DNA of 64,000 nt from Macrostomum lignano. Lineage: Eukaryota. Positions 1 to 64,000 of the stretch are shown piece by piece. The stretch is taken from contig NIVC01000001.1 in the NCBI GenBank assembly GCA_002269645.1, positions 2,294,001 through 2,358,000 on the forward strand, written 5' to 3'. The notes under the pieces were generated by a model. The model searched no databases. It was not told the DNA's origin and was given only the letters and a program-made list of their open reading frames with translations. Position numbers and translations under genes: made by a program. The first letter of the stretch is position 1. Each line of letters begins with the position of its first letter.

Positions 1-526
1 AAACAATATAATAACAATAATGTTATTATTATGCAACACTTAAAATAGCTAAATATGTTTGATAGACTTAGCAAATTTCAAATTATTTTACAGTTAGGCC
101 TAGGCCTAGGCCTACTATAAAAAATAGAACATTTGCTAAAAACAATTAACAAGACTTTCTTAATAGTGCCTTTTTGAAATTATTTAATATGTTGGCTTGG
201 CATTGGCATTGCTTTAGAAGTTTAAGCCTAGTTGTTACTTTTAGGGAGTTTTAGCTAAGCATTTTAGTCACATTATATGATGATCATTGTTGCTAACACA
301 AGTATATAAGGTGCATTTCTCAGTTTGCAACTATGTCTAAGTTGCAAACCTTTTTATTAGCTACCTCAATTTTTTGGTCATGGTGGAATCGTTTACATTT
401 GAAGCCTGATGAAGTTTTCAATTTCAGCAAGGAAAAAAACTGCTAGATATGTTTAGCCTACTTTTGAGGGAGCTAACTGGAGCTTCAGCAAGTGTTCTGT
501 GCACAAACTGAGTGCAGTTTGAAAAT

Positions 527-625
527 CATACAATCGCAACTGCTGGCTGACCTGGCCAATCTGGCCACCGTAAATTGTGGTGGACCAGGGCAGGGAAAGT
601 TGCAAAAATGCCCACCCCAAAAAAT
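527..625 (+). mobile_element. Degenerate left-end fragment of the hAT-like MITE family seen intact at 29389-29685
   Basis: CATACAATCGCAAC...GCAAAAATGCCCACCCCAAAAAAT aligns with CATACATGCGCAAC...GCAAAAATGCCCACCCAAAAAAT of the intact copy; no right end found. Confidence 0.45.
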
Positions 626-2425
626 ATAGATGTAGGCCTAGTATATAGTACTAGGCCCTAATTAGATGACTAATAAATATATATTTTTATAATAAATAAT
701 AATAACTGAGACTATAGATGCCTATGTTTTATGTACTTTATCTTTCGATATAGGCCTAGCAAACGTCATAACGTGAATGTAAAACTTGAATTTGACTGCG
801 TCTAGACGCTAACTTTGTTGCCTGACTTACAATGATGGCCGACTTCTGGGGTCCTTGTTGTGCCATAGTTGTTTGTTTCAAGACTGAATTGAATGCTTAA
901 GCAATAGAAACAGAAAATAGCGGAAATCTAAATAAAATAAAGTGGAATATTGACGTAAGTACGATACTAAATGGGACAAAAAGGGCGCGGGCAAATTAAA
1001 AAATTATATTAAAAATGAATATTGAAATTGTGCTTTTCCAAGAAATAATAATGTTTTAAATGAATGCCTATCTATTTGTGAAGCAATTCTGAAATAAAAT
1101 TAAATTGAGGGTTCTTTTTATTATCATCGCATGTAACTAAAATCAAGCTAGAAGTTAATGTTGCTATTCTATATTTTAACACTTATCTGCGATTGATAGG
1201 ATTACTATTATTTTAGTAACGAGGAAATGTCTCAAAGATAGATCAGAGCCAAGGACCACTGTATATAACTGTTATATACACTGGTGCTTGATCAGAGCTA
1301 CAGCTGATATCTCCCTAACTGTGTTGTAATTGTACCGAAGATATTGAAACGCTTTGCTGATGATCTATGAGTTGGAGCTGGTGCAGGCTCAGCCCATATT
1401 TTCAGTCAGCCCATCTTATTTATACAAAATATTTTGTATCCAGTCTTAAATTGTAAGAACAACTAATTGCTTATGTTTTTTGGATGCGTGCATCAAGGGT
1501 CGATGACGACACATTTATGAAGATTAGTCGGAGTCAGCTAGCAAACAACCCACATACATGTATGAGCCCACAAAAGCAAACTCTAGCTATGATCGATGTA
1601 CTCGTACATGTAGGTTTACTGCAATTAAGCTCTTTTCCAACACACCTCCGGCCACTCAAAAAAACGAAAAGCGAGCTAGCTTCTTGTTCATGTACGTACT
1701 GCAAGTAGCTGTAAGCGCGCATGGTTAGCAAAAATTTTGAAAGATTTAAGTTTTTTGATCAGCTACTCTATCCCAAGGACGACTATTGAAGATTAAATTA
1801 TACATGTATATGTGCATGTAAAGTTAGTCCTTGCATTCTTTTTCTATACACAAATAGTGTGCTAAATACATGTGTAAATGTGTAAATAATTTTGGCGGTC
1901 GTAAATATGTAAATTACATATAAGAATCAAATTGAAGGATATGTTAATCCGTCTGAACAGCTTGCATAAACCAAGATCCGCTTATAAATCAGTATGATTA
2001 GAATGTATAAATACACTGAAAATAAGTTTAGTTTTATAGCTGTTCAGTCAATTGTTTTAAATCGTGTTAGTGCAGTTGTCTGTCTTTGCTGTCGGATTGC
2101 GTGCTGAAAATTTCCCTCTGTTGGCTGTCAAGCAGAATTTGCCTCTATGCACGCAGCACACGAAAGATTTTGGGAAATTAGCTTTCTGCGGCTGCTGCTG
2201 CTACCCCTGGCCAGGGCGGGAAAAATACACTTGGGAATTCGGCAGCGACTTTTCTTTCAGCTCGATTGCTTGGTTCTGCTTGGCTGATTCGAATAAAGCC
2301 CCCAGGAGTTTTTTCGACTGAGAAAAACGATTTGATAGAATTTCTATAGGCAGCAGGCAGTCAGCCCCGATGATGATATGTTCTCTACACAATTCATTCT
2401 TCTTTATTAGCTGCCTGCACCATGC

Positions 2426-2830
2426 AGGGGCGCCAGCACCAGGGGCGCCAGCACCAGGGGCGCCAGCACCAGGGGCGCCAGCACCAGGGGCGCCAGCACC
2501 AGGGGCGCCAGCACCAGGGGCGCCAGCACCAGGGGCGCCAGCACCAGGGGCGCCAGCACCAGGGGCGCCAGCACCAGGGGCGCCAGCACCAGGGGCGCCA
2601 GCACCAGGGGCGCCAGCACCAGGGGCGCCAGCACCAGGGGCGCCAGCACCAGGGGCGCCAGCACCAGGGGCGCCAGCACCAGGGGCGCCAGCACCAGGGG
2701 CGCCAGCACCAGGGGCGCCAGCACCAGGGGCGCCAGCACCAGGGGCGCCAGCACCAGGGGCGCCAGCACCAGGGGCGCCAGCACCAGGGGCGCCAGCACC
2801 AGGGGCGCCAGCACCAGGGGCGCCAGCACC
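2426..2830. repeat. Perfect 15-bp minisatellite (AGGGGCGCCAGCACC) x27
   Basis: Direct reading; 405 bp with no variant units; source of the spurious GAPGA/LAPLV/QGRQH ORFs. Confidence 0.97.
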
Positions 2831-3608
2831 AGAGAGCCGCATAGCTTTACGAGTAAACCGCAGCTCAAGAAATAATACATTTGTTCGTTTAAACAGCGCA
2901 TCAACTAATTAGTACTTTGTTAACCGCAGTACCGCACCCAGCTTGCAGACATGACAGCTGGAATATCAGGCCACTTTATTACTGAAAATATGCAGGCGAG
3001 GGGAGGGACGGGCAGGTTTGCACGCAGGCAATGACGCGCCGGGGCGCCAACAGACGGACAGAAGATAATTAAGCTGAGCAGCTCCAAGTGGGTATAAGAG
3101 TGACAACGCGCTTATTCAGAGCCCAGGTAATTTTGCATTGCATAGCTAGTGGCAAAGAATTTAATACCAACTATGACGTAGAGACAAGCAGCATTGAAGC
3201 TGCTCGGCAAATTCTAACGGTCAGGTTACAGAAACTCGCGAGCACTGTAGTTATTTGTGCTGAGAATGCAGAGCAGAAGCGAGCTCGAGCTGCATTCATT
3301 TGAGCGAATGAGAAGAGCAAAACGAAAAAGAATTGATACTTTTTGCGTCCGAAGTGGGCGAATGCGAGTGCATACGAGTGTCGAGAGGGAGAGGCCTCGC
3401 CTGATGAAACCCTGTGAACTGTGCAAATATAGCTGCTGTACTCTAATATGTGTAGCCACTCAACTCATGCCATGCAGATTCAAATATTGGGATTTCATTT
3501 TGTTTACATAATACAGGCAGGGTAAATCACGTGGTCCTTGACCAAATTTAAAGCTAGGTCTCCTTCGATGAGTTGAAAATTGGGTTACATTAGCTATAGC
3601 ATTTTTTC

Positions 3609-4213
3609 ATCACAGAAAGACACTTCACGGAAAGACACATCAGGGAAAGACACATTACAGAACGACACATTACAGAACGACACATCACAGAACGACACAT
3701 CACAGAACGACACATCACAGAACGAGAGGTCACAGAAAGACACATCACAGAAAGACACATCACAGAAAGATACATCACAGAAACACACGTCACAGAAGGA
3801 CACATTACAGATAGACACATCACAGATAGACACGTCACAGAAAGACACATCACAGAAAGACACATCGCAGATAGACACATCACAGAAAGATACATCACAG
3901 AAAGATACATCACAGAAAGACACATCACAGAAAGACACATCACAGAAAGACACATCACAGAAAGACACATCACAGAAAGACACATCACAGAAAGACACAT
4001 CACAGAAAGACACATCACAGAAAGACACATCACAGATAGATACATCACAGATAGATACATCACAGAAAGACACATCACAGAAAGACACATCACAGAAAGA
4101 CACATCACAGAAAGATACATCACAGAAAGATACATCACAGAAAGACACATCACAGAAAGACACATCACAGAAAGACACATCACAGAAAGACACAGCACAG
4201 AAACACACATCAT
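3609..4213. repeat. 15-bp minisatellite (CACAGAAAGACACAT), about 40 copies
   Basis: Direct reading; more diverged units at the 5' end. Confidence 0.95.
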
Positions 4214-5019
4214 AGAAAAGTTTGTTTGGCGGCTTTTCTAAGCTTTGCAAATCTAGGTCAAGCCTCCAACCCTTTCTACGCAAGATTCACTGCCGCTTTC
4301 GCAAATTTGATTTGCACTTTGCAGCTGGAGAGATCGGCGTTCTTCCTTCCTCATTAGACATGGCCATCCGTGCAGTGCAGAGCAAGGCAAATCATAAAGT
4401 GCAGCCCCAGCCGTTGATCTTCGTTCGTCATCGAGCGCCAAAATTTTCCCACTCCAGCCGCAATGCTGCTTGGAAGTCGAGTTGCACACTACACCCTCGT
4501 TGGAGAGGAGAGGCGAGGGAGGAGGCGGTCAAACTAATGAAGCGCTGATGCGGGACAGACAGCTGAAAAAGCGCGCGGAGAAAAAATCCTGCAAGAAGGG
4601 GGAGTGGCAGCGCAAAAGTAGGAGTTTTTCAACACAAAAAAGGAAACGTCAGTACGAGGCGCCATCAGGCCTGTTCTTGTTTTGGCCTTGTGGCAGGAAG
4701 GAGGCCAGCTGTTAGTGTTGGCAAAAAAAACCGAAACCCGAGAACAAGAAGAAAGACTTTGTGTACCCTCTGTCTTCTTCTGGGCCGGTTTTCTGCGTTG
4801 CCTTATGGAATGAATACCTCTTAGCTAATTTGAGACATTGCGAGCCAGTTGAGGGCAGTATAATGACGCCATTGCTGTGTCCATTTTCTACGAGCGGAGA
4901 TGCGGTTTATTCTCGTAAAAAGCATTAAATAGCAGCTTCTTATTCTGATTGAAAGCTGCCTTTTATTTTTGTACACTCTGGCTTATATGCACTCAGATGG
5001 AGACGCAAACTCTTGAATT

Positions 5020-5747
5020 AGTTGGGCGTGACTAATGTACAGTCAGATAAGGGACGAAAACTATTGGATTGCTAGGGCGTGCCTAATGTACACTCAGATG
5101 GGGACGAAAACTATTGGATTGCTAGGGCGTGCCTAATGTACACTCAGATAAGGGACGAAAACTATTGGATTGCTAGGGCGTGCCTAATGTACACTCAGAT
5201 GGGGATGAAAACTATTGGATTGCTAGGGCGTGCCTAATGTACACTCAGATGGGGACGAAAACTATTGGATTGCTAGGGCGTGCCTAATGTACACTCAGAT
5301 AAGGGACGAAAACTATTGGATTGCTAGGGTGTGCCTAATGTACACTCAGATGGGGATGAAAACTATTGGATTGCTAGGGCGTGCCTAATGTACACTCAGA
5401 TGGGGACGAAAACTATTGGATTGCTAGGGCGTTGGCTAATTTACACTCAGATGAGGACGAAAACTGTTGGATTGCTAGGTCGTGGCTAATGTACACTCAT
5501 ATGGGGATTAAAACTATTGGATTGCTAGGGCGTGGGTAATGTACACTCATATGGGGATTAAAACTATTGGATTGCTAGGGCGTGGCTAATGTACACTCAG
5601 ATAAGGGACGAAAACTATTGGATTGCTAGGGCGTGGGTAATGTACGCTCAGATAAGGGACGAAAACTATTGGATTGCTAGGGCGTGGGTAATGTACACTC
5701 AGATAAGGGACGAAAACTATTGGATTGCTAGGGCGTGGGTAATGTAA
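5020..5747. repeat. 50-51-bp minisatellite (CTAATGTACACTCAGATGGGGACGAAAACTATTGGATTGCTAGGGCGTGC), about 14 copies
   Basis: Period 50 measured (5083 to 5133); no unique spacers. Confidence 0.95.
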
Positions 5748-6096
5748 ACTTTACTTTTTTATTCATTTTGTTGTTAAAAAATAAATCAACAACCATTGAT
5801 TTAAATAAATAGCCATAACCATGCACGAGCTGAGTATTTATTATTTGCAAGCAGAATCAGTTCTATCGCAGCGACTAAATTTGCTATTTGCGCTAAGTGG
5901 TGCCAATTTTTCGCTCAGGCCTGAGCTCACAAGGGATCCGGAAGCGTGACAGAGAGAAAACGCGAGGAAAACACAAGCAAGAAAGCAACTTTCAGGCAAT
6001 AACTGGCAAGCACGAAAACACTTTGTTGTTAGAAGCCAGACAGCTTGCAATTAGCGATGTGAACAGGAAAATAATAAGATTGACAGATTGCGAGCG

Positions 6097-8751
6097 TCAC
6101 CACTGCAGGCCAAACTTCTTGGTCTGGTTCCTCACCACCTGGCTAAACTGCGGATCAGTCTCCAGCACTGGCAGGTAGCACAGGTAGGAACTGGCCGCGC
6201 TGTTGCAGAAGTTGCACACCAGCAGCTGGGCCGGCTGGGCTCCCGCTGCCGAGCTGCAGAACCAGCACCTGGGCTGCTCGTCCGGCGGAGCCAGGTGCTG
6301 GCCACAGGTGAGCGCAGGCACGGCGCCGCCGGCCCTGCTCATCGCCAGCGCCTGGCCGCAGTAAATGCAGCACCTGACCCGCGGCTGGCGCTCAGCATTG
6401 GCGCCAGGCTGTTCGGCGCATTCGAGGCAGGCGACCAGGCCGCGCGGCGCGGAGCCGGAAGCCGACGCCACCGGCTGCGACTTGTCCGCCGCAACTTTGG
6501 GCACCCGGCAGCGCCAGGAGCTGTAAACGCCGCTGGCTGTCTGGTGCGGCACCCGCGACCGACGCTGCGGCGAGCCACTGACGGGGAAGCCGCTGCCGGC
6601 CTGCAGCAGGGCGTGCAGCTCGGACCGCCGGTCACTCCAGTACAGGTGGAATGGCAGGTCCCTGGCCAGGTAGGCGCAGCCGAAGCCGATCCGCTCGGCC
6701 AGCAGGATAAAGTCGACGGCCAGGCTGTGCCAGCGCTTGGCCCGCTCCGGACTGTCCACCAGCTGCAGCGCCTGGGCGGCGGCCGAGCGCGCCAGCTCGT
6801 GCCGATAGGCGAGCGCCGAGGATTCGCGCCGAATATGACGCAGGAACGGCCGCGCCATGCGGAGCAGCCGCCGGTAGTTGGTCAGCGGCAGCGGCTGGAG
6901 CGACCGCGTAGGAGGCGACACCTCCGACGCTTCGGTCGGCGAAGCGGCTCGATATTCGACGACGAAGCGCAGCAACAAGCGGACGTGCCGCTCCCAGAGT
7001 CCGACTCGGGCCACGCAGGCGAGAGCGAGCAAAGCGGCCAGGGACCCGTCCGCGTCTTCCTCGGCCAGTAGGCGGGTGGCCACAGAGAGAAGCAGATCGC
7101 GCGCCCCACCGGGAAGGCCGGCAGCAGCGGCCGGGCCGGAGCGGTGAACCTCGCCGCAGGCCTCGACCAGCCAGAGCGGGTTGGCGGCCGCTGCCGGTGC
7201 CGCCGCGCCGCTGCCTGCCCTGACGCCGAGTAGGGCGTCGGTCAGTTCGCTGCTCCAGTCCTCGCCGAGCCGGCCTCGGCAGACCAGCGCCTGAGCGGCG
7301 GGTTCCAGCGGCTGCAGCTCGTAAAGGCAGACGCTGCGCTCGCTGAAGCAGCGGTCAAGATCGCGCCGACGGCAGGAGACCACACATCGGACGTTCTGCG
7401 GCCAGGCGACTGGCAGGAGCTCGCCGACGTGGGACACTTCGTAGAAGCACTCGAACGCGTCGATGAGGATGAGCATGGTCCGCTTGGCGCTCATGATGGA
7501 GTTGAACAGCTCCGAGACGCTGCGGGTCGCCTGCTCGTCGCCAAGACGGGCAGCCTCCGCCTCGGTCAGCTGGCCGCGCAGGAAGGCCTTCATCTTGCGC
7601 TGCAGGGTTCGCCGATCGTTCGAGGCCGGCGACAGTTGGGCGAAATGCGCCAGCACGTCGAATCCGCGCCGGTCGAGGAAGGCGGCGCCGAGTCTGGCCA
7701 GCATGGTTGACTTGCCGGCGCCGGGGTCGCCGGACACCACCACGGACTTGACGCCGGGCAGGCCGAAGGCGATGTGGTCGGCCGAGTCGCCGAAAAGGCG
7801 AAAGTCAGCCATGGACAGTTCGCCAGTCTCAACGAAGTTGGTGAGCAGGCTGAGGCAGCGCTCCTGGCCGGCTATGGTGGCGGGAGTCTGGCTGTCGGTC
7901 TCCAGTAGCGACTGCAGGTAGCCGATGTGCGCCTCGTTCGAGTCGCTGATCTCGGTGGTCAGCGTGACGTCGATGGGCGCCGTCGCCGATGGAAACTGCT
8001 CGGAGACGACTCGCTTGAGCTGCTCCAGGACGCAGGCTTCGAAGCTGTCGAGGCTGTCGGCAGCCGAGCGCGAGTACTGCAGCACTCGACTGGCCGGCAG
8101 GCGACTGGCGATCTCCAGTCGATACCGAGCAGCCTGGGCCGTCGCTGCTCCGCCGTCGTCATTGCTGTCGTCGTCCATCAGCAGCAGGAAAAGCGCGGCA
8201 GCGCAGCGACTCGGCGACGGATCCAGAGCGCCACAGCTCAGCGCCTCGGCCAGATCCGTTGAGCAGCCGGCGGGCAAGCCGGTGGCCGCCAGCTCCGTCT
8301 CGCTGACTTCGGGGCCCAGGCGGTGGCCGACCAGGCCGAGGAAGATGCAACAGCCGCCCGCCTGGCCGAGCAGGTCCAGGTGCGTCCGGTCCGAGTCGCC
8401 CGGCGCCAGGCCGCAGCGCGGGTCGCACTCGTCCAGCGCCAGGCGCCGCGCCTCGCACCAGTCGCGCAGGTCGGGGAAGACGTGCCGAGAGAGGCGGTCG
8501 CGCTCGTCAGCGAAGTCGGCCAGCGCCGAGGAGACGAACACGCTGACGGTCGGCCAGGCGCGCCGCCTGCGCGGAGTCGGCGATGCAGGCGCCGGCGCTG
8601 GCGCCGACAAATCCGACGACGACGACGACAAGATCGTCGAGTCGATTCGCTTCCAGAGCCCGTTGACCACGGCAGCAGCTTCGGCTGGTTGATCCAGCCA
8701 AGTGGCCTGGCAACGAGCCAGCAGGTCTGCGCTATCGTTGCAATTGTGCAT
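6097..8751 (-). CDS. Intronless DUF4062-NACHT/AAA (STAND NTPase, NWD1/TEP1/NPHP3-like) protein with Cys-rich C-terminus, 884 aa
   Basis: 884-aa GC-rich ORF; N-terminal TVSVFVSSALADFADERDRLSRHVFPDLRDWCEARRLALDECDPRCG matches the DUF4062 pattern (VFISSTFxDMxxERxxLxxxVFPxL...DLRWG); Walker A GDPGAGKS; Walker B LILIDAFE; C-terminal CLEC..CIYC..CGQH..CWFC..CNFC. Confidence 0.8.
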   Translation of the reverse strand: MHNCNDSADLLARCQATWLDQPAEAAAVVNGLWKRIDSTILSSSSSDLSAPAPAPASPTPRRRRAWPTVSVFVSSALADFADERDRLSRHVFPDLRDWCEARRLALDECDPRCGLAPGDSDRTHLDLLGQAGGCCIFLGLVGHRLGPEVSETELAATGLPAGCSTDLAEALSCGALDPSPSRCAAALFLLLMDDDSNDDGGAATAQAARYRLEIASRLPASRVLQYSRSAADSLDSFEACVLEQLKRVVSEQFPSATAPIDVTLTTEISDSNEAHIGYLQSLLETDSQTPATIAGQERCLSLLTNFVETGELSMADFRLFGDSADHIAFGLPGVKSVVVSGDPGAGKSTMLARLGAAFLDRRGFDVLAHFAQLSPASNDRRTLQRKMKAFLRGQLTEAEAARLGDEQATRSVSELFNSIMSAKRTMLILIDAFECFYEVSHVGELLPVAWPQNVRCVVSCRRRDLDRCFSERSVCLYELQPLEPAAQALVCRGRLGEDWSSELTDALLGVRAGSGAAAPAAAANPLWLVEACGEVHRSGPAAAAGLPGGARDLLLSVATRLLAEEDADGSLAALLALACVARVGLWERHVRLLLRFVVEYRAASPTEASEVSPPTRSLQPLPLTNYRRLLRMARPFLRHIRRESSALAYRHELARSAAAQALQLVDSPERAKRWHSLAVDFILLAERIGFGCAYLARDLPFHLYWSDRRSELHALLQAGSGFPVSGSPQRRSRVPHQTASGVYSSWRCRVPKVAADKSQPVASASGSAPRGLVACLECAEQPGANAERQPRVRCCIYCGQALAMSRAGGAVPALTCGQHLAPPDEQPRCWFCSSAAGAQPAQLLVCNFCNSAASSYLCYLPVLETDPQFSQVVRNQTKKFGLQW

Positions 8752-9693
8752 GGCAACTGACCGCTAGTGCAGGGTTCTAGCCTAAGGTGTTACTTTAGTC
8801 TGTGCCCACGCAGCTGAGTTGCCAAGGGTTTGAGCATGAGGCTGTGACATCGATTTATGGAGATGAGGGGAAGCGGGTCTGCTTGCATCGCTCCACCGAC
8901 GCTACCAAAGAAGCATGAGCCTTGCTGTTACTGGCTCAGAGAAGCCAGTGCGTTGTTCCATTGGTTGGCTGCCCCCCCCCCAAATCTTGAGAGAGGTCTG
9001 CCCTCTTTTGCCGCTACTAGCCAAGCCTAGGGACGTCTGTCTCGCACTCTCGGTCTCTGCTGGAGCGTCGGGGGGCTGCGCGGTGGCTGGTCGGTGCTTT
9101 GTACCCTTTAGCTCCAAGCCGTTCACCCGCGCACTCTATAATAATTCTTCTCTGCGGTGTTAGTGGCTTTTTTGAGGGCCGCTTGGGAAGGGCGGCGCAG
9201 GGGTAAGAAGTGGGGGCGAGGGGGCGAGGTCGATTGAGGACAGGCGGGCGGCCAGGAGATCTGGGCGATTGGCGCGTACGGTGGAGGAGCGGCCGACAAT
9301 ATTCCCATTTCTTTCTTCTTCCTCTTTCCCTTTCCACTCCGTCACTACCTGGAGCACTGAAGATTGCTGCCGGAGAAGATTTTTTCGGAGAAGCTAAAGA
9401 AAGCGGGGAGAGAAAGCGCTGGGAGATCTGCAGCGCTGGAAAAAAGTCGAAATATCCAAAATACGCGACCGACTTTTCATTCCTGTGTGACAGGCGTGCG
9501 TTACGTGCCTCAGAGAGGCCTAGTGCTATTGTTAATAAAACTGTGGGGGCTTTTACGACTCTCAGTGCTCAACTAGCCTGTAATATAGAGGTGGTAGTAT
9601 CTCAGTGATAGAAATGGGAAATTTTATGCTTTCGGATACGGAGCAACTGCTCATGCAGATTTGGCTAGTATTGACTACCGGTTTATGACCCAT

Positions 9694-10357
9694 CTAGCCC
9701 ACAAGGATGCAGGAATAGAATGGATTGCTAATCTAGCCCACAAGGATGCAGGAATAGAATGGATTGCTAATCTGGCCCACAAGGATGCAGGAATAGAATG
9801 GATTGCTAATCTAGCCCACAAGGATGCAGGAGTAGAATGGATTGCTAATCTAGCCCACAAGGATGCAGGAATAGAATGGATTGCTAATCTAGCCCACAAG
9901 GATGCAGGAATAGAATGGATTGCTAATCTAGCCCACAAGGATGCAGGAATAGAATGGATTGCTAATCTAGCCCACAAGGATGCAGGAATAGAATGGATTG
10001 CTAATCTAGCCCACAAGGATGCAGGAATAGAATGGATTGCTAATCTAGCCCACAAGGATGCAGGAATAGAATGGATTGCTAATCTAGCCCACAAGGATGC
10101 AGGAGTAGAATGGATTGCTAATCTAGCCCACAAGGATGCAGGAATAGAATGGATTGCTAATCTAGCCCACAAGGATGCAGGAATAGAATGGATTGCTAAT
10201 CTAGCCCACAATGATGCAGGAACAGAATGGATTGCTAATCTAGCCCACAAGGATGCAGGAATAGAATGGATTGCTAATCTAGCCCACAAGGATGCAGGAA
10301 CAGAATGGATTGCTAATCTAGCCCACAAGGATGCAGGAACAGAATGGAGTGCTAATC
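9694..10357. repeat. 39-bp minisatellite (CTAGCCCACAAGGATGCAGGAATAGAATGGATTGCTAAT) x17
   Basis: Direct reading; underlies ORFs 9661-10416 and 9675-10328. Confidence 0.95.
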
Positions 10358-10805
10358 CAAGCGCACTAGAAAGTGCTCAGCTGGTTATGAGCGAAGAGCA
10401 GACAAAAATAAAATAAATATCTTCAAAAAGAACAAATACGCCTACTTATTCACACTGAGAGCCTCTCAAATCCAGTTAATCCTCCCGTCCAGCTGATCCT
10501 GCACTCGGGGGACTGCTAATCCCAGGACAGCTGGAGACCAGCCCGGCCTGCAGATTGGCGGCCTGCTCAGTCGGGCAGGCGGTGCTCAAATTTCTCGCCC
10601 AAGCCGCTACTTCTTGCCGGCTGGTCATAAATTAAGCAGGCAAATGCTGGCCTCAGTGCCGCCGCCTGTGCAAGCATTCGATGAGGCTCTGGATTTCATA
10701 TGGCTGAGTGTGCACAGCGTATCTGAGCACTCAATAAAATACTGTCGGCTCAGCTCAAAGCGCCTGCCGCAGCTGGCAATTCATCATTGTCGGCCTCTTC
10801 AGCTG

Positions 10806-11007
<202 letters not shown>

Positions 11008-12000
11008 TAGATAGCGAGAAAGAGCGAGCGAAGCGAGCTCTTTCGAGCTTGCTTGCCGCAGCCAATCACGCTGAAAGCACGCACACAAGATCACCGGAAA
11101 CGATTAAGGCAGCTGGAAAGCCAATGGGCGCGGTAAGCGCTTTTATCCAGAGGAACTACCTGCTGGAACCAGCCATGCCGAACGAAAATCAGACTACTCA
11201 AGTAGTGCAAAAGAGTGCGAGCAACTACCGAGAAATCTAATTTTCGTAACCGCTCCGGTGCAGGTCTTGGCAATAGATGGTAGATAGCGAGAAAGAGCGA
11301 GCGAAGCGATGTTTCTTTCCTATAAAAGATTGGATTTTGGTCATTTTACTATAAGTAGTGCAAAATGCGCATCCATAGACACTTGGCTATTCACTGCGCA
11401 CAGTACATGTAGAGAAGCACTCACAATGAATTTCAACTAAGCCTGAGCCTCTCCAATTCCCCAATCCCATTTCTGCGCATGAAATTCCATCCAGATCCCA
11501 ACAGGCCCATCGCCAGGCTATCAAAGATCGAGCAGTCATGGATATCAGGAAGTCAAAAAGGGACTTGAGCTGAGCACCAGAAGGAAGCACAGGACATGCG
11601 GGGGGTGACCCGATGCCCCTAAAAATGGATAGGGCGGAGGGAGATTTTCTGTAATATTTGGCATTAAAACAATGTCATTCCAGAATGAATTACACATAGG
11701 CATGATATAGGATAGATTGCCAATGCAATTCATTCCCCGAGTCTGAGCACATGCAGCCAGCAGACGCAGTCAGTCAGACTCAGCAATGGCCCCAGCGCTC
11801 ACCCTTTGTTTGCGCAATCAGACTGTCTAAATAATTGCAGCATCAGCTCCACCGCCTATACAGCTGGTTAATGCTAAGCCGATATCCGGATGTGTAGACG
11901 CGGTTTCACCACAAAACTATCTCTTCACAGGCCATCATCAATTACCGGAATCAGTAGTTGGTACCCAACCAGTATTTGACCTTGAGTTGGGTGGGGCGGT

Positions 12001-12420
12001 GTAGCAATCGTGTACAGGATCTAGCTCTAGTACAGTAGCAATCGTGTACAGGATCTAGCTCTAGTACAGTAGCAATCGTGTACAGGATCTAGCTCTAGTA
12101 CAGTAGCAATCGTGTACAGGATCTAGCTCTAGTACAGTAGCAATCGTGTACAGGATCTAGCTCTAGTACAGTAGCAATCGTGTACAGGATCTAGCTCTAG
12201 TACAGTAGCAATCGTGTACAGGATCTAGCTCTAGTACAGTAGCAATCGTGTACAGGATCTAGCTCTAGTACAGTAGCAATCGTGTACAGGATCTAGCTCT
12301 AGTACAGTAGCAATCGTGTACAGGATCTAGCTCTAGCACAGTAGCAATAGTGTACAGGATCTAGCTCTAGTACAGTAGCAATCGTGTACAGGATCTAGCT
12401 CTAGTACAGTAGCAATCGTT
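12001..12420. repeat. 34-bp minisatellite (GTAGCAATCGTGTACAGGATCTAGCTCTAGTACA), about 12 copies
   Basis: Period 34 (12001 to 12035). Confidence 0.95.
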
Positions 12421-12665
12421 TACAGAACCCAGCCTGTACAGACATGTGTATACAACCCTGCCAGTACAGATATCGTGTACAAAACCTAGCCAGTACAGAT
12501 ATCGTATACAAAACCTAGCCAGTACAGATATCGTGTACAGAACCCAGCCTGTACAGACATCGTGTACAGAACCCAGCCAGTACAGACATCGTGTACAGAA
12601 CCCAGCCAGTACAGACATCGTGTACAGAACCCAGCCAGTACAGACATCGTGTACAGAACGCAGCC
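12421..12665. repeat. 29-bp minisatellite (GTGTACAGAACCCAGCCAGTACAGACATC), about 8 copies, contiguous with the 34-mer array
   Basis: Period 29 (12562 to 12591). Confidence 0.9.
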
Positions 12666-13458
12666 AGTTCGGTCGCAGACTTCAGCTCCGAGCACAGCTG
12701 GCCCACTTAAATTCGCAGTCACGGTGATCGCATTAACTCCCAATCCAGCCATATCGATCGGCAGGATAATGCCATTTGGAAAGCAATGCTATAAACGGAA
12801 TTTCCCCGAAAACAGTTCTGCTGCCAGTTCAGAATAGATATCCGGTCTGGGAAGTGGAGAATAAAAGCCTTCACTCCGTCCGGATGAAGGGGGGGGTGCT
12901 ACTGAGCACAGGGATGGGAAGTCAGATTCTCTCCATGCAGCAGCTCAGAGTCGTTCCAGAGGACGAGGAGGAAATACAAATAATTCCCCCCTCTACTCTT
13001 CCTTTCTCTCTCCCGCTCGCGCGCTCTGCGTCGCGGTCACTCGCTTCGCACACGCAGACTCCAAAGTCCTGCCAATGGCATATAAGCTCGTAAGAGCGTA
13101 TGAGCTCTGGCATGGAGTCCCAGAGCCGGAATCTGGAGTAGCAGCAGCTGCTCCTCACCCCTGTCAGACAGCTGAAGGCTGAGTGCAGTTCTACAGGTTC
13201 CGCAGCACGTGTTCTACAATCTACAGTGCAAAGCTGACTGAAATTCCAGAGTTCACTGGAGGGGGGATTGCTAAGATGACGAGGCTCACTGGAGGAATTG
13301 CTCAGATTCCAATAATGAAAAAGAGGATGTTGATATCTTTGGCTAGAACCATCTAACATCTACATCTAACTTCATCTTTATGAAACCAACAGCAGTGACT
13401 GTACAATGCCTTTTCATATAAAGGTTTTGTGATATCTCATTACCTTATTTGTTGCCTT

Positions 13459-13500
13459 CCCTTAACGGGGGGCAAGATTACTAGTCCTATATACTAAAAA
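13459..13500 (+). mobile_element. Isolated Helitron 3'-end/5'-end junction remnant
   Basis: CCCTTAACGGGGGGCAAGATTACTAG|TCCTATATACTAAAAA is the same junction as in the array at 38955-39000. Confidence 0.7.
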
Positions 13501-13843
13501 TAAAAAACTGCGGCCTACAGTTGTCTGAAATTGCGGGATGGAGGGAGAAGAAGTTGCCACTCCAGACTCCATTTCAATTCCACCCTGGCTCAGCTGAGCT
13601 CCTCAAACCCCATCTCCCCCCCCACCGCCCGCCCCGCCAGCTCCGCCGCTTCACTCTCTGTCTCAGCCTGCGCCTCTCTCTATTCCAGCTGTACAGACAA
13701 AGCCACACAGCTGCCTGTCCCAGCAGCCGGATAAAAGGCGGCAGTCAGTCAGTCTCTCCTTGGCTAAAACATACCCATCTCGATCGATCGATCGGGCCTA
13801 TTCACTGGCAGTGTGGGCCAACGCTAGCAATTAACAGTGGGCT

Positions 13844-15784
13844 ATGCGGCAACGTCTGGCGCAGGCAGTCGCGTCGCTGCTGCTGCTGACGGCGGCAGCG
13901 GCTTCGGCCAGCCGGGTCAACGTCACCGTGGACAACGTGGTGGTCCATCTGCAGAAGCAGGCGGACGGCGGCTTTGGCGAGGCCTACAAATTGGACAAGC
14001 GCGCTCCGCTGGTCATCACGTGCCGGGCGGAGACGTCGCCACCGAAGCCGGGTCAGGCGGCGGTCAGCCTGGCGGAGGCGAGCTTCGACTGGAGGAGGCC
14101 CGGCCGCAACCGCAGCATCAGCGTCAAGGAGAGCCGGGCCAGCATCCACACGGAGTGCAAGGAGGGCGTCAGCTGCATCTCCACGTTGACCTTGCGCAGT
14201 CCAATTAACGAGGACGTAAGCGTCTACGAGTGTCTCGTGACCCCGGTGAGCGCCGACGGCGCCGTCATGGAGACAACTGTGGCTAGCGGCGCTTTCCAGT
14301 CCAGACCCATAATACGCATGCTGGTGAACGGCAACGACAGGTAAGCCTGGATCGTGCTTGCTCATCCTTCATCTGCGTCTGACGCAGAAGTGTACGTGTA
14401 GCTTTCAAGTTGAAATTTTCAATTAGAAACGGAGTGAAACCATCTCGTACTTCATTTAGCGACGGTTCCACGTAGCAGCACCTTTAGTGCAATCATCAAA
14501 AGGACACAACTTGTGACAACTGAAGCGACATCCTAAGAGACATACTCTAAATGACACATTTAATTTATCGACAATCCAAGACCCAGCAAAAAAATTAGCA
14601 AAACATTTAAGTACAATCTAAGCAGCATACTTAGCGACACTCCAAGCGAAATAATTAGCGACACTCTAAGCGACATAATTAGCGACACTCCAAGCGACAT
14701 AATTAGCGATGCACTAAGCGACATACTAGCGACACTCCAAACGACATTATTAGCCACACTCCAAGCGACATAATTAGCGACACTCCAAGCGACATAATTA
14801 GCGACACTCCAAGCGACATAATTAGCGACACTCCAAGCGACATAATTAGCGACACTCCAAGCGACATAATTAGCGACACTCCAAGCGACATAATTAGCGA
14901 CACTCCAAGCGACATAAATAGCCACACCCTAAGCGACATAATTAGCGACACTCCAAGCGACATAATTAGCGACACTCCAAGCGACATAATTAGCGACACT
15001 CTAAGCGACATAATTAGCGACACTCCAAGCGACATAATTACCGACACTCCAAGCGACATAATTAGCGACACTCCAAGCGACATAATTAGCCACACTCCAA
15101 GCGACATAATTAGCGACACTCCAAGCGACATAATTAGCGACACTCCAAGCGACATAATTAGCGACACTCCAAGCGACATAATTAGCGACACTCCAAGCGA
15201 CATAATTAGCGACAAACTAAGCGAAACTCCCAGCGACAAAATTAGCAACACACTAAGCGACGCTCCAAGCTATAAAATTCGCGACACTCCAAGCGACATA
15301 ATTAGCGATACACTAATTAGCGATACAATTAACGACACTTTCAGCGACAATCTCCCACAATCTCCCTCCCAGATTCGACGTGGCCGTTTGGCCCACCGAA
15401 ACGGTGAACATCACCTGCCAGGTGCTGGGCCATCCGCTCGGCGACATTCGCTGGAGCCAGCAGTTCCGGCCGAGCTTTAACCACAGCCGCAATGAGACCC
15501 TGCTGCTGTCCCAGATGGACTACGAACTGGATAGGGGCACCGTGACCTGCGAATCCAGCAACGATTTTGGCGCCAACCAGGCTACCATGTTCCTTCGCGT
15601 CAAGAGCCCGAGGGCCTTCCTGCCTCCCCTGCTGGGCATCGGTGCCGAGCTGGTCACCATGTTGGTCATTATCGTCTCCTACGAGGTCATAACTGGACGA
15701 AAGCGGCGCCAGATGGACGAGCAGGCGGCTGAGGCCACTGACGGGGTTCAAGGTGCCGCTGACGGAGTCAACAATGACCAGTGA
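13844..15784 (+). CDS. BSG: Basigin/neuroplastin (CD147-family) type-I membrane protein, 2 Ig domains, 302 aa; exons 13844-14340 and 15373-15784
   Basis: Signal peptide MRQRLAQAVASLLLLTAAAASA; Ig cores C..W..YEC and C..W..TC; TM AFLPPLLGIGAELVTMLVIIVSYE with the intramembrane Glu characteristic of basigin (ALWPFLGIVAEVLVLVTIIFIYE); phase-2 intron CAG|gtaagc...cctcccag|A joins both ORFs in frame. Confidence 0.8.
14620..15345. repeat. 24-bp minisatellite (GCGACATAATTAGCGACACTCCAA) filling the basigin-like intron
   Basis: Direct reading, about 29 copies. Confidence 0.95.
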
Positions 15785-15901
15785 CTCATCGCTTGGCGGT
15801 TTCAGCTGTCAAGAAATGGCAGCGAGTTGTCAGGAGGGTTAGGAGTAGCGAATGAGTTGCATGCAGTGGGTGTCAGGTGAGGAATTCCTCAGTCTGGATA
15901 G

Positions 15902-16187
15902 GGCAATGAAAATGTCAGGATGGGGGTAATGAAAATGTCAGGATGGGGGCAATGAAAATGTCAGGAAGGGGGCAATGAAAATGTCAGGATGGGGGCAATG
16001 AAAATGTCAGGATGGGGCAATGAAAATGTCAGGACGTATGCAATGAAAATGTCAGGATGGGGGCAATGAAAATGTCAGGATGTATGCAATGAAAATGTCA
16101 GGATGGGGGCAATGAAAATGTCAGGATGGATGCAATGAAAATGTCAGGATGGGGGCAATGAAAATGTCAGGATGGGGGCAATGAAAA
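15902..16187. repeat. 23-bp minisatellite (CAATGAAAATGTCAGGATGGGGG), about 12 copies
   Basis: Direct reading. Confidence 0.93.
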
Positions 16188-16777
16188 TTACAATGTATTG
16201 ACATGCAATGTAAATGTCAGGAGAGGCCATAGCCACTTGCTGACATTTCCATCATCTCACAAGAAAGTTTTGATTAGCTGAAGGGGAGATGAGAACAGAG
16301 TCTATTACTCATTCATACGGACAAAGTACAATCGGCAGTGTAACCTAAATTAATTTTATCTTTGGTTAACTCATTTAATCCACTGTTTTATTTTACACCA
16401 AAGTGAATTTGTGTGAAGCTTCATAGGCTAATTATTATATACAATATTTATTAACTCTTTCTACTGTTATTTATCTAGAAGTTATGTGCAGTCTACCCAT
16501 TGAATGTGTTATATACCGACTACAACTACTACAAGCCACATGCTAAAAACTAATATATAATCTGATACTTCGCATTAGCCCAATATTAATAATTTCCATA
16601 CGACTAAACTTTCAAAGGGCTTCAATTCAATATTCAACATGATCTAAACCCTAACAACTTATTTCTGTAACCGGAAATTGTAGAACACGGACTAATTTTT
16701 TGTTGTGCAACTTCGCAAACAAGAATCAAGTCGGCTCGGTAGCTGGATAGCACAGCACATAGCCACCGAGGCAGTGG

Positions 16778-17420
16778 AGTAGCACACACCCACTTAAGGC
16801 AAGGAGGTGGGGTAGCACACACCCACTTAAGGCAAGGCAGTGGGGTAGCACACACCCACTTAAGGCAAGGAGGTGGGGTAGCACACACCCACTTAAGGCA
16901 AGGAGGTGGGGTAGCACACACCCACTTAAGGCAAGGAGGTGGGGTAGCACACACCCACTTAAGGCAAGGCAGTGGGGTAGCACACACCCACTTAAGGCAA
17001 GGAGGTGGGGTAGCACACACCCACTTAAGGCAAGGAGGTGGGGTAGCACACACCCACTTAAGGCAAGGAGGTGGGGTAGCACACACCCACTTAAGGCAAG
17101 GAGGTGGGGTAGCACACACCCACTTAAGGCAAGGAGGTGGGGTAGCACACACCCACTTAAGGCAAGGAGGTGGGGTAGCACACACCCACTTAAGGCAAGG
17201 AGGTGGGGTAGCACACACCCACTTAAGGCAAGGAGGTGGGGTAGCACACACCCACTTAAGGCAAGGAGGTGGGGTAGCACACACCCACTTAAGGCAAGGA
17301 GGTGGGGTAGCACACACCCACTTAAGGCAAGGCAGTGGGGTAGCACACACCCACTTAAGGCAAGGCAGTGCGGTAGCACACACCCACTTAAGGCAAGGCA
17401 GTGGGGTAGCACACACCCAC
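16778..17420. repeat. 33-bp minisatellite (GTAGCACACACCCACTTAAGGCAAGGAGGTGGG), about 19 copies
   Basis: Direct reading. Confidence 0.95.
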
Positions 17421-17975
17421 CGAAGACCAAGGCGTCATAAAAATGCCGATATAAAATAAATATCAACGATTGCAATACAAAGCAAAGGAAATTTGCAGTT
17501 TGTTTGTTTGTTACTCGTCATTTGTTGCATTGCTTTCGAGTCAATTTATTTTTAATACAACTATAAATCTGTACAATACATAGGCAATATAGCAGGAATA
17601 GCAATAAGTTGAGTAATTTAATAAAAGCATCACTAACGTGACTTAATTAAGTAAAGGACAGATATAGGCATTTGCAATGAACACAAGTATTTTTTGAAAT
17701 TATTCATCTAGACAAATTAGTGAAACTGTTTGCGATACAGACAGACACAGACAGGCAGACAGACGACTGCAAATGAAAAGTGCAAATGGTGTTAAGCGGT
17801 ACAAAAGTTTAATTTTTTTCAAAGGCGCATTGAGTAAGAGAAATAAAAGAATATTTACTTAAGTCGCAATTGCTGTATCATATAAGTATGCTCAACTGTC
17901 GGTATTAGTGGCCTGTGCAAGACCTCAATTAATTTAGTTTGAATTTGAAGCCATTATAAAGTCGAACTTTTAATG

Positions 17976-18648
17976 GGAGATAGGACAGGGTGTCAGGCAG
18001 ATAGGGCAGAGTGTCAGGGAGATATGACAGGTTGTCAGGGAGATAGAACAGAGTGTCAGGGAGATATGACAGGGTGTCAGGGAGATAGGACAGGGTGTCA
18101 GGGATATAGAACAGAGTGTCAGGGAGATAGGACAGGGTGTCAGGGAGATAGGACAGGGTGTCAGGGATATAGAACAGAGTGTCAGGGAGATAGGACAGGG
18201 TGTCAGGGAGATAGGACAGGGTGTCAGGGAGATAGGACAGGGTGTCAGGGAGATATGACAGGTTGTCAGGGAGATAGAACAGAGTGTCAGGGAGATATGA
18301 CAGGGTGTCAGGGAGATAGGACAGGGTGTCAGGGATATAGAACAGAGTGTCAGGGAGATAGGACAGGGTGTCAGGGAGATAGGACAGGGTGTCAGGGAGA
18401 TAGAACAGTGTCAGGGAGATAGGACAGGGTGTCAGGGATATAGAACAGAGTGTCAGGGAGATAGAACAGAGTGTCAGGGAGATAGGACAGGGTGTCAGGG
18501 AGATAGGACAGGGTGTCAGGGAGATAGGACAGGGTGTCAGGGAGATAGGACAGGGTGTCAGGGAGATAGAACAGAGTGTCAGGGAGATAGAACAGAGTGT
18601 CAGGGAGATAGGACAGGGTGTCAGGGAGATAGGACAGAGTGTCAGGAA
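17976..18648. repeat. 21-bp minisatellite (AGGGAGATAGGACAGGGTGTC), about 32 copies
   Basis: Direct reading. Confidence 0.95.
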
Positions 18649-19234
18649 ACAGAGGCAGCAATGTATTAAGTGTAGGTGTTAAAAAAACTAATAAGTCACT
18701 TAATTACACTGAATTCAGGCCATAATAATTGAATTACCTTAGTAATAATTGAGTTTGCGAGACGTTCAGCAGAGAGCAGTAGTATACAAAGCATATGTCA
18801 GAACATTTTAACAACAGCATAAATTAACGACACAAGTCAGAATTCTAGTTTCTACGTTCGTAATAACCAGAATCAATACAGAATTATAACAGAAGTTGCT
18901 GCCCAATGTAAAAAATAGCAATTGATATAAATTACAATATCCATACAGAATTATATTAAATCAAAGCAAAAATTCAGAGTGAATTTGAATGATACGGGAG
19001 TTGCATAATGTTTATAGCCAATATAAGAGTGCAATACTAGGCTCTGATCTCTTAACAACCCAAATTATAAATGGTCTTTAGTGTTTAACATTCACAATTG
19101 CACACTTAAGCCAGGTAATTATCAAGTCTATAATTTATGAAACTGTTCACTTAATTAAATAGATTTGAATGCAATTGTTTGCTTGTGACTCATAAGCTGC
19201 TGATGGATTGATTTGGATTGAAGAGAAAAGTAGA

Positions 19235-20110
19235 GGATGTAGAGATGAGAGATTATAAATCGACAGTAGAAGAGATGAAAGATAAGAAGATGGATAATAG
19301 AAGAGTTTAGGGATGAGATTAGAGATGCACAATAGAAGAGATTAGGGATGAGATTAGAGATGCACAATAGAAGAGATGAGTTTAGAGATTAGAGATGCAC
19401 AATAGAAGAGGTGTGATTAGAGATTAGAGATGCACAATAGAAGAGGTGTGATTAGAGATTAGAGATGAGATTAGAGATTAGAGATGCACAATAGAAGAGA
19501 TGTGATTAGAGATTAGAGATGAGTTTAGAGATTAGAGATGCACAATAGAAGAGATGTGATTAGAGATTAGAGATGAGATTAGAGATTAGAGATGCACAAT
19601 AGAAGAGATGTGATTAGAGATTAGAGATGAGATTAGAGATTAGAGATGCACAATAGAAGAGATTAGGGATGAGATTAGAGATGCACAATAGAAGAGATGA
19701 GTTTAGAGATTAGAGATGCACAATAGAAGAGGTGTGATTAGAGATTAGAGATGCACAATAGAAGAGGTGTGATTAGAGATTAGAGATGAGATTAGAGATT
19801 AGAGATGCACAATAGAAGAGATGTGATTAGAGATTAGAGATGAGTTTAGAGATTAGAGATGCACAATAGAAGAGATGTGATTAGAGATTAGAGATGAGAT
19901 TAGAGATTAGAGATGCACAATAGAAGAGATGTGATTAGAGATTAGAGATGAGATTAGAGATTAGAGATGCACAATAGAAGAGATGTGATTAGAGATTAGA
20001 GATGCACAATAGAAGAGATCATATTAGAGATGAAAAAAGAGATTAGGAATGAGATTAGAGATTGGTAGTAGAGATAAGATTCAAGATTGGGAGTAGAGAT
20101 AAGAGATTAG
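19235..20110. repeat. Composite purine-rich minisatellite built from GATTAGA and GATGCACAATAGAAGA modules with higher-order repetition
   Basis: Direct reading. Confidence 0.9.
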
Positions 20111-20459
20111 AGCTGGATGGACATTAAATAAAAAACAGGATCTTAATTAAAAAACCAGGTGAGTAGCAACATAAAAATACAAAGAAATTCAGCATTCAAT
20201 GCAAATATCGAATGGAACAGGCAATTCACTGCACAACAATATACATGTGCTCTGGTGAATAAACGAGAGAGAAAAGCACACTATTTTCAAAGACCGATAA
20301 GAGAAGGAGACGGGACGAAGAGGAGAATATCAGCTAGAACAAAAGCGACTATCATTAATAAATTAGTTGTTAGCCAAACTACATGCACATGATGGAGTAA
20401 CAAAATCAGGGGAACCTATGGTTGCCATGGGAACGGAAGAGACTGGTGGCGGGGGGGGG

Positions 20460-23400
20460 CTACAGGATGCTAGCTATAGCGGCAGATGCCTCATCGTCTG
20501 CGGGCGCGCCGGGGCCGGAACCGGAAGTCAACGCTGACAAGGAGTCGCCACCGACACTGCCGTCGTCAATGCTGTCGTCGACGACAGGAAATTCCATCTC
20601 GCAGTCCCCATTGGCAGACGCTGCCGCCGCCGTAGCCGACTCGCCGACAGACGATTTCGGACCGACCTCCTCAAACTCGTCGTCATCGTCGTCGTCCGCG
20701 TTATCGACGTCGCCGTCGCAATTGTCACCGGCAACGCCGGCAACAGCGACGCCGCTGGTCTTGGCGTTGTCCCTGCCGCTGCCGACTGCGGAGTCGGCGT
20801 CGCCGATGCCGGGCAGCAGGCGGGCCCGCTTCGGCGAGACTGGCCGGCCGCGGCCCGCGTCGTCGAAAGCCAGCGGAGTGACCTGGCCGGCCGGCTGGGC
20901 CCGCTCCGAGTCCAGCTGCTGGCGGGCGGCTGACACGGACAGCTGGTCGGACAGAAGCTGCAGCTCCGGATCGGCCGAGGACAGCACTCGGGTGCGCAGC
21001 TCCGACATCAAGATGGCCGCCTGAGGTGGGCCGCGTGCAAAGCAAGAAATGTTTTGTTAAAATCTTGACCAACTTACTTGAGTCCTGACCCAGTTTACTT
21101 TGATTCCTGAACCCAGATCTCTTTGAACCCTGACCCAGATCCCTTTGAACCCTGACTCAGTTCCCTTTGATCTTTGACTCAGTTCCCTTTGAACCCTGAC
21201 CCAGTTCCCTTTGATCCCTGACCCAGTTTACTTTGAACCCTGACTCAGTTCCCTTTGATCTCTGACTCAGTTCCCTTTGAACCCTGACCCAGTTCCCTTT
21301 GATCCCTGATCCAGTTCACTTTGAACCCTGACCTAGTTCACTTTGAACCCTGACCTAGTTCATTTTGATCCCTGACTCAGATCCCTTTGATCCCTGACCC
21401 AGTTCAATTTGAACCCTGACCTAGTTCACTTTGAACCCTGACACAGTTCACTTTGAACCCTGACCTAGTTCATTTTGATCCCTAACCCAGTTCACTTTGA
21501 ACCCTGACAGTTCACTTTGAACTCTGACCCAGTTCACTTTGATCCCTGACTCAGTTCTAGTTCACGTGTTATCTTTAAATTATTCAGAGATCGATCTCAC
21601 TGAAAGAATTCCACCAGCTCACCTGCAGGCGTTTAAACCGCGCTTCCATCGCCGACCAGGCATTTTGCGCCAGCGCTGTAAACTCCGACGCAGCTCCGAC
21701 ATCGTCACCGGAGTCCGGCGCAGTTGACGACGGCGGCGCGGTTTCCTCGGTGTCCTGAAACAGATGAAACCTCAGCAGGTTAGCCGTGGCCTCGTCCGCA
21801 GTCCTGAAAGGATCCGGCCTCAAATGGGACAGCAACGTCCGATGCTCCACTTGAATCTGGCGGTGAATTCGACTTGCTCTGAGCTGCGATCGAGTCGGCG
21901 CGGTTGGCGCTGATGGCTGAGGCTGCTGAACAGCTGCAGGCGGCGGCGAAGGCTGGTGCTGGCTGCTTGGCAATTGATTTTGAAGCTGCTGATGCTGCTG
22001 CTGCTGCTGCTGCTGCTGTTGCTGAGGCAACGCCGTGACAACAACAGCAGTTGGCCGGCCGCCGCGTACGATAGGCGTAGCCGTTGATTGGGTTAAAATC
22101 TGCTGCTGAGGGGCGCTGGAGTGCATAGCAGCCACCAACTGCGGCTGGAATGAGCCGGAATGACTCTGCTGAGGCTGCTGCTGCTGCTGGCCAGGCGCCA
22201 AAGCAACAATTCTGGTAGCCATGACTGGCTGCTGTTGCTGCTTAGCCAGCAGTCGCTGCAGCAGCCGCTCGCGGTCGACCACGCCGGCCAGCCGGACCAC
22301 CGCCTCGTCCACCTGGGTCTTCTGTGACGGCGTCAGGCGCAGCTGGTAGCGAGTGCCCTCGACTCGGTACTCCACTAACACCCGCATCTCGCCATACTTC
22401 GGCTCGGCCAGTACAAACGAATCGGCGTCGTCTGCTGAGCCCGACGACGAAGCTGCCGCCGACTGGGTCGATGCCGGAGTTGCAGAATTTGGCTCCGTTG
22501 ATTTCTGCTGCTGCTCGATCACCTGGTGCATTTTGTTGGCCTGCTTGATGACGTCATTCTGCATTTGCCGCAGCTTGCGAAGCTCCTCCTCAATCTGGAA
22601 TGCGAGGGAAACGGAAATGGAAGATAAATTTGAACTGGCGGAGTGACAAGATGAGTGTGACCGAGTGACAAGAGACTCGGAGCCTGATGGAGTAACAAGA
22701 GTGTCTGACGGAGTGACAAGATTGAATTTGGGAACGTGATGGATTGACAAGATTGAGTCTGGGAGCTTGATGGAGTGACAAGATTGAGTCTGGGAGCTTG
22801 ATGGATTGACAAGATTGAGTCTGGGAGCTTGATGGAGTGACAAGATTGAGTCTGGGAGCTTGATGGAGTGACAAGAGTGTCTGACGGAGTGACAAGATTG
22901 AATTTGGAAACGTGATGGAGTGAAAATATTGAGTCTGGGAGCTTGATGGAGTGACAAGATTGAGTCTGGGAGCTTGATGGAGTGACAAGATTAATGTGGG
23001 AGCTTGATGAGGTGACAAGATTGAGTCTGGGAGCTTGATGGAGTGACAAGATGAATATGGGAGCTTGATGGAGTGACAAGATTAATGTGGGAGCTTGATA
23101 GAGTGACAAGATTGAGTCTGGGAGCTTGATGGAGTGACAAGATGAGTCTGCGAGCTTGGTGGAGTGACAAGATTGAGTCTGCGAGCTTGATGGAGTGACA
23201 AGATGAGTCTGCGAGCTTGATGGAGTGACAAGATGAGTCTGCGAGTCTGATGGAGTGACAAGATGAGATTCTGAGAGCTTGATTGAGTGACAAGATAATA
23301 GGCTGGGATACTGGCGAAGTGAGAAGATTAAAGTCTAGCGGAATGACAAGAGTAAATGAGTGGCAAGAAGAAAAAATAACAAACCTGAGGCGTTTTTGCG

Positions 23401-23569
23401 GTGTTTTTCTGCAAAGCGTCAACCTGCAGAGTGAGGTTGTAAAACAGCTTGAACTCCTCCGGCTTCATGCTGATCACCCGGTCCTGCTTAGTTGTGAGCA
23501 CTATACGACCGTTGGATTCGGCCACGTCTTTTACGCCAGGTAGCATTTGTTTTAAGTGGTCCAGAGATG

Positions 23570-23624
<55 letters not shown>

Positions 23625-23920
23625 TTGCAGTTGCTGTTGTAATTGCTGCTGCTGAAGCAGTTGCTGCTGCTGTTGTTGCTGCAGCTGCTGCTGTTGCGGA
23701 GTCATTGGGGCGGCCAGGAAATGCACCTGCTGGCCTCCGCTGGGAGTCTGGCTGATAAAGGCCTGCGTTGGAGCTGACGCGCTCACCTGCGTATGGAGGA
23801 GGCGGAGGTGAAAGGCAAAATAATGAGGAAAAATAGGTAGGTGGAAAAATAAAGCAACACAAAATTATGGGCAGACAAGTTGACAGACAGACAGCCAGAG
23901 ACTAAAAGAGACTGAAAGCC

Positions 23921-23965
<45 letters not shown>

Positions 23966-23980
23966 AACACAGACAGACCT

Positions 23981-24030
<50 letters not shown>

Positions 24031-24114
24031 AACACAGACAGACAGACCTGACAGACAGACAGACAGACAGATAGACAGACAGAAACACAGACAGACAGAC
24101 CCACAGACAGACCT

Positions 24115-24160
<46 letters not shown>

Positions 24161-24265
24161 AACACAGACAGACAGACCCACAGACAGACAGACAGACAGA
24201 CACACAGACAGACAGACAGACACAGACAGACAGACAGACACAGACAGACAGACAGACAGACAGAC

Positions 24266-24310
<45 letters not shown>

Positions 24311-24390
24311 AACACAGACAGACAGACCCACAGACAGACCTGACAGACACACAGACAGACAGACAGACAGACACAGACAGACAGACAGAC

Positions 24391-24431
<41 letters not shown>

Positions 24432-27400
24432 GACAATACCCGGTACCAACCTGCACAGTAGAATTAGAGGCTGCAATAATCTGATGCGGCTTGCCAGCAG
24501 CTCCAGCAGCACCGGCAGTGCTGGCGGCCATAGCTGGCAGTTTAACAAACTGGATGGGGCCGGCGCTGGACGGCGGCTGCTGCAGGAACAGCCGGCCGTC
24601 GGGCAGCTGCAGGAGGGTGCTCGGATAGTTAAAATTCAAAATATTGAAATTCTGCTGCAGCTGCATTGGCTGGCCGCCGATGCCGATGGCGGCTTCAACC
24701 GGATTGCCCGACACACTCGAGGACGGCGCGGCCGAGACGGCGACAGCGGCCGCGCCCGCCTGCAGAGTCTGCTGCATCTGGACGCCAGGAGCCGCAGCGC
24801 TGGCCGCTACGGCTGTCAGAACGCGCGGTTGAATTGTCGTCTGCATCTGCAGAGTGGCAGCCGCCGCGGCGGATTTACCGCCAACTACCTGATGGCTGAG
24901 CGTGGGCTGCACCACTTGGACTGGCTTGGTCTGCATGGACCCCGGCAGGGATCTGGAATGGAAATCATGGCGTGTGTGAAGAGATGCCAGAATTTCAGGC
25001 ACCGAGGAAACTGTATAGTCTAAGACTTCTATGGAGTTGGCTATCGGTACCGGCTATTGGTCTGTCTGTCTGTTCGCCTGCCTGCTTTCCTGTCTGCTTG
25101 TCTATGTGTCTGTTTGTCTGCCTGCTTGCCTGTCTGCTTGTCTATCTGTCTGTCTGCTTGCTTGTCTGTCTGTCTGTCTTTCTGTCTGCCTGCTTGCCTG
25201 TCTGTCTGCCTCGTCTGTCTTTCTGTCTGTCTGCCTGCTTGCCTGTCTGTCTGTCTGCTTGCCTGTCTGTCTGTCTGCCTGCTTGTCTATCTGTCTGTCT
25301 ATCTGCCTGCTTGTCTATCTGTCTGTCTTTCTGTCTGTCTGCTTGCTTGTCTGTCTGTCTATCTGTCTGTCGGCCTGTCTGTCTGTCAGTCGGTCTGTCT
25401 GCTTGATTTTTTATTCCTCACAAAACAAAGCATATAAGCTATTTAAAAATGAAAATAATCGCATATGAAAAATATACATTCTATACATGGAATAGCCTAG
25501 CAACAACACTATATTGATAGACTATCTTTTCCAACTGGCTTTAACCTCATGGCTACACCGCGAGAGAAAGGAGAGAAGAGCGGAGAAGAGTGAGGTGTTG
25601 TCATAGCTGCACGCCCAGACTCAAACAGCAGGTTGCGCTGGCTATTGCACTGAGCATTCTCTATCCAGAGGAGCAGAAAAAGGGCAGCAAAAAGCTTGGT
25701 AAACAGCGCGGTGAATGTACATTGCATTCTGTATTAAATACGCGTTTATGCCCATCTGCTTTGGCTTTAAATCAGACCTCAGGAAGGTAAAAAGCAATTT
25801 GCAATTGAAATTTTAATAATTATTCAATTAGGATTTTTACAGCCAAATGAGTTCAAGTCAGCAGTCTGATAGAGAGATCCTTGCCAGCAGTCCAGACTGC
25901 CCAACATTCAACGACTATCGTTGGTATCCTGATAGGCCACCGCTGCCGCGGCCGAAGGGACCACCGCTAGTGCTGGATTACAGCAGGACCGAGTGAGATC
26001 TGGCATCTGTCACTTTAATGCCCCCTGTCGCTTGGGCTGAGAGAGCTCGCCTTTATCTTCCTAGTCTACTCTCATTGTTCCACCATCCAGTGTCAATCTA
26101 ACTTCTTGGATCTAACCACCAGTATACATCCACCAGTATACACCACCAGTGTCTATTCACCAGTGTACACCACCAGTGTACACCACCAGTGTCTATCCAC
26201 CAGTGTACACCACCAGTATCTATCCACCAGTGTACACCACTAGTGTCTATCCACCAGTGTGTGTACACCACCAGTATACACCACCAGTGTCTATCTACCA
26301 CCAGTGTCTATCTACCACCGTTGTGTCTATGAATCCTATGAGTATGTACCACCGCGTCTATATACCCAGTGTCTATTCTAATTTCAATGTAATCTACTCA
26401 CTCGTCAATCATGTACATACCAATTAACCTATCTACACACCTGTTGGTTATACTAACTCGATCATTCCAAACCACACAACCCAAGGTGTCCGCCGCCCTA
26501 CGTGGCGCGCAATTGGCGCGGCTACACCGGCGCCATCGGATATTTTCCCGAACAGCCGGCGCCAACCAATCGTCGCTATTTCGCGCACGGCCTCGAGCCG
26601 CCGGAAGCCGGGCGCCGGGACTGCGCCCTGCGCTACCAGGAGATCCGGGCCTACCGCGGCTCCACCGCGCCGCCGCCTGGGGTGCCGTTCAATGACGCCC
26701 AGTTGGCGGCGCTGTGGGGCCCGCAGCTCATGTCGCACCCGGCCTCCGTCAGCCACCATCCGCAGAGCATCAGCCGGCTGCCCAGCGCCTTCCAGTACAA
26801 CTGACTGATGCTGTTGGGCTAAATACTGGACACATGTACATTTGCACTACTAGTAGTAGCTTTGCACTAGGGTTTCATTAACACACTGAAATACAGTTAA
26901 CTAAATGGATTGCTAATTATGTATATGCAGGGATAGAAAGGATTGCTAATCTGGCCAATGTGTGGAAGCAAAAATAGAATGGATTGCAAATCTAGACCAT
27001 ACAAGATTTTGTCAATCTAGACAATTGATGAAAAGCAAAAAAAGCATTGCTTTCATTAAGTTCTACCAGCAGCTTTAGTTTTTTAATGTAGTGTGAGTAT
27101 TTATGCTTACATTTTGTTCAATATTAATATAATAAGTTAGTTTAGCAAGCACCAAAAATATACGCTAAATATACACCACCTAGTTCTCGTATTTAAAACT
27201 CTTCTGTAAGTCAACTTCGTTAGTTCTGTTTTAAAAGTCGAAGGACACAATGTACTTAATATTAAACTTTCTCTCACCCGTGAGACCCGACCTCGCCGCC
27301 GCCGGTGCTGCAGTACACGGTGGCAATGGGCGCCCCGCCCTGCTGGCCGCGGCTGTGACTGGCGCCAATAATTTGCACATCGTCATCTTCTACAGCAGTC

Positions 27401-27532
27401 GAGCATACGATTCGAGTTTGGGAGCTTTGAATTTGCTGCAGCATCTGCTGCTGTTGTTGTTGTTGCTGCTGCTGCTGCTGCAGTGTACTGTCGATTGTGG
27501 CAACTCCTTGCACAATGCATGCGTGCGAAGAA
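20460..27532 (-). CDS. BICRA: BICRA/GLTSCR1-like (ncBAF subunit) Q-rich protein, at least 867 aa; exons 27532(or Met 27444)-27278, 24952-24451, 23786-23385, 22594-21623, 21020-20460
   Basis: All junctions GT-AG and phase-consistent (2,0,0,0); IHRQIQVEHRTLLSHLRPDPFRTADEATANLLRFHLFQ...RFKRLQ|AAILMSELRTRVLSSADPELQLLSDQL resembles the GLTSCR1 domain (PDYKTAFPSFEDALHRLLPYHVYQ...KYRLLLLEESRRVSPSAEMVMIDRMF); long polyQ/low-complexity N-terminus. The 5' end is uncertain. Confidence 0.65.
21085..21560. repeat. 22-bp intronic minisatellite (CTTTGAACCCTGACCCAGTTCA)
   Basis: Period 22 (21196 to 21218); inside the last BICRA-like intron. Confidence 0.92.
22640..23300. repeat. 31-bp intronic minisatellite (GAGCTTGATGGAGTGACAAGATTGAGTCTGG)
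   Basis: Direct reading; inside intron 22595-23384. Confidence 0.92.
23878..24435. repeat. Imperfect (GACA)n microsatellite, intronic
   Basis: Direct reading. Confidence 0.95.
25058..25402. repeat. Imperfect (CTGT)n microsatellite, intronic, inverted relative to 23878-24435
   Basis: Direct reading. Confidence 0.95.
25847..26804 (+). CDS. Unknown 154-aa Pro/Tyr/Arg-rich protein nested antisense in a BICRA-like intron; exons 25847-25992 and 26486-26804
   Basis: ATG 25847 after acceptor ttttacag; donor GA|gtgaga (phase 2); branch point TACTAAC at 26451 followed by the first AG at 26484-26485; GA+G restores frame into the GC-rich ORF 26502-26804; possible 5'UTR intron 25787-25842. Confidence 0.7.
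26115..26400. repeat. 13-14-bp minisatellite (CCACCAGTGTCTAT/CCACCAGTGTACA) in the intron of the nested gene
   Basis: Direct reading. Confidence 0.88.
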
Positions 27533-28361
27533 CTGCTAATTGGAAATGAAGCAATAAAAATTACATAAAATCTTCCGAAAAAAATTAGCATCGCACTACT
27601 GACAGCAGTAAAAAGTAATGAAAATTTGCAATAAAAGGCACCTACACAAAGGAGTTGCAGCTAGAAGACTCTGTCATTTGCTGGGGACTCTGGAATCCTG
27701 AAAAAATCAATTTAAAGCAAGAATTAGAAAATTTAATACTGTAAGCTGTCGCTGTACTTTAAATTGTCCTGTTGCAAGCTAGTATGAACTAACTATATAT
27801 ATGAACTAAACCTAAAATTGAACAAAAGTTTTGAGTTTGTGATTTAATTCCTAATTGTAATTAGTTTCAAATTGTAACTCAATCATATTAATAAAGTTGA
27901 TCAGCTAAGCATTAATTTGCTGCTTTTTAAAAAGCCTTTCATTCAGCTCAACTTCAATAAACTGCTTATTATTAAAGCAATACTTATTCAATTAAGGACA
28001 TTATATCCATATCCATAATTATATTCATAAGGACACTATAACAAGGGGGGATAAAAGTTGAGTTATATATTTTTACTTTCAATACAAAAATGGCTCTTAA
28101 ATTCACTAGGGTCAGGGACTCAACCATTTTTTACACTATATGCACATTGTGGTTGGAATAGTGGCGGCTTAAGTTAAGGTAAATGAAAGCAATGGGGTAG
28201 CTATCTAGCATTTGCAACTATCAAAGAAAAGAAGGCTAGATTGCAAAGAAGGCTTTTTAGAATTAGAAACCAACTGATAAGTAGATCATTGCCCTCACAG
28301 AAGATCTTGCATGATATGATATTTTGTTACTTTAGTTTTTTAAACAATATAAGAAAAGATA

Positions 28362-28525
28362 TCAAGAAAGAGAGGAGAGAAGGGAAAGAGGGAAAAAAGA
28401 AGAGACTGAGAGAAAGGGAAAAAGAGGGGAGAGAAGACAGGGAAAAGAGAGAAAAGAGGAGAGAAAAAAGAAAGGAAAAAAGAAGAAAAAGGGGAAAGAT
28501 AAAAAAGAGTGCAAAGAAGAGAATC
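28362..28525. repeat. Polypurine (GA-rich) low-complexity tract
   Basis: Almost pure A/G; explains the Lys/Arg/Glu ORF 28241-28528. Confidence 0.85.
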
Positions 28526-29388
28526 TAGCCATTTGCCCTTGGCCTACTCTATAGTCCTTGCACTTTGTATAGCAGCTAATGGCAGAAGGCCTTTAACCAA
28601 ATGACATGGCCAATCAGTCAAAGCTATTACCCATGCAGCAGGTTAGAAGGCCGCATTAGGCACACCCTTGTGTAAAGTATCTAGCATTGGGCTTGCTACC
28701 TAGACTGCTTTATACTCTGAATGCTATATTCAACATGGGTGCCTCTATCAAAACAAAGGTCTAAACCATATTATATATTACCCTTTCTTATACCAAACTG
28801 CACTAGTATGCCAGACTGCACCTATACTGCTGAGGGCCAATCTGTGCCAAATACCATTTGCAATAATTGTCATTGGCTATAATAAGGATGGTTGCATTTA
28901 GCATTTATACTATCTAGCCCATAGTCTGGAAGGTGGCCTATATGCCAGAAAATCTTTATGTGTATCAATTCTTCCTATAAATAGTATTGCCAATAATCAG
29001 AAAAATTAAACCAAATTATCTGTCAAAAAATGGTCTATTACACAAAGAAAAAAGGTTATTTATTCTCACAATGTAAAAAGGTCATTTATTGTTGCAACAC
29101 TGGCAGAGTTTTAAGAATGGGTGTGCACTCAATTTTTTGGCATGCATTTGTACTGATAAATTTTTATTTGGGTGTGCACCTAGCATGATCTAGACTATAG
29201 GGTCTTGGCATTGTATAATATTTATAGAAATTTTATTAGCTATAGATATAGCTTTGGATATAGATAGGCTATAAGAAAAAAAAAGATATAGATACAGATA
29301 TATAGATTTTTCTGAAAAATTTGGTCATGACAGAACTTTACTGTCTTACTCTTATCTAAGCAATATTATGCATAGCCAGAGGCCTAGA

Positions 29389-29685
29389 CATACATGCGCA
29401 ACAGTCGGCCGAGTCGGCCGATCCGGCCGACTGATTTGGCAGCCAACCAAGGAAGTCGCAAAAATGCCCACCCAAAAAATAACCAAGTAGTAGTACTAAG
29501 TAGCTGACGAGACATTTTGGCTTAATAAGACAGTCATAGTTACTCCTGCCGTTTACCCAAAGTTGCGTTAATTTTGCTTTAGTGTTTTTTTACATGTAAG
29601 TCGCATTTTTTGCCAAAAACTACGTCGCATTTTTGTTAAAACTAAGTCGCACGGCCGACCGAATTTTGGAGGTTGCGCATGTATG
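29389..29685. mobile_element. hAT-like MITE, 297 bp
   Basis: Perfect 14-bp TIR CATACATGCGCAAC/GTTGCGCATGTATG; perfect 8-bp TSD GGCCTAGA (29381-29388, 29686-29693). Confidence 0.88.
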
Positions 29686-29818
29686 GGCCTAGATAAAGAA
29701 TATAAATTATTAAAGCCTAGCCTCAACTTAATTCTTAAGATATCAATATTACACCAAACTCAAATTGTATAAAAGCTACTTTCTTTAAATGAAGCAAATG
29801 AAAAATGGTATTAAAAAA

Positions 29819-30241
29819 GGCAGTGCTTATCCCTACAGTACCGTTGGAATAATTTTCTGCTTATCCGCATGGCACACTGATGAGATAGCTGCCATATCTT
29901 CTACATATATGCTATATGTGAATAGTTTATAGCTTTTTGAAAGGGAATTTGAATTGAGGATACTAAGAAGCTGTTGATCTGGATCAACACCATGACTAGC
30001 ATTTTTTTGCATAAAAAGGCCATTAAATCTTTACTTCTATTAAACAAATTGTCAAGCAAAGTTATGTTGTTATATTGCACTTAAACCATAAGTACTAAAC
30101 TAAATTATTCCCACGGCATATGTAGAAGATGGGCCAGCTATCTCGTCAGTGTGCCATGCGGATAAGCAGAAAATTATTCCCACAGTACTGTTGGAATAAG
30201 ACAGAAATTATTCCTATGGTACCATGGGAATAAGCACTGCC
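29819..30241. mobile_element. Mutator (MULE)-type MITE, 423 bp
   Basis: About 95-bp imperfect TIRs starting GGCAGTGCTTAT; perfect 9-bp TSD ATTAAAAAA (29810-29818, 30242-30250). Confidence 0.85.
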
Positions 30242-30454
30242 ATTAAAAAATCAATGAAATCATACAATAAATCTGTAGGTGCTATTGATAGATTTGATTT
30301 AGGGCCTAACCCTTCATATTGGCTATTGTAATAGATAGGCCTAGGTGGCCTAGGCCTAGGCCATGCAACACCAAGCCCAAGGGAATTCCTAAATTATGAT
30401 TTATAGTTAAGATTATAGGCCTATCCAAAGTATGCCAGTATATAAGTTTATTTT

Positions 30455-31819
30455 GGGAGTACAAGATTTGCTAGCAGGAAATCTGCTAGCAAAGTTTGCT
30501 AGCAAGAAATTTGCTTGCCGAAATCTGCTAGCCGAAATCTGCTGGCCAAAATCTGCTAGCCGAAATCTGCTAGGCCTAGCTGAAATTTGCTAGCTGAAAA
30601 CTGCTAGCCGAGGTTTGCTAGCCAAAGTTTGCTAACCGAAATCTGCTGGCCAAAGTTTGCCAGCCAAAGCTTGCTAGCAGGAATTTTGCTAGCGAGGATT
30701 TTGCTAGCCGAGATTTGCTAGCAGGAATTTTGCTGGCTGAAAGTTGCTAGCAGGAATTTGCTGACCAAACTTCTTGCAACCAGCATCAAAAGATTGTTTG
30801 TTTTCTGGCAATGGCAATGCATTGTTTTAGCTAAAAAAACCCAGAGAACTAAGTAAAATTCCTAAATATTTTTCTTATAAGATCTTTTTTATAAGATCCT
30901 AAAAGTATCAGCATCAGTTCAAGTGCTTGGAAAGTCAGTTTGTCATTGTGGGGGACAAAATACTCTCAAGTTGCAATCAGATAGCTCGTAGTTAGGACAG
31001 TAGTTGAATTCTTTACTGAACTGTCAAGGCTTAACATTACCAGAGAAGGCTTAAAAAAGTTATTCCAAAACAATGTATATTTGCTATGTACATTGAGCCC
31101 TATCACCTGATCCTTGGTCTGGGGGAATGAGTAAGTGCAGTAGCACAAACAACAGAAAAAGCAGACAAACTTCACATGCCTACAGTTTCTGTTGTAACTG
31201 AAGTACAAAGTTGAGACTTTATACGGCTTGTATTTAGACAGAGAATAAGTCAATGAAGAATTGTATCAAGTTTGAAGTCAATCATTGTATGCGTGGAGCA
31301 AACTTGTGTCAGCTGAAAGTTAGTCAATTTTTAGCCCCTTTCATATATCTATTTAGTGGGAGACTCGAAACTTTATACGATTGTGTCAAATTAGTTGAAA
31401 ATTGGATTGTGTCCAATTTGAAGAGGATTGGTAAAGTAGAGCGACGCTATAGAGGATTTAGTGATATTCTTGCAAAACTTGACAAGCAAATTGTCTCTAC
31501 CTAATTACAACTTCCTGAGTTCGGCTAGCCAAATTGCTGCTTGCCAGTTTTCGTTGGATTCTCGCTAGCAGATTTTGGCTGACTAAATCCTCGCTAGCAA
31601 AATTCTTGCTAGCAACTTTTGGCCAGCAAAATTCCTGCTAGCAAGCTTCGGCTAGCAAACTTCGGCTAGCAAACCTTGGCTAGCAGGTTTCGGCTAGCAG
31701 ATTTCGGCTAGCAGATTTTGGCTAGCAGATTTCGGCTAGTAGATTTCGGCAAGCAAATTTCTTGCTAGGCCTAGCAAACTTCAGCTAGCAGATTTCCTAC
31801 TAGCAAATTTCATAGACCC
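30455..31819. mobile_element. Foldback/MULE-like element with about 300-bp inverted arms made of ~14-bp subrepeats (GCTAGCCGAAATCT)
   Basis: Arm 30455-30790 is the reverse complement of 31525-31819; GGG...CCC termini; 9-bp flanks GTTTATTTT/ATTTATTTT (8 of 9 match). Confidence 0.75.
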
Positions 31820-31996
31820 ATTTATTTTTAGGAAAACTGCGCATATATATAAGTGAAATGTGCATGTAGGCCTATATCATGCACCATAGGCCTACATAGC
31901 CAGCCAATAGTCATATAAGGGCCAAGGCTTAATTCCTTCCATCCTATCATTCCTATGCCATATGCTATAATATGCTAATGCTATGGATGGCTAGGG

Positions 31997-32423
31997 GGCG
32001 ATTGTGCAGTTTCCCGCTCTAAATTATTTTCACATTTTTTCGAACTTTTCAGCTAGGCCTACTGCTAGTATGGCTGGCCGACCTCCAGCGCCGCGGTTCA
32101 TCGTTTTGGCGGGCGAAGTTGTGAACAGCATCGTGCTCTGCGACCTAGATGTTACCCATTGAGGACTGGTTGCGCTGGTCCCAGATGTGGACGAAGCCAT
32201 GCGGTGGATGGCGCGGCACCACCTGCTTGCTAATACTAGGTCGTGTGAAGCGTGCGACATTCCTATGTCGCTCCAACGCCGTGCCGGCATGGACTGCATC
32301 AATGGCTGGCGGTGGTCCTGTAAGGAGTGTAAGCGGCACCGCTCAATTAGGAAGGACTCCTTTTTTGAAGAGAGTTCGAAAAAGGGGTGAAAATAATTTA
32401 GAGCGGGAAACTGCACAATCGCC
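31997..32423 (+). mobile_element. Internally deleted Merlin (IS1016/IS1595-related) DNA transposon, 427 bp
   Basis: Perfect 37-bp TIR GGCGATTGTGCAGTTTCCCGCTCTAAATTATTTTCAC; perfect 8-bp TSD GGCTAGGG; ORF 32187-32390 WMARHHLLANTRSCEAC...GWRWSCKEC...SIRKDSFFEES resembles the Merlin transposase N-terminal zinc ribbon; DDE core absent. Confidence 0.88.
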
Positions 32424-32809
32424 GGCTAGGGCTAGCTAGGCTTATGCCATGGCATAGGGTAAAAATGAATAAATGCAACCATTTAGTAGACTTTTCAAAG
32501 ATACAATATTATTAAATTGAGGCTAGGTCAATAATAAACAACATCATGACTCAAGCTTCACAGTGCAACAACGTGATTGGTCGATAACTTCATGTGGCAA
32601 GAGTTTACACAAACATCAGTACTATCCCAAAAAAGAATATTATTTACAATTTAAATTCAGGCTCAGCTTTTTATAACAAAACATAATTTTTAATAAAGAA
32701 AATTACAAAATTGTATTTTTTAAAAAGCAAACAAAACTTTAAAAATTGTTTTTTTTATTTAAGAACAATTGTTAGTAAGTAAAACATCCGTCTAAGAAAA
32801 CGAACGAAA

Positions 32810-35800
32810 TCCTATATACTAAAAATGAGTTGTCTGTATGTGGGTAGGTATGCGATAGATTTCAGAAAAAATGGCTCAACCGATTTTCTTCAAACTTGCA
32901 CCATTCGATTAGAAATTTTCCTGGGACGGTACATGCATCTTGGCTAAAAAATTGCTCAATGATAAAGGGATTAAATATTCGAAAAACATGCTTTTTTGCA
33001 AAGGTCAAGCAGCTCTTCCTTCCTATATACTAAAAATGAAAATCTTGCTTGCTTGCTTGCTTGTAATCGATTAGAGAAAAAATGGCTTAACCGATTTTCA
33101 TGAGACTTGCACTGTTCGATCAGAAATTTTCCCGTGACGGTACATGTGTCTTGGCTAAGAAATTGCTCGATGCTAAAGGCATTAAATATTCGAAAAACAT
33201 GCTTTTTTGCAAAGGTCAAGCAAACTTTTCGACTTGAAATGCATTGTAAGAATGCTAGAAAAAAATTGACTGGTTGAATTCTGATTCTAAAATAGATTGC
33301 ATCATAACTGAATTGTAACTCCGACTTGAATTGCGTCACAGTATTGAAAATGCAGTGTGGAAGCGAAACACCAGACGTGATTTAGATTGCGTAACCATAT
33401 TGTTAACTGATACTGACTGACTGAGAAATTGATTATGTCATAACTGCCTCGTGTGATTTACTCCATGCTTGGAGTTTTGAAACTTATAATTATAAGTGCT
33501 AAAATTCATATTATCAAAACGATGAGAGCTAGCCTAGAGGTAAACAGACTGACTGCTAAATGCAGGGACGATGGTTCGAATTTTTAGAGAGTGGAATTTT
33601 TTTAATTAAAGCTTTTTAACACCAAAAAGAAAACTAAAAAATTATAGAAGCGTCATGAAAAAATCATAGGAGCGTCATGAAAAAATCATAGGAGCGTCAT
33701 GAAAAAATCATAGAAGCATCATGTAAAAATCACAGAAGCGTCCTGCAGAAATCGTAGAAGCATCATGTAAAAATCATAGAAGCGTCATGTAAACAATCAT
33801 AGAAGCGTCATGCAAAAAATTGTGGAAGCGTCATGAAAATATCATAGAAGCGTCATGTAAAAAATCATAGAAGCGTCTTGAAAATATCATAGAAGCGTCA
33901 TGTAAAAAATCATAGAAGCGTCATGTAAACAATCATAGAAGCGTCATGTAAAAAATCATAGAAGTGTCATGTAAACAATCATAGAAGCGTCATGTAAAAA
34001 ATCATAGAAGCGTCATGTAAACAATCATAGAAGTGTCATGTAAACAATCATAGAAGTGCCATGTAAAAAATCATGGAAGCGTCATGTAAAAATCATAGAA
34101 GCGTCATGAAAAAATCATGGAAGCGTCATGTAAAAAATCATGGAAGCGTCATGAAAAAAATCATGGAAGCGTCATGTAAAAATCATAGAAGTGTCATGTA
34201 AAAAATCATGGAAGCGTCATGTAAAAAATCATAGAAGCGTCATGTAAAAAATCATGGAAGCGTCATGAAAAAATCATAGAAACGTCATGTAAAAATCATA
34301 GAAGCGTCATGTAAACAATCATAGAATCGTCATATAAAAAGCATAGAAGCGTCATGTAAACAATCATAGAAGCGTCATATAAAAAGCATAGAAGCGTCAT
34401 ATAAACAATCACAGAAGCGTCATGAAAAATCATGGAAGCGTCATGTATAAATCATAGAAGTGTCATGTAAAAAATCATGGAAGCGTCATATAAAAAGCAT
34501 AGAAGCGTCATATAAACAATCACAGAAGCGTCATGAAAAAATCATGGAAGCATCATGTAAAAATCATAGAAGTGTCATGTAAAAAATCATGGAAGCGTCA
34601 TGTAAAAAGCATAGAAGCGTCATGTAAAAAGCATAGAAGCGTCATGTAAACAATCATAGAAGCGTCATGAAAAAATCATAGGAGCGTCATGAAAAAATCA
34701 TAGAAGCATCATGTAAAAATCATAGAAGCATCCTGCAGAAATCGTAGAAGCATCATGTAAACAATCATAGAAGCGTCATGTAAACAATCATCGAAGCGTC
34801 ATGAAATAATCATAGTAGCGTCATGTAAAAAGCATAGAAGCGTCATGTAAAAAGCATAGAAGCGTCATGTAAACAATCATAGAAGCGTCATGAAAAAATC
34901 ATAGAAGCCTCATTTAAAAACTAATGAAAGCATCATTTAAAAAATTAAGAAGCATCATGGAAGAATAAAAGAAGTGTAATGTAAAAATCAAAAGAAGCGT
35001 CATGTCAGACATGAAGGATGTCATGTAAAAATGAAATGCAGCTATAATGCTGTGCTGGGAAGAAAAACTGAGACGTCAAGGCTCTCAGAGAATAACTGAG
35101 ATTACGAGGGGGGGGTTGTTTCTGGGATCTCAAAGCAAAAGTCAGAAGCTACTTCAAAGTTCATGTACTTTACTCAATTTTTTTTTGCATTCTTTGTTGG
35201 CTCGCCACGGGGGGCGCTGATAGAAGAAGAGTCATGTAAAAAATAAAAGTAGCACTATGTATACATAAAAGAAAAGTCATGTCGAAGTTAAAAGATTCAT
35301 TTGGGAATTGCTACGATGTCAAAGCTTGGTGGAAATCGTTATAGTGCTGTGATTCTTAAAGAAGGAATCACTAAAATGTCAAGGCTTAGGGGAGAAGAAT
35401 TGCTGAGATTTCAAGGCTTTAGGTTGGGTTAAAGTTAGGTTTAGGTCAGGTGTGGGTTGAGGGTTATATTTTATCGGGTTTCAAGGTTAACAGTGGATTT
35501 TTTAGATTTCAAGGTTTATGGGGGCCATCGCTGACATGTCAAGGCTTACGGACGGGGGGGAATAGCTGAGATGTCAAGGCTCACGGGGGTATAAATGAGA
35601 TTTCAAGGCTAAAGTCAGAAGCTACATGTAGTTTATTGAAAACTTTTTATTGCATTATTTGATGCCTCCTCAGGCGAGGGATCGCTGATAAAAAAAGCGT
35701 TATGTAAAAAATAAAAGAAGCTTATCGCTACGAATGCTGTAGTAGTGCTATAATGACTCTTAGAGAGAATTACTGAAATTTCAATGCTTTAGGGTTATGT

Positions 35801-36057
35801 TAGGGTTAGGGTTAGGGATAGGGTTAGGGTTAGAAGGTTGACAGATATTTTTAGATTTCCAAGGCTTATTGGGGGCATTGCTGAGATGTCAAGGGGGGAA
35901 GTTGATATGTTAAAGCTGGGGGGGGGGAATTACTGACATGTCAAGGCTTACAAGGTTTGACAGGAGATTTTTTAAGATTTCAAGGATACATGTAGCTTAT
36001 TAAAAAAAACGTGTATAGCATTTCTTTGGCTCCCCAACGGGGGGCGTAGATTGCTAG
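32810..36057 (+). mobile_element. Non-autonomous Helitron, copy 1 of a head-to-tail array
   Basis: A|TC 5' end (TCCTATATACTAAAAATG), second 5' start at 33021, 3' hairpin CCCCAACGGGG then CTAG at 36054-36057; internal ~22-bp satellite 33650-35030. Confidence 0.78.
33650..35030. repeat. 21-23-bp satellite (ATCATAGAAGCGTCATGTAAAAA) inside Helitron copy 1
   Basis: Direct reading. Confidence 0.93.
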
Positions 36058-36689
36058 TATATACTAAAAATGGTCTGTCTGTGTCTATCTATCTATCTAT
36101 CTATCTATCTATGTGATCGATTAGAGAAAAAATGGCTGGACCAATTTTGTTAGAACTTGCACTGTTCGATCAGAAATTTTCCCGTGACTGTACATGCATC
36201 GTGGCTAAGAAATTGCTCGATGCTAAAGGCATTAAATATTCGAAAAACATGCTTTTTTGCAAAGGTCAAGCAAACTTTTTGACTTGAAATGCATTGTAAG
36301 AATGCTAGAGAAAAAACTGACTGGTTGAATTCTGATTCTGAAATAGATTGCATCATAACTGAATTGTAACTCCGACTTGAATTGAAAATGCAGTGTGGAA
36401 GCGTAGCACCAGACTTGATTTAAATTGCGTAACCATATTGTTAACTGATACTGACTGACTGAGAAACTGATTATGTCATAACTGCTTCGTGTGATTTACT
36501 CTATGCTTGGATTTTAGTGTTGAATTATATAAGTGCAAAATTTGATGTTATCAAAACGATGAGAGCTAGCCTAGAGGTGAAAAAACTGAACTGCTAAATG
36601 CAGCGACGATGGTTCGAATTTTCATAGATTATAATTTTTTTAATTAAAGCTTTTCAACGTCAGGAAAACTAAAATACTTTTTAAAAAGA

Positions 36690-37460
36690 AGCGTCTTGTA
36701 ATGAATCATAGAAGCGTCATGTAAAAATCATAGAAGCGTCATGTAAAAAATCATAGAAGCGTCATGTAAAAAATCGTAGAAGCGTCATGTAAACAATCGT
36801 AGAAGCGTCATATAAAAACCATAGAAGCGTCATTTAAAAAATCATAGAAGCGTCATGTAAAAAATCATAGAAGCATCATGTAAACAATCATAGAAGCGTA
36901 ATGACAAAAAATTGTTGAAGCGTCATATAAAAATCATAGAAGCGTCATGTAAACAATCATAGAAGCGTCATGTAAACAATCATAGAAGTGTCATGACAAA
37001 AAATCGTTGAAGCGTCATATAAAAATCATAGAAGCGTCATGTAAACAATCATAGAAGCGTCATGTAAACAATCATAGAAGCGTCATGTAAAAAATCGTAG
37101 AAGTGTCATGCAAACAATCATAGAAGCGTCATGTAAAAATCATAGAAGCGTCATATAAAAAATCATCGAAGCGTCATGCAAACAATCATAGAAGCGTCCT
37201 GTAAAAATCATAGAAGCGTCATGCAAACCATAATAGAAGGGTCATGTAAAAATCATAGAAGCGTCATGTAAAAATCATAGAAGCGTCATATAAACAATTA
37301 TAGAAGCGTCATGCAAACAATCATAGAAGCGTCATGTAAAAACTAATGAAAGTGTCATTTAAAAAATTAAGAAGCATAATGGAAGAATAAAAAAAGCGTC
37401 ATGTAAAAATCAAAAGAAGCGTCATGTAAAAATCAAAAGAAGCGTCATGTCAGACATGAA
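36690..37460. repeat. Same 21-23-bp satellite inside Helitron copy 2
   Basis: Direct reading. Confidence 0.93.
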
Positions 37461-38284
37461 AGGTGTCATATAAAAATTAAATGAAGTACAGTGCTGTGCT
37501 GGGGAGAATTACAGAGACGTCAAGGCTCACGGAGAATAACTGAGATTACGGAGGGGGGTTTCTGAGATGTCAAAGCAAAAGTCAGAAGCTACGTCAAAGT
37601 ACATGTACTTTACTTAATTTTTTATTGCATTCTTTGTTGGCTCGCCACGGGGGGGGGCGCTGATAGAAGAAGAGTCATGTAAAAAATAAAAGTAGCTCTA
37701 TGTATACATTAAAGAAAAGTCATGTCGAAGTTAAAAGATTCATTTGGGAATTGCTACGATGTCAATGCTTGGTGGAAATCGTTATAGTGCTGTGATTCTT
37801 AAAGAAGGAATCACTAAAATGCCAAGGCTTAGGGGAGAAGAATTGCTGAGATTTCAAGGCTTTAGGTTGGGTTAAAGTTAGGTTTAGGTCAGGTGTGTGT
37901 TGAGGGTTATATTTTTTCGGGTTTCAAGGTTGATATGGGGATTTTTTAGATTTCAAGATTTATGGGGGCATCGCTGACATGTCAAGTCTTACGGGGGAAT
38001 AGCTGAGATGTCAAGGCTCATGGGGGTATAAATGAGATTTCAAGGCTTAAGTCAGAAGCTACATGTAGTTTATTGAAAACTTTTTATTGCATTATTTGTT
38101 GGCTCCTCAGGGCTCGCTGATAGAAAAAGCATAATGTAAAAAATTTAAATGTAATGTAAAAAAAAGCTTCCTGTCGAAGTTAAGAGATTCATTTGGGAAT
38201 TCGTACGATATCGAGGCTTGCAGGGAATCGCTATAATGCTGTAGTAGTGCTATAATGACTCAGAATTACTGAAATTTCAATGCT

Positions 38285-38352
38285 TTAGGTTTAGGTTAGG
38301 GTTAGGGTTAGGGTTAGGGTTAGGGTTAGGCTAGGGTTAGGGTTAGGGTTAG
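38285..38352 (+). repeat. Interstitial telomere-type (TTAGGG)n tract; shorter tracts at 35798-35832 and about 38610-38703
   Basis: GGTTAGGGTTAGGGTTAGGG... read directly. Confidence 0.85.
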
Positions 38353-38983
38353 AAGGTTGACAGATTTTTTTTAGATTTCAAGGCTTTTTGGGGGCATCGC
38401 TGAGATGTCAAGGGGGGAGTTGATTTGTTAAAGCTTGTGGGGGAATTACTGACATTTCAAGGCTTACAAGGGACTTCTGAGGTATATTACAAAGATATGC
38501 TACATGTAGTTTATTACAAAACTTGTACTGCAATTTTGGCTCCCTAACGCTAAGATACTAAGCTAAAAAATACTACTAGCGCTTCACAAACTTATGCAGA
38601 TGTCAGGCTGTAGGGTTAGTGTTAGGGTTGGTATTAGGGTTTAGGTTTAAGGTTAGGTTCAGGGTTATTGCGTTAAGATTTGGGTTAGGGTTAGGGTTAG
38701 GGTAGCTTATAACTTAGCTCATGTAGCTTATTAAAAATGTTTATTATGGAAGCATCATGCAAAAATAATGAAAGCGTCATGCAAAAACAATGGAAGCGTC
38801 ATGCCAAAAATCATAGAAGCATCGATCATGCAAAAACTCATGGACAAAATATTGAATTTAGGGTTTTGGTTAGGGTTAGAAGTTTGACAGGAGATTTTTT
38901 AAGATTTCAAGGCTACATGTAGCTTATTAAAAAAACGTGTATTGCATTTCTTTGGCTCCCCAACGGGGGGCGTAGATTGCTAG

Positions 38984-41875
38984 TCCTATATCCTAAAAAT
39001 GAGTTGTTTGTAGCTATGCGATAGATTTCAGAAAAATTGGCTCAACCGATTTTCTTCAAACTTGCACCATTTGATCAGAAATTTTCCTGGCACGGTACAT
39101 GCATTTTGGCTAAGAAATTGCTCAATTTTAAAGGGATTAAATATTCGAAAAACATGCTTTTTTGCAAAGGTCAAGCAGCTATTTCGACCTGAAATGCATT
39201 GTAAAAATGCGATAGAAAAAACTGACTGACTGAATTTCAATTGTGATAAAGATTGCATCACAACAAGTTGAAAACAGTGTCGAAGAAATGCGCACAAGAC
39301 TTGATTAAAATTGCGTAACCATATTGCTAACTTGAATTGAGACTGATACTGGCTGACTGAGAAATTGATTATGTCATAACTTTTTACTCCAATTGACTTG
39401 CTGTAAGAATTGAATTATAAGGGCCACAATTCATAATTTAATTGAAAAAAGAAAGCCCTGATGCGAACAGACTGGAATGCTAATGTAGTGACCTGGGTTC
39501 GAATCTTAGTAGTGCAAAGAGATTTTTTTATTAAAACACCTTAAAAACACAACAAAACTGCTAAACATCAAAGAAGCGCAATTTCAAACATAGAAGAGCC
39601 AACATATCGAACATAAGAGTTACCATGTCAAACATAGAAGAGCCACCATGTCGAACATTAAAGAGCCGCCATGTCAAACATTTAAGAGCCACCATGTCGA
39701 ACATAAAAGAGCCACCATTTCGAACATTAAAGAGCCACCATGTCAAACATTTAAGAGCCACCATGTCAAACATTAAAGAGCCACTTTGTCGAACATTAAA
39801 GAGCCACCATGTCAAACATAAAAAGCCAACATGTCAGACATTAAAAAGCCACCGTATCAAACATAAAAGAGTTACCATGTAGAACAAAAAAGATCCACCA
39901 TGTCGAACATTAAAGAGCCACCATGTCAAACATAAAGAGCCATCATGTCGAACATAACGAGCCACCATGTCAAAAATTTAGGAGCCACCATGTCAAACAT
40001 TTAAGAGCCACCATGTAGAATATTAAAGAGCCACCATGTCGAACATAAAAGAGCCACCATGTAAAATATTAAAGAGCCACCATGTCAAACATTTAAGAGC
40101 CACCATGTCAAACATATATGTGACTTTATGTCAAACATTAAAGAGCCACCATGTCGAACATTAAAGAGTCACCATGTCAAACATTAAAGAGCCACCATGT
40201 CGAACATAAAGAGCCACCATGTCGAACATAAAGAGCCACCATGTCAAACATAACGAGCCACCATGTCAAAAATTTAGGAGCCACCATGTCAAACATTTAA
40301 GAGCCACCATGTAGTATATTAAAGAGCCACCATGTCGAACATAAAAGAGCCACCATGTAAAATATTAAAGAGCCACCATGTCAAACATTTAAGAGCCACC
40401 ATGTCAAACATATATGTGAATTTATGTCAAACATTAAAGAGCCACCATGTTGAACATTAAAGAGCCACCATGTCAAACATTAAAGAGCCACCATGTCGAA
40501 CATTAAAGAGCCACCATGTCCAACATATATGTGACTCCATGTCAAAAATTAAGGAGCCCTCATGTCAAACATAAAAGAGCCGCCATGTCAAACATAAAAG
40601 GACCACCATGTCAAACATTAAAGAGCCACCATGTCGAACATTAAAGAGCCACCATGTCTAAAATTAAAGAGCCACCATGTCGAACATTAAAGAGCCACCA
40701 TGTCGAACATTAAAGAGCCACCATGTCAAACATTAAAGAGCCACCATGTCAAACATTAAAGAACCACCATGTCAAACATTAAAGAGCCACAATGTCCAAC
40801 ATATACGTGACTCCATGTCAGACATTAAAGAGCCATCAAGTCAAACATTAAAGAGCCATCATTGCAGACAGTAAAGTGCCACCAGGTCAACATTAAAGAG
40901 CCACCATGTCAAAAATTAAAGAGCCACCATGTCTAACATTACAGAGCCACCATTTCGAACATTAAAGAGCCACCATGTCTAACTTTAAGGAGCCACCATG
41001 TCAAACATTAAAGAGCCACCATGTCAAACATTAAAGAGCCATCATGTAGAACATTAAAAAGCCACTATGTCAAACAATAAAGAGCCACCATGTCAAAAAA
41101 TAAAGAGCCACCATGTCAAACATAAAAGAGCCATTATGTCGAACATAAAAGAGCGACCATGTCACACATAAAGAACCACCATGTCTAACATAAAAGAGCT
41201 ATACCATGTCAAACATTAAAGAGCCACCATGTCAAACAATAAAGAGCCACCATGTCAAACATAGAAGAGCCACCATGTCAAACATAAAAGAGCCACCATG
41301 TCTAATATTTAAGAGCCACCATGTCAAACATTAAAAAGCCACTTTGTCAAACATAGAAGAGCCACAATGTCAAACATAGAAGAGCCACAACGTCAAACAT
41401 AGAACAGCCACTATGTCAACATAAAAGAGCCACCATGTCAACATAGGGAGCCACCATGTCAAACATTAAAGAGCCACCATGTCAACATAAAAGAGCCACC
41501 ATGTCAAACATTAAAGAGCCACTATGTCAAACATAAAAGATACACAATTTCAAACGTAAAAGTAAGCGAATTTTAAAGGAGCCACTATAATGCTAAGGAA
41601 ATTGTCGCACTAGCTACTTATTGTCCGGTGGATGCTTGCTATCTGGGGGATGCTTACTATTTGGGGGATGCTTGCTATCTGGGGATGCTTGCAATCTGGG
41701 AAATGCTTGCTATCTGGGGGATGCTTGCTGTCTTGGGATGATTTCTTTTTGCATTGCACTTCATTTGAGTATTTTGTGTTTTCTTTGTGAAGGCTTTATT
41801 TGGCTATCTTTTTGTTACTTGTAGAGAACAGAGATTCTATACAGATGTCCCCCAACGGGGGGCGAAGATTGCTAG
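38984..41875 (+). mobile_element. Non-autonomous Helitron, copy 3, with a different satellite cargo
   Basis: TCCTATATCCTAAAAATG start fused to CTAG of copy 2; ends CCCCAACGGGGGGCGAAGATTGCTAG|T; internal satellite 39570-41540. Confidence 0.75.
39570..41540. repeat. 21-22-bp satellite (GAGCCACCATGTCAAACATTAAA) inside Helitron copy 3, about 2 kb
   Basis: Direct reading. Confidence 0.93.
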
Positions 41876-43361
41876 TAAAAGCTGAATGTGGTCAGTGGCG
41901 AGATCTAGGACTAAGAGGATCGAAGCCAGGGTCCATTCTCGGCTGGTCCAATTTTTTTTCTTGATTTTACCTTTTATAGGCGTTTTATTTTAAGTTGCTC
42001 TGAACTCAAAAATGTTTTGGATCTGCACCGAAAGTTAAATTTGAAAAATGTACATGTATATCAGGCCCATGTAGTCTACTCGGTACATCATGAAGGTGTC
42101 ATTTTTTGTTCATTGCGTGAAAGTATAGCTAATCTGTGTTAATGTACAGACACTACAGTCAAGATAATTCGGCGATTGGTTTCTGAGTTTAGAATCAAAG
42201 TACCCCTGTATATAGCTAATATACAGTGTGGTGGGTACAGTCCTTGTTATAGAAATTCTTGGATTCTGCGTTCCAAGAAACGAGGTTTCCAGTCCAATTC
42301 TACTTGAGTAGTGCTTGACAATTACATGTACATGTATATGATTAATCGGAGCTTTCCACGGCGCTGAAGTTGGTGTCAGATTTATGCATAAAAACAGACA
42401 CTATTTGTTTTTTTAGCTATCTCGTCTGTAGTTTTGCGTTGGTGGCCCCCACACCTGGACCACTTTATCCTTTATCCTTTGTGCTTAAGTGTGTGTACAT
42501 GTACATGTATTTAGAACGTTTTCGCAAATAGTTGCATGATCAATATTAATTTGGCTCTATATTTCCAAACACACGCATAGCGTGGCTCTCGCCTCGGTCA
42601 AGCATCTTCCAACTGTTTCAATCTCCCTGTTCGCCTGCTGCTAGTGTTTGCCTCTGCTACAAGTGTTAGTCATTTAGTTCCATCTTAGTTTATTTGTCCT
42701 ACTAGCAATTGTACAGTCGGCCCTGCAGTAGTTTTACATGTATACATGTATGCTTGGTCACGTCTTTTAAGTAACCTTCCAAATTTTCCTTCGCCATTAA
42801 ATACTTTTCACTCGTACGCGTATCGCCCAATGGCTGTCCCGAATCTTTTGAATCTTAAAAGACTTTAATGATGCCCCAAGCATGCATGTAAAACAAATTT
42901 GTCAGGCTTTTAAAGCCCGGGATTCCTCAACAATGAGTAGAATTGAAATCTTTATGATTTCTCGAATTCAGGTACGAGCATTAAAACCACTTTCGAACTC
43001 TTGAATCAATCAATCAGCTCGCAGCACATACCGTCCACAGATGTATTTACTCCCTGTCTGAATCCACCAGTTTAATCACTAGATTTTACTACTAAATCTA
43101 TTATTTCTAACCTAAGAATCCTTATAATTTTACCTATATGTACGCGTATATGGGCTATCGTCAGTACGAGTTACCCTGGTAGCTTCAGTGCCCGAGCGGC
43201 AAGACACTGCTGACTACTACATGTATACTAATTACAACTAATTTCTAAACTACTCAGTCCAAGCACGGCGTTCCACTGACCGAGGGGTTTCCGGCTTTAT
43301 ACTGTCTTCCCGACTCGATACTGCATCACGCTTGTAACAGCCTAGATCTATTCCTGGAGAA

Positions 43362-43460
43362 TCCTCCCTTTTTTACTGGGCAATCCTCCCTTTTTACTGG
43401 GCAATCCTCCCTTTTTACTGGGCAATCCTCCCTTTTTACTGGGCAATCCTCTTTTTTTAC
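43362..43460. repeat. 21-bp short tandem repeat (GGCAATCCTCCCTTTTTACTG), 4-5 copies
   Basis: Direct reading; gives GGLPSKK in ORF 43348-43638. Confidence 0.85.
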
Positions 43461-43908
43461 TGGGCAATCCTCCCTTATTACTTAGCAAAACGCTTGTTCG
43501 GCAATCCGTGCTTAACTGCACTGGCAAAACGCACTTTCTATCCAACACGGTCTTTCCAAACTTGCAATCCTGCTTAAATAACGAAGACAGTAAAACCAGA
43601 GAAATCTTAATTTCTAGGTTACTGAGTATGGAACCCAACGAAGGAGTTAAAGAAAATGTTTACTTTTTCGCCTTATATTTATACTAACTGAAAACTCTCT
43701 CTATTGGCTCGCGCTACATTCGTTTAAACAAACATTTAGTTAAAACAAATTATTAAATCCACTAAAACAAAAATTACTACGTTAAAACAAATGGTGTATT
43801 AAAACAAACTATTCGTGTAACTGTTATTTAGGTGGGGATTTGAATTATCGAAAATGTTAGGATTTCTTAGAACAAAATGCGTCCTATTGCAAAAACTTCA
43901 ATCTGATC

Positions 43909-46868
43909 TCAAAGTTCAATCATCAGTCGAATCTCTTTCAGCGACATTTCGAATGCAACAGCGTCCCAGTGGACGTAGTCGGTCCCGTTTCTCTCGCCTC
44001 CACTGTAGTAGATCCCATTTGGATTGCAGGTCTCGCAGTAGTTGAACCACCATCCGCTACCACTTCTTACTTTAGCGCAGCAGTAACCAATGCAGTTGGC
44101 GTCCGTTGTCTGAAACTTCATTCCCCTGTGTGCACTGAGCGAGTCTCCAGAAACATTGGAGCTGTTGAGCAGCAGGCTGCCGTACTGCAGGGCGTAGCCA
44201 GTGTCGGGGCCCTCTACGAGGAAGCCACTGTACTCGCAGTGGTAGCTCATGCCGTTGAACCTGACAGCCTCAATTCGCATGGTTCTGCCCACCGGCCGGG
44301 TCAGGGCGTGGATCCAGCGCAGGCCTGCGGTGTCAATAGGTAGTCGGTCGGTATGAGCTGCAAGGGACTCTGGCAGCGATTGAGTTTGTATGAGTGCTCA
44401 GTGACTTCTGCAGTATACGCTCCTTTTCCCAACATAGTTTTGCCTAAGACTGCATGAGAACTAGCAAATTCAAGAAAGCGATTTTGCACAGATACTGCGA
44501 ATCTCTAGCAGCAGCAGCAGCAGCAGCAGTATTGGGAATTAAGAACAGAAGTCAGGGTTCATGCAGTAATTACTGACGTGTACATGTAGCACTGATTTTA
44601 ATCAACTTAATCGATGACTTGTAATCGGCACAAAACTGATCTTTTTGAAGGAATTCTAGCTGTCTTCAAGGCTGTCAGCCTATATCTTGCTGACAAGCTT
44701 CATATAGTTGATCATTGTTCATTAGTTTTGAACTGTTTGAGCATTCACTGATTCAATAAACGACCTATTTTAAAGAAACAGTATTATACCATCACGATCA
44801 CGCACCTATCCAAAAGTTAGCTTCATCACCAAAGCCATTCTCGTACTCGGTCCAGCCTCTCACAAAGTCAACCGAATTGCTCTCGCGCTGCTGAAATATG
44901 TAAAAGTTCCTGCTGCCTCCGATCGCTAGTCGGCTGTAATCTGTAAAACACGGAAAATTTGAAATTGTCAAATTGTTGTTATTTAAATATGATCTTAATG
45001 TACATATGCTGCAAGTTTTGTGTCCGTACTGTAAAGTCTAATTGGTTAGTAATAATAATAATAATAATAAAAGTAACTAATTACGCCTACCCCAATTAGG
45101 GCCAGATGTGCAACCGACAGCTCAGTCGCAGCTATTGCGCGGCGCATCTGAAGGCTGCGTACGGCTGTTCAGTCCAAGAACTGGGGGGTCGCCACACACC
45201 CTCAATTACCCCAGCTAATGCTGGCACCCATTTTACAGCTGAGTGAACTGAAGCAATGCAGAGTTAAGCGTCTTGCTGAAGGATCGGGAATCGAACCTCC
45301 GACCTTCAAGTCGTGAGTCCTACGCTCTAACCACTTAGGCTATATACAGCCCCACGTTGCATGGTTACATTTCCGGATGACCTCTGTTAGCCGTGTAGTT
45401 AGCCACCTGCCCTGCCTGCCGTTAAGCTCGACGGGCCGGCTTGTGAATTCTGATTGGCTAGCGTGGACGCTTGTGCTCTCGGCATAGCATTCCAATTGGC
45501 TCTAGCAGTGTTCGCAGCAGAGCCGTATTGCACCAGCAGAAGCACGGAAGTCATGTGTCTCACTGTTACGTTCGTTCTTTAGGGACAGTCCAGACATTCG
45601 GTCACGAAGGACTGTGCGTTCGTGCGACCCCAGTCGTCGGCATTCCCGCATCACGTGTAGTGCGACAGTTTGCTGACAAACAGTAACGACGGAAGTGTTA
45701 CTTCCAATGGACAAAGCAAGGAACATTCAAGTAACACAACAACATTCTGCCAAAATACTCGCAGCTTTGATAATCTTGCTCAACTGCTCTTTCCTCGCAA
45801 TGGAAGGACTCCTACGACGTACTCGAAGTTAATGCGCAGCTTTAGTGTGTGTGATATACTTTACTAAAAGGCTTTTGATGACGGCTATGATCTTTCCAAT
45901 GACTTACATAAAAGCATTATAAATGATCGATGTCATTCATTCAAATCCATTAGTTTCTATGGAGACAGCTGATATTGCAATCGATCTATCACTAACGAGT
46001 ACTCTCAGTCAATCCATCTGATGAAGCATCGACACCATCAACTTAAAACGATCTCCGATTATCCGGCAGAGAAAGCTGCAGAACTGGGCAACTCAAGGAG
46101 TTCTCAGTACAGTTTGGCTGGAGCAAACCTTTTACCATTAGGTTTCTACCTGAAACTGATCGCCAACTACAGGGCTTATAGCTAAGCAGTTTGCTCTACA
46201 TGAAATTCAACCGTGCTTAAACAATGGGGGGTTTCGATAAGCTCCCGTTGAGCTTCAGGTCCTGACGAATAACTGCATGAGTGGTCGGAACGTCATTTGG
46301 TATTCTAACATCCAACTGATATCGTTACTATCGGCACCAAAAATATGAGATCTCATTGATCCATAAGACTTAAGTCTCAGACTTAAGACTTAGCTCAACG
46401 CTCAGCTATGAATGACTCAAGCACGCTCCCGCACTCACCAATCCTCAGCATCGCGCACTCTCCAGCTGAAACCGTGAAGCTGAGCGCCTCCGAGTCCATC
46501 ACCAGCTTGCAGGCTCCAGTGTGAGACAACTTGGCCAGCCTGCAGAGGGGATTCAGCGAGCACTGCCGACTACAGATGAAGGCTGCGGAAGCAAGAGCGG
46601 CCGGCATCGATGAGGCATTGCAGCTGCTCCGGTCGAGAGGGAGGAATCGGCTGCCGCAGTCTGCAGGGTTCGGGGCAATCCGTATTTGTTATAATAAAGC
46701 GAATACTGAAGACTTCTATGCCTCATTTTATAGTTTTATTCAACCTATAGTTATAAATACGCAGAATACTGCTAGGAATCACTTTTACTTGCTATTTGGG
46801 GTACTGAAAGCGCTCAAAAAGTGTTGAAGCTGAAACAGAAGACACAGAAGTGTTCGGATATTCTTCAT
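43909..46868 (-). CDS. Secreted PAN/apple-like + fibrinogen C-terminal (FReD) protein, copy 1, 282 aa; exons 46868-46793, 46660-46439, 44940-44806, 44324-43909
   Basis: Exon sizes 76/222/135/416, all phase 1 and matching the other copies; exon 3 DYSRLAIGGSRNFYIFQQRESNSVDFVRGWTEYENGFGDEANFWIG; exon 4 HRGMKFQTTD..GWWFNYC..CNPNGIY; exon 1 (MKNIRTLLCLLFQLQHFLSAFSTPN) requires a non-canonical GC donor and is less certain. Confidence 0.78.
45051..45353 (-). mobile_element. tRNA-derived SINE with CORE-like central domain and (TTA)n tail, in intron 2 of FReD copy 1
   Basis: Minus strand: GGGGCTGTATA-TAGCCTAAGTGG (A box)...GGTTCGATTCC (B box), then CTTAACTCTGCATTGCTTCAGTTCACTCAGCTGTAAAATGGG resembling the CORE/MIR-type motif; tail at 45051-45070. 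Confidence 0.75.
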
Positions 46869-47239
46869 GTTTGCTGCAGTTTGTTTTTGCATTAATTTAG
46901 AGCAGTGATGACTCAAGTGAAGAAACATTTGCGGGACCTACGTGGTGGTTTTATCAGCGCAAATTTGCGACAGTAGCTAAACTCTCATTGGCTGCAAGCA
47001 ACTGACGCCATACTCGTAGTACATGTACTTGTATGCTCATATTTCTGACTTTCTAATGCGTGATATTCTTTGTAGAGGACGTAACAGTGGAGGTTCAACG
47101 TCGGGACGGATTTATAGAATAATCCAAACCTTTTGGTGACTAACATACAGACCATACGCTCCTACCATGTTGGCTCAATGAGCAGCTTACAGAAAGAATC
47201 CGTAACAGCGCCGAAAGTTTGCATGAGCAGTGTTTCGCT

Positions 47240-47445
47240 CTTTGACACCTGTAGACTTAGCTCTTTGATACCTGTAGACTTAGCTCTTTGACACCTGTAG
47301 ACTTAGCTCTTTGTCACCTGTAGACTTAGCTCTTTGATACCTGTAGACTTAGCTCTTTGACACCTGTAGACTTAGCTCTTTAGCACCTGTAGACTTAGCT
47401 CTTTGACACCTGTAGACTTAGCTCTTTGACACCTGTAGACTTAGA
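47240..47445. repeat. 23-bp minisatellite (TTTGACACCTGTAGACTTAGCTC), about 9 copies, between the divergent FReD genes
   Basis: Direct reading. Confidence 0.92.
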
Positions 47446-48327
47446 GCTGTCCGCATATGCTTCTGACTCCTTTAAAAAATTCCAAACCTTCTCATTCAAG
47501 GGTACTCCAAGCAATGATTCTGGCTTACGCTCGTAATGCATCAATTAAGCAACTTTTCTTGTTACCATGGTCTCTGCGGCTTAACCCCAGCCAAAAACCC
47601 AGCGAGATCTGACCAGAATCTGCAATTTACTCTCGTAGTAAGAGTTTGATAAGCTTTAAGCCGTCACTGAAAGCTTTACTGAACTTATGAGCTACGAATA
47701 TATTTTTTCGCATAATATTTTATACAAAATATACTTTCCAAGGAGACATATAAGTAGAATGTAGTGCGGATGTAAATTAGCGCTCGAAAGTCGCAAGTAT
47801 CGATACACTCGTGTCATTTGCCAGCTTCCGTGGCTGCGCTAAGCAACATCAGTTTCATTTCTCAGAAGCTAAACAGAAACCGAATATTGCAAACCTACAG
47901 CCATCATCAAGTTAAAACTCCATCACTCTCCCATCGTGCAGTTTTGCAATGAACGAAAGGTGAAAAACATTGCAGAAACTTTGAAGGCGCCAGGAGTGAG
48001 GCTTGTGTGCAGATTTCACGGAAAATGATCAGCAGCTTTTCTCGATGCAGCATCGCTCCCATCATTGCAGACAGAATTCCATCCCTGAGAACTGCAGGCT
48101 ACATGTCGCCATTAATGAGGATTTTGACTAATTGGCATTTTTAGCTTATGTGGGTGAAACATTTCTCGTAAAGCAGATACTCAAAGATGTTTGCTCATAA
48201 TTTGCAGAGGATAAAAATTTATAAAAATCCACCAGTCGCACACATGCGGCAGGATTCGCGCTCCTAAAATCGTCGAACAACCAACAATTATAAGAAACTA
48301 CATATAATATTAATAAACATTAGCTTG

Positions 48328-50510
48328 ATGGTTCGACTAGGATTGTTAACACTCTGTTTATTCATCTGCATCTGCGTGCGATCGGAGCAATCGCACACAT
48401 TGCGAAATGGTGAGTCAAGCAGAGAAGACACTGGGGACTGCAGAGAAGACACTGGGGACTGCAGAGAAGACACAGGGGATTGCAGAGAAGACACTGGGGA
48501 CTGCAGAGAAGACACTGGGGATTGCAGAGAAGACACTGGGGACTGCAGAGAAGACACTGGGGACTGCAGAGAAGACACTGGGGATTGCAGAGAAGACACT
48601 GGGGATTGCAGAGAAGACACTGAGGACTGCAGAAAAGACACAGGGGACTGCAGAGAAGACACTGGGGATGACAGAGAAGACACTGGGGATTGCAGAGAAG
48701 ACACTGGGGATTGCAGAGAAGACACTGGGGATGACAGAGAAGACACTGGGGACTGCAGAGAAGACACTGGGGACTGCAGAGAAGACACTGGGGATTGCAG
48801 AGAAGACACTGGGGATTGCAGAGAAGACACTGGGGATTGCAGAGAAGACACTGGGGACTGCATAGAAGACACTGGGGATTGCAGAGAAGACACTGGGGAT
48901 GACAGAGAAGACACTGGGGATTGCAGAGAAGACACTGGGGATTGCAGAGAAGACACTGGGGATGACAGAGAAGACACTGGGGACTGCAGAGAAGACACTG
49001 GGGACTGCAGAGAAGACACTGGGGATTGCAGAGAAGACACTGGGGATTGCAGAGAAGACACTGGGGATTGCAGAGAAGACACTGGGGACTGCAGAGAAGA
49101 CACTGGGGACTGCAGAGAAGACACTGGGGATTGCAGAGAAGACACAGGGGATTGCAGAGAAGACACTGGGGATGACAGAGAAGACACTGGGGATGACAGA
49201 GAAGACACTGGGGATGACAGAGAAGACACTGGGGATTGCAGAGAAGACACTGGGGATTGCAGAGAAGATACTGGGGATGGCAGAGAAGACACTGGGGATT
49301 GCAGAGAAGACACTGGGGATTGCAGAGAAGACACTGGGGATTGCAGAGAAGATACTGGGGATGGCAGAGAAGACACTGGGGATTGCAGAGAAGACACTGG
49401 GGATTGCAGAGAAGACACTGGGGATTGCAGAGAAGATACTGGGGACTGCAGAGAAGACACAGGGGATTGCAGAAAAAAACTTGTGATTGCGGAGTCACTT
49501 GAGATCAAAACTGAACGTCCCGAACCCTGCAGACTGCGGCAGTCGATTCCTCCCTCTTGACCGGAGCAGCTGCGATGCCTCATCGATGCCGGCCGCTCTT
49601 GCTTCCGCAGCCTTCATCTGTAGTCGGCAGTGCTCGCTGAATCCCCTCTGCAGGCTGGCCAAGTTGTCTCACACTGGAGCCTGCAAGCTGGTGATGGACT
49701 CGGAGGCGCTCAGCTTCACGGTATCAGCTGGAGAGTGCGCGATGCTCAGGATCGGTGAGTACTTGAGTCAGAACAGACTGAACGAGTGATGGTCGAATGC
49801 TTCATTGTCTGAATTTTGCTATTCTACTTAAAGTAACCAGTACATAAAATCTCAAATGCATTGCAGACTACAACCGCCTGGCGATCCGCGGTCACCGCAA
49901 GTTCTTCGTCATCCAACAGCGCAAAAGCGACTCCGTTGACTTCGTCAGAGGCTGGACCGACTACGTAAACGGCTTCGGAAATGAGGACAACTTTTGGACA
50001 GGTATGAAGCTATAGAAGTCATTGAGTCATAAACTCAATCGCTGTCAGAGTCCCTTTGCAGCTCATACCGATCGACTGCCCATTGACACCGCAGGACTGC
50101 GCTGGATCCACGCCCTGACCCGGCCGGTGGGCAGAACCATGCGAATGGAGGCTGTCAGGTTCAACGGCATGAGCTACCACTGCGAGTACAGTGGCTTCCT
50201 CGTGGAGGGCCCCGACACTGGCTACGCCCTGCAGTACGGCAGCCTGCTGCTCAGCAGCTCCAATGTTTCTGGAGACTCGCTCAAAGTGCACAGGGGAATG
50301 AAGTTTCAGACAACGGACGCCAACTGCAATGGTGACTGCTGCGCTAAAGTAAGAAGTGGTAGCGGATGGTGGTTCAACTACTGCGAGACCTGCAATCCAA
50401 ATGGGATCTACTACAGTGGAGGCGAGAGACGCGAAAACGACTACGTCCACTGGGACGCTGTTGCATTTGAAATGTCGCTGAAAGAGATTCGACTGATGAT
50501 AGAACTGTAA
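48328..50510 (+). CDS. Secreted PAN/apple-like + FReD protein, copy 2, 284 aa; exons 48328-48409, 49533-49754, 49867-50001, 50095-50510
   Basis: Signal peptide MVRLGLLTLCLFICICVRS; GT-AG phase-1 introns; exon 2 has the C-x3-C-x5-C-x10-C PAN-like core; exon 3 FFVIQQRKSDSVDFVRGWTDYVNGFGNEDNFWTG is the classic FBG motif; exon 4 completes the domain. Confidence 0.85.
48418..49475. repeat. 21-bp minisatellite (GCAGAGAAGACACTGGGGACT), about 50 copies, filling intron 1 of FReD copy 2
   Basis: Direct reading. Confidence 0.95.
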
Positions 50511-52779
50511 CTCGATAACCAATATTGAACTTATTGGCAACTTAGAATCGAAAATTCACAATTAGATACTCAACAAGCAGGCTGCAAAATTGAGTTCAAT
50601 TTGACATTGTTTACGATGCCAAATTTTGACACGCGTTTTTAAAAGACTCAAATGGTCTTATCAAGCTCCGATTGAACCCAGCTTCTCCGCTCTGAAGCCA
50701 TTTTGATTGAAATAAAATGTTAACTACGAAATTGGCCAGTGAGCATCAATAACAAATCAGGCAAACCTGTAATTTTTTCCTCACTAGATTCTGAACTCGA
50801 TTGCATGTACGAATGTAGAGCCCCGAGATGAAAAAAACACTTATTAAAAATCTGCAAATTTCTGTATGCAGATTTTCTGATGAGTCTATGCATGAGACTA
50901 TATTGCATGAGTCTATTTTTGTGTGCGAGTCCAAAACACTACATGTACATATGTAATGGCCCAGCACCTCCAGGGTACTTTGGCAGAGCTACAGGTATTC
51001 TGTCCGCTCGATTTATCATACTCCGCATGGTGACACTAACATGTATTTATGGATAATATTCAAACTGGAACTGCATGCTAAATTAAGCAAATGTATTAAA
51101 AGCAGAATCAAATACAAGTAGAGCCTGTGGTGTTTGATCAACTAATGCACCAAGCTATCCCAATAGACAATGCTGAAGTCATAAAAATACATTCAAATAC
51201 GAATAGACTCTATAGCTAGCCTTGAAGGTAAACAAGAGCTTCCTGACTCACTCCATGAAAAAAACGGTTTAAAAAGTGACACAAAAATTGGGAAACGGTG
51301 TGGGCTTTCTACAATTTATGAAGATCATAAACGAATTCCTGGCACACGCTTAGTGCCATAGACAAACAGCAAAAAAGCTTTCAGCGGGGCTTGAGTCGTA
51401 GAAAAGCAAGCAAAAAGATAAGAAGGAAGCAAAACATATTGTAAACTTTGATCTAGAAAGCTTGTGTTTTGCAAACGAACGTGTCTGCTAGGGACGTCGC
51501 CACGGATTTGATGGTGGGGGTGGGGGGGACGAAGCCAAGAATTCTACATGTACATGACAAAATTCCTACATTGCATTATTTTCAGAATCGGTATTGTCAG
51601 CGCTCATTTTGGCGCCGCATGCACAGCTATTTTTTGTCGCTCTGAAGCAAAATTATCGATTTCTATAACGGGTCACAAGATGGGGTGGGGGGACAACGCT
51701 TATTTACTGGGAATCTAACTGGAAAGAAGGACTTCTAAACAGATACATGCAAAAGGTTCCTCGGGTTCCAATTGCGGCTTCAATGGTTAACTTCAGTGAC
51801 TGACATTCAATGTTTTTTTATTACATGTACATGTAAGTAATTAGAATTCGGATAACTATCATGACATTTATTTGCGTAGTGGTGCATCAAATTAAGCTTT
51901 TCACTAAGAACTACTCAAAAACTTGAGTTGATCAAGTCCTTGCTGTTGACGTTGGCGTTGGCGTTGGCGTTCCTTGCTGTTCACATGCTATATGCTTGCG
52001 CTAACGTTTTTTTCAGTTTGTTTTTCGACGAGCCGTATTCAAAAGTACATGAAAACTTCAGCTCTATCGGACCATAGACAATTCGTCTTCAAATTGCATT
52101 TCATTTGTTTAGATTTCCTATTTGAACTCCTTGGGAAGCGAAAGATCGCTTTCATCGTCCAACATTATCTTCTCCAAAGAAGATTCACTTGTATTCGCCA
52201 GCCTTGAATCAGGGATCTAATAGCGGGATTAAATAAGGTGATTATCGCGAACCGGTGGCGTGAAATCCGCGTGCTTTCTAAGGTTCCGTGCGACAACAAA
52301 CAAGACGTCTTAGGAGACTTTTTCGCTTGAGCAGCTCAGGGCGGAGCTAGAACTGCTCTCCGGTGGAGTTCTGGATTGAGAGCATTGTTATGAAGTTTTA
52401 TACGATGCATAAACTTGACTCTGGTCTCGCTGATTTTATTTCCTCTACTTCAGTATACGGTGGACTAAGAAACTTCTCAAAATATGAATTCTATTTCAAC
52501 AAAGATAGACCAAAACAACAAGGAACTGCGAAAAAAATCTGCGCATAAAGTAACAAGAACTGATCATCCAGGCGTTTAGCAAGGCCTGAACTCTACATGT
52601 ACTGCAGCAGTTTGTGTCTAATGACCGGTTCGCCTAGCCGGCTTGCACGGTGTGGGCTAACCGGCGTTTGCGATTGGCTGGGAGGGGGTTGCTTGACTCC
52701 ACCCCTGGGGGGTGGGTGTGTGGCGTTGGGGTGGGTGGCGCTGTGCCGCTGTTCTCGCGGTGTAACTCATGGATTCCGC

Positions 52780-54380
52780 ATAACTAACAAAGCACGCAGT
52801 GATCCCCAGCCAAACATTGAACTGGAAAACTATTATTCCTTGAAGGCCAACATTAACCAGGCCGATTTACAGATCCAGAAAGAAGTTCTGTGCGGTCGGT
52901 ATCGCCGCTGGCATCAAGCCACAAATTGTCAGTGCCTTGAGAGCCATTCCTAAGCCTGGATTCGCCTCAGTGCGACTCATTCACGATTGCAGCGGGCCCG
53001 AGGGACTCGCAGTTAACGACTACTACTCGATGCCTTCAAAGTTCCGTTTGACATCCGCTACGAACTTCAGCAGAAGACTGCGTCCTGGCTCTTACATGTG
53101 TAAGGTTGACCTTAGCCAAGCCTACCGTTCGTGCGGGATCCACCCTGATGATCAGATGCTCGCTGGCATCAAGTGCTTGCCTCCTGATAGCCGCGAACCA
53201 GTCTACCTCATAGACACCAGGCTTCCGTTCGGAGCAGCGGCTTCCGTCTACTGTTTCCAAAAGCTGAGCTCTGCCATCAGACTCATGATGGTTTCTATAA
53301 CACGGAGGCCTACATTGATGATTTTGCCTTCTGCGGTTCCTTGACTGAATGCAGGGACTTCTATTCGGAGCTCAAGAGTCTCATTGTGCGCCTCGGTTTT
53401 GAGATCAACGAAGGGAAATGTGTGCCACCGATTCAAGTGCATGGTTTTCTTGGGAATCAGATTCGACTCTGTGGCTGGAACGATGTCGCTACCGCCTGAA
53501 AGATTGCCTGGCGAAGCTTAACGGCGAAGCCGAGGCTTTCCAAGCGGATGCTGCGGAGAGTGATAGGCAAACTGAACTGGGCTGCGCAGGTTGTACCTCA
53601 CGGGAGGCCTTTCCTGAGGGACCTCGTTAACGCTGCCGAGTCGCTGAAACGCCTGAGTCATCGAATCAAGATGAACACTCCACTGCACAGCTGCTTGCTC
53701 TGGTGAAGCCTTGCGCTGGAAAGGCGTCGACCATCGAGGCAGATGCTTGCGGCCTAGGAGGTACTGCTATTCTCCAAGATGCGAATGGTTGCCGGGACTG
53801 GCTCTACTTCAACTGGTCAGCTGATGCTGAGGCTGAATACGAAAATCTTCCTATTAATTACATGGAGGCTGTGACCGTCCTTTTCTCGGTAATCTTCTAG
53901 GGTAGCCAGCTTTTTGGCTATCGCATTGACGTTTTCTGCGACGAAGCTGCCTGAAGCAGCGAAGGGACCTGACAGCAAGTGTCATCCGGCCTGGCTCTGA
54001 GCCTGAGGCACAGCAAAACCAACCAGTTCGGAGCCCGGGTGCACCGCGTGCTGCTGCCGAAACTGTCCGGTGGCCACCCACTCTGCCCGACGGAAGCCAT
54101 GATGCCACACCTTCGTGTTAATGGCGTCTCAGCTCCGTCCACCCCGCTCTTCTCAGTGTCAAGCGGCTCAAAGCGGGTCAACCTGTCAGCTTCTAACTTC
54201 GTGCGCTACCCCCGAAATTCCCTCCGCTGCGCTGGACTTCAAGGCTCAGGAGTGCTGTACTCAGCGCACAGCCTGCAGCGGGGCGGCGCTACGTGGTGCC
54301 TGCAGCTGGGCTGGCCGAAGATGAGATCAAGGCTGTCAGTGGCTGGCGCAGCGACGCGGTTCGGTGCTACCTACTGTAGA
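52780..54380 (+). mobile_element. Decayed tyrosine-recombinase retrotransposon (DIRS order, Ngaro-like): RT, RNase H and YR remnants
   Basis: RT motifs KVDLSQAYR, DTRLPFG and a frameshifted YIDDF (53311); RNase H EADACGLGG...LPINYMEA; YR SKTNQFG..LCP..HSLQRGGAT and a frameshifted IKAVSGWRSDAVRCYL; multiple frameshifts; element ends not defined. Confidence 0.8.
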
Positions 54381-55578
54381 GAGCGAAGTCGAGAGAGAGA
54401 GTGAGAGAGAGAGATTTATGCGTTATGTGTAGCCGAAAAAGCCTCAATTCAATATAGGCTCTGTGCGATCGATTTGTATATTTAGCAGCGACCCTGAAGC
54501 TGAAAATTCGTACACTAAAAACAGAAAATCAATCATATTGGATGTACATCGCATATGCACACCAGGAGTAAAAACAAATATCATGCCAGCCCTAGGCAGC
54601 AGGCGCCTACACCTACCTGGGAGTGACTTATCTTTCCGAGCTGCCAAGAAGATGGCTCAGGCGCTTCAGCGGCTTTGCTAACTGGGCCACTTCGTGGTTT
54701 TTTCGCTAATTTTCTTATGCGCCCTCAGCTAATTTTCTTTCAAAACATTTTCCTTGTCGGTTTGCTTTGCTTTTACCTTTCTTGCTTGCCTTTGTAATGT
54801 TTTATTTCCTTTTCTTAACATTCGTGAACCTTCGTGCTCGGTGTTTTTCACTTCGTTCTCGTTTTTTTGCTGGTCTTTGTGTTTGGCATTGGGCATCGTT
54901 TGCGCCACCTGTAGTTTCACCAAGCGGTTTTCGTTGTTGCCTCCCTTTTATACTGGTCACTGGTGTCACTGGTGCATATTTTCAATAATTTGTGAAAGAT
55001 TTATTTGTCAAAAGGCGGTCTATTCATGTTTGTGTCGGAATAAACATATTGAAAGGCCAGGTCAATAGCAAATTCAAGTGGAACATTAGTGAATAGAGAT
55101 TCGACATCAAAGCTGACCAAATTATGGGTGACATTCGGCTCGATTGTCTTTGAAGTAGTGACTGAATTGCTTAATGGAATAAGGCAATATGGGCTTCACG
55201 GCCGACATGCGTAGCCTAGTTCAAAGTTTTATGACCGATCTCAGCTGTGAAACAGATGTTGGTATGAGTGGAATTGATCAAATCCAGGAAATTTAGATGC
55301 ATTTGATGGAACGGCATGGTATAAAGCGATATGGGCTTTACGGACGACATGCGTAGCCCAGGCGTTGAACCAGCATAGGGTCTCGAAGCGCCCATATGGC
55401 TGGTAGCCAATCAATAACTACCGCTCATAATTCAACCAATCAGATACAAGATTACTGCTACAAAATCTCCCATGCGATGCTGCAATTAAAAACTTTCTTG
55501 CTTCCGTAGACTTTGAAAACTTTATCAAAAAGTAGTCAAGATTTCATGTTTCCTACCATTTCGATTAACTATTTTCTG

Positions 55579-56756
55579 ATGAAAAACCGCTTGCTGATCA
55601 TTTCCACGCTTCTGAGCGTTGGCGCAATGACTAATGGTAAGAATTTACAACTTGCAAAATTATACTGCAAAGAAATTTACTGGTTTTACATGGACATGCA
55701 TTGTTAAAAAGTCGCTGGGCATTGCAGCGTCACTTGAAATCAAAACTGAACGTCCCGAACCCTGCAGACTGCGGCAGCCGATTCCTCCCTCTCGACCGGA
55801 GCAGCTGCGATGCCTCATCGATGCCGGCCGCTCTTGCTTCCGCAGCCTTCATCTGTAGTCGGCAGTGCTCGCTGAATCCCCTCTGCAGGCTGGCCAAGTT
55901 GTCTCACACTGGAGCCTGCAAGCTGGTGATGGACTCGGAGGCGCTCAGCTTCACGGTTTCAGCTGGAGAGTGCGCGATGCTCAGGATCGGTGAGTACTTG
56001 AGTCAGAACAGACTGAACGAGGGATTTTCGAATGTTCCATTGTCTGAACTCTGCCCTTCTACTTAAAGTAACCAATACATAAAGTCTCAAATGCATTGCA
56101 GACTACAACCGCCTGGCGATCCGCGGTCACCGCAAGTTCTTCGTCATCCAACAGCGCAAGAGCGACTCCGTTGACTTCGTCAGAGGCTGGACCGACTACG
56201 TGAACGGCTTCGGAAATGAGGACAACTTTTGGACAGGTATGAGCATTAAGCTGCAGAAGTCACGGAGTGCACTCATACAAACTCAATCACTGCCAGAGTC
56301 ATTGCAGCTCATACCGACCGACTGTCCATTGACACCGCAGGCCTGCGCTGGATCCACGGCCTGACCCGACCGGTGGGCAGAACCATGCGAATGGAGGCTG
56401 TCAGGTTCAACGGCATGAGCTACCACTGCGAGTACAGTGGCTTCCTCGTAGAGGGCCCCGACACTGGCTACGCCCTGCAGTACGACAGCCTGCTGCTCAA
56501 CAGCTCCAATGTTTCTGGAGACTCGCTCAAAGTGCACAGGGGAATGAAGTTTCAGACAACGGATGCTAACTGCAATGGTGACTGCTGCGCTAAAATAAGA
56601 AGTGGTAGCGGATGGTGGTTCAACTACTGCGAGACCTGCAATCCAAATGGGATCTACTACAGTGGAGGCGAGAGAAACGGGACCGACTACGTCCACTGGG
56701 ACGCTGTTGCAGTTGCAATGTCGCTGAAAGAGATTCGTCTGATGATAGAACTGTGA
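55579..56756 (+). CDS. Secreted PAN/apple-like + FReD protein, copy 3, 276 aa; exons 55579-55636, 55768-55989, 56102-56236, 56341-56756
   Basis: Signal-like MKNRLLIISTLLSVGAMTN; exon sizes 58/222/135/416; GT-AG phase-1 introns; same FBG motifs as copy 2. Confidence 0.85.
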
Positions 56757-58191
56757 ATAATGTCTTCAGATTTAGCTGATGAGACACAAACTGCTGCAGA
56801 AGAATTCAGTTTCTTAGGCCTGTTAATTTTTGCGCAGGGCTTTACGTACTGCAGATTCCCGTATTGTTCCGTTGATAACTTGGCAAGTGTTTTAGTCTGT
56901 CTTTGTTAAAATGAAGCTAATATTTTGAGAAGTTTCTCAGTAAACTGTATTTTGAAGTAAAAAGAAATAATATTTGAAATGTGTAAGACTAGAGCCAAGT
57001 TGATGTACTGTATTAATCTTTCACGACGATGCTATTGATTAAGAACTTCACTACATCTGCACGAACCTGAAATATATGACGAAATGAAGCTGCACAAGCG
57101 AAAAAAATCTTCTACGATCTAGGTGTCCCGCGATAATTGCCACCACATTACCACCTCGTTTAAACTCGCGCGATTACATGCCTGATTTGAGGCTAGCAAA
57201 TATAAGTGAATCTTCTTTGAAGAGAAGATGAATAAAAGCGTCGCGGTCTTTTGCTTCCCAAGGAAGTCTTAACAAAATTAAACGCAATTTGAAGACGAAT
57301 TGTCTATGGTCCAACTGATGTGAACTGTTTTAATGTGACGTAACCCGGGCTGTATGAGTGCAGCCACCAGGCCTCGCCCCCCTAGACTTAATTTATGTCC
57401 ACCTCTGGATGGTGCGGTAGCTGACGTTGTGGTCGCAGAGATCGCATCTTGAGATAGGCCCAGGTTTTTTGAAAACACTATTGAAGGCATTTTTAAACCC
57501 AAGATCTTTAGATCTTTAGGGAGATCTTTAGTTGGTGGGTGATTCTAGGCTATAATTCACGTAAGGCTTTCTTAATGCAAGCTCCATTTATATCATGTCA
57601 TAGACAGTTTCGTTCAATCAAAATGTTTTATCCAGTTTGCAAGAGATTTCATTCCCAGAGGCAGCGACACTGACATTGCACTGACATTGATACTGTTTTA
57701 TTCGCGCTGTTCTTGAATTGATTAGGCTGGAACGAAAGCAAAAAGGTTCAATTGCAAAAATGTATTGTAAATATATTATAACACTGTTTTGCGAAGCAGA
57801 TGCTTTCTAGATAAACATTTATTTACTAGCTAGTTTGCTAATTCCTTCTTATCCAGTTTAAATTATTTTTTTCTTTTCTGAGACTCAACCACGTATATAG
57901 TAAGCGTTTTTGGCTGTTTTATGCCAATATTACTGATCTGATCTTCAGGAGTCCAGAAGGCTGGAAAGGGTTCCGAAGTTCCGAAAGTACAGTGTAGTTA
58001 ACGAAACAGTCTGTACATGTAAAAAAATTAAAAGTAATTTTGAGGCTGATAAAAACTACCTGTACATATATAAGTCACAGATAGAGCTGAGGTTAAAGCA
58101 TAAACGGCCTCAATTGAAGTGATCATTGAAATTTCCTGTGCGTAGGTTTTTGTCCTTTCTTCAGCAATTGTCAAAGCAAATTACATTGCAA

Positions 58192-59894
58192 CAACAACAA
58201 CAACAAAATACGCTGTCAAGATGGCAAAAGTCAGCGTCACAGGGCGCGCTTCATGGATTGGGCGCGAACAAAGGCCGCGCAACCAGCAGTGTCCGGGGCG
58301 CCGGCGTCAGCCAGCAGACAGTCGACATAACGCCGAGTTCGCGCTTGACCTCGCCGGTAGGGTGCCTGCAGCGTGAGCAGCAGCACCTCCTGCACCGGCT
58401 GTGGGCAGTACGACTCGGCGCGGATGAGATGGCCTGCGAGCTGGAGTCGCCGACGGCGCAGTAGATCACTTGGACGTGGCAGGCCAGCGCGGCGATAGAG
58501 TGCCACGTTGGTGACTCGCTCGACGCCGATGTTGAAGGCGGCGCGCAGCAGGCCAGCGTGCGCCGCATCGACTTGCTGTTCGAGTGAGTCCGTCAGCGTC
58601 CAGGTCTCGGCGTTGTACAGCAGGACGGTCTCGATTACCGTCTGGAACAGCGCCGCCCTTTGGCGGTCCGGTAGGGCCTCGGACTGCAGGACTGCCCTCA
58701 CAGAATGAAAGGCAGTTTTTTTAGTGTCGTAAAGTGTTTTTAGACCCGTAAAGACGTTCTCTTACTGCGAAGACTCAATTTATTGCATGATAAATGCCGC
58801 TACCTCCTCGTGGTCAGAGTGGAGAGCCGCGCTTAACTGCTGCGGCGGCCAAATGCGGCAGGACCAAGCGAGGGCAGCGGAGCGCCCGTCGGCGTGTTGA
58901 GCGCCGGCGTGAGCGGAACCGACGAGGCCGGCTGCGTGGCGCCGCCCGTCAAGCTGCCGCGCGGGTCCACTCGGATCCTCCGGGTGGCGCCGGGGACCGT
59001 GAGGCTCAACTGCATCGAGCCCAAGCTGTACCACAGGGCATGCTTCGGGTCGGGACGCTGAACTGCCGCACTCTCAAGGCTGCTTGGCGTAGAGGGGTAC
59101 TGGCGAAGCTGGCGTACGACCTGAGCTGCGACATCATCTCGCTGCAGGAGGTGTCTATCAAGGCCGACCCGGGACTTCATTGTGAGGACTTGGGCGCCGG
59201 GTGGACCCTCTACTATACTTCTGCGGACCAGCGAGGCCGTGGAGGAGTTGGAGCGCTGATCGGGCCGAGGCTGCAGCAGAGCTGTCGCTGCGTCTCTCTG
59301 TCCCCCCGGTTGCTTCGGATCGACGTCCGGCTCCGCGGTCGGAATGCTCGCCTGTTCTGCGCGTACGCGCCCCTTGCCACACGCCCTGACGAGGCTCAAG
59401 AGTTTTTCGAGCAGCTCTCAGTGCAGGTAGAGGCGACGGCGCAGCGTGACACAGCGGTCGTCCTCGGAGACCTGAACGCAGTCCTGCGTAGGTCCGAGAG
59501 GTCGCTGTTCGTGACGCCACGCGGGAACAACAACACCGAGGCACTGGAGGACTTCCTGGAGAGGCAGGACATGGTGTCGGCTAACACCCGTGTCCGCAAG
59601 CCACTGAGCGGTCTCGCAACCTTAGTGGGCTGCAAGCGGAGGCGACGGAACGCGCGTGGCAGGAACGCAACCCGGAGACAAGCACAGCTCGACCACGTGC
59701 TCGTGCGTTTCCGTGAGCGTCGTCGCGCCGTCAACTGCCGCACCATCACGCCGCTGGCTCTGCGGTCCGATCACCGGCTCCTCATCTGCGACCTCAACCT
59801 TCGCGATCCGCTCTACCGTCCGCCGAAGCGGCCACCGCGGCGCTACTACCACGCGCTCAGAGCCACCGATACGCAGCGTTGCTTTGCTAGCGCC
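58192..59894 (-). mobile_element. RTE-clade LINE insertion with 5' inversion: sense 3' end on minus (58192-58701) plus inverted endonuclease segment on plus (about 58800-59894)
   Basis: Minus ORF ETVLLYNAETWTLT..RRLQLAGHLIR is an RTE RT C-terminal motif, followed by a (TTG)n tail; plus ORF has APE motifs GTLNCRTL, SLQEV, GRGGVG, VLGDLNA, QLDHVLV, SDHRLL; 11-bp TSD TTACATTGCAA at 58181-58191 and 59895-59905. Confidence 0.8.
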
Positions 59895-59961
59895 TTACAT
59901 TGCAATAATGCAAAGTACAAGTACATGTGTACATATCAAGGACTATGTGGGTAGTATAGGC

Positions 59962-60068
59962 GTATCGTCGACTGCCTGGATTCGGCCGGCGGCCTGGCGT
60001 TCATTCGCGACGTGTCCCTGAGACGCGCCCCGTGACGCTGAACGCAAATTATGTTGTTGTTGTTGTGT
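59962..60068 (+). mobile_element. 107-bp 5'-truncated RTE-like 3' end
   Basis: Translates RIVDCLDSAGGLAFIRDVSLRRAP*, similar to the C-terminus of the neighbouring RTE; (TTG)n tail; 7-bp TSD TATAGGC (59955-59961, 60069-60075). Confidence 0.7.
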
Positions 60069-61394
60069 TATAGGCTAGCTTGTATACAGTTGTCCCGGCA
60101 TGGTAAATAAAAATTCAGATCTGGTTCAAGAAAATCGACAAAAGTACTAAAAAACTTCTGGTTTCCGACCCTTGCCAAAGCTGAAAAACTTTAAAACCAC
60201 GTAAATATATAAAATGGCATTTAACATTTCGAAATATACGTAAATCATATTGATAGTTAAACAAAAATTTACGACACTATAAACAAATAAAATGCTATTT
60301 GTCAAAAAGTTTTTTGACAGCAGTATTTTTTGCATTAAAATTTCTAAAAGTTATTTGTTGTACAGATTTAATAAAAATGGTGTTGTTAAGACAGCTTAAC
60401 ATGATTTTTTCTGACTTAATAACGGTGCCTCATATTATGAGCGCATATGAATCAACTGCAGCAAAAACAGTCAATGTCTTGTAATTTATTCCGCTCAAAT
60501 AACTAACTTTAAATTTTTAAATTTAAAACTTTAAATAAATATGTTTAAGTTTATAACATAAAAATAAATATTTCTCCATCTGTAAGTCGATCCAAAACAT
60601 TATACAATTTAATCTTAGAGATTGATTGGAGAGAAACTACTATAGCGTCTTCTAAAGCTGTAAAAGACTTACATGGGCGAAATGTTTTAAATCAGTTTTT
60701 GATATGAAATATATTGTAAAAGTGAGTATATAAAAATCAATCAAAACTTTCAAGGAACAACTGTATACTTATTTGTTCAATAGTATTAATTTCTCAGCAT
60801 TTAATATTGCATATAAATTATTAGAAATGATAAAAATAATCTATGATGTGCGACTAAATATATGCATGATATAATATAACATTAGAATATATTACTAGCG
60901 ATTATTTTTTAGCTATTTTTTATTATAAATACAATAAGTCAATAAATCTATATAATGCTGCATCTTCTAGGCAACCTGTAACTCGTCTACCAATAAGTAT
61001 TTCACACTTTTTCATTACAGTTTTTCATGTCCTAGCTTCAATATTGAGGTGTAAAAAAAACTTAGGTTTAAATTTTTTAATGCCTTGAAGTAACAAAAAG
61101 GAATTGTTGATATCAATGAACAGACACATTTTTTATATTCTAAACTGTATATCTTTTTGTAAATAAAAAAATTGTCTCGACAAATCTATCAATGCCAAAA
61201 TCCCGCATTCTTGATTTCATTATCTTCTTTATTTAGACCTTAAAGTTGAAAAGCTAAAGATGTTATTAAAAAAAGTTTGTTGTTCATAAACATTTCTACT
61301 ACTGTTACCATACTCCAAGCAGTAAGGACCTACTGGAGTCATTGTATTGTATTCTAATATTTTTATTTCTCGCCATTCAAAATTCTAATTTCAG

Positions 61395-63669
61395 GCTTGC
61401 TGCAACGGCTACGAAGGCGAAGCCGCCGAGCCCAAAGATCGGCTCCAAGCCTATCAAGCTGATGAACCAGGTGATTTAGAAGAACTGCTCTCAAAGAAGT
61501 TGCTATCCCCACCCAGCTTTTCCACTTTTCCTTCGTTTTTAGTTACGTTAGATCTATACCCTTCGGAAGTAAAAATAATTTGTTAAAAATAACGACTCCA
61601 GACTCGGCTGAGCAGCGCCAGCAGCCACAGCAATTCGATCAGACCCGGCACATCGCTGGCAGCTACCAGGCTTTGCTGAAGCGGCCCAAACAGCGGCTGC
61701 AGCGGAACTACCTGTCAATCAACAGGGAGGCGGCCAGGCTGGGCTATGCTTCCCTGCGCCAGGCCAGCGACTTCCGGGCTCTGCGCGGCGGCGCCTCCGG
61801 CCCCAGCTGCCCGCCTTCGGCCAATGGGGACTCCAACTTGTCGGCTGACGACGAGCTTCAGGCTCCGGCGGCTTCGAGGCAGCAGCAGATGACGAGACAG
61901 CTGCCCGTGCCAATGACCTACGGGGTCAGGACCCAGTGAGTCTTCACTTTGCTCACTTTTAGCTTGCCCCTGCTTTGGTGCCCTTCTGATTTTGGTCAGG
62001 GAGATTTTGGCCAGGGGTGATTTTGGTCAGGGTGATTTTGGTCAGGGGTGATTTTGGTCAGGGTGATTTTGGTCAGGGTGATTTTGGTCAAGGTGATTTG
62101 GTCAGGGTGATTTTGGTCAAGGTGATTTTGGTCAAGGTGATTTTGGTCAGGGTGATTTTGGTCAAGGTGATTTTGGTCAGGGTGATTTTGGTCAAGGTGA
62201 TTTGGTCAGGGTGATTTTGGTCAAGGTGATTTTGGTCAGGGTGATTTTGGTCAGGGTGATTTTGGTCAGAGTGATTTTGGTCAGGGTGATTTTGGTCAGG
62301 GTGATTTTGGTCAGGGTGATTTTGGTCAGGGTGATTTTGTTGACGGGTGATTTTGGTCAGGGTGATTTTGGTCAGGGTGATTTTGGTCAGGGTGATTTTG
62401 GTCAGGGTGATTTTGGTCAGGGTGATTTTGTTGACGGGTGATTTTGGTCAGGGTGATTTTGGTCAGAGTGATTTTTGTCGGCGATTTTTGTCAGGGTGAT
62501 TTTGGCCAGGGTGATTTTGGTCAGGGTGATTTTGGTCAGGAGTGATTTTGGTCAGGGTGATTTTAACCAGGGGTGATTTTATGTCAGGGTTGATTTTGGT
62601 CAGGGTGATTTTGGTCAAGGTGATTTTAACCAGGGGTGATTTTATGTCAGGGTGATTTTGGTCAGGGTGATTTTGGTCAGGGTGATTTTGGTCAGGGTGA
62701 TTTTGGTCAGGGTGATTTTGGCCAGGGGTGATTTTATGTCAGGGTGATTTTGGTCATAGGTGATTTTGGTCTGTGGTGATTTCGGTCAGGAGTGATTTCG
62801 GTCAGGAGTTACATGACTTTATGTCGGGGGTGATATTTGGTCGGATAATTATTTCTGCTAAATTTTAACTAAAGTTAACAAGAAACAAAGAAATCGTAAA
62901 CTTGGAAGTTACAAGAACAGAAAACGAACTTCCTTTCATCAAACTCCACTTTTCCAAACCCCGACAAGGTCTGGCGACCCGCTGCACGAGCTTCTGTCGA
63001 ACCGCTACTTCACCGAGTGGCAGCAGAGCCGTTTCGACCGACACAGCGTCAAGAGCGCCACCGACGCTGTCAGAGTGAGTCAGAAATTCCTATCGCCACC
63101 TTGGGCTGCTGAATTCGGTTGTTGACGTTCAATTATTGACTATTTGATTTGTTGCCCGAACTTTTAGTCGTTTCAGGGATTGTCCTTTTGCTTTATAATT
63201 TAGCTGACTGGCGTATGGTGCAAATGATTGATGCAATCAATCAATTTCTTTCACCATTCTCACACTCATTCTACACTACTGCTAGTAAAAGTATCATAAA
63301 ATTACACTCGGATTTTAAAACTTTATTTGTTAAACTTCAACTCACCTACTGCAAGTAGAAAAATGCGTTTTTCTACTATTTTTGTACCAAAAAACCTTCC
63401 AGCCGGACTTCACGCAGCCGACCATGACTCGGGCGGCGATGCTGCGCCAGCGTCTGCTGCCTGTGGACGCCTCTTACCCGTCGGCACTGCAGCCGCAGGC
63501 GCACCAGTTGCCATGGAGACTGGCTCGATTCGAACGGTCAGCCAGGCCGCAGCTGGACACGTTCCGCAGCGAGAGAGCGCGCCAGGCGGCCGTGGCAGCG
63601 TGGCGGGCCGAGCAGAGCCACCGTCAGGGCCCCGTGGGGCTGGGAATCTACGCTGCCAGTAGGCGCTAG
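61395..63669 (+). CDS. CFAP77: Cilia- and flagella-associated protein 77; exons 61395-61470, 61602-61935, 62969-63074, 63403-63669 (possible ATG-only first exon 60100-60102)
   Basis: Motifs RNYLSINREAARLG, LPVPMTYGVR, PLHELLSNRY, TRAAMLR, WRLARF and LDTFRSERARQAAVAAWRAEQSHRQGPVGLGIY match CFAP77 as I recall it (RNYIAMNRGAVKAG, LPPNMTFGIR, PFFDLLQHRY, TRSSQLR, LDTFPTEADRQRA...RQGTLRMGNY); junction phases 1, 2, 0 are consistent. Confidence 0.82.
61990..62810. repeat. 14-16-bp intronic minisatellite (GGTGATTTTGGTCAG)
   Basis: Direct reading; inside CFAP77 intron 61936-62968. Confidence 0.95.
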
Positions 63670-63894
63670 TTGCGGTAGAGAGGATAAAATCCCTTAGATA
63701 ATGGTAGGATTTTTCTGGCAGGTGATTGAAGGTAACTGAGGATTTTTTGTTTCAGTTTTTTTCAAAAATAAAATGTTAATGCTGACTGGCTTTTTATATT
63801 TGCTTTACTTATTGTTATTAAGTAATCTCCTGTGCATATTTCTGCTTTTAGGGGCAAATTTGTTTCGAGTTGAAGGAAAATTGTTTTTGTTGGA

Positions 63895-64000
63895 GGTTCC
63901 GGAATTGAATCATTTTTTATGGTTAATGAGTCACTCTGGAATTGAATCATTTGATTTTTAATGAGTCACTCCGGAATTGAATCATTTGATTTTTAATGAG
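63895..64000. repeat. 35-37-bp tandem repeat (GGAATTGAATCATTTGATTTTTAATGAGTCACTCC) running off the window edge
   Basis: Three units visible. Confidence 0.8.

Follow-up and report, generated by a model that had tools for sequence, protein, structure and literature searches.

Three clustered fibrinogen-related genes with a candidate apple/PAN-like module in Macrostomum lignano

PAN/Apple domains joined to a fibrinogen (FBG) domain have been recorded in some fibrinogen-related domain proteins (FReDs) of Lottia gigantea, in four Crassostrea gigas genes and in Biomphalaria glabrata FREP1 (PMC7588048), and P0100, a protein of 361 aa from ENA assembly ERZ17095334, carries a PAN_1 domain (E 5.8e-7) followed by a complete Fibrinogen_C domain (profile positions 4-220 of 221). 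The architecture is therefore not an undescribed one, as a preliminary description of the present locus had proposed, although none of these proteins has been functionally characterised. Akin to the mollusc proteins, those predicted here from a flatworm (Platyhelminthes) are invertebrate and apparently secreted, with a candidate module of PAN/apple type preceding the FBG domain on its N-terminal side. Whereas the mollusc module is recognised by domain databases, the flatworm module is not, and it abuts an FBG domain that lacks the A subdomain; BgFREP1 differs further in having an additional IgSF domain and an interceding region. Snail FREPs with IgSF and FBG domains resemble the flatworm genes in that multiple FReD copies are clustered, show signs of gene conversion and have diversified as paralogues, but the flatworm proteins have neither an IgSF domain nor a coiled-coil interceding region.

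The flatworm cluster does not represent a new kind of protein but a variant, specific to its lineage, within a known family of very large size. We consider it fairly probable that it comprises three functional paralogous genes for small secreted FReDs, in which a divergent apple/PAN module occupies the place of the A subdomain and the binding surface has been remodelled.

Three paralogous genes and their exons

Coordinates are positions in the window, the whole 64,000-nt stretch of Macrostomum lignano DNA that was analysed (NIVC01000001.1). The cluster consists of three paralogous genes with four exons each, at 43909-46868 on the minus strand (copy 1, stop at 43909), 48328-50510 on the plus strand (copy 2) and 55579-56756 on the plus strand (copy 3, whose stop codon ends at 56756). 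Gene models and reading frames, which are free of stops and frameshifts in all three copies, agree with the positions first proposed for these genes, and the proposed orientation holds as well: copies 1 and 2 stand head-to-head, with 1459 bp between their ATGs at 46868 and 48328, and copy 3 follows copy 2 in tandem, 5 kb further downstream. Retroelement debris occupies part of the interval between copies 2 and 3. In each gene a predicted signal-peptide exon is followed by a cysteine-rich exon of 74 codons and by an FBG domain, with GT..AG introns in phase 1 throughout, and the predicted precursors of 276-284 aa would yield mature proteins of ~255 aa. The features are as follows.

46805..46868, minus strand: copy 1 exon 1, MKNIRTLLCLLFQLQHFLSAF; tentative signal peptide
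46439..46660, minus strand: copy 1 exon 2, 74-codon apple/PAN-like module, phase 1-1; splice sites cag|AC and G|gtgagt
44806..44940, minus strand: copy 1 exon 3, beginning of the FBG B subdomain, DYSRLAIGGSRNFYIFQQRESNSVDFVRGWTEYENGFGDEANFWI
43909..44324, minus strand: copy 1 exon 4, remaining FBG (B and P subdomains) and stop codon; alternative in-frame acceptor at 44357
48328..48409, plus strand: copy 2 exon 1, MVRLGLLTLCLFICICVRSEQSHTLRN; signal peptide with a strong hydrophobic core, phase-1 GTGAGT donor
48419..49494, no strand: minisatellite in copy 2 intron 1, 51 copies of a 21-bp unit
49533..49754, plus strand: copy 2 exon 2, apple/PAN-like module
49867..50001, plus strand: copy 2 exon 3
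50095..50510, plus strand: copy 2 exon 4, includes the stop codon; alternative in-frame acceptor at 50062
55579..55636, plus strand: copy 3 exon 1, MKNRLLIISTLLSVGAMTN; signal peptide; upstream in-frame ATG at 55546
55768..55989, plus strand: copy 3 exon 2, apple/PAN-like module
56102..56236, plus strand: copy 3 exon 3
56341..56756, plus strand: copy 3 exon 4, includes the stop codon; alternative in-frame acceptor at 56308

A hydrophobic N-terminal exon with a phase-1 GT donor, in keeping with the signal peptide noted earlier, could be found for each copy, and by these predicted signal peptides the three proteins are apparently secreted. The first exon of copy 1 has a weak donor (GTACCC); between copy 1 exon 2 and copy 2, no other hydrophobic segment begins with an ATG and has a phase-1 GT donor. 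Comparison of the first exons of copies 1, 2 and 3 with one another revealed no homology. The minisatellite fills intron 1 of copy 2 over 1.1 kb (93% matches by Tandem Repeats Finder), and a coding reading of it was rejected, its six open frames being a repeat artefact. The only public relative is UniRef A0A1I8JB80, a partial automatic model without exons 1 and 2.

An FBG domain without its A subdomain

The genes clearly encode fibrinogen-related domain proteins. At a cutoff of 22 bits, Pfam PF00147 (Fibrinogen_C) matched with scores of 101.9 and 106.2 (E 6e-29 and 3e-30), the match of copy 3 (E 6e-29) spanning protein residues 106-273, and 68 FBG chains in the PDB were matched at E<=1e-3. The preliminary description had called the domain complete, which it is not. 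The Fibrinogen_C alignment covers only positions 43-217/218 of the 221 in the profile, a custom HMM built from 88 canonical FBG domains and run with all filters off aligned only over 51-218 of 222, and the PDB matches (ficolins, FIBCD1, MFAP4 and angiopoietins; E 1e-19 to 1e-11) start ~45-50 residues into the crystallised FBG domains. As the profile alignments begin only at these positions, the A subdomain, with its disulfide and CDM..GGGW motif, is absent by both Pfam and the custom HMM, while the B and P subdomains are kept. In copies 2 and 3 the second and third introns measure 93-112 nt, too little to accommodate a hidden A-subdomain exon. The apple/PAN-like module, carried by a single symmetrical phase 1-1 exon, sits where the A subdomain is expected.

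A highly improbable alternative is that exon 2 is itself a grossly expanded and divergent A subdomain rather than a separate module. MAFFT pairs GECAMLR-IDYNRLAIRGHR with EDCQDAFN-QGYVKSGVYPIKP from a protein with canonical FBG, so that the last cysteine of exon 2 (GEC) falls opposite the cysteine that comes first in canonical FBG domains, and exon 2 starts with D/N-C, as do many FBG domains. However, the filter-free profile searches found no similarity upstream of position 51, neither the CDM..GGGW motif nor the partner cysteine is present, and the module has 74 residues and seven cysteines as opposed to the ~45 residues and two cysteines of an A subdomain.

The cysteine-rich module of exon 2

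Exon 2, described earlier as a 74-aa exon with C-x3-C-x5-C-x10-C, was found as such: it comprises 222 nt or 74 codons, with cysteines at positions 2, 14, 30, 34, 40, 51 and 69, six of which (2, 30, 34, 40, 51 and 69) form the frame C-x27-C-x3-C-x5-C-x10-C-x17-C, with one further cysteine. This arrangement has the PAN/apple framework, a C-x3-C-x5-C-x(9-11)-C core with terminal cysteines, and the core of exon 2 resembles those of the solved apple domains of 2yil (C-x3-C-x5-C-x11-C and C-x3-C-x5-C-x9-C). P0100 has the same module order, an FBG domain 38% identical to that of the flatworm and a PAN_1 frame (C-x32-C-x3-C-x5-C-x11-C-x18-C) near that of exon 2, with one extra cysteine in each, and it was the only one of 126 retrieved proteins to contain the core motif, within its PAN_1 domain. 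In exon 2, as in P0100 and the solved apple domain, P-x-C precedes the third framework cysteine. P0100 differs in keeping the A subdomain (VYCDMETDGGGWTV), the DKDND calcium motif and a ficolin-like C-x-x-SNLNG region, and its N-terminal module is only marginally similar to exon 2 in sequence (BLASTP E 0.015 and hhalign P 0.022 against its PAN region, marginal values with the register correct). In shuffles of exon 2, with ranges set post hoc, the six-cysteine frame arose by chance in 0.3% and the core motif in 3.6%.

Structure prediction with AF2 gave a model of the copy 3 module of medium confidence (pLDDT 63.7, pTM 0.49), in which a helix over residues 20-35 carries the C-x3-C pair (C29 and C33) and is followed by three strands, with strands beginning at C39 and C50. 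We take this order, a helix with C29/C33 and then strands at C39/C50, to be the helix-to-strand disulfide arrangement of PAN domains. The secondary-structure order is compatible with the PAN fold, in which an alpha-helix packs on an antiparallel sheet and is joined to it by two disulfides, but a Foldseek search with this model (pLDDT 63.7) recovered neither PAN nor apple structures, its best match having E 1.6. Sequence searches with exon 2 likewise gave no PAN match: Pfam, with PAN profiles such as PF00024 and PF14295, returned no family at E<=10, which owing to the HMMER filters means only that E lies above ~0.1-0.3; the PDB sequence search had no match; and exhaustive phmmer against 1.84 billion representative proteins yielded only spurious ankyrin-repeat matches. 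Of the PAN-like character first attributed to exon 2, the cysteine framework is therefore upheld and statistical homology is not. Since the bona fide PAN_1 domain of P0100 itself reaches only E 0.08 against apple domains in the PDB, the negative sequence searches are weakly informative.

It is somewhat unlikely, though it deserves weight, that the module is instead a lineage-specific orphan cysteine-rich domain other than PAN, its C-x3-C-x5-C spacing being convergent or coincidental; the proteins would then still be secreted FReDs without an A subdomain. The empty Pfam (E<=10) and PDB searches, the ankyrin-repeat artefacts of the exhaustive search, the Foldseek result and the recurrence of the loose core motif in shuffles all fit this explanation. 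Conversely, the six-cysteine frame, the P-x-C and the order of helix and strands agree with both the PAN_1-FBG protein and the solved apple domain, the sequence searches carry little weight for the reason given, and the model behind the Foldseek result is of medium confidence only. Homology of exon 2 to PAN domains is plausible rather than proven, and the N-terminal module is most likely a very divergent apple/PAN domain.

Binding surface and divergence of the copies

The B and P subdomains of the flatworm copies are homologous to those of ficolins, tachylectin-5A (TL5A) and FIBCD1 (2j5z, 1jc9 and 4m7f; E 1e-19 to 1e-11), and the cysteines of the P-domain disulfide are conserved, as is the NG-x-Y motif. 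In contrast to these proteins, the flatworm copies lack a collagen-like or other oligomerisation region as well as the A subdomain, do not conserve the calcium ligands and S1 residues, and have three added loop cysteines. All the loop motifs noted earlier, namely FQTTDANC and the cysteine-bearing NC[N/I]G[D/Y]CCAK and YCETCNPNG, were indeed found in the copies. Residues of the FIBCD1 site (calcium Asp393 and Asp395; S1 pocket Tyr405, His415, Tyr431, Ala432 and Trp443) are defined in PMC3908420, and we mapped them by sequence alignment across a 2-residue gap rather than on a confident 3D model. By this alignment Asn215 takes the place of Asp393 and Asp395 is lost within the 2-residue deletion, while in the pocket Tyr405 corresponds to Arg225, His415 to Glu236, Tyr431 to Gly252 (Glu in copy 2), Ala432 to Thr253 (Asn in copy 2) and Trp443 (Trp/Tyr443) to Met265. 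C221 and C235 align with Cys401-Cys414 of FIBCD1, that is, with the conserved cysteines of the P-subdomain disulfide.

As both acidic calcium ligands and five S1 residues are replaced or deleted, a ficolin-like lectin function is unsupported; the preliminary description had drawn its lectin assignment from family membership only. Judging from the aligned positions, the ligand is probably other than the acetyl group bound by ficolins, TL5A and FIBCD1. The proteins would have retained the P-subdomain disulfide, lost the calcium ligands and the acetyl S1 pocket and gained three cysteines in the binding loops, which suggests that they probably act outside the cell in recognition or adhesion, with a binding surface that is remodelled and possibly disulfide-stapled. 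No collagen-like region (PF01391 and G-X-Y runs sought in the 276-284-aa proteins), no Ig family match in any copy (Pfam) and no coiled-coil region was found in the copies. With 13 cysteines the mature protein has an odd count, which suggests that one may be left free for covalent dimerisation, in place of the collagen or coiled-coil regions through which other FReDs oligomerise.

FBG domains also serve in protein-protein recognition, as in angiopoietins, tenascins and FGL1, and this use, together with the want of a collagen, coiled-coil or IgSF region, speaks against regarding the proteins as classical calcium-dependent, acetyl- or carbohydrate-binding immune lectins in which neighbouring residues compensate for the substitutions. 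Clear FBG family membership, the retained NPNG-x-Y motif and P-domain disulfide, and the possibility that Asp213, Asn215 and backbone carbonyls still bind calcium would be in line with such lectins, as would the fact that immune recognition genes are typically clustered, diversifying paralogues. With all five S1 residues and both acidic calcium ligands of FIBCD1, TL5A and ficolins changed or deleted (PMC3908420), we regard classical lectins as unlikely. Doubtful as well, and to be taken as speculation, is a macrostomid-specific FReD subfamily in which the apple-like module replaced the A subdomain and extra disulfides replace the calcium site, giving calcium-independent binding with new ligand specificity, and whose paralogues were diversified by gene conversion; were this so, it would be a flatworm counterpart to the recognition repertoire of snail FREPs.

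The three genes are under purifying selection, with dN/dS of 0.21-0.25 overall, ~0.2 in every pair and 0-0.16 in exon 2. It is very unlikely that any of the copies is a pseudogene, a duplicate without function in a region rich in repeats. The weak exon 1 donor, long introns and divergent exon 3 of copy 1 could be so read, as could the 1.1-kb minisatellite of copy 2 and the retroelement debris downstream of it; against this stand the intact frames of all three copies, splice sites that are canonical apart from the copy 1 exon 1 donor, the dN/dS of each pair and, in copy 1 exon 3, a dN of 0.16 versus saturated dS.

Gene conversion in exons 2 and 4 probably keeps the paralogues alike, and the predicted binding loops diverge most. 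Exon 4 varies between copies at 14 residues, 7 of which fall within 23 loop-aligned positions by a test defined post hoc, and the copies appear to differ mostly in these predicted loops. Copy 1 exon 3 encodes a protein segment only 70% identical to those of copies 2 and 3. The exon 2 product of copy 1 differs from those of copies 2 and 3 by 1 aa, the nucleotide differences being mostly synonymous, and differing codons in this exon are synonymous and non-synonymous at 6:1, 3:1 and 3:0 in the three pairs.

Three four-exon paralogues and their history

A tblastn search with the first gene model as query recovered exactly three sets of homologous exons in the window, and these were assembled into three genes for fibrinogen-related proteins (FReDs), the splice sites of which were checked base by base.

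Gene models of the three copies
Copy 1, minus strand: exons 46805-46868, 46439-46660, 44806-44940 and 43909-44324; 278 aa
Copy 2, plus strand: exons 48328-48409, 49533-49754, 49867-50001 and 50095-50510; 284 aa
Copy 3, plus strand: exons 55579-55636, 55768-55989, 56102-56236 and 56341-56756; 276 aa

The window is eukaryotic DNA in which introns are short (GT..AG) and 15-24-bp minisatellites numerous. Introns of the three copies are in phase 1 throughout, all acceptors are AG and all donors GT, most of the latter reading GTGAGT, GTAAGA or GTATGA (the weak exception being GTACCC at exon 1 of copy 1); exon 1 of copy 3 has an additional in-frame ATG at 55546. Copies 1 and 2 lie head-to-head with 1459 bp from ATG to ATG, in agreement with the 1.46 kb of the preliminary description, and the 5 kb between copies 2 and 3 contains frameshifted retroelement debris. 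The first exons are mutually non-homologous, and in each the encoded N-terminus is short and basic and leads into a hydrophobic stretch, which suggests that the products are likely secreted. Reading frames are intact in all three copies and dN/dS over exons 2-4 (Nei-Gojobori) is 0.21-0.25 for each pair. Among the differing codons of exon 2, the ratio of synonymous to non-synonymous is 6:1 (copies 1/2), 3:1 (copies 1/3) and 3:0 (copies 2/3): this exon, missing from public gene models, is clearly coding.

Divergence is uneven along copy 1. Compared to copies 2 and 3, its exons 2 and 4 have a dS of 0.04-0.10, whereas in exon 3 (44806-44940 against 49867-50001 and 56102-56236) synonymous sites are saturated (dS>2; dN 0.16), a signature pointing to a mosaic gene shaped by gene conversion or recombination between members of the family. 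Around exon 4, the similarity takes in all of the short intron 3. In all three copies a second acceptor (ttgcag/CTCATACC) lies in frame 33 nt upstream of exon 4.

Alternative exon 4 extensions (upstream in-frame acceptor)
44325-44357, minus strand: copy 1
50062-50094, plus strand: copy 2
56308-56340, plus strand: copy 3

Use of this acceptor, as in the UniRef model A0A1I8JB80, would insert AHTDRL[S/P]IDTA into the fibrinogen (FBG) domain between FWT and GLRWIH, whereas splicing at the downstream one yields FW-x-G-L-x-x-I-H, the spacing canonical for FBG domains. Of the four sites that vary in the 33-nt stretch, three are third-codon positions, which is not significant.

A shortened FBG domain with altered binding-site residues

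The FBG domain had been described as complete, which proved incorrect. The Pfam Fibrinogen_C matches (E 6e-29 and 3e-30) are limited to profile positions 43-217/218 of 221; the PDB sequence matches (fibrinogen-420, ficolins 1-3, FIBCD1, MFAP4, tenascins and angiopoietins; E 1e-19 to 1e-11) all start about 45-50 residues inside the crystallised domains; and a custom HMM, made from 88 canonical FBG domains and run with every filter disabled, likewise gives no alignment before position 51 of 222, where the sequence reads 'tvfqrRqdgsvdF'. As all three kinds of match start late, the A subdomain, including its disulfide and CDM..GGGW motif, is absent from the predicted proteins, and a missed exon encoding it would find no room, because introns 2 and 3 of copies 2 and 3 measure only 93-112 nt. 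The HMM result also contradicts an idea raised by MAFFT alignment, namely that the 74-codon, cysteine-rich exon 2 encodes an expanded A subdomain, a reading that we regard as highly improbable.

What is left of the domain was compared to FIBCD1, in which calcium is bound by Asp393, Asp395 and the carbonyls of Ser397 and Asn399, while the S1 acetyl pocket consists of Tyr405, His415, Tyr431, Ala432 and Trp443 and adjoins the Cys401-Cys414 disulfide (PMC3908420). The position of Trp443 is occupied by Tyr in TL5A and in L- and M-ficolin (PMC3908420).

FIBCD1 residues and their flatworm counterparts (HMMER alignments; copy 3 numbering)
Asp393: Asn215
Asp395: gone, 2-residue deletion
Tyr405: Arg225
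His415: Glu236
Tyr431: Gly252
Ala432: Thr253
Trp443: Met265

By alignment, the Cys401-Cys414 disulfide is retained as C221-C235, and the Ca/S1 loops carry extra cysteines (C216, C220 and C238). These cysteines and the reduction of the calcium loop to FQTTDANC, both accurately described before, imply that the predicted flatworm proteins have not kept the lectin site that is the hallmark of ficolin-type FReDs. Half of the residues of exon 4 that vary among the copies (7 of 14) lie in 23 loop-aligned positions (hypergeometric P 0.002, with the loop site set defined post hoc), a concentration that would fit diversification of the paralogues at a putative binding surface.

The module encoded by exon 2

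The 74-residue module has seven cysteines, at positions 2, 14, 30, 34, 40, 51 and 69; the spacing of four of them (C-x3-C-x5-C-x10-C) had been likened to that of PAN/apple domains, and this likeness stands. A profile search with FBG relatives retrieved one protein (P0100, 361 aa) with a Pfam-significant PAN_1 domain (E 5.8e-7) before a complete FBG domain. Its frame, C-x32-C-x3-C-x5-C-x11-C-x18-C, closely resembles that of the flatworm module, C-x27-C-x3-C-x5-C-x10-C-x17-C, and each has a single extra cysteine. Akin to these, the solved apple domains of microneme antigen L2 (2yil) read C-x3-C-x5-C-x11-C and C-x3-C-x5-C-x9-C, and have, like the flatworm module, a Pro at the second residue ahead of the third cysteine. 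Of 126 retrieved proteins, P0100 alone contained the core motif, in its PAN_1 domain, and in shuffled versions of exon 2 a loose form of this motif arose in 3.6% and the six-cysteine frame in 0.3% (spacing ranges chosen by us). Direct comparison of exon 2 to the PAN region of P0100 placed the motifs in register without reaching significance (BLASTP E 0.015; hhalign P 0.022).

Recognition by database searches, on the other hand, failed. Exon 2 matched no Pfam family and no PDB sequence at E<=10, and exhaustive phmmer against 1.84 billion representative proteins gave two matches, both to ankyrin-repeat proteins and rejected as artefacts of summed weak repeats; nothing was found in bacterial and archaeal genome contigs, a collection not relevant to an animal gene. 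Such negative searches carry little weight, because in a calibration the genuine PAN_1 domain of P0100 itself obtained E 0.08 at best against the PDB. The full-length single-sequence AlphaFold model was useless (pLDDT 34.5) and its Foldseek matches meaningless. For a domain-only model of exon 2 (pLDDT 63.7), Foldseek gave nothing below E 1.6, and the matches listed included no PAN or apple structure; the order of helix and strands in the model is nonetheless PAN-compatible, as the C-x3-C pair is borne by a predicted helix at residues 20-35 and the next two strands begin at the next two cysteines, which we take to be the PAN arrangement.

We consider homology of the module to PAN/apple domains reasonably probable; that it is instead an unrelated orphan cysteine-rich domain seems to us rather unlikely.

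Known relatives, possible role and genomic surroundings

The family had been proposed as undescribed. However, Lu et al. 2020 (PMC7588048) report that B. glabrata FREP1 contains a PAN/Apple domain, and as this protein and P0100 already combine PAN/Apple with FBG, the architecture is not new; none of these known proteins has a characterised function. The flatworm copies stand apart by phylum, by a module too divergent for profile recognition, by an FBG domain that appears to have lost its A subdomain and by a remodelled Ca/S1 site. Within M. lignano, A0A1I8JB80 begins in exon 3, so the gene models now public for this family are truncated. It is 88% identical to copy 3 in the best BLASTP local alignment (93% over aligned columns) and identical to none of the three copies, so that further paralogues or alleles exist. 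A messy M. lignano model (UniRef A0A1I8FGP2) has a PAN-like 'DCALKCEQPIVKFCSAFAF' at residues about 250-330, upstream of a degenerate FBG domain, hinting that the combination of module and FBG may extend to a wider macrostomid family. Our literature search found no paper linking fibrinogen-related proteins to flatworm genes, and a Macrostomum bioadhesion paper names fibrinogen only in an unrelated context.

Judging from sequence, the products would be secreted proteins of about 255 residues in two parts. The B and P subdomains of FBG would form a binding surface, variable between paralogues, with disulfides holding it in place of the canonical calcium site, and the apple-like module would sit N-terminally, in the place of the A subdomain. 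With 13 cysteines, the mature chain would leave one unpaired, which could give covalent dimers standing in for the collagen or coiled-coil oligomerisation regions of other FReDs. A role in extracellular recognition or adhesion is likely, as the preliminary description had it in part; the immune lectin role that it suggested is possible and is not indicated by site conservation, the ficolin-type Ca/S1 residues being replaced. The observation itself was real and mostly accurate and its interpretation right in part only: the cluster is a lineage-specific variant inside the known FReD superfamily rather than a novel type of system, and the PAN/apple identity of its module is probable but unproven. 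Few recognition families of invertebrates are as expanded as the FReDs, and to our knowledge almost nothing has been published on those of free-living flatworms. Should the FBG domain work without A subdomain, canonical calcium ligands and acetyl pocket, the known structural tolerance of the fold would be widened, and Macrostomum, a transgenic model, would offer a small tractable cluster of recognition genes. The cluster deserves a note for flatworm biologists and FBG structural biologists.

Several other features were recorded in the window.

6097-8751, minus strand: uninterrupted 884-aa ORF with a NACHT/STAND NTPase domain (E 1.7e-7) in a 58-68% GC block; possibly an NLR-like gene, about 35 kb from the FReD cluster
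13844-14344 and 15380-15784, plus strand: ORF segments resembling exons of an immunoglobulin-superfamily membrane protein, the second with an I-set match (E 1.6e-5) and then a hydrophobic transmembrane-like stretch
21584-25002, minus strand: long Gln-rich ORFs with a weak GLTSCR1-region match (E 1e-4, below threshold) and interleaved CLSV-type minisatellites
52937-54404: frameshifted retroelement remnants between copies 2 and 3 with a weak RVT_1 match (E 0.0012, below threshold) and a downstream ORF that is tyrosine recombinase-like by eye (HSLQRGGAT; no Pfam match); may be a DIRS-like element
58237-59954: LINE-like element with a 386-aa ORF carrying an Exo_endo_phos (APE) endonuclease domain (E 3.9e-9), and a further ORF on the opposite strand with no Pfam match

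Arrays of 15-24-bp minisatellite units are unusually dense (2200-2900, 3580-4280, 9660-10420, 14560-15250, 16630-17480, 17970-18420, 40003-41562, 47237-47444 and 61987-62806); many have at least 50 copies, and each gives rise to long spurious ORFs in several frames. One such array (48419-49494, 51 copies of 21 bp) fills intron 1 of copy 2, and a long ORF running from exon 1 through it as (REDTGDC)n was rejected as a repeat artefact, since the repeat is open in all six frames and comes after a strong GTGAGT donor.
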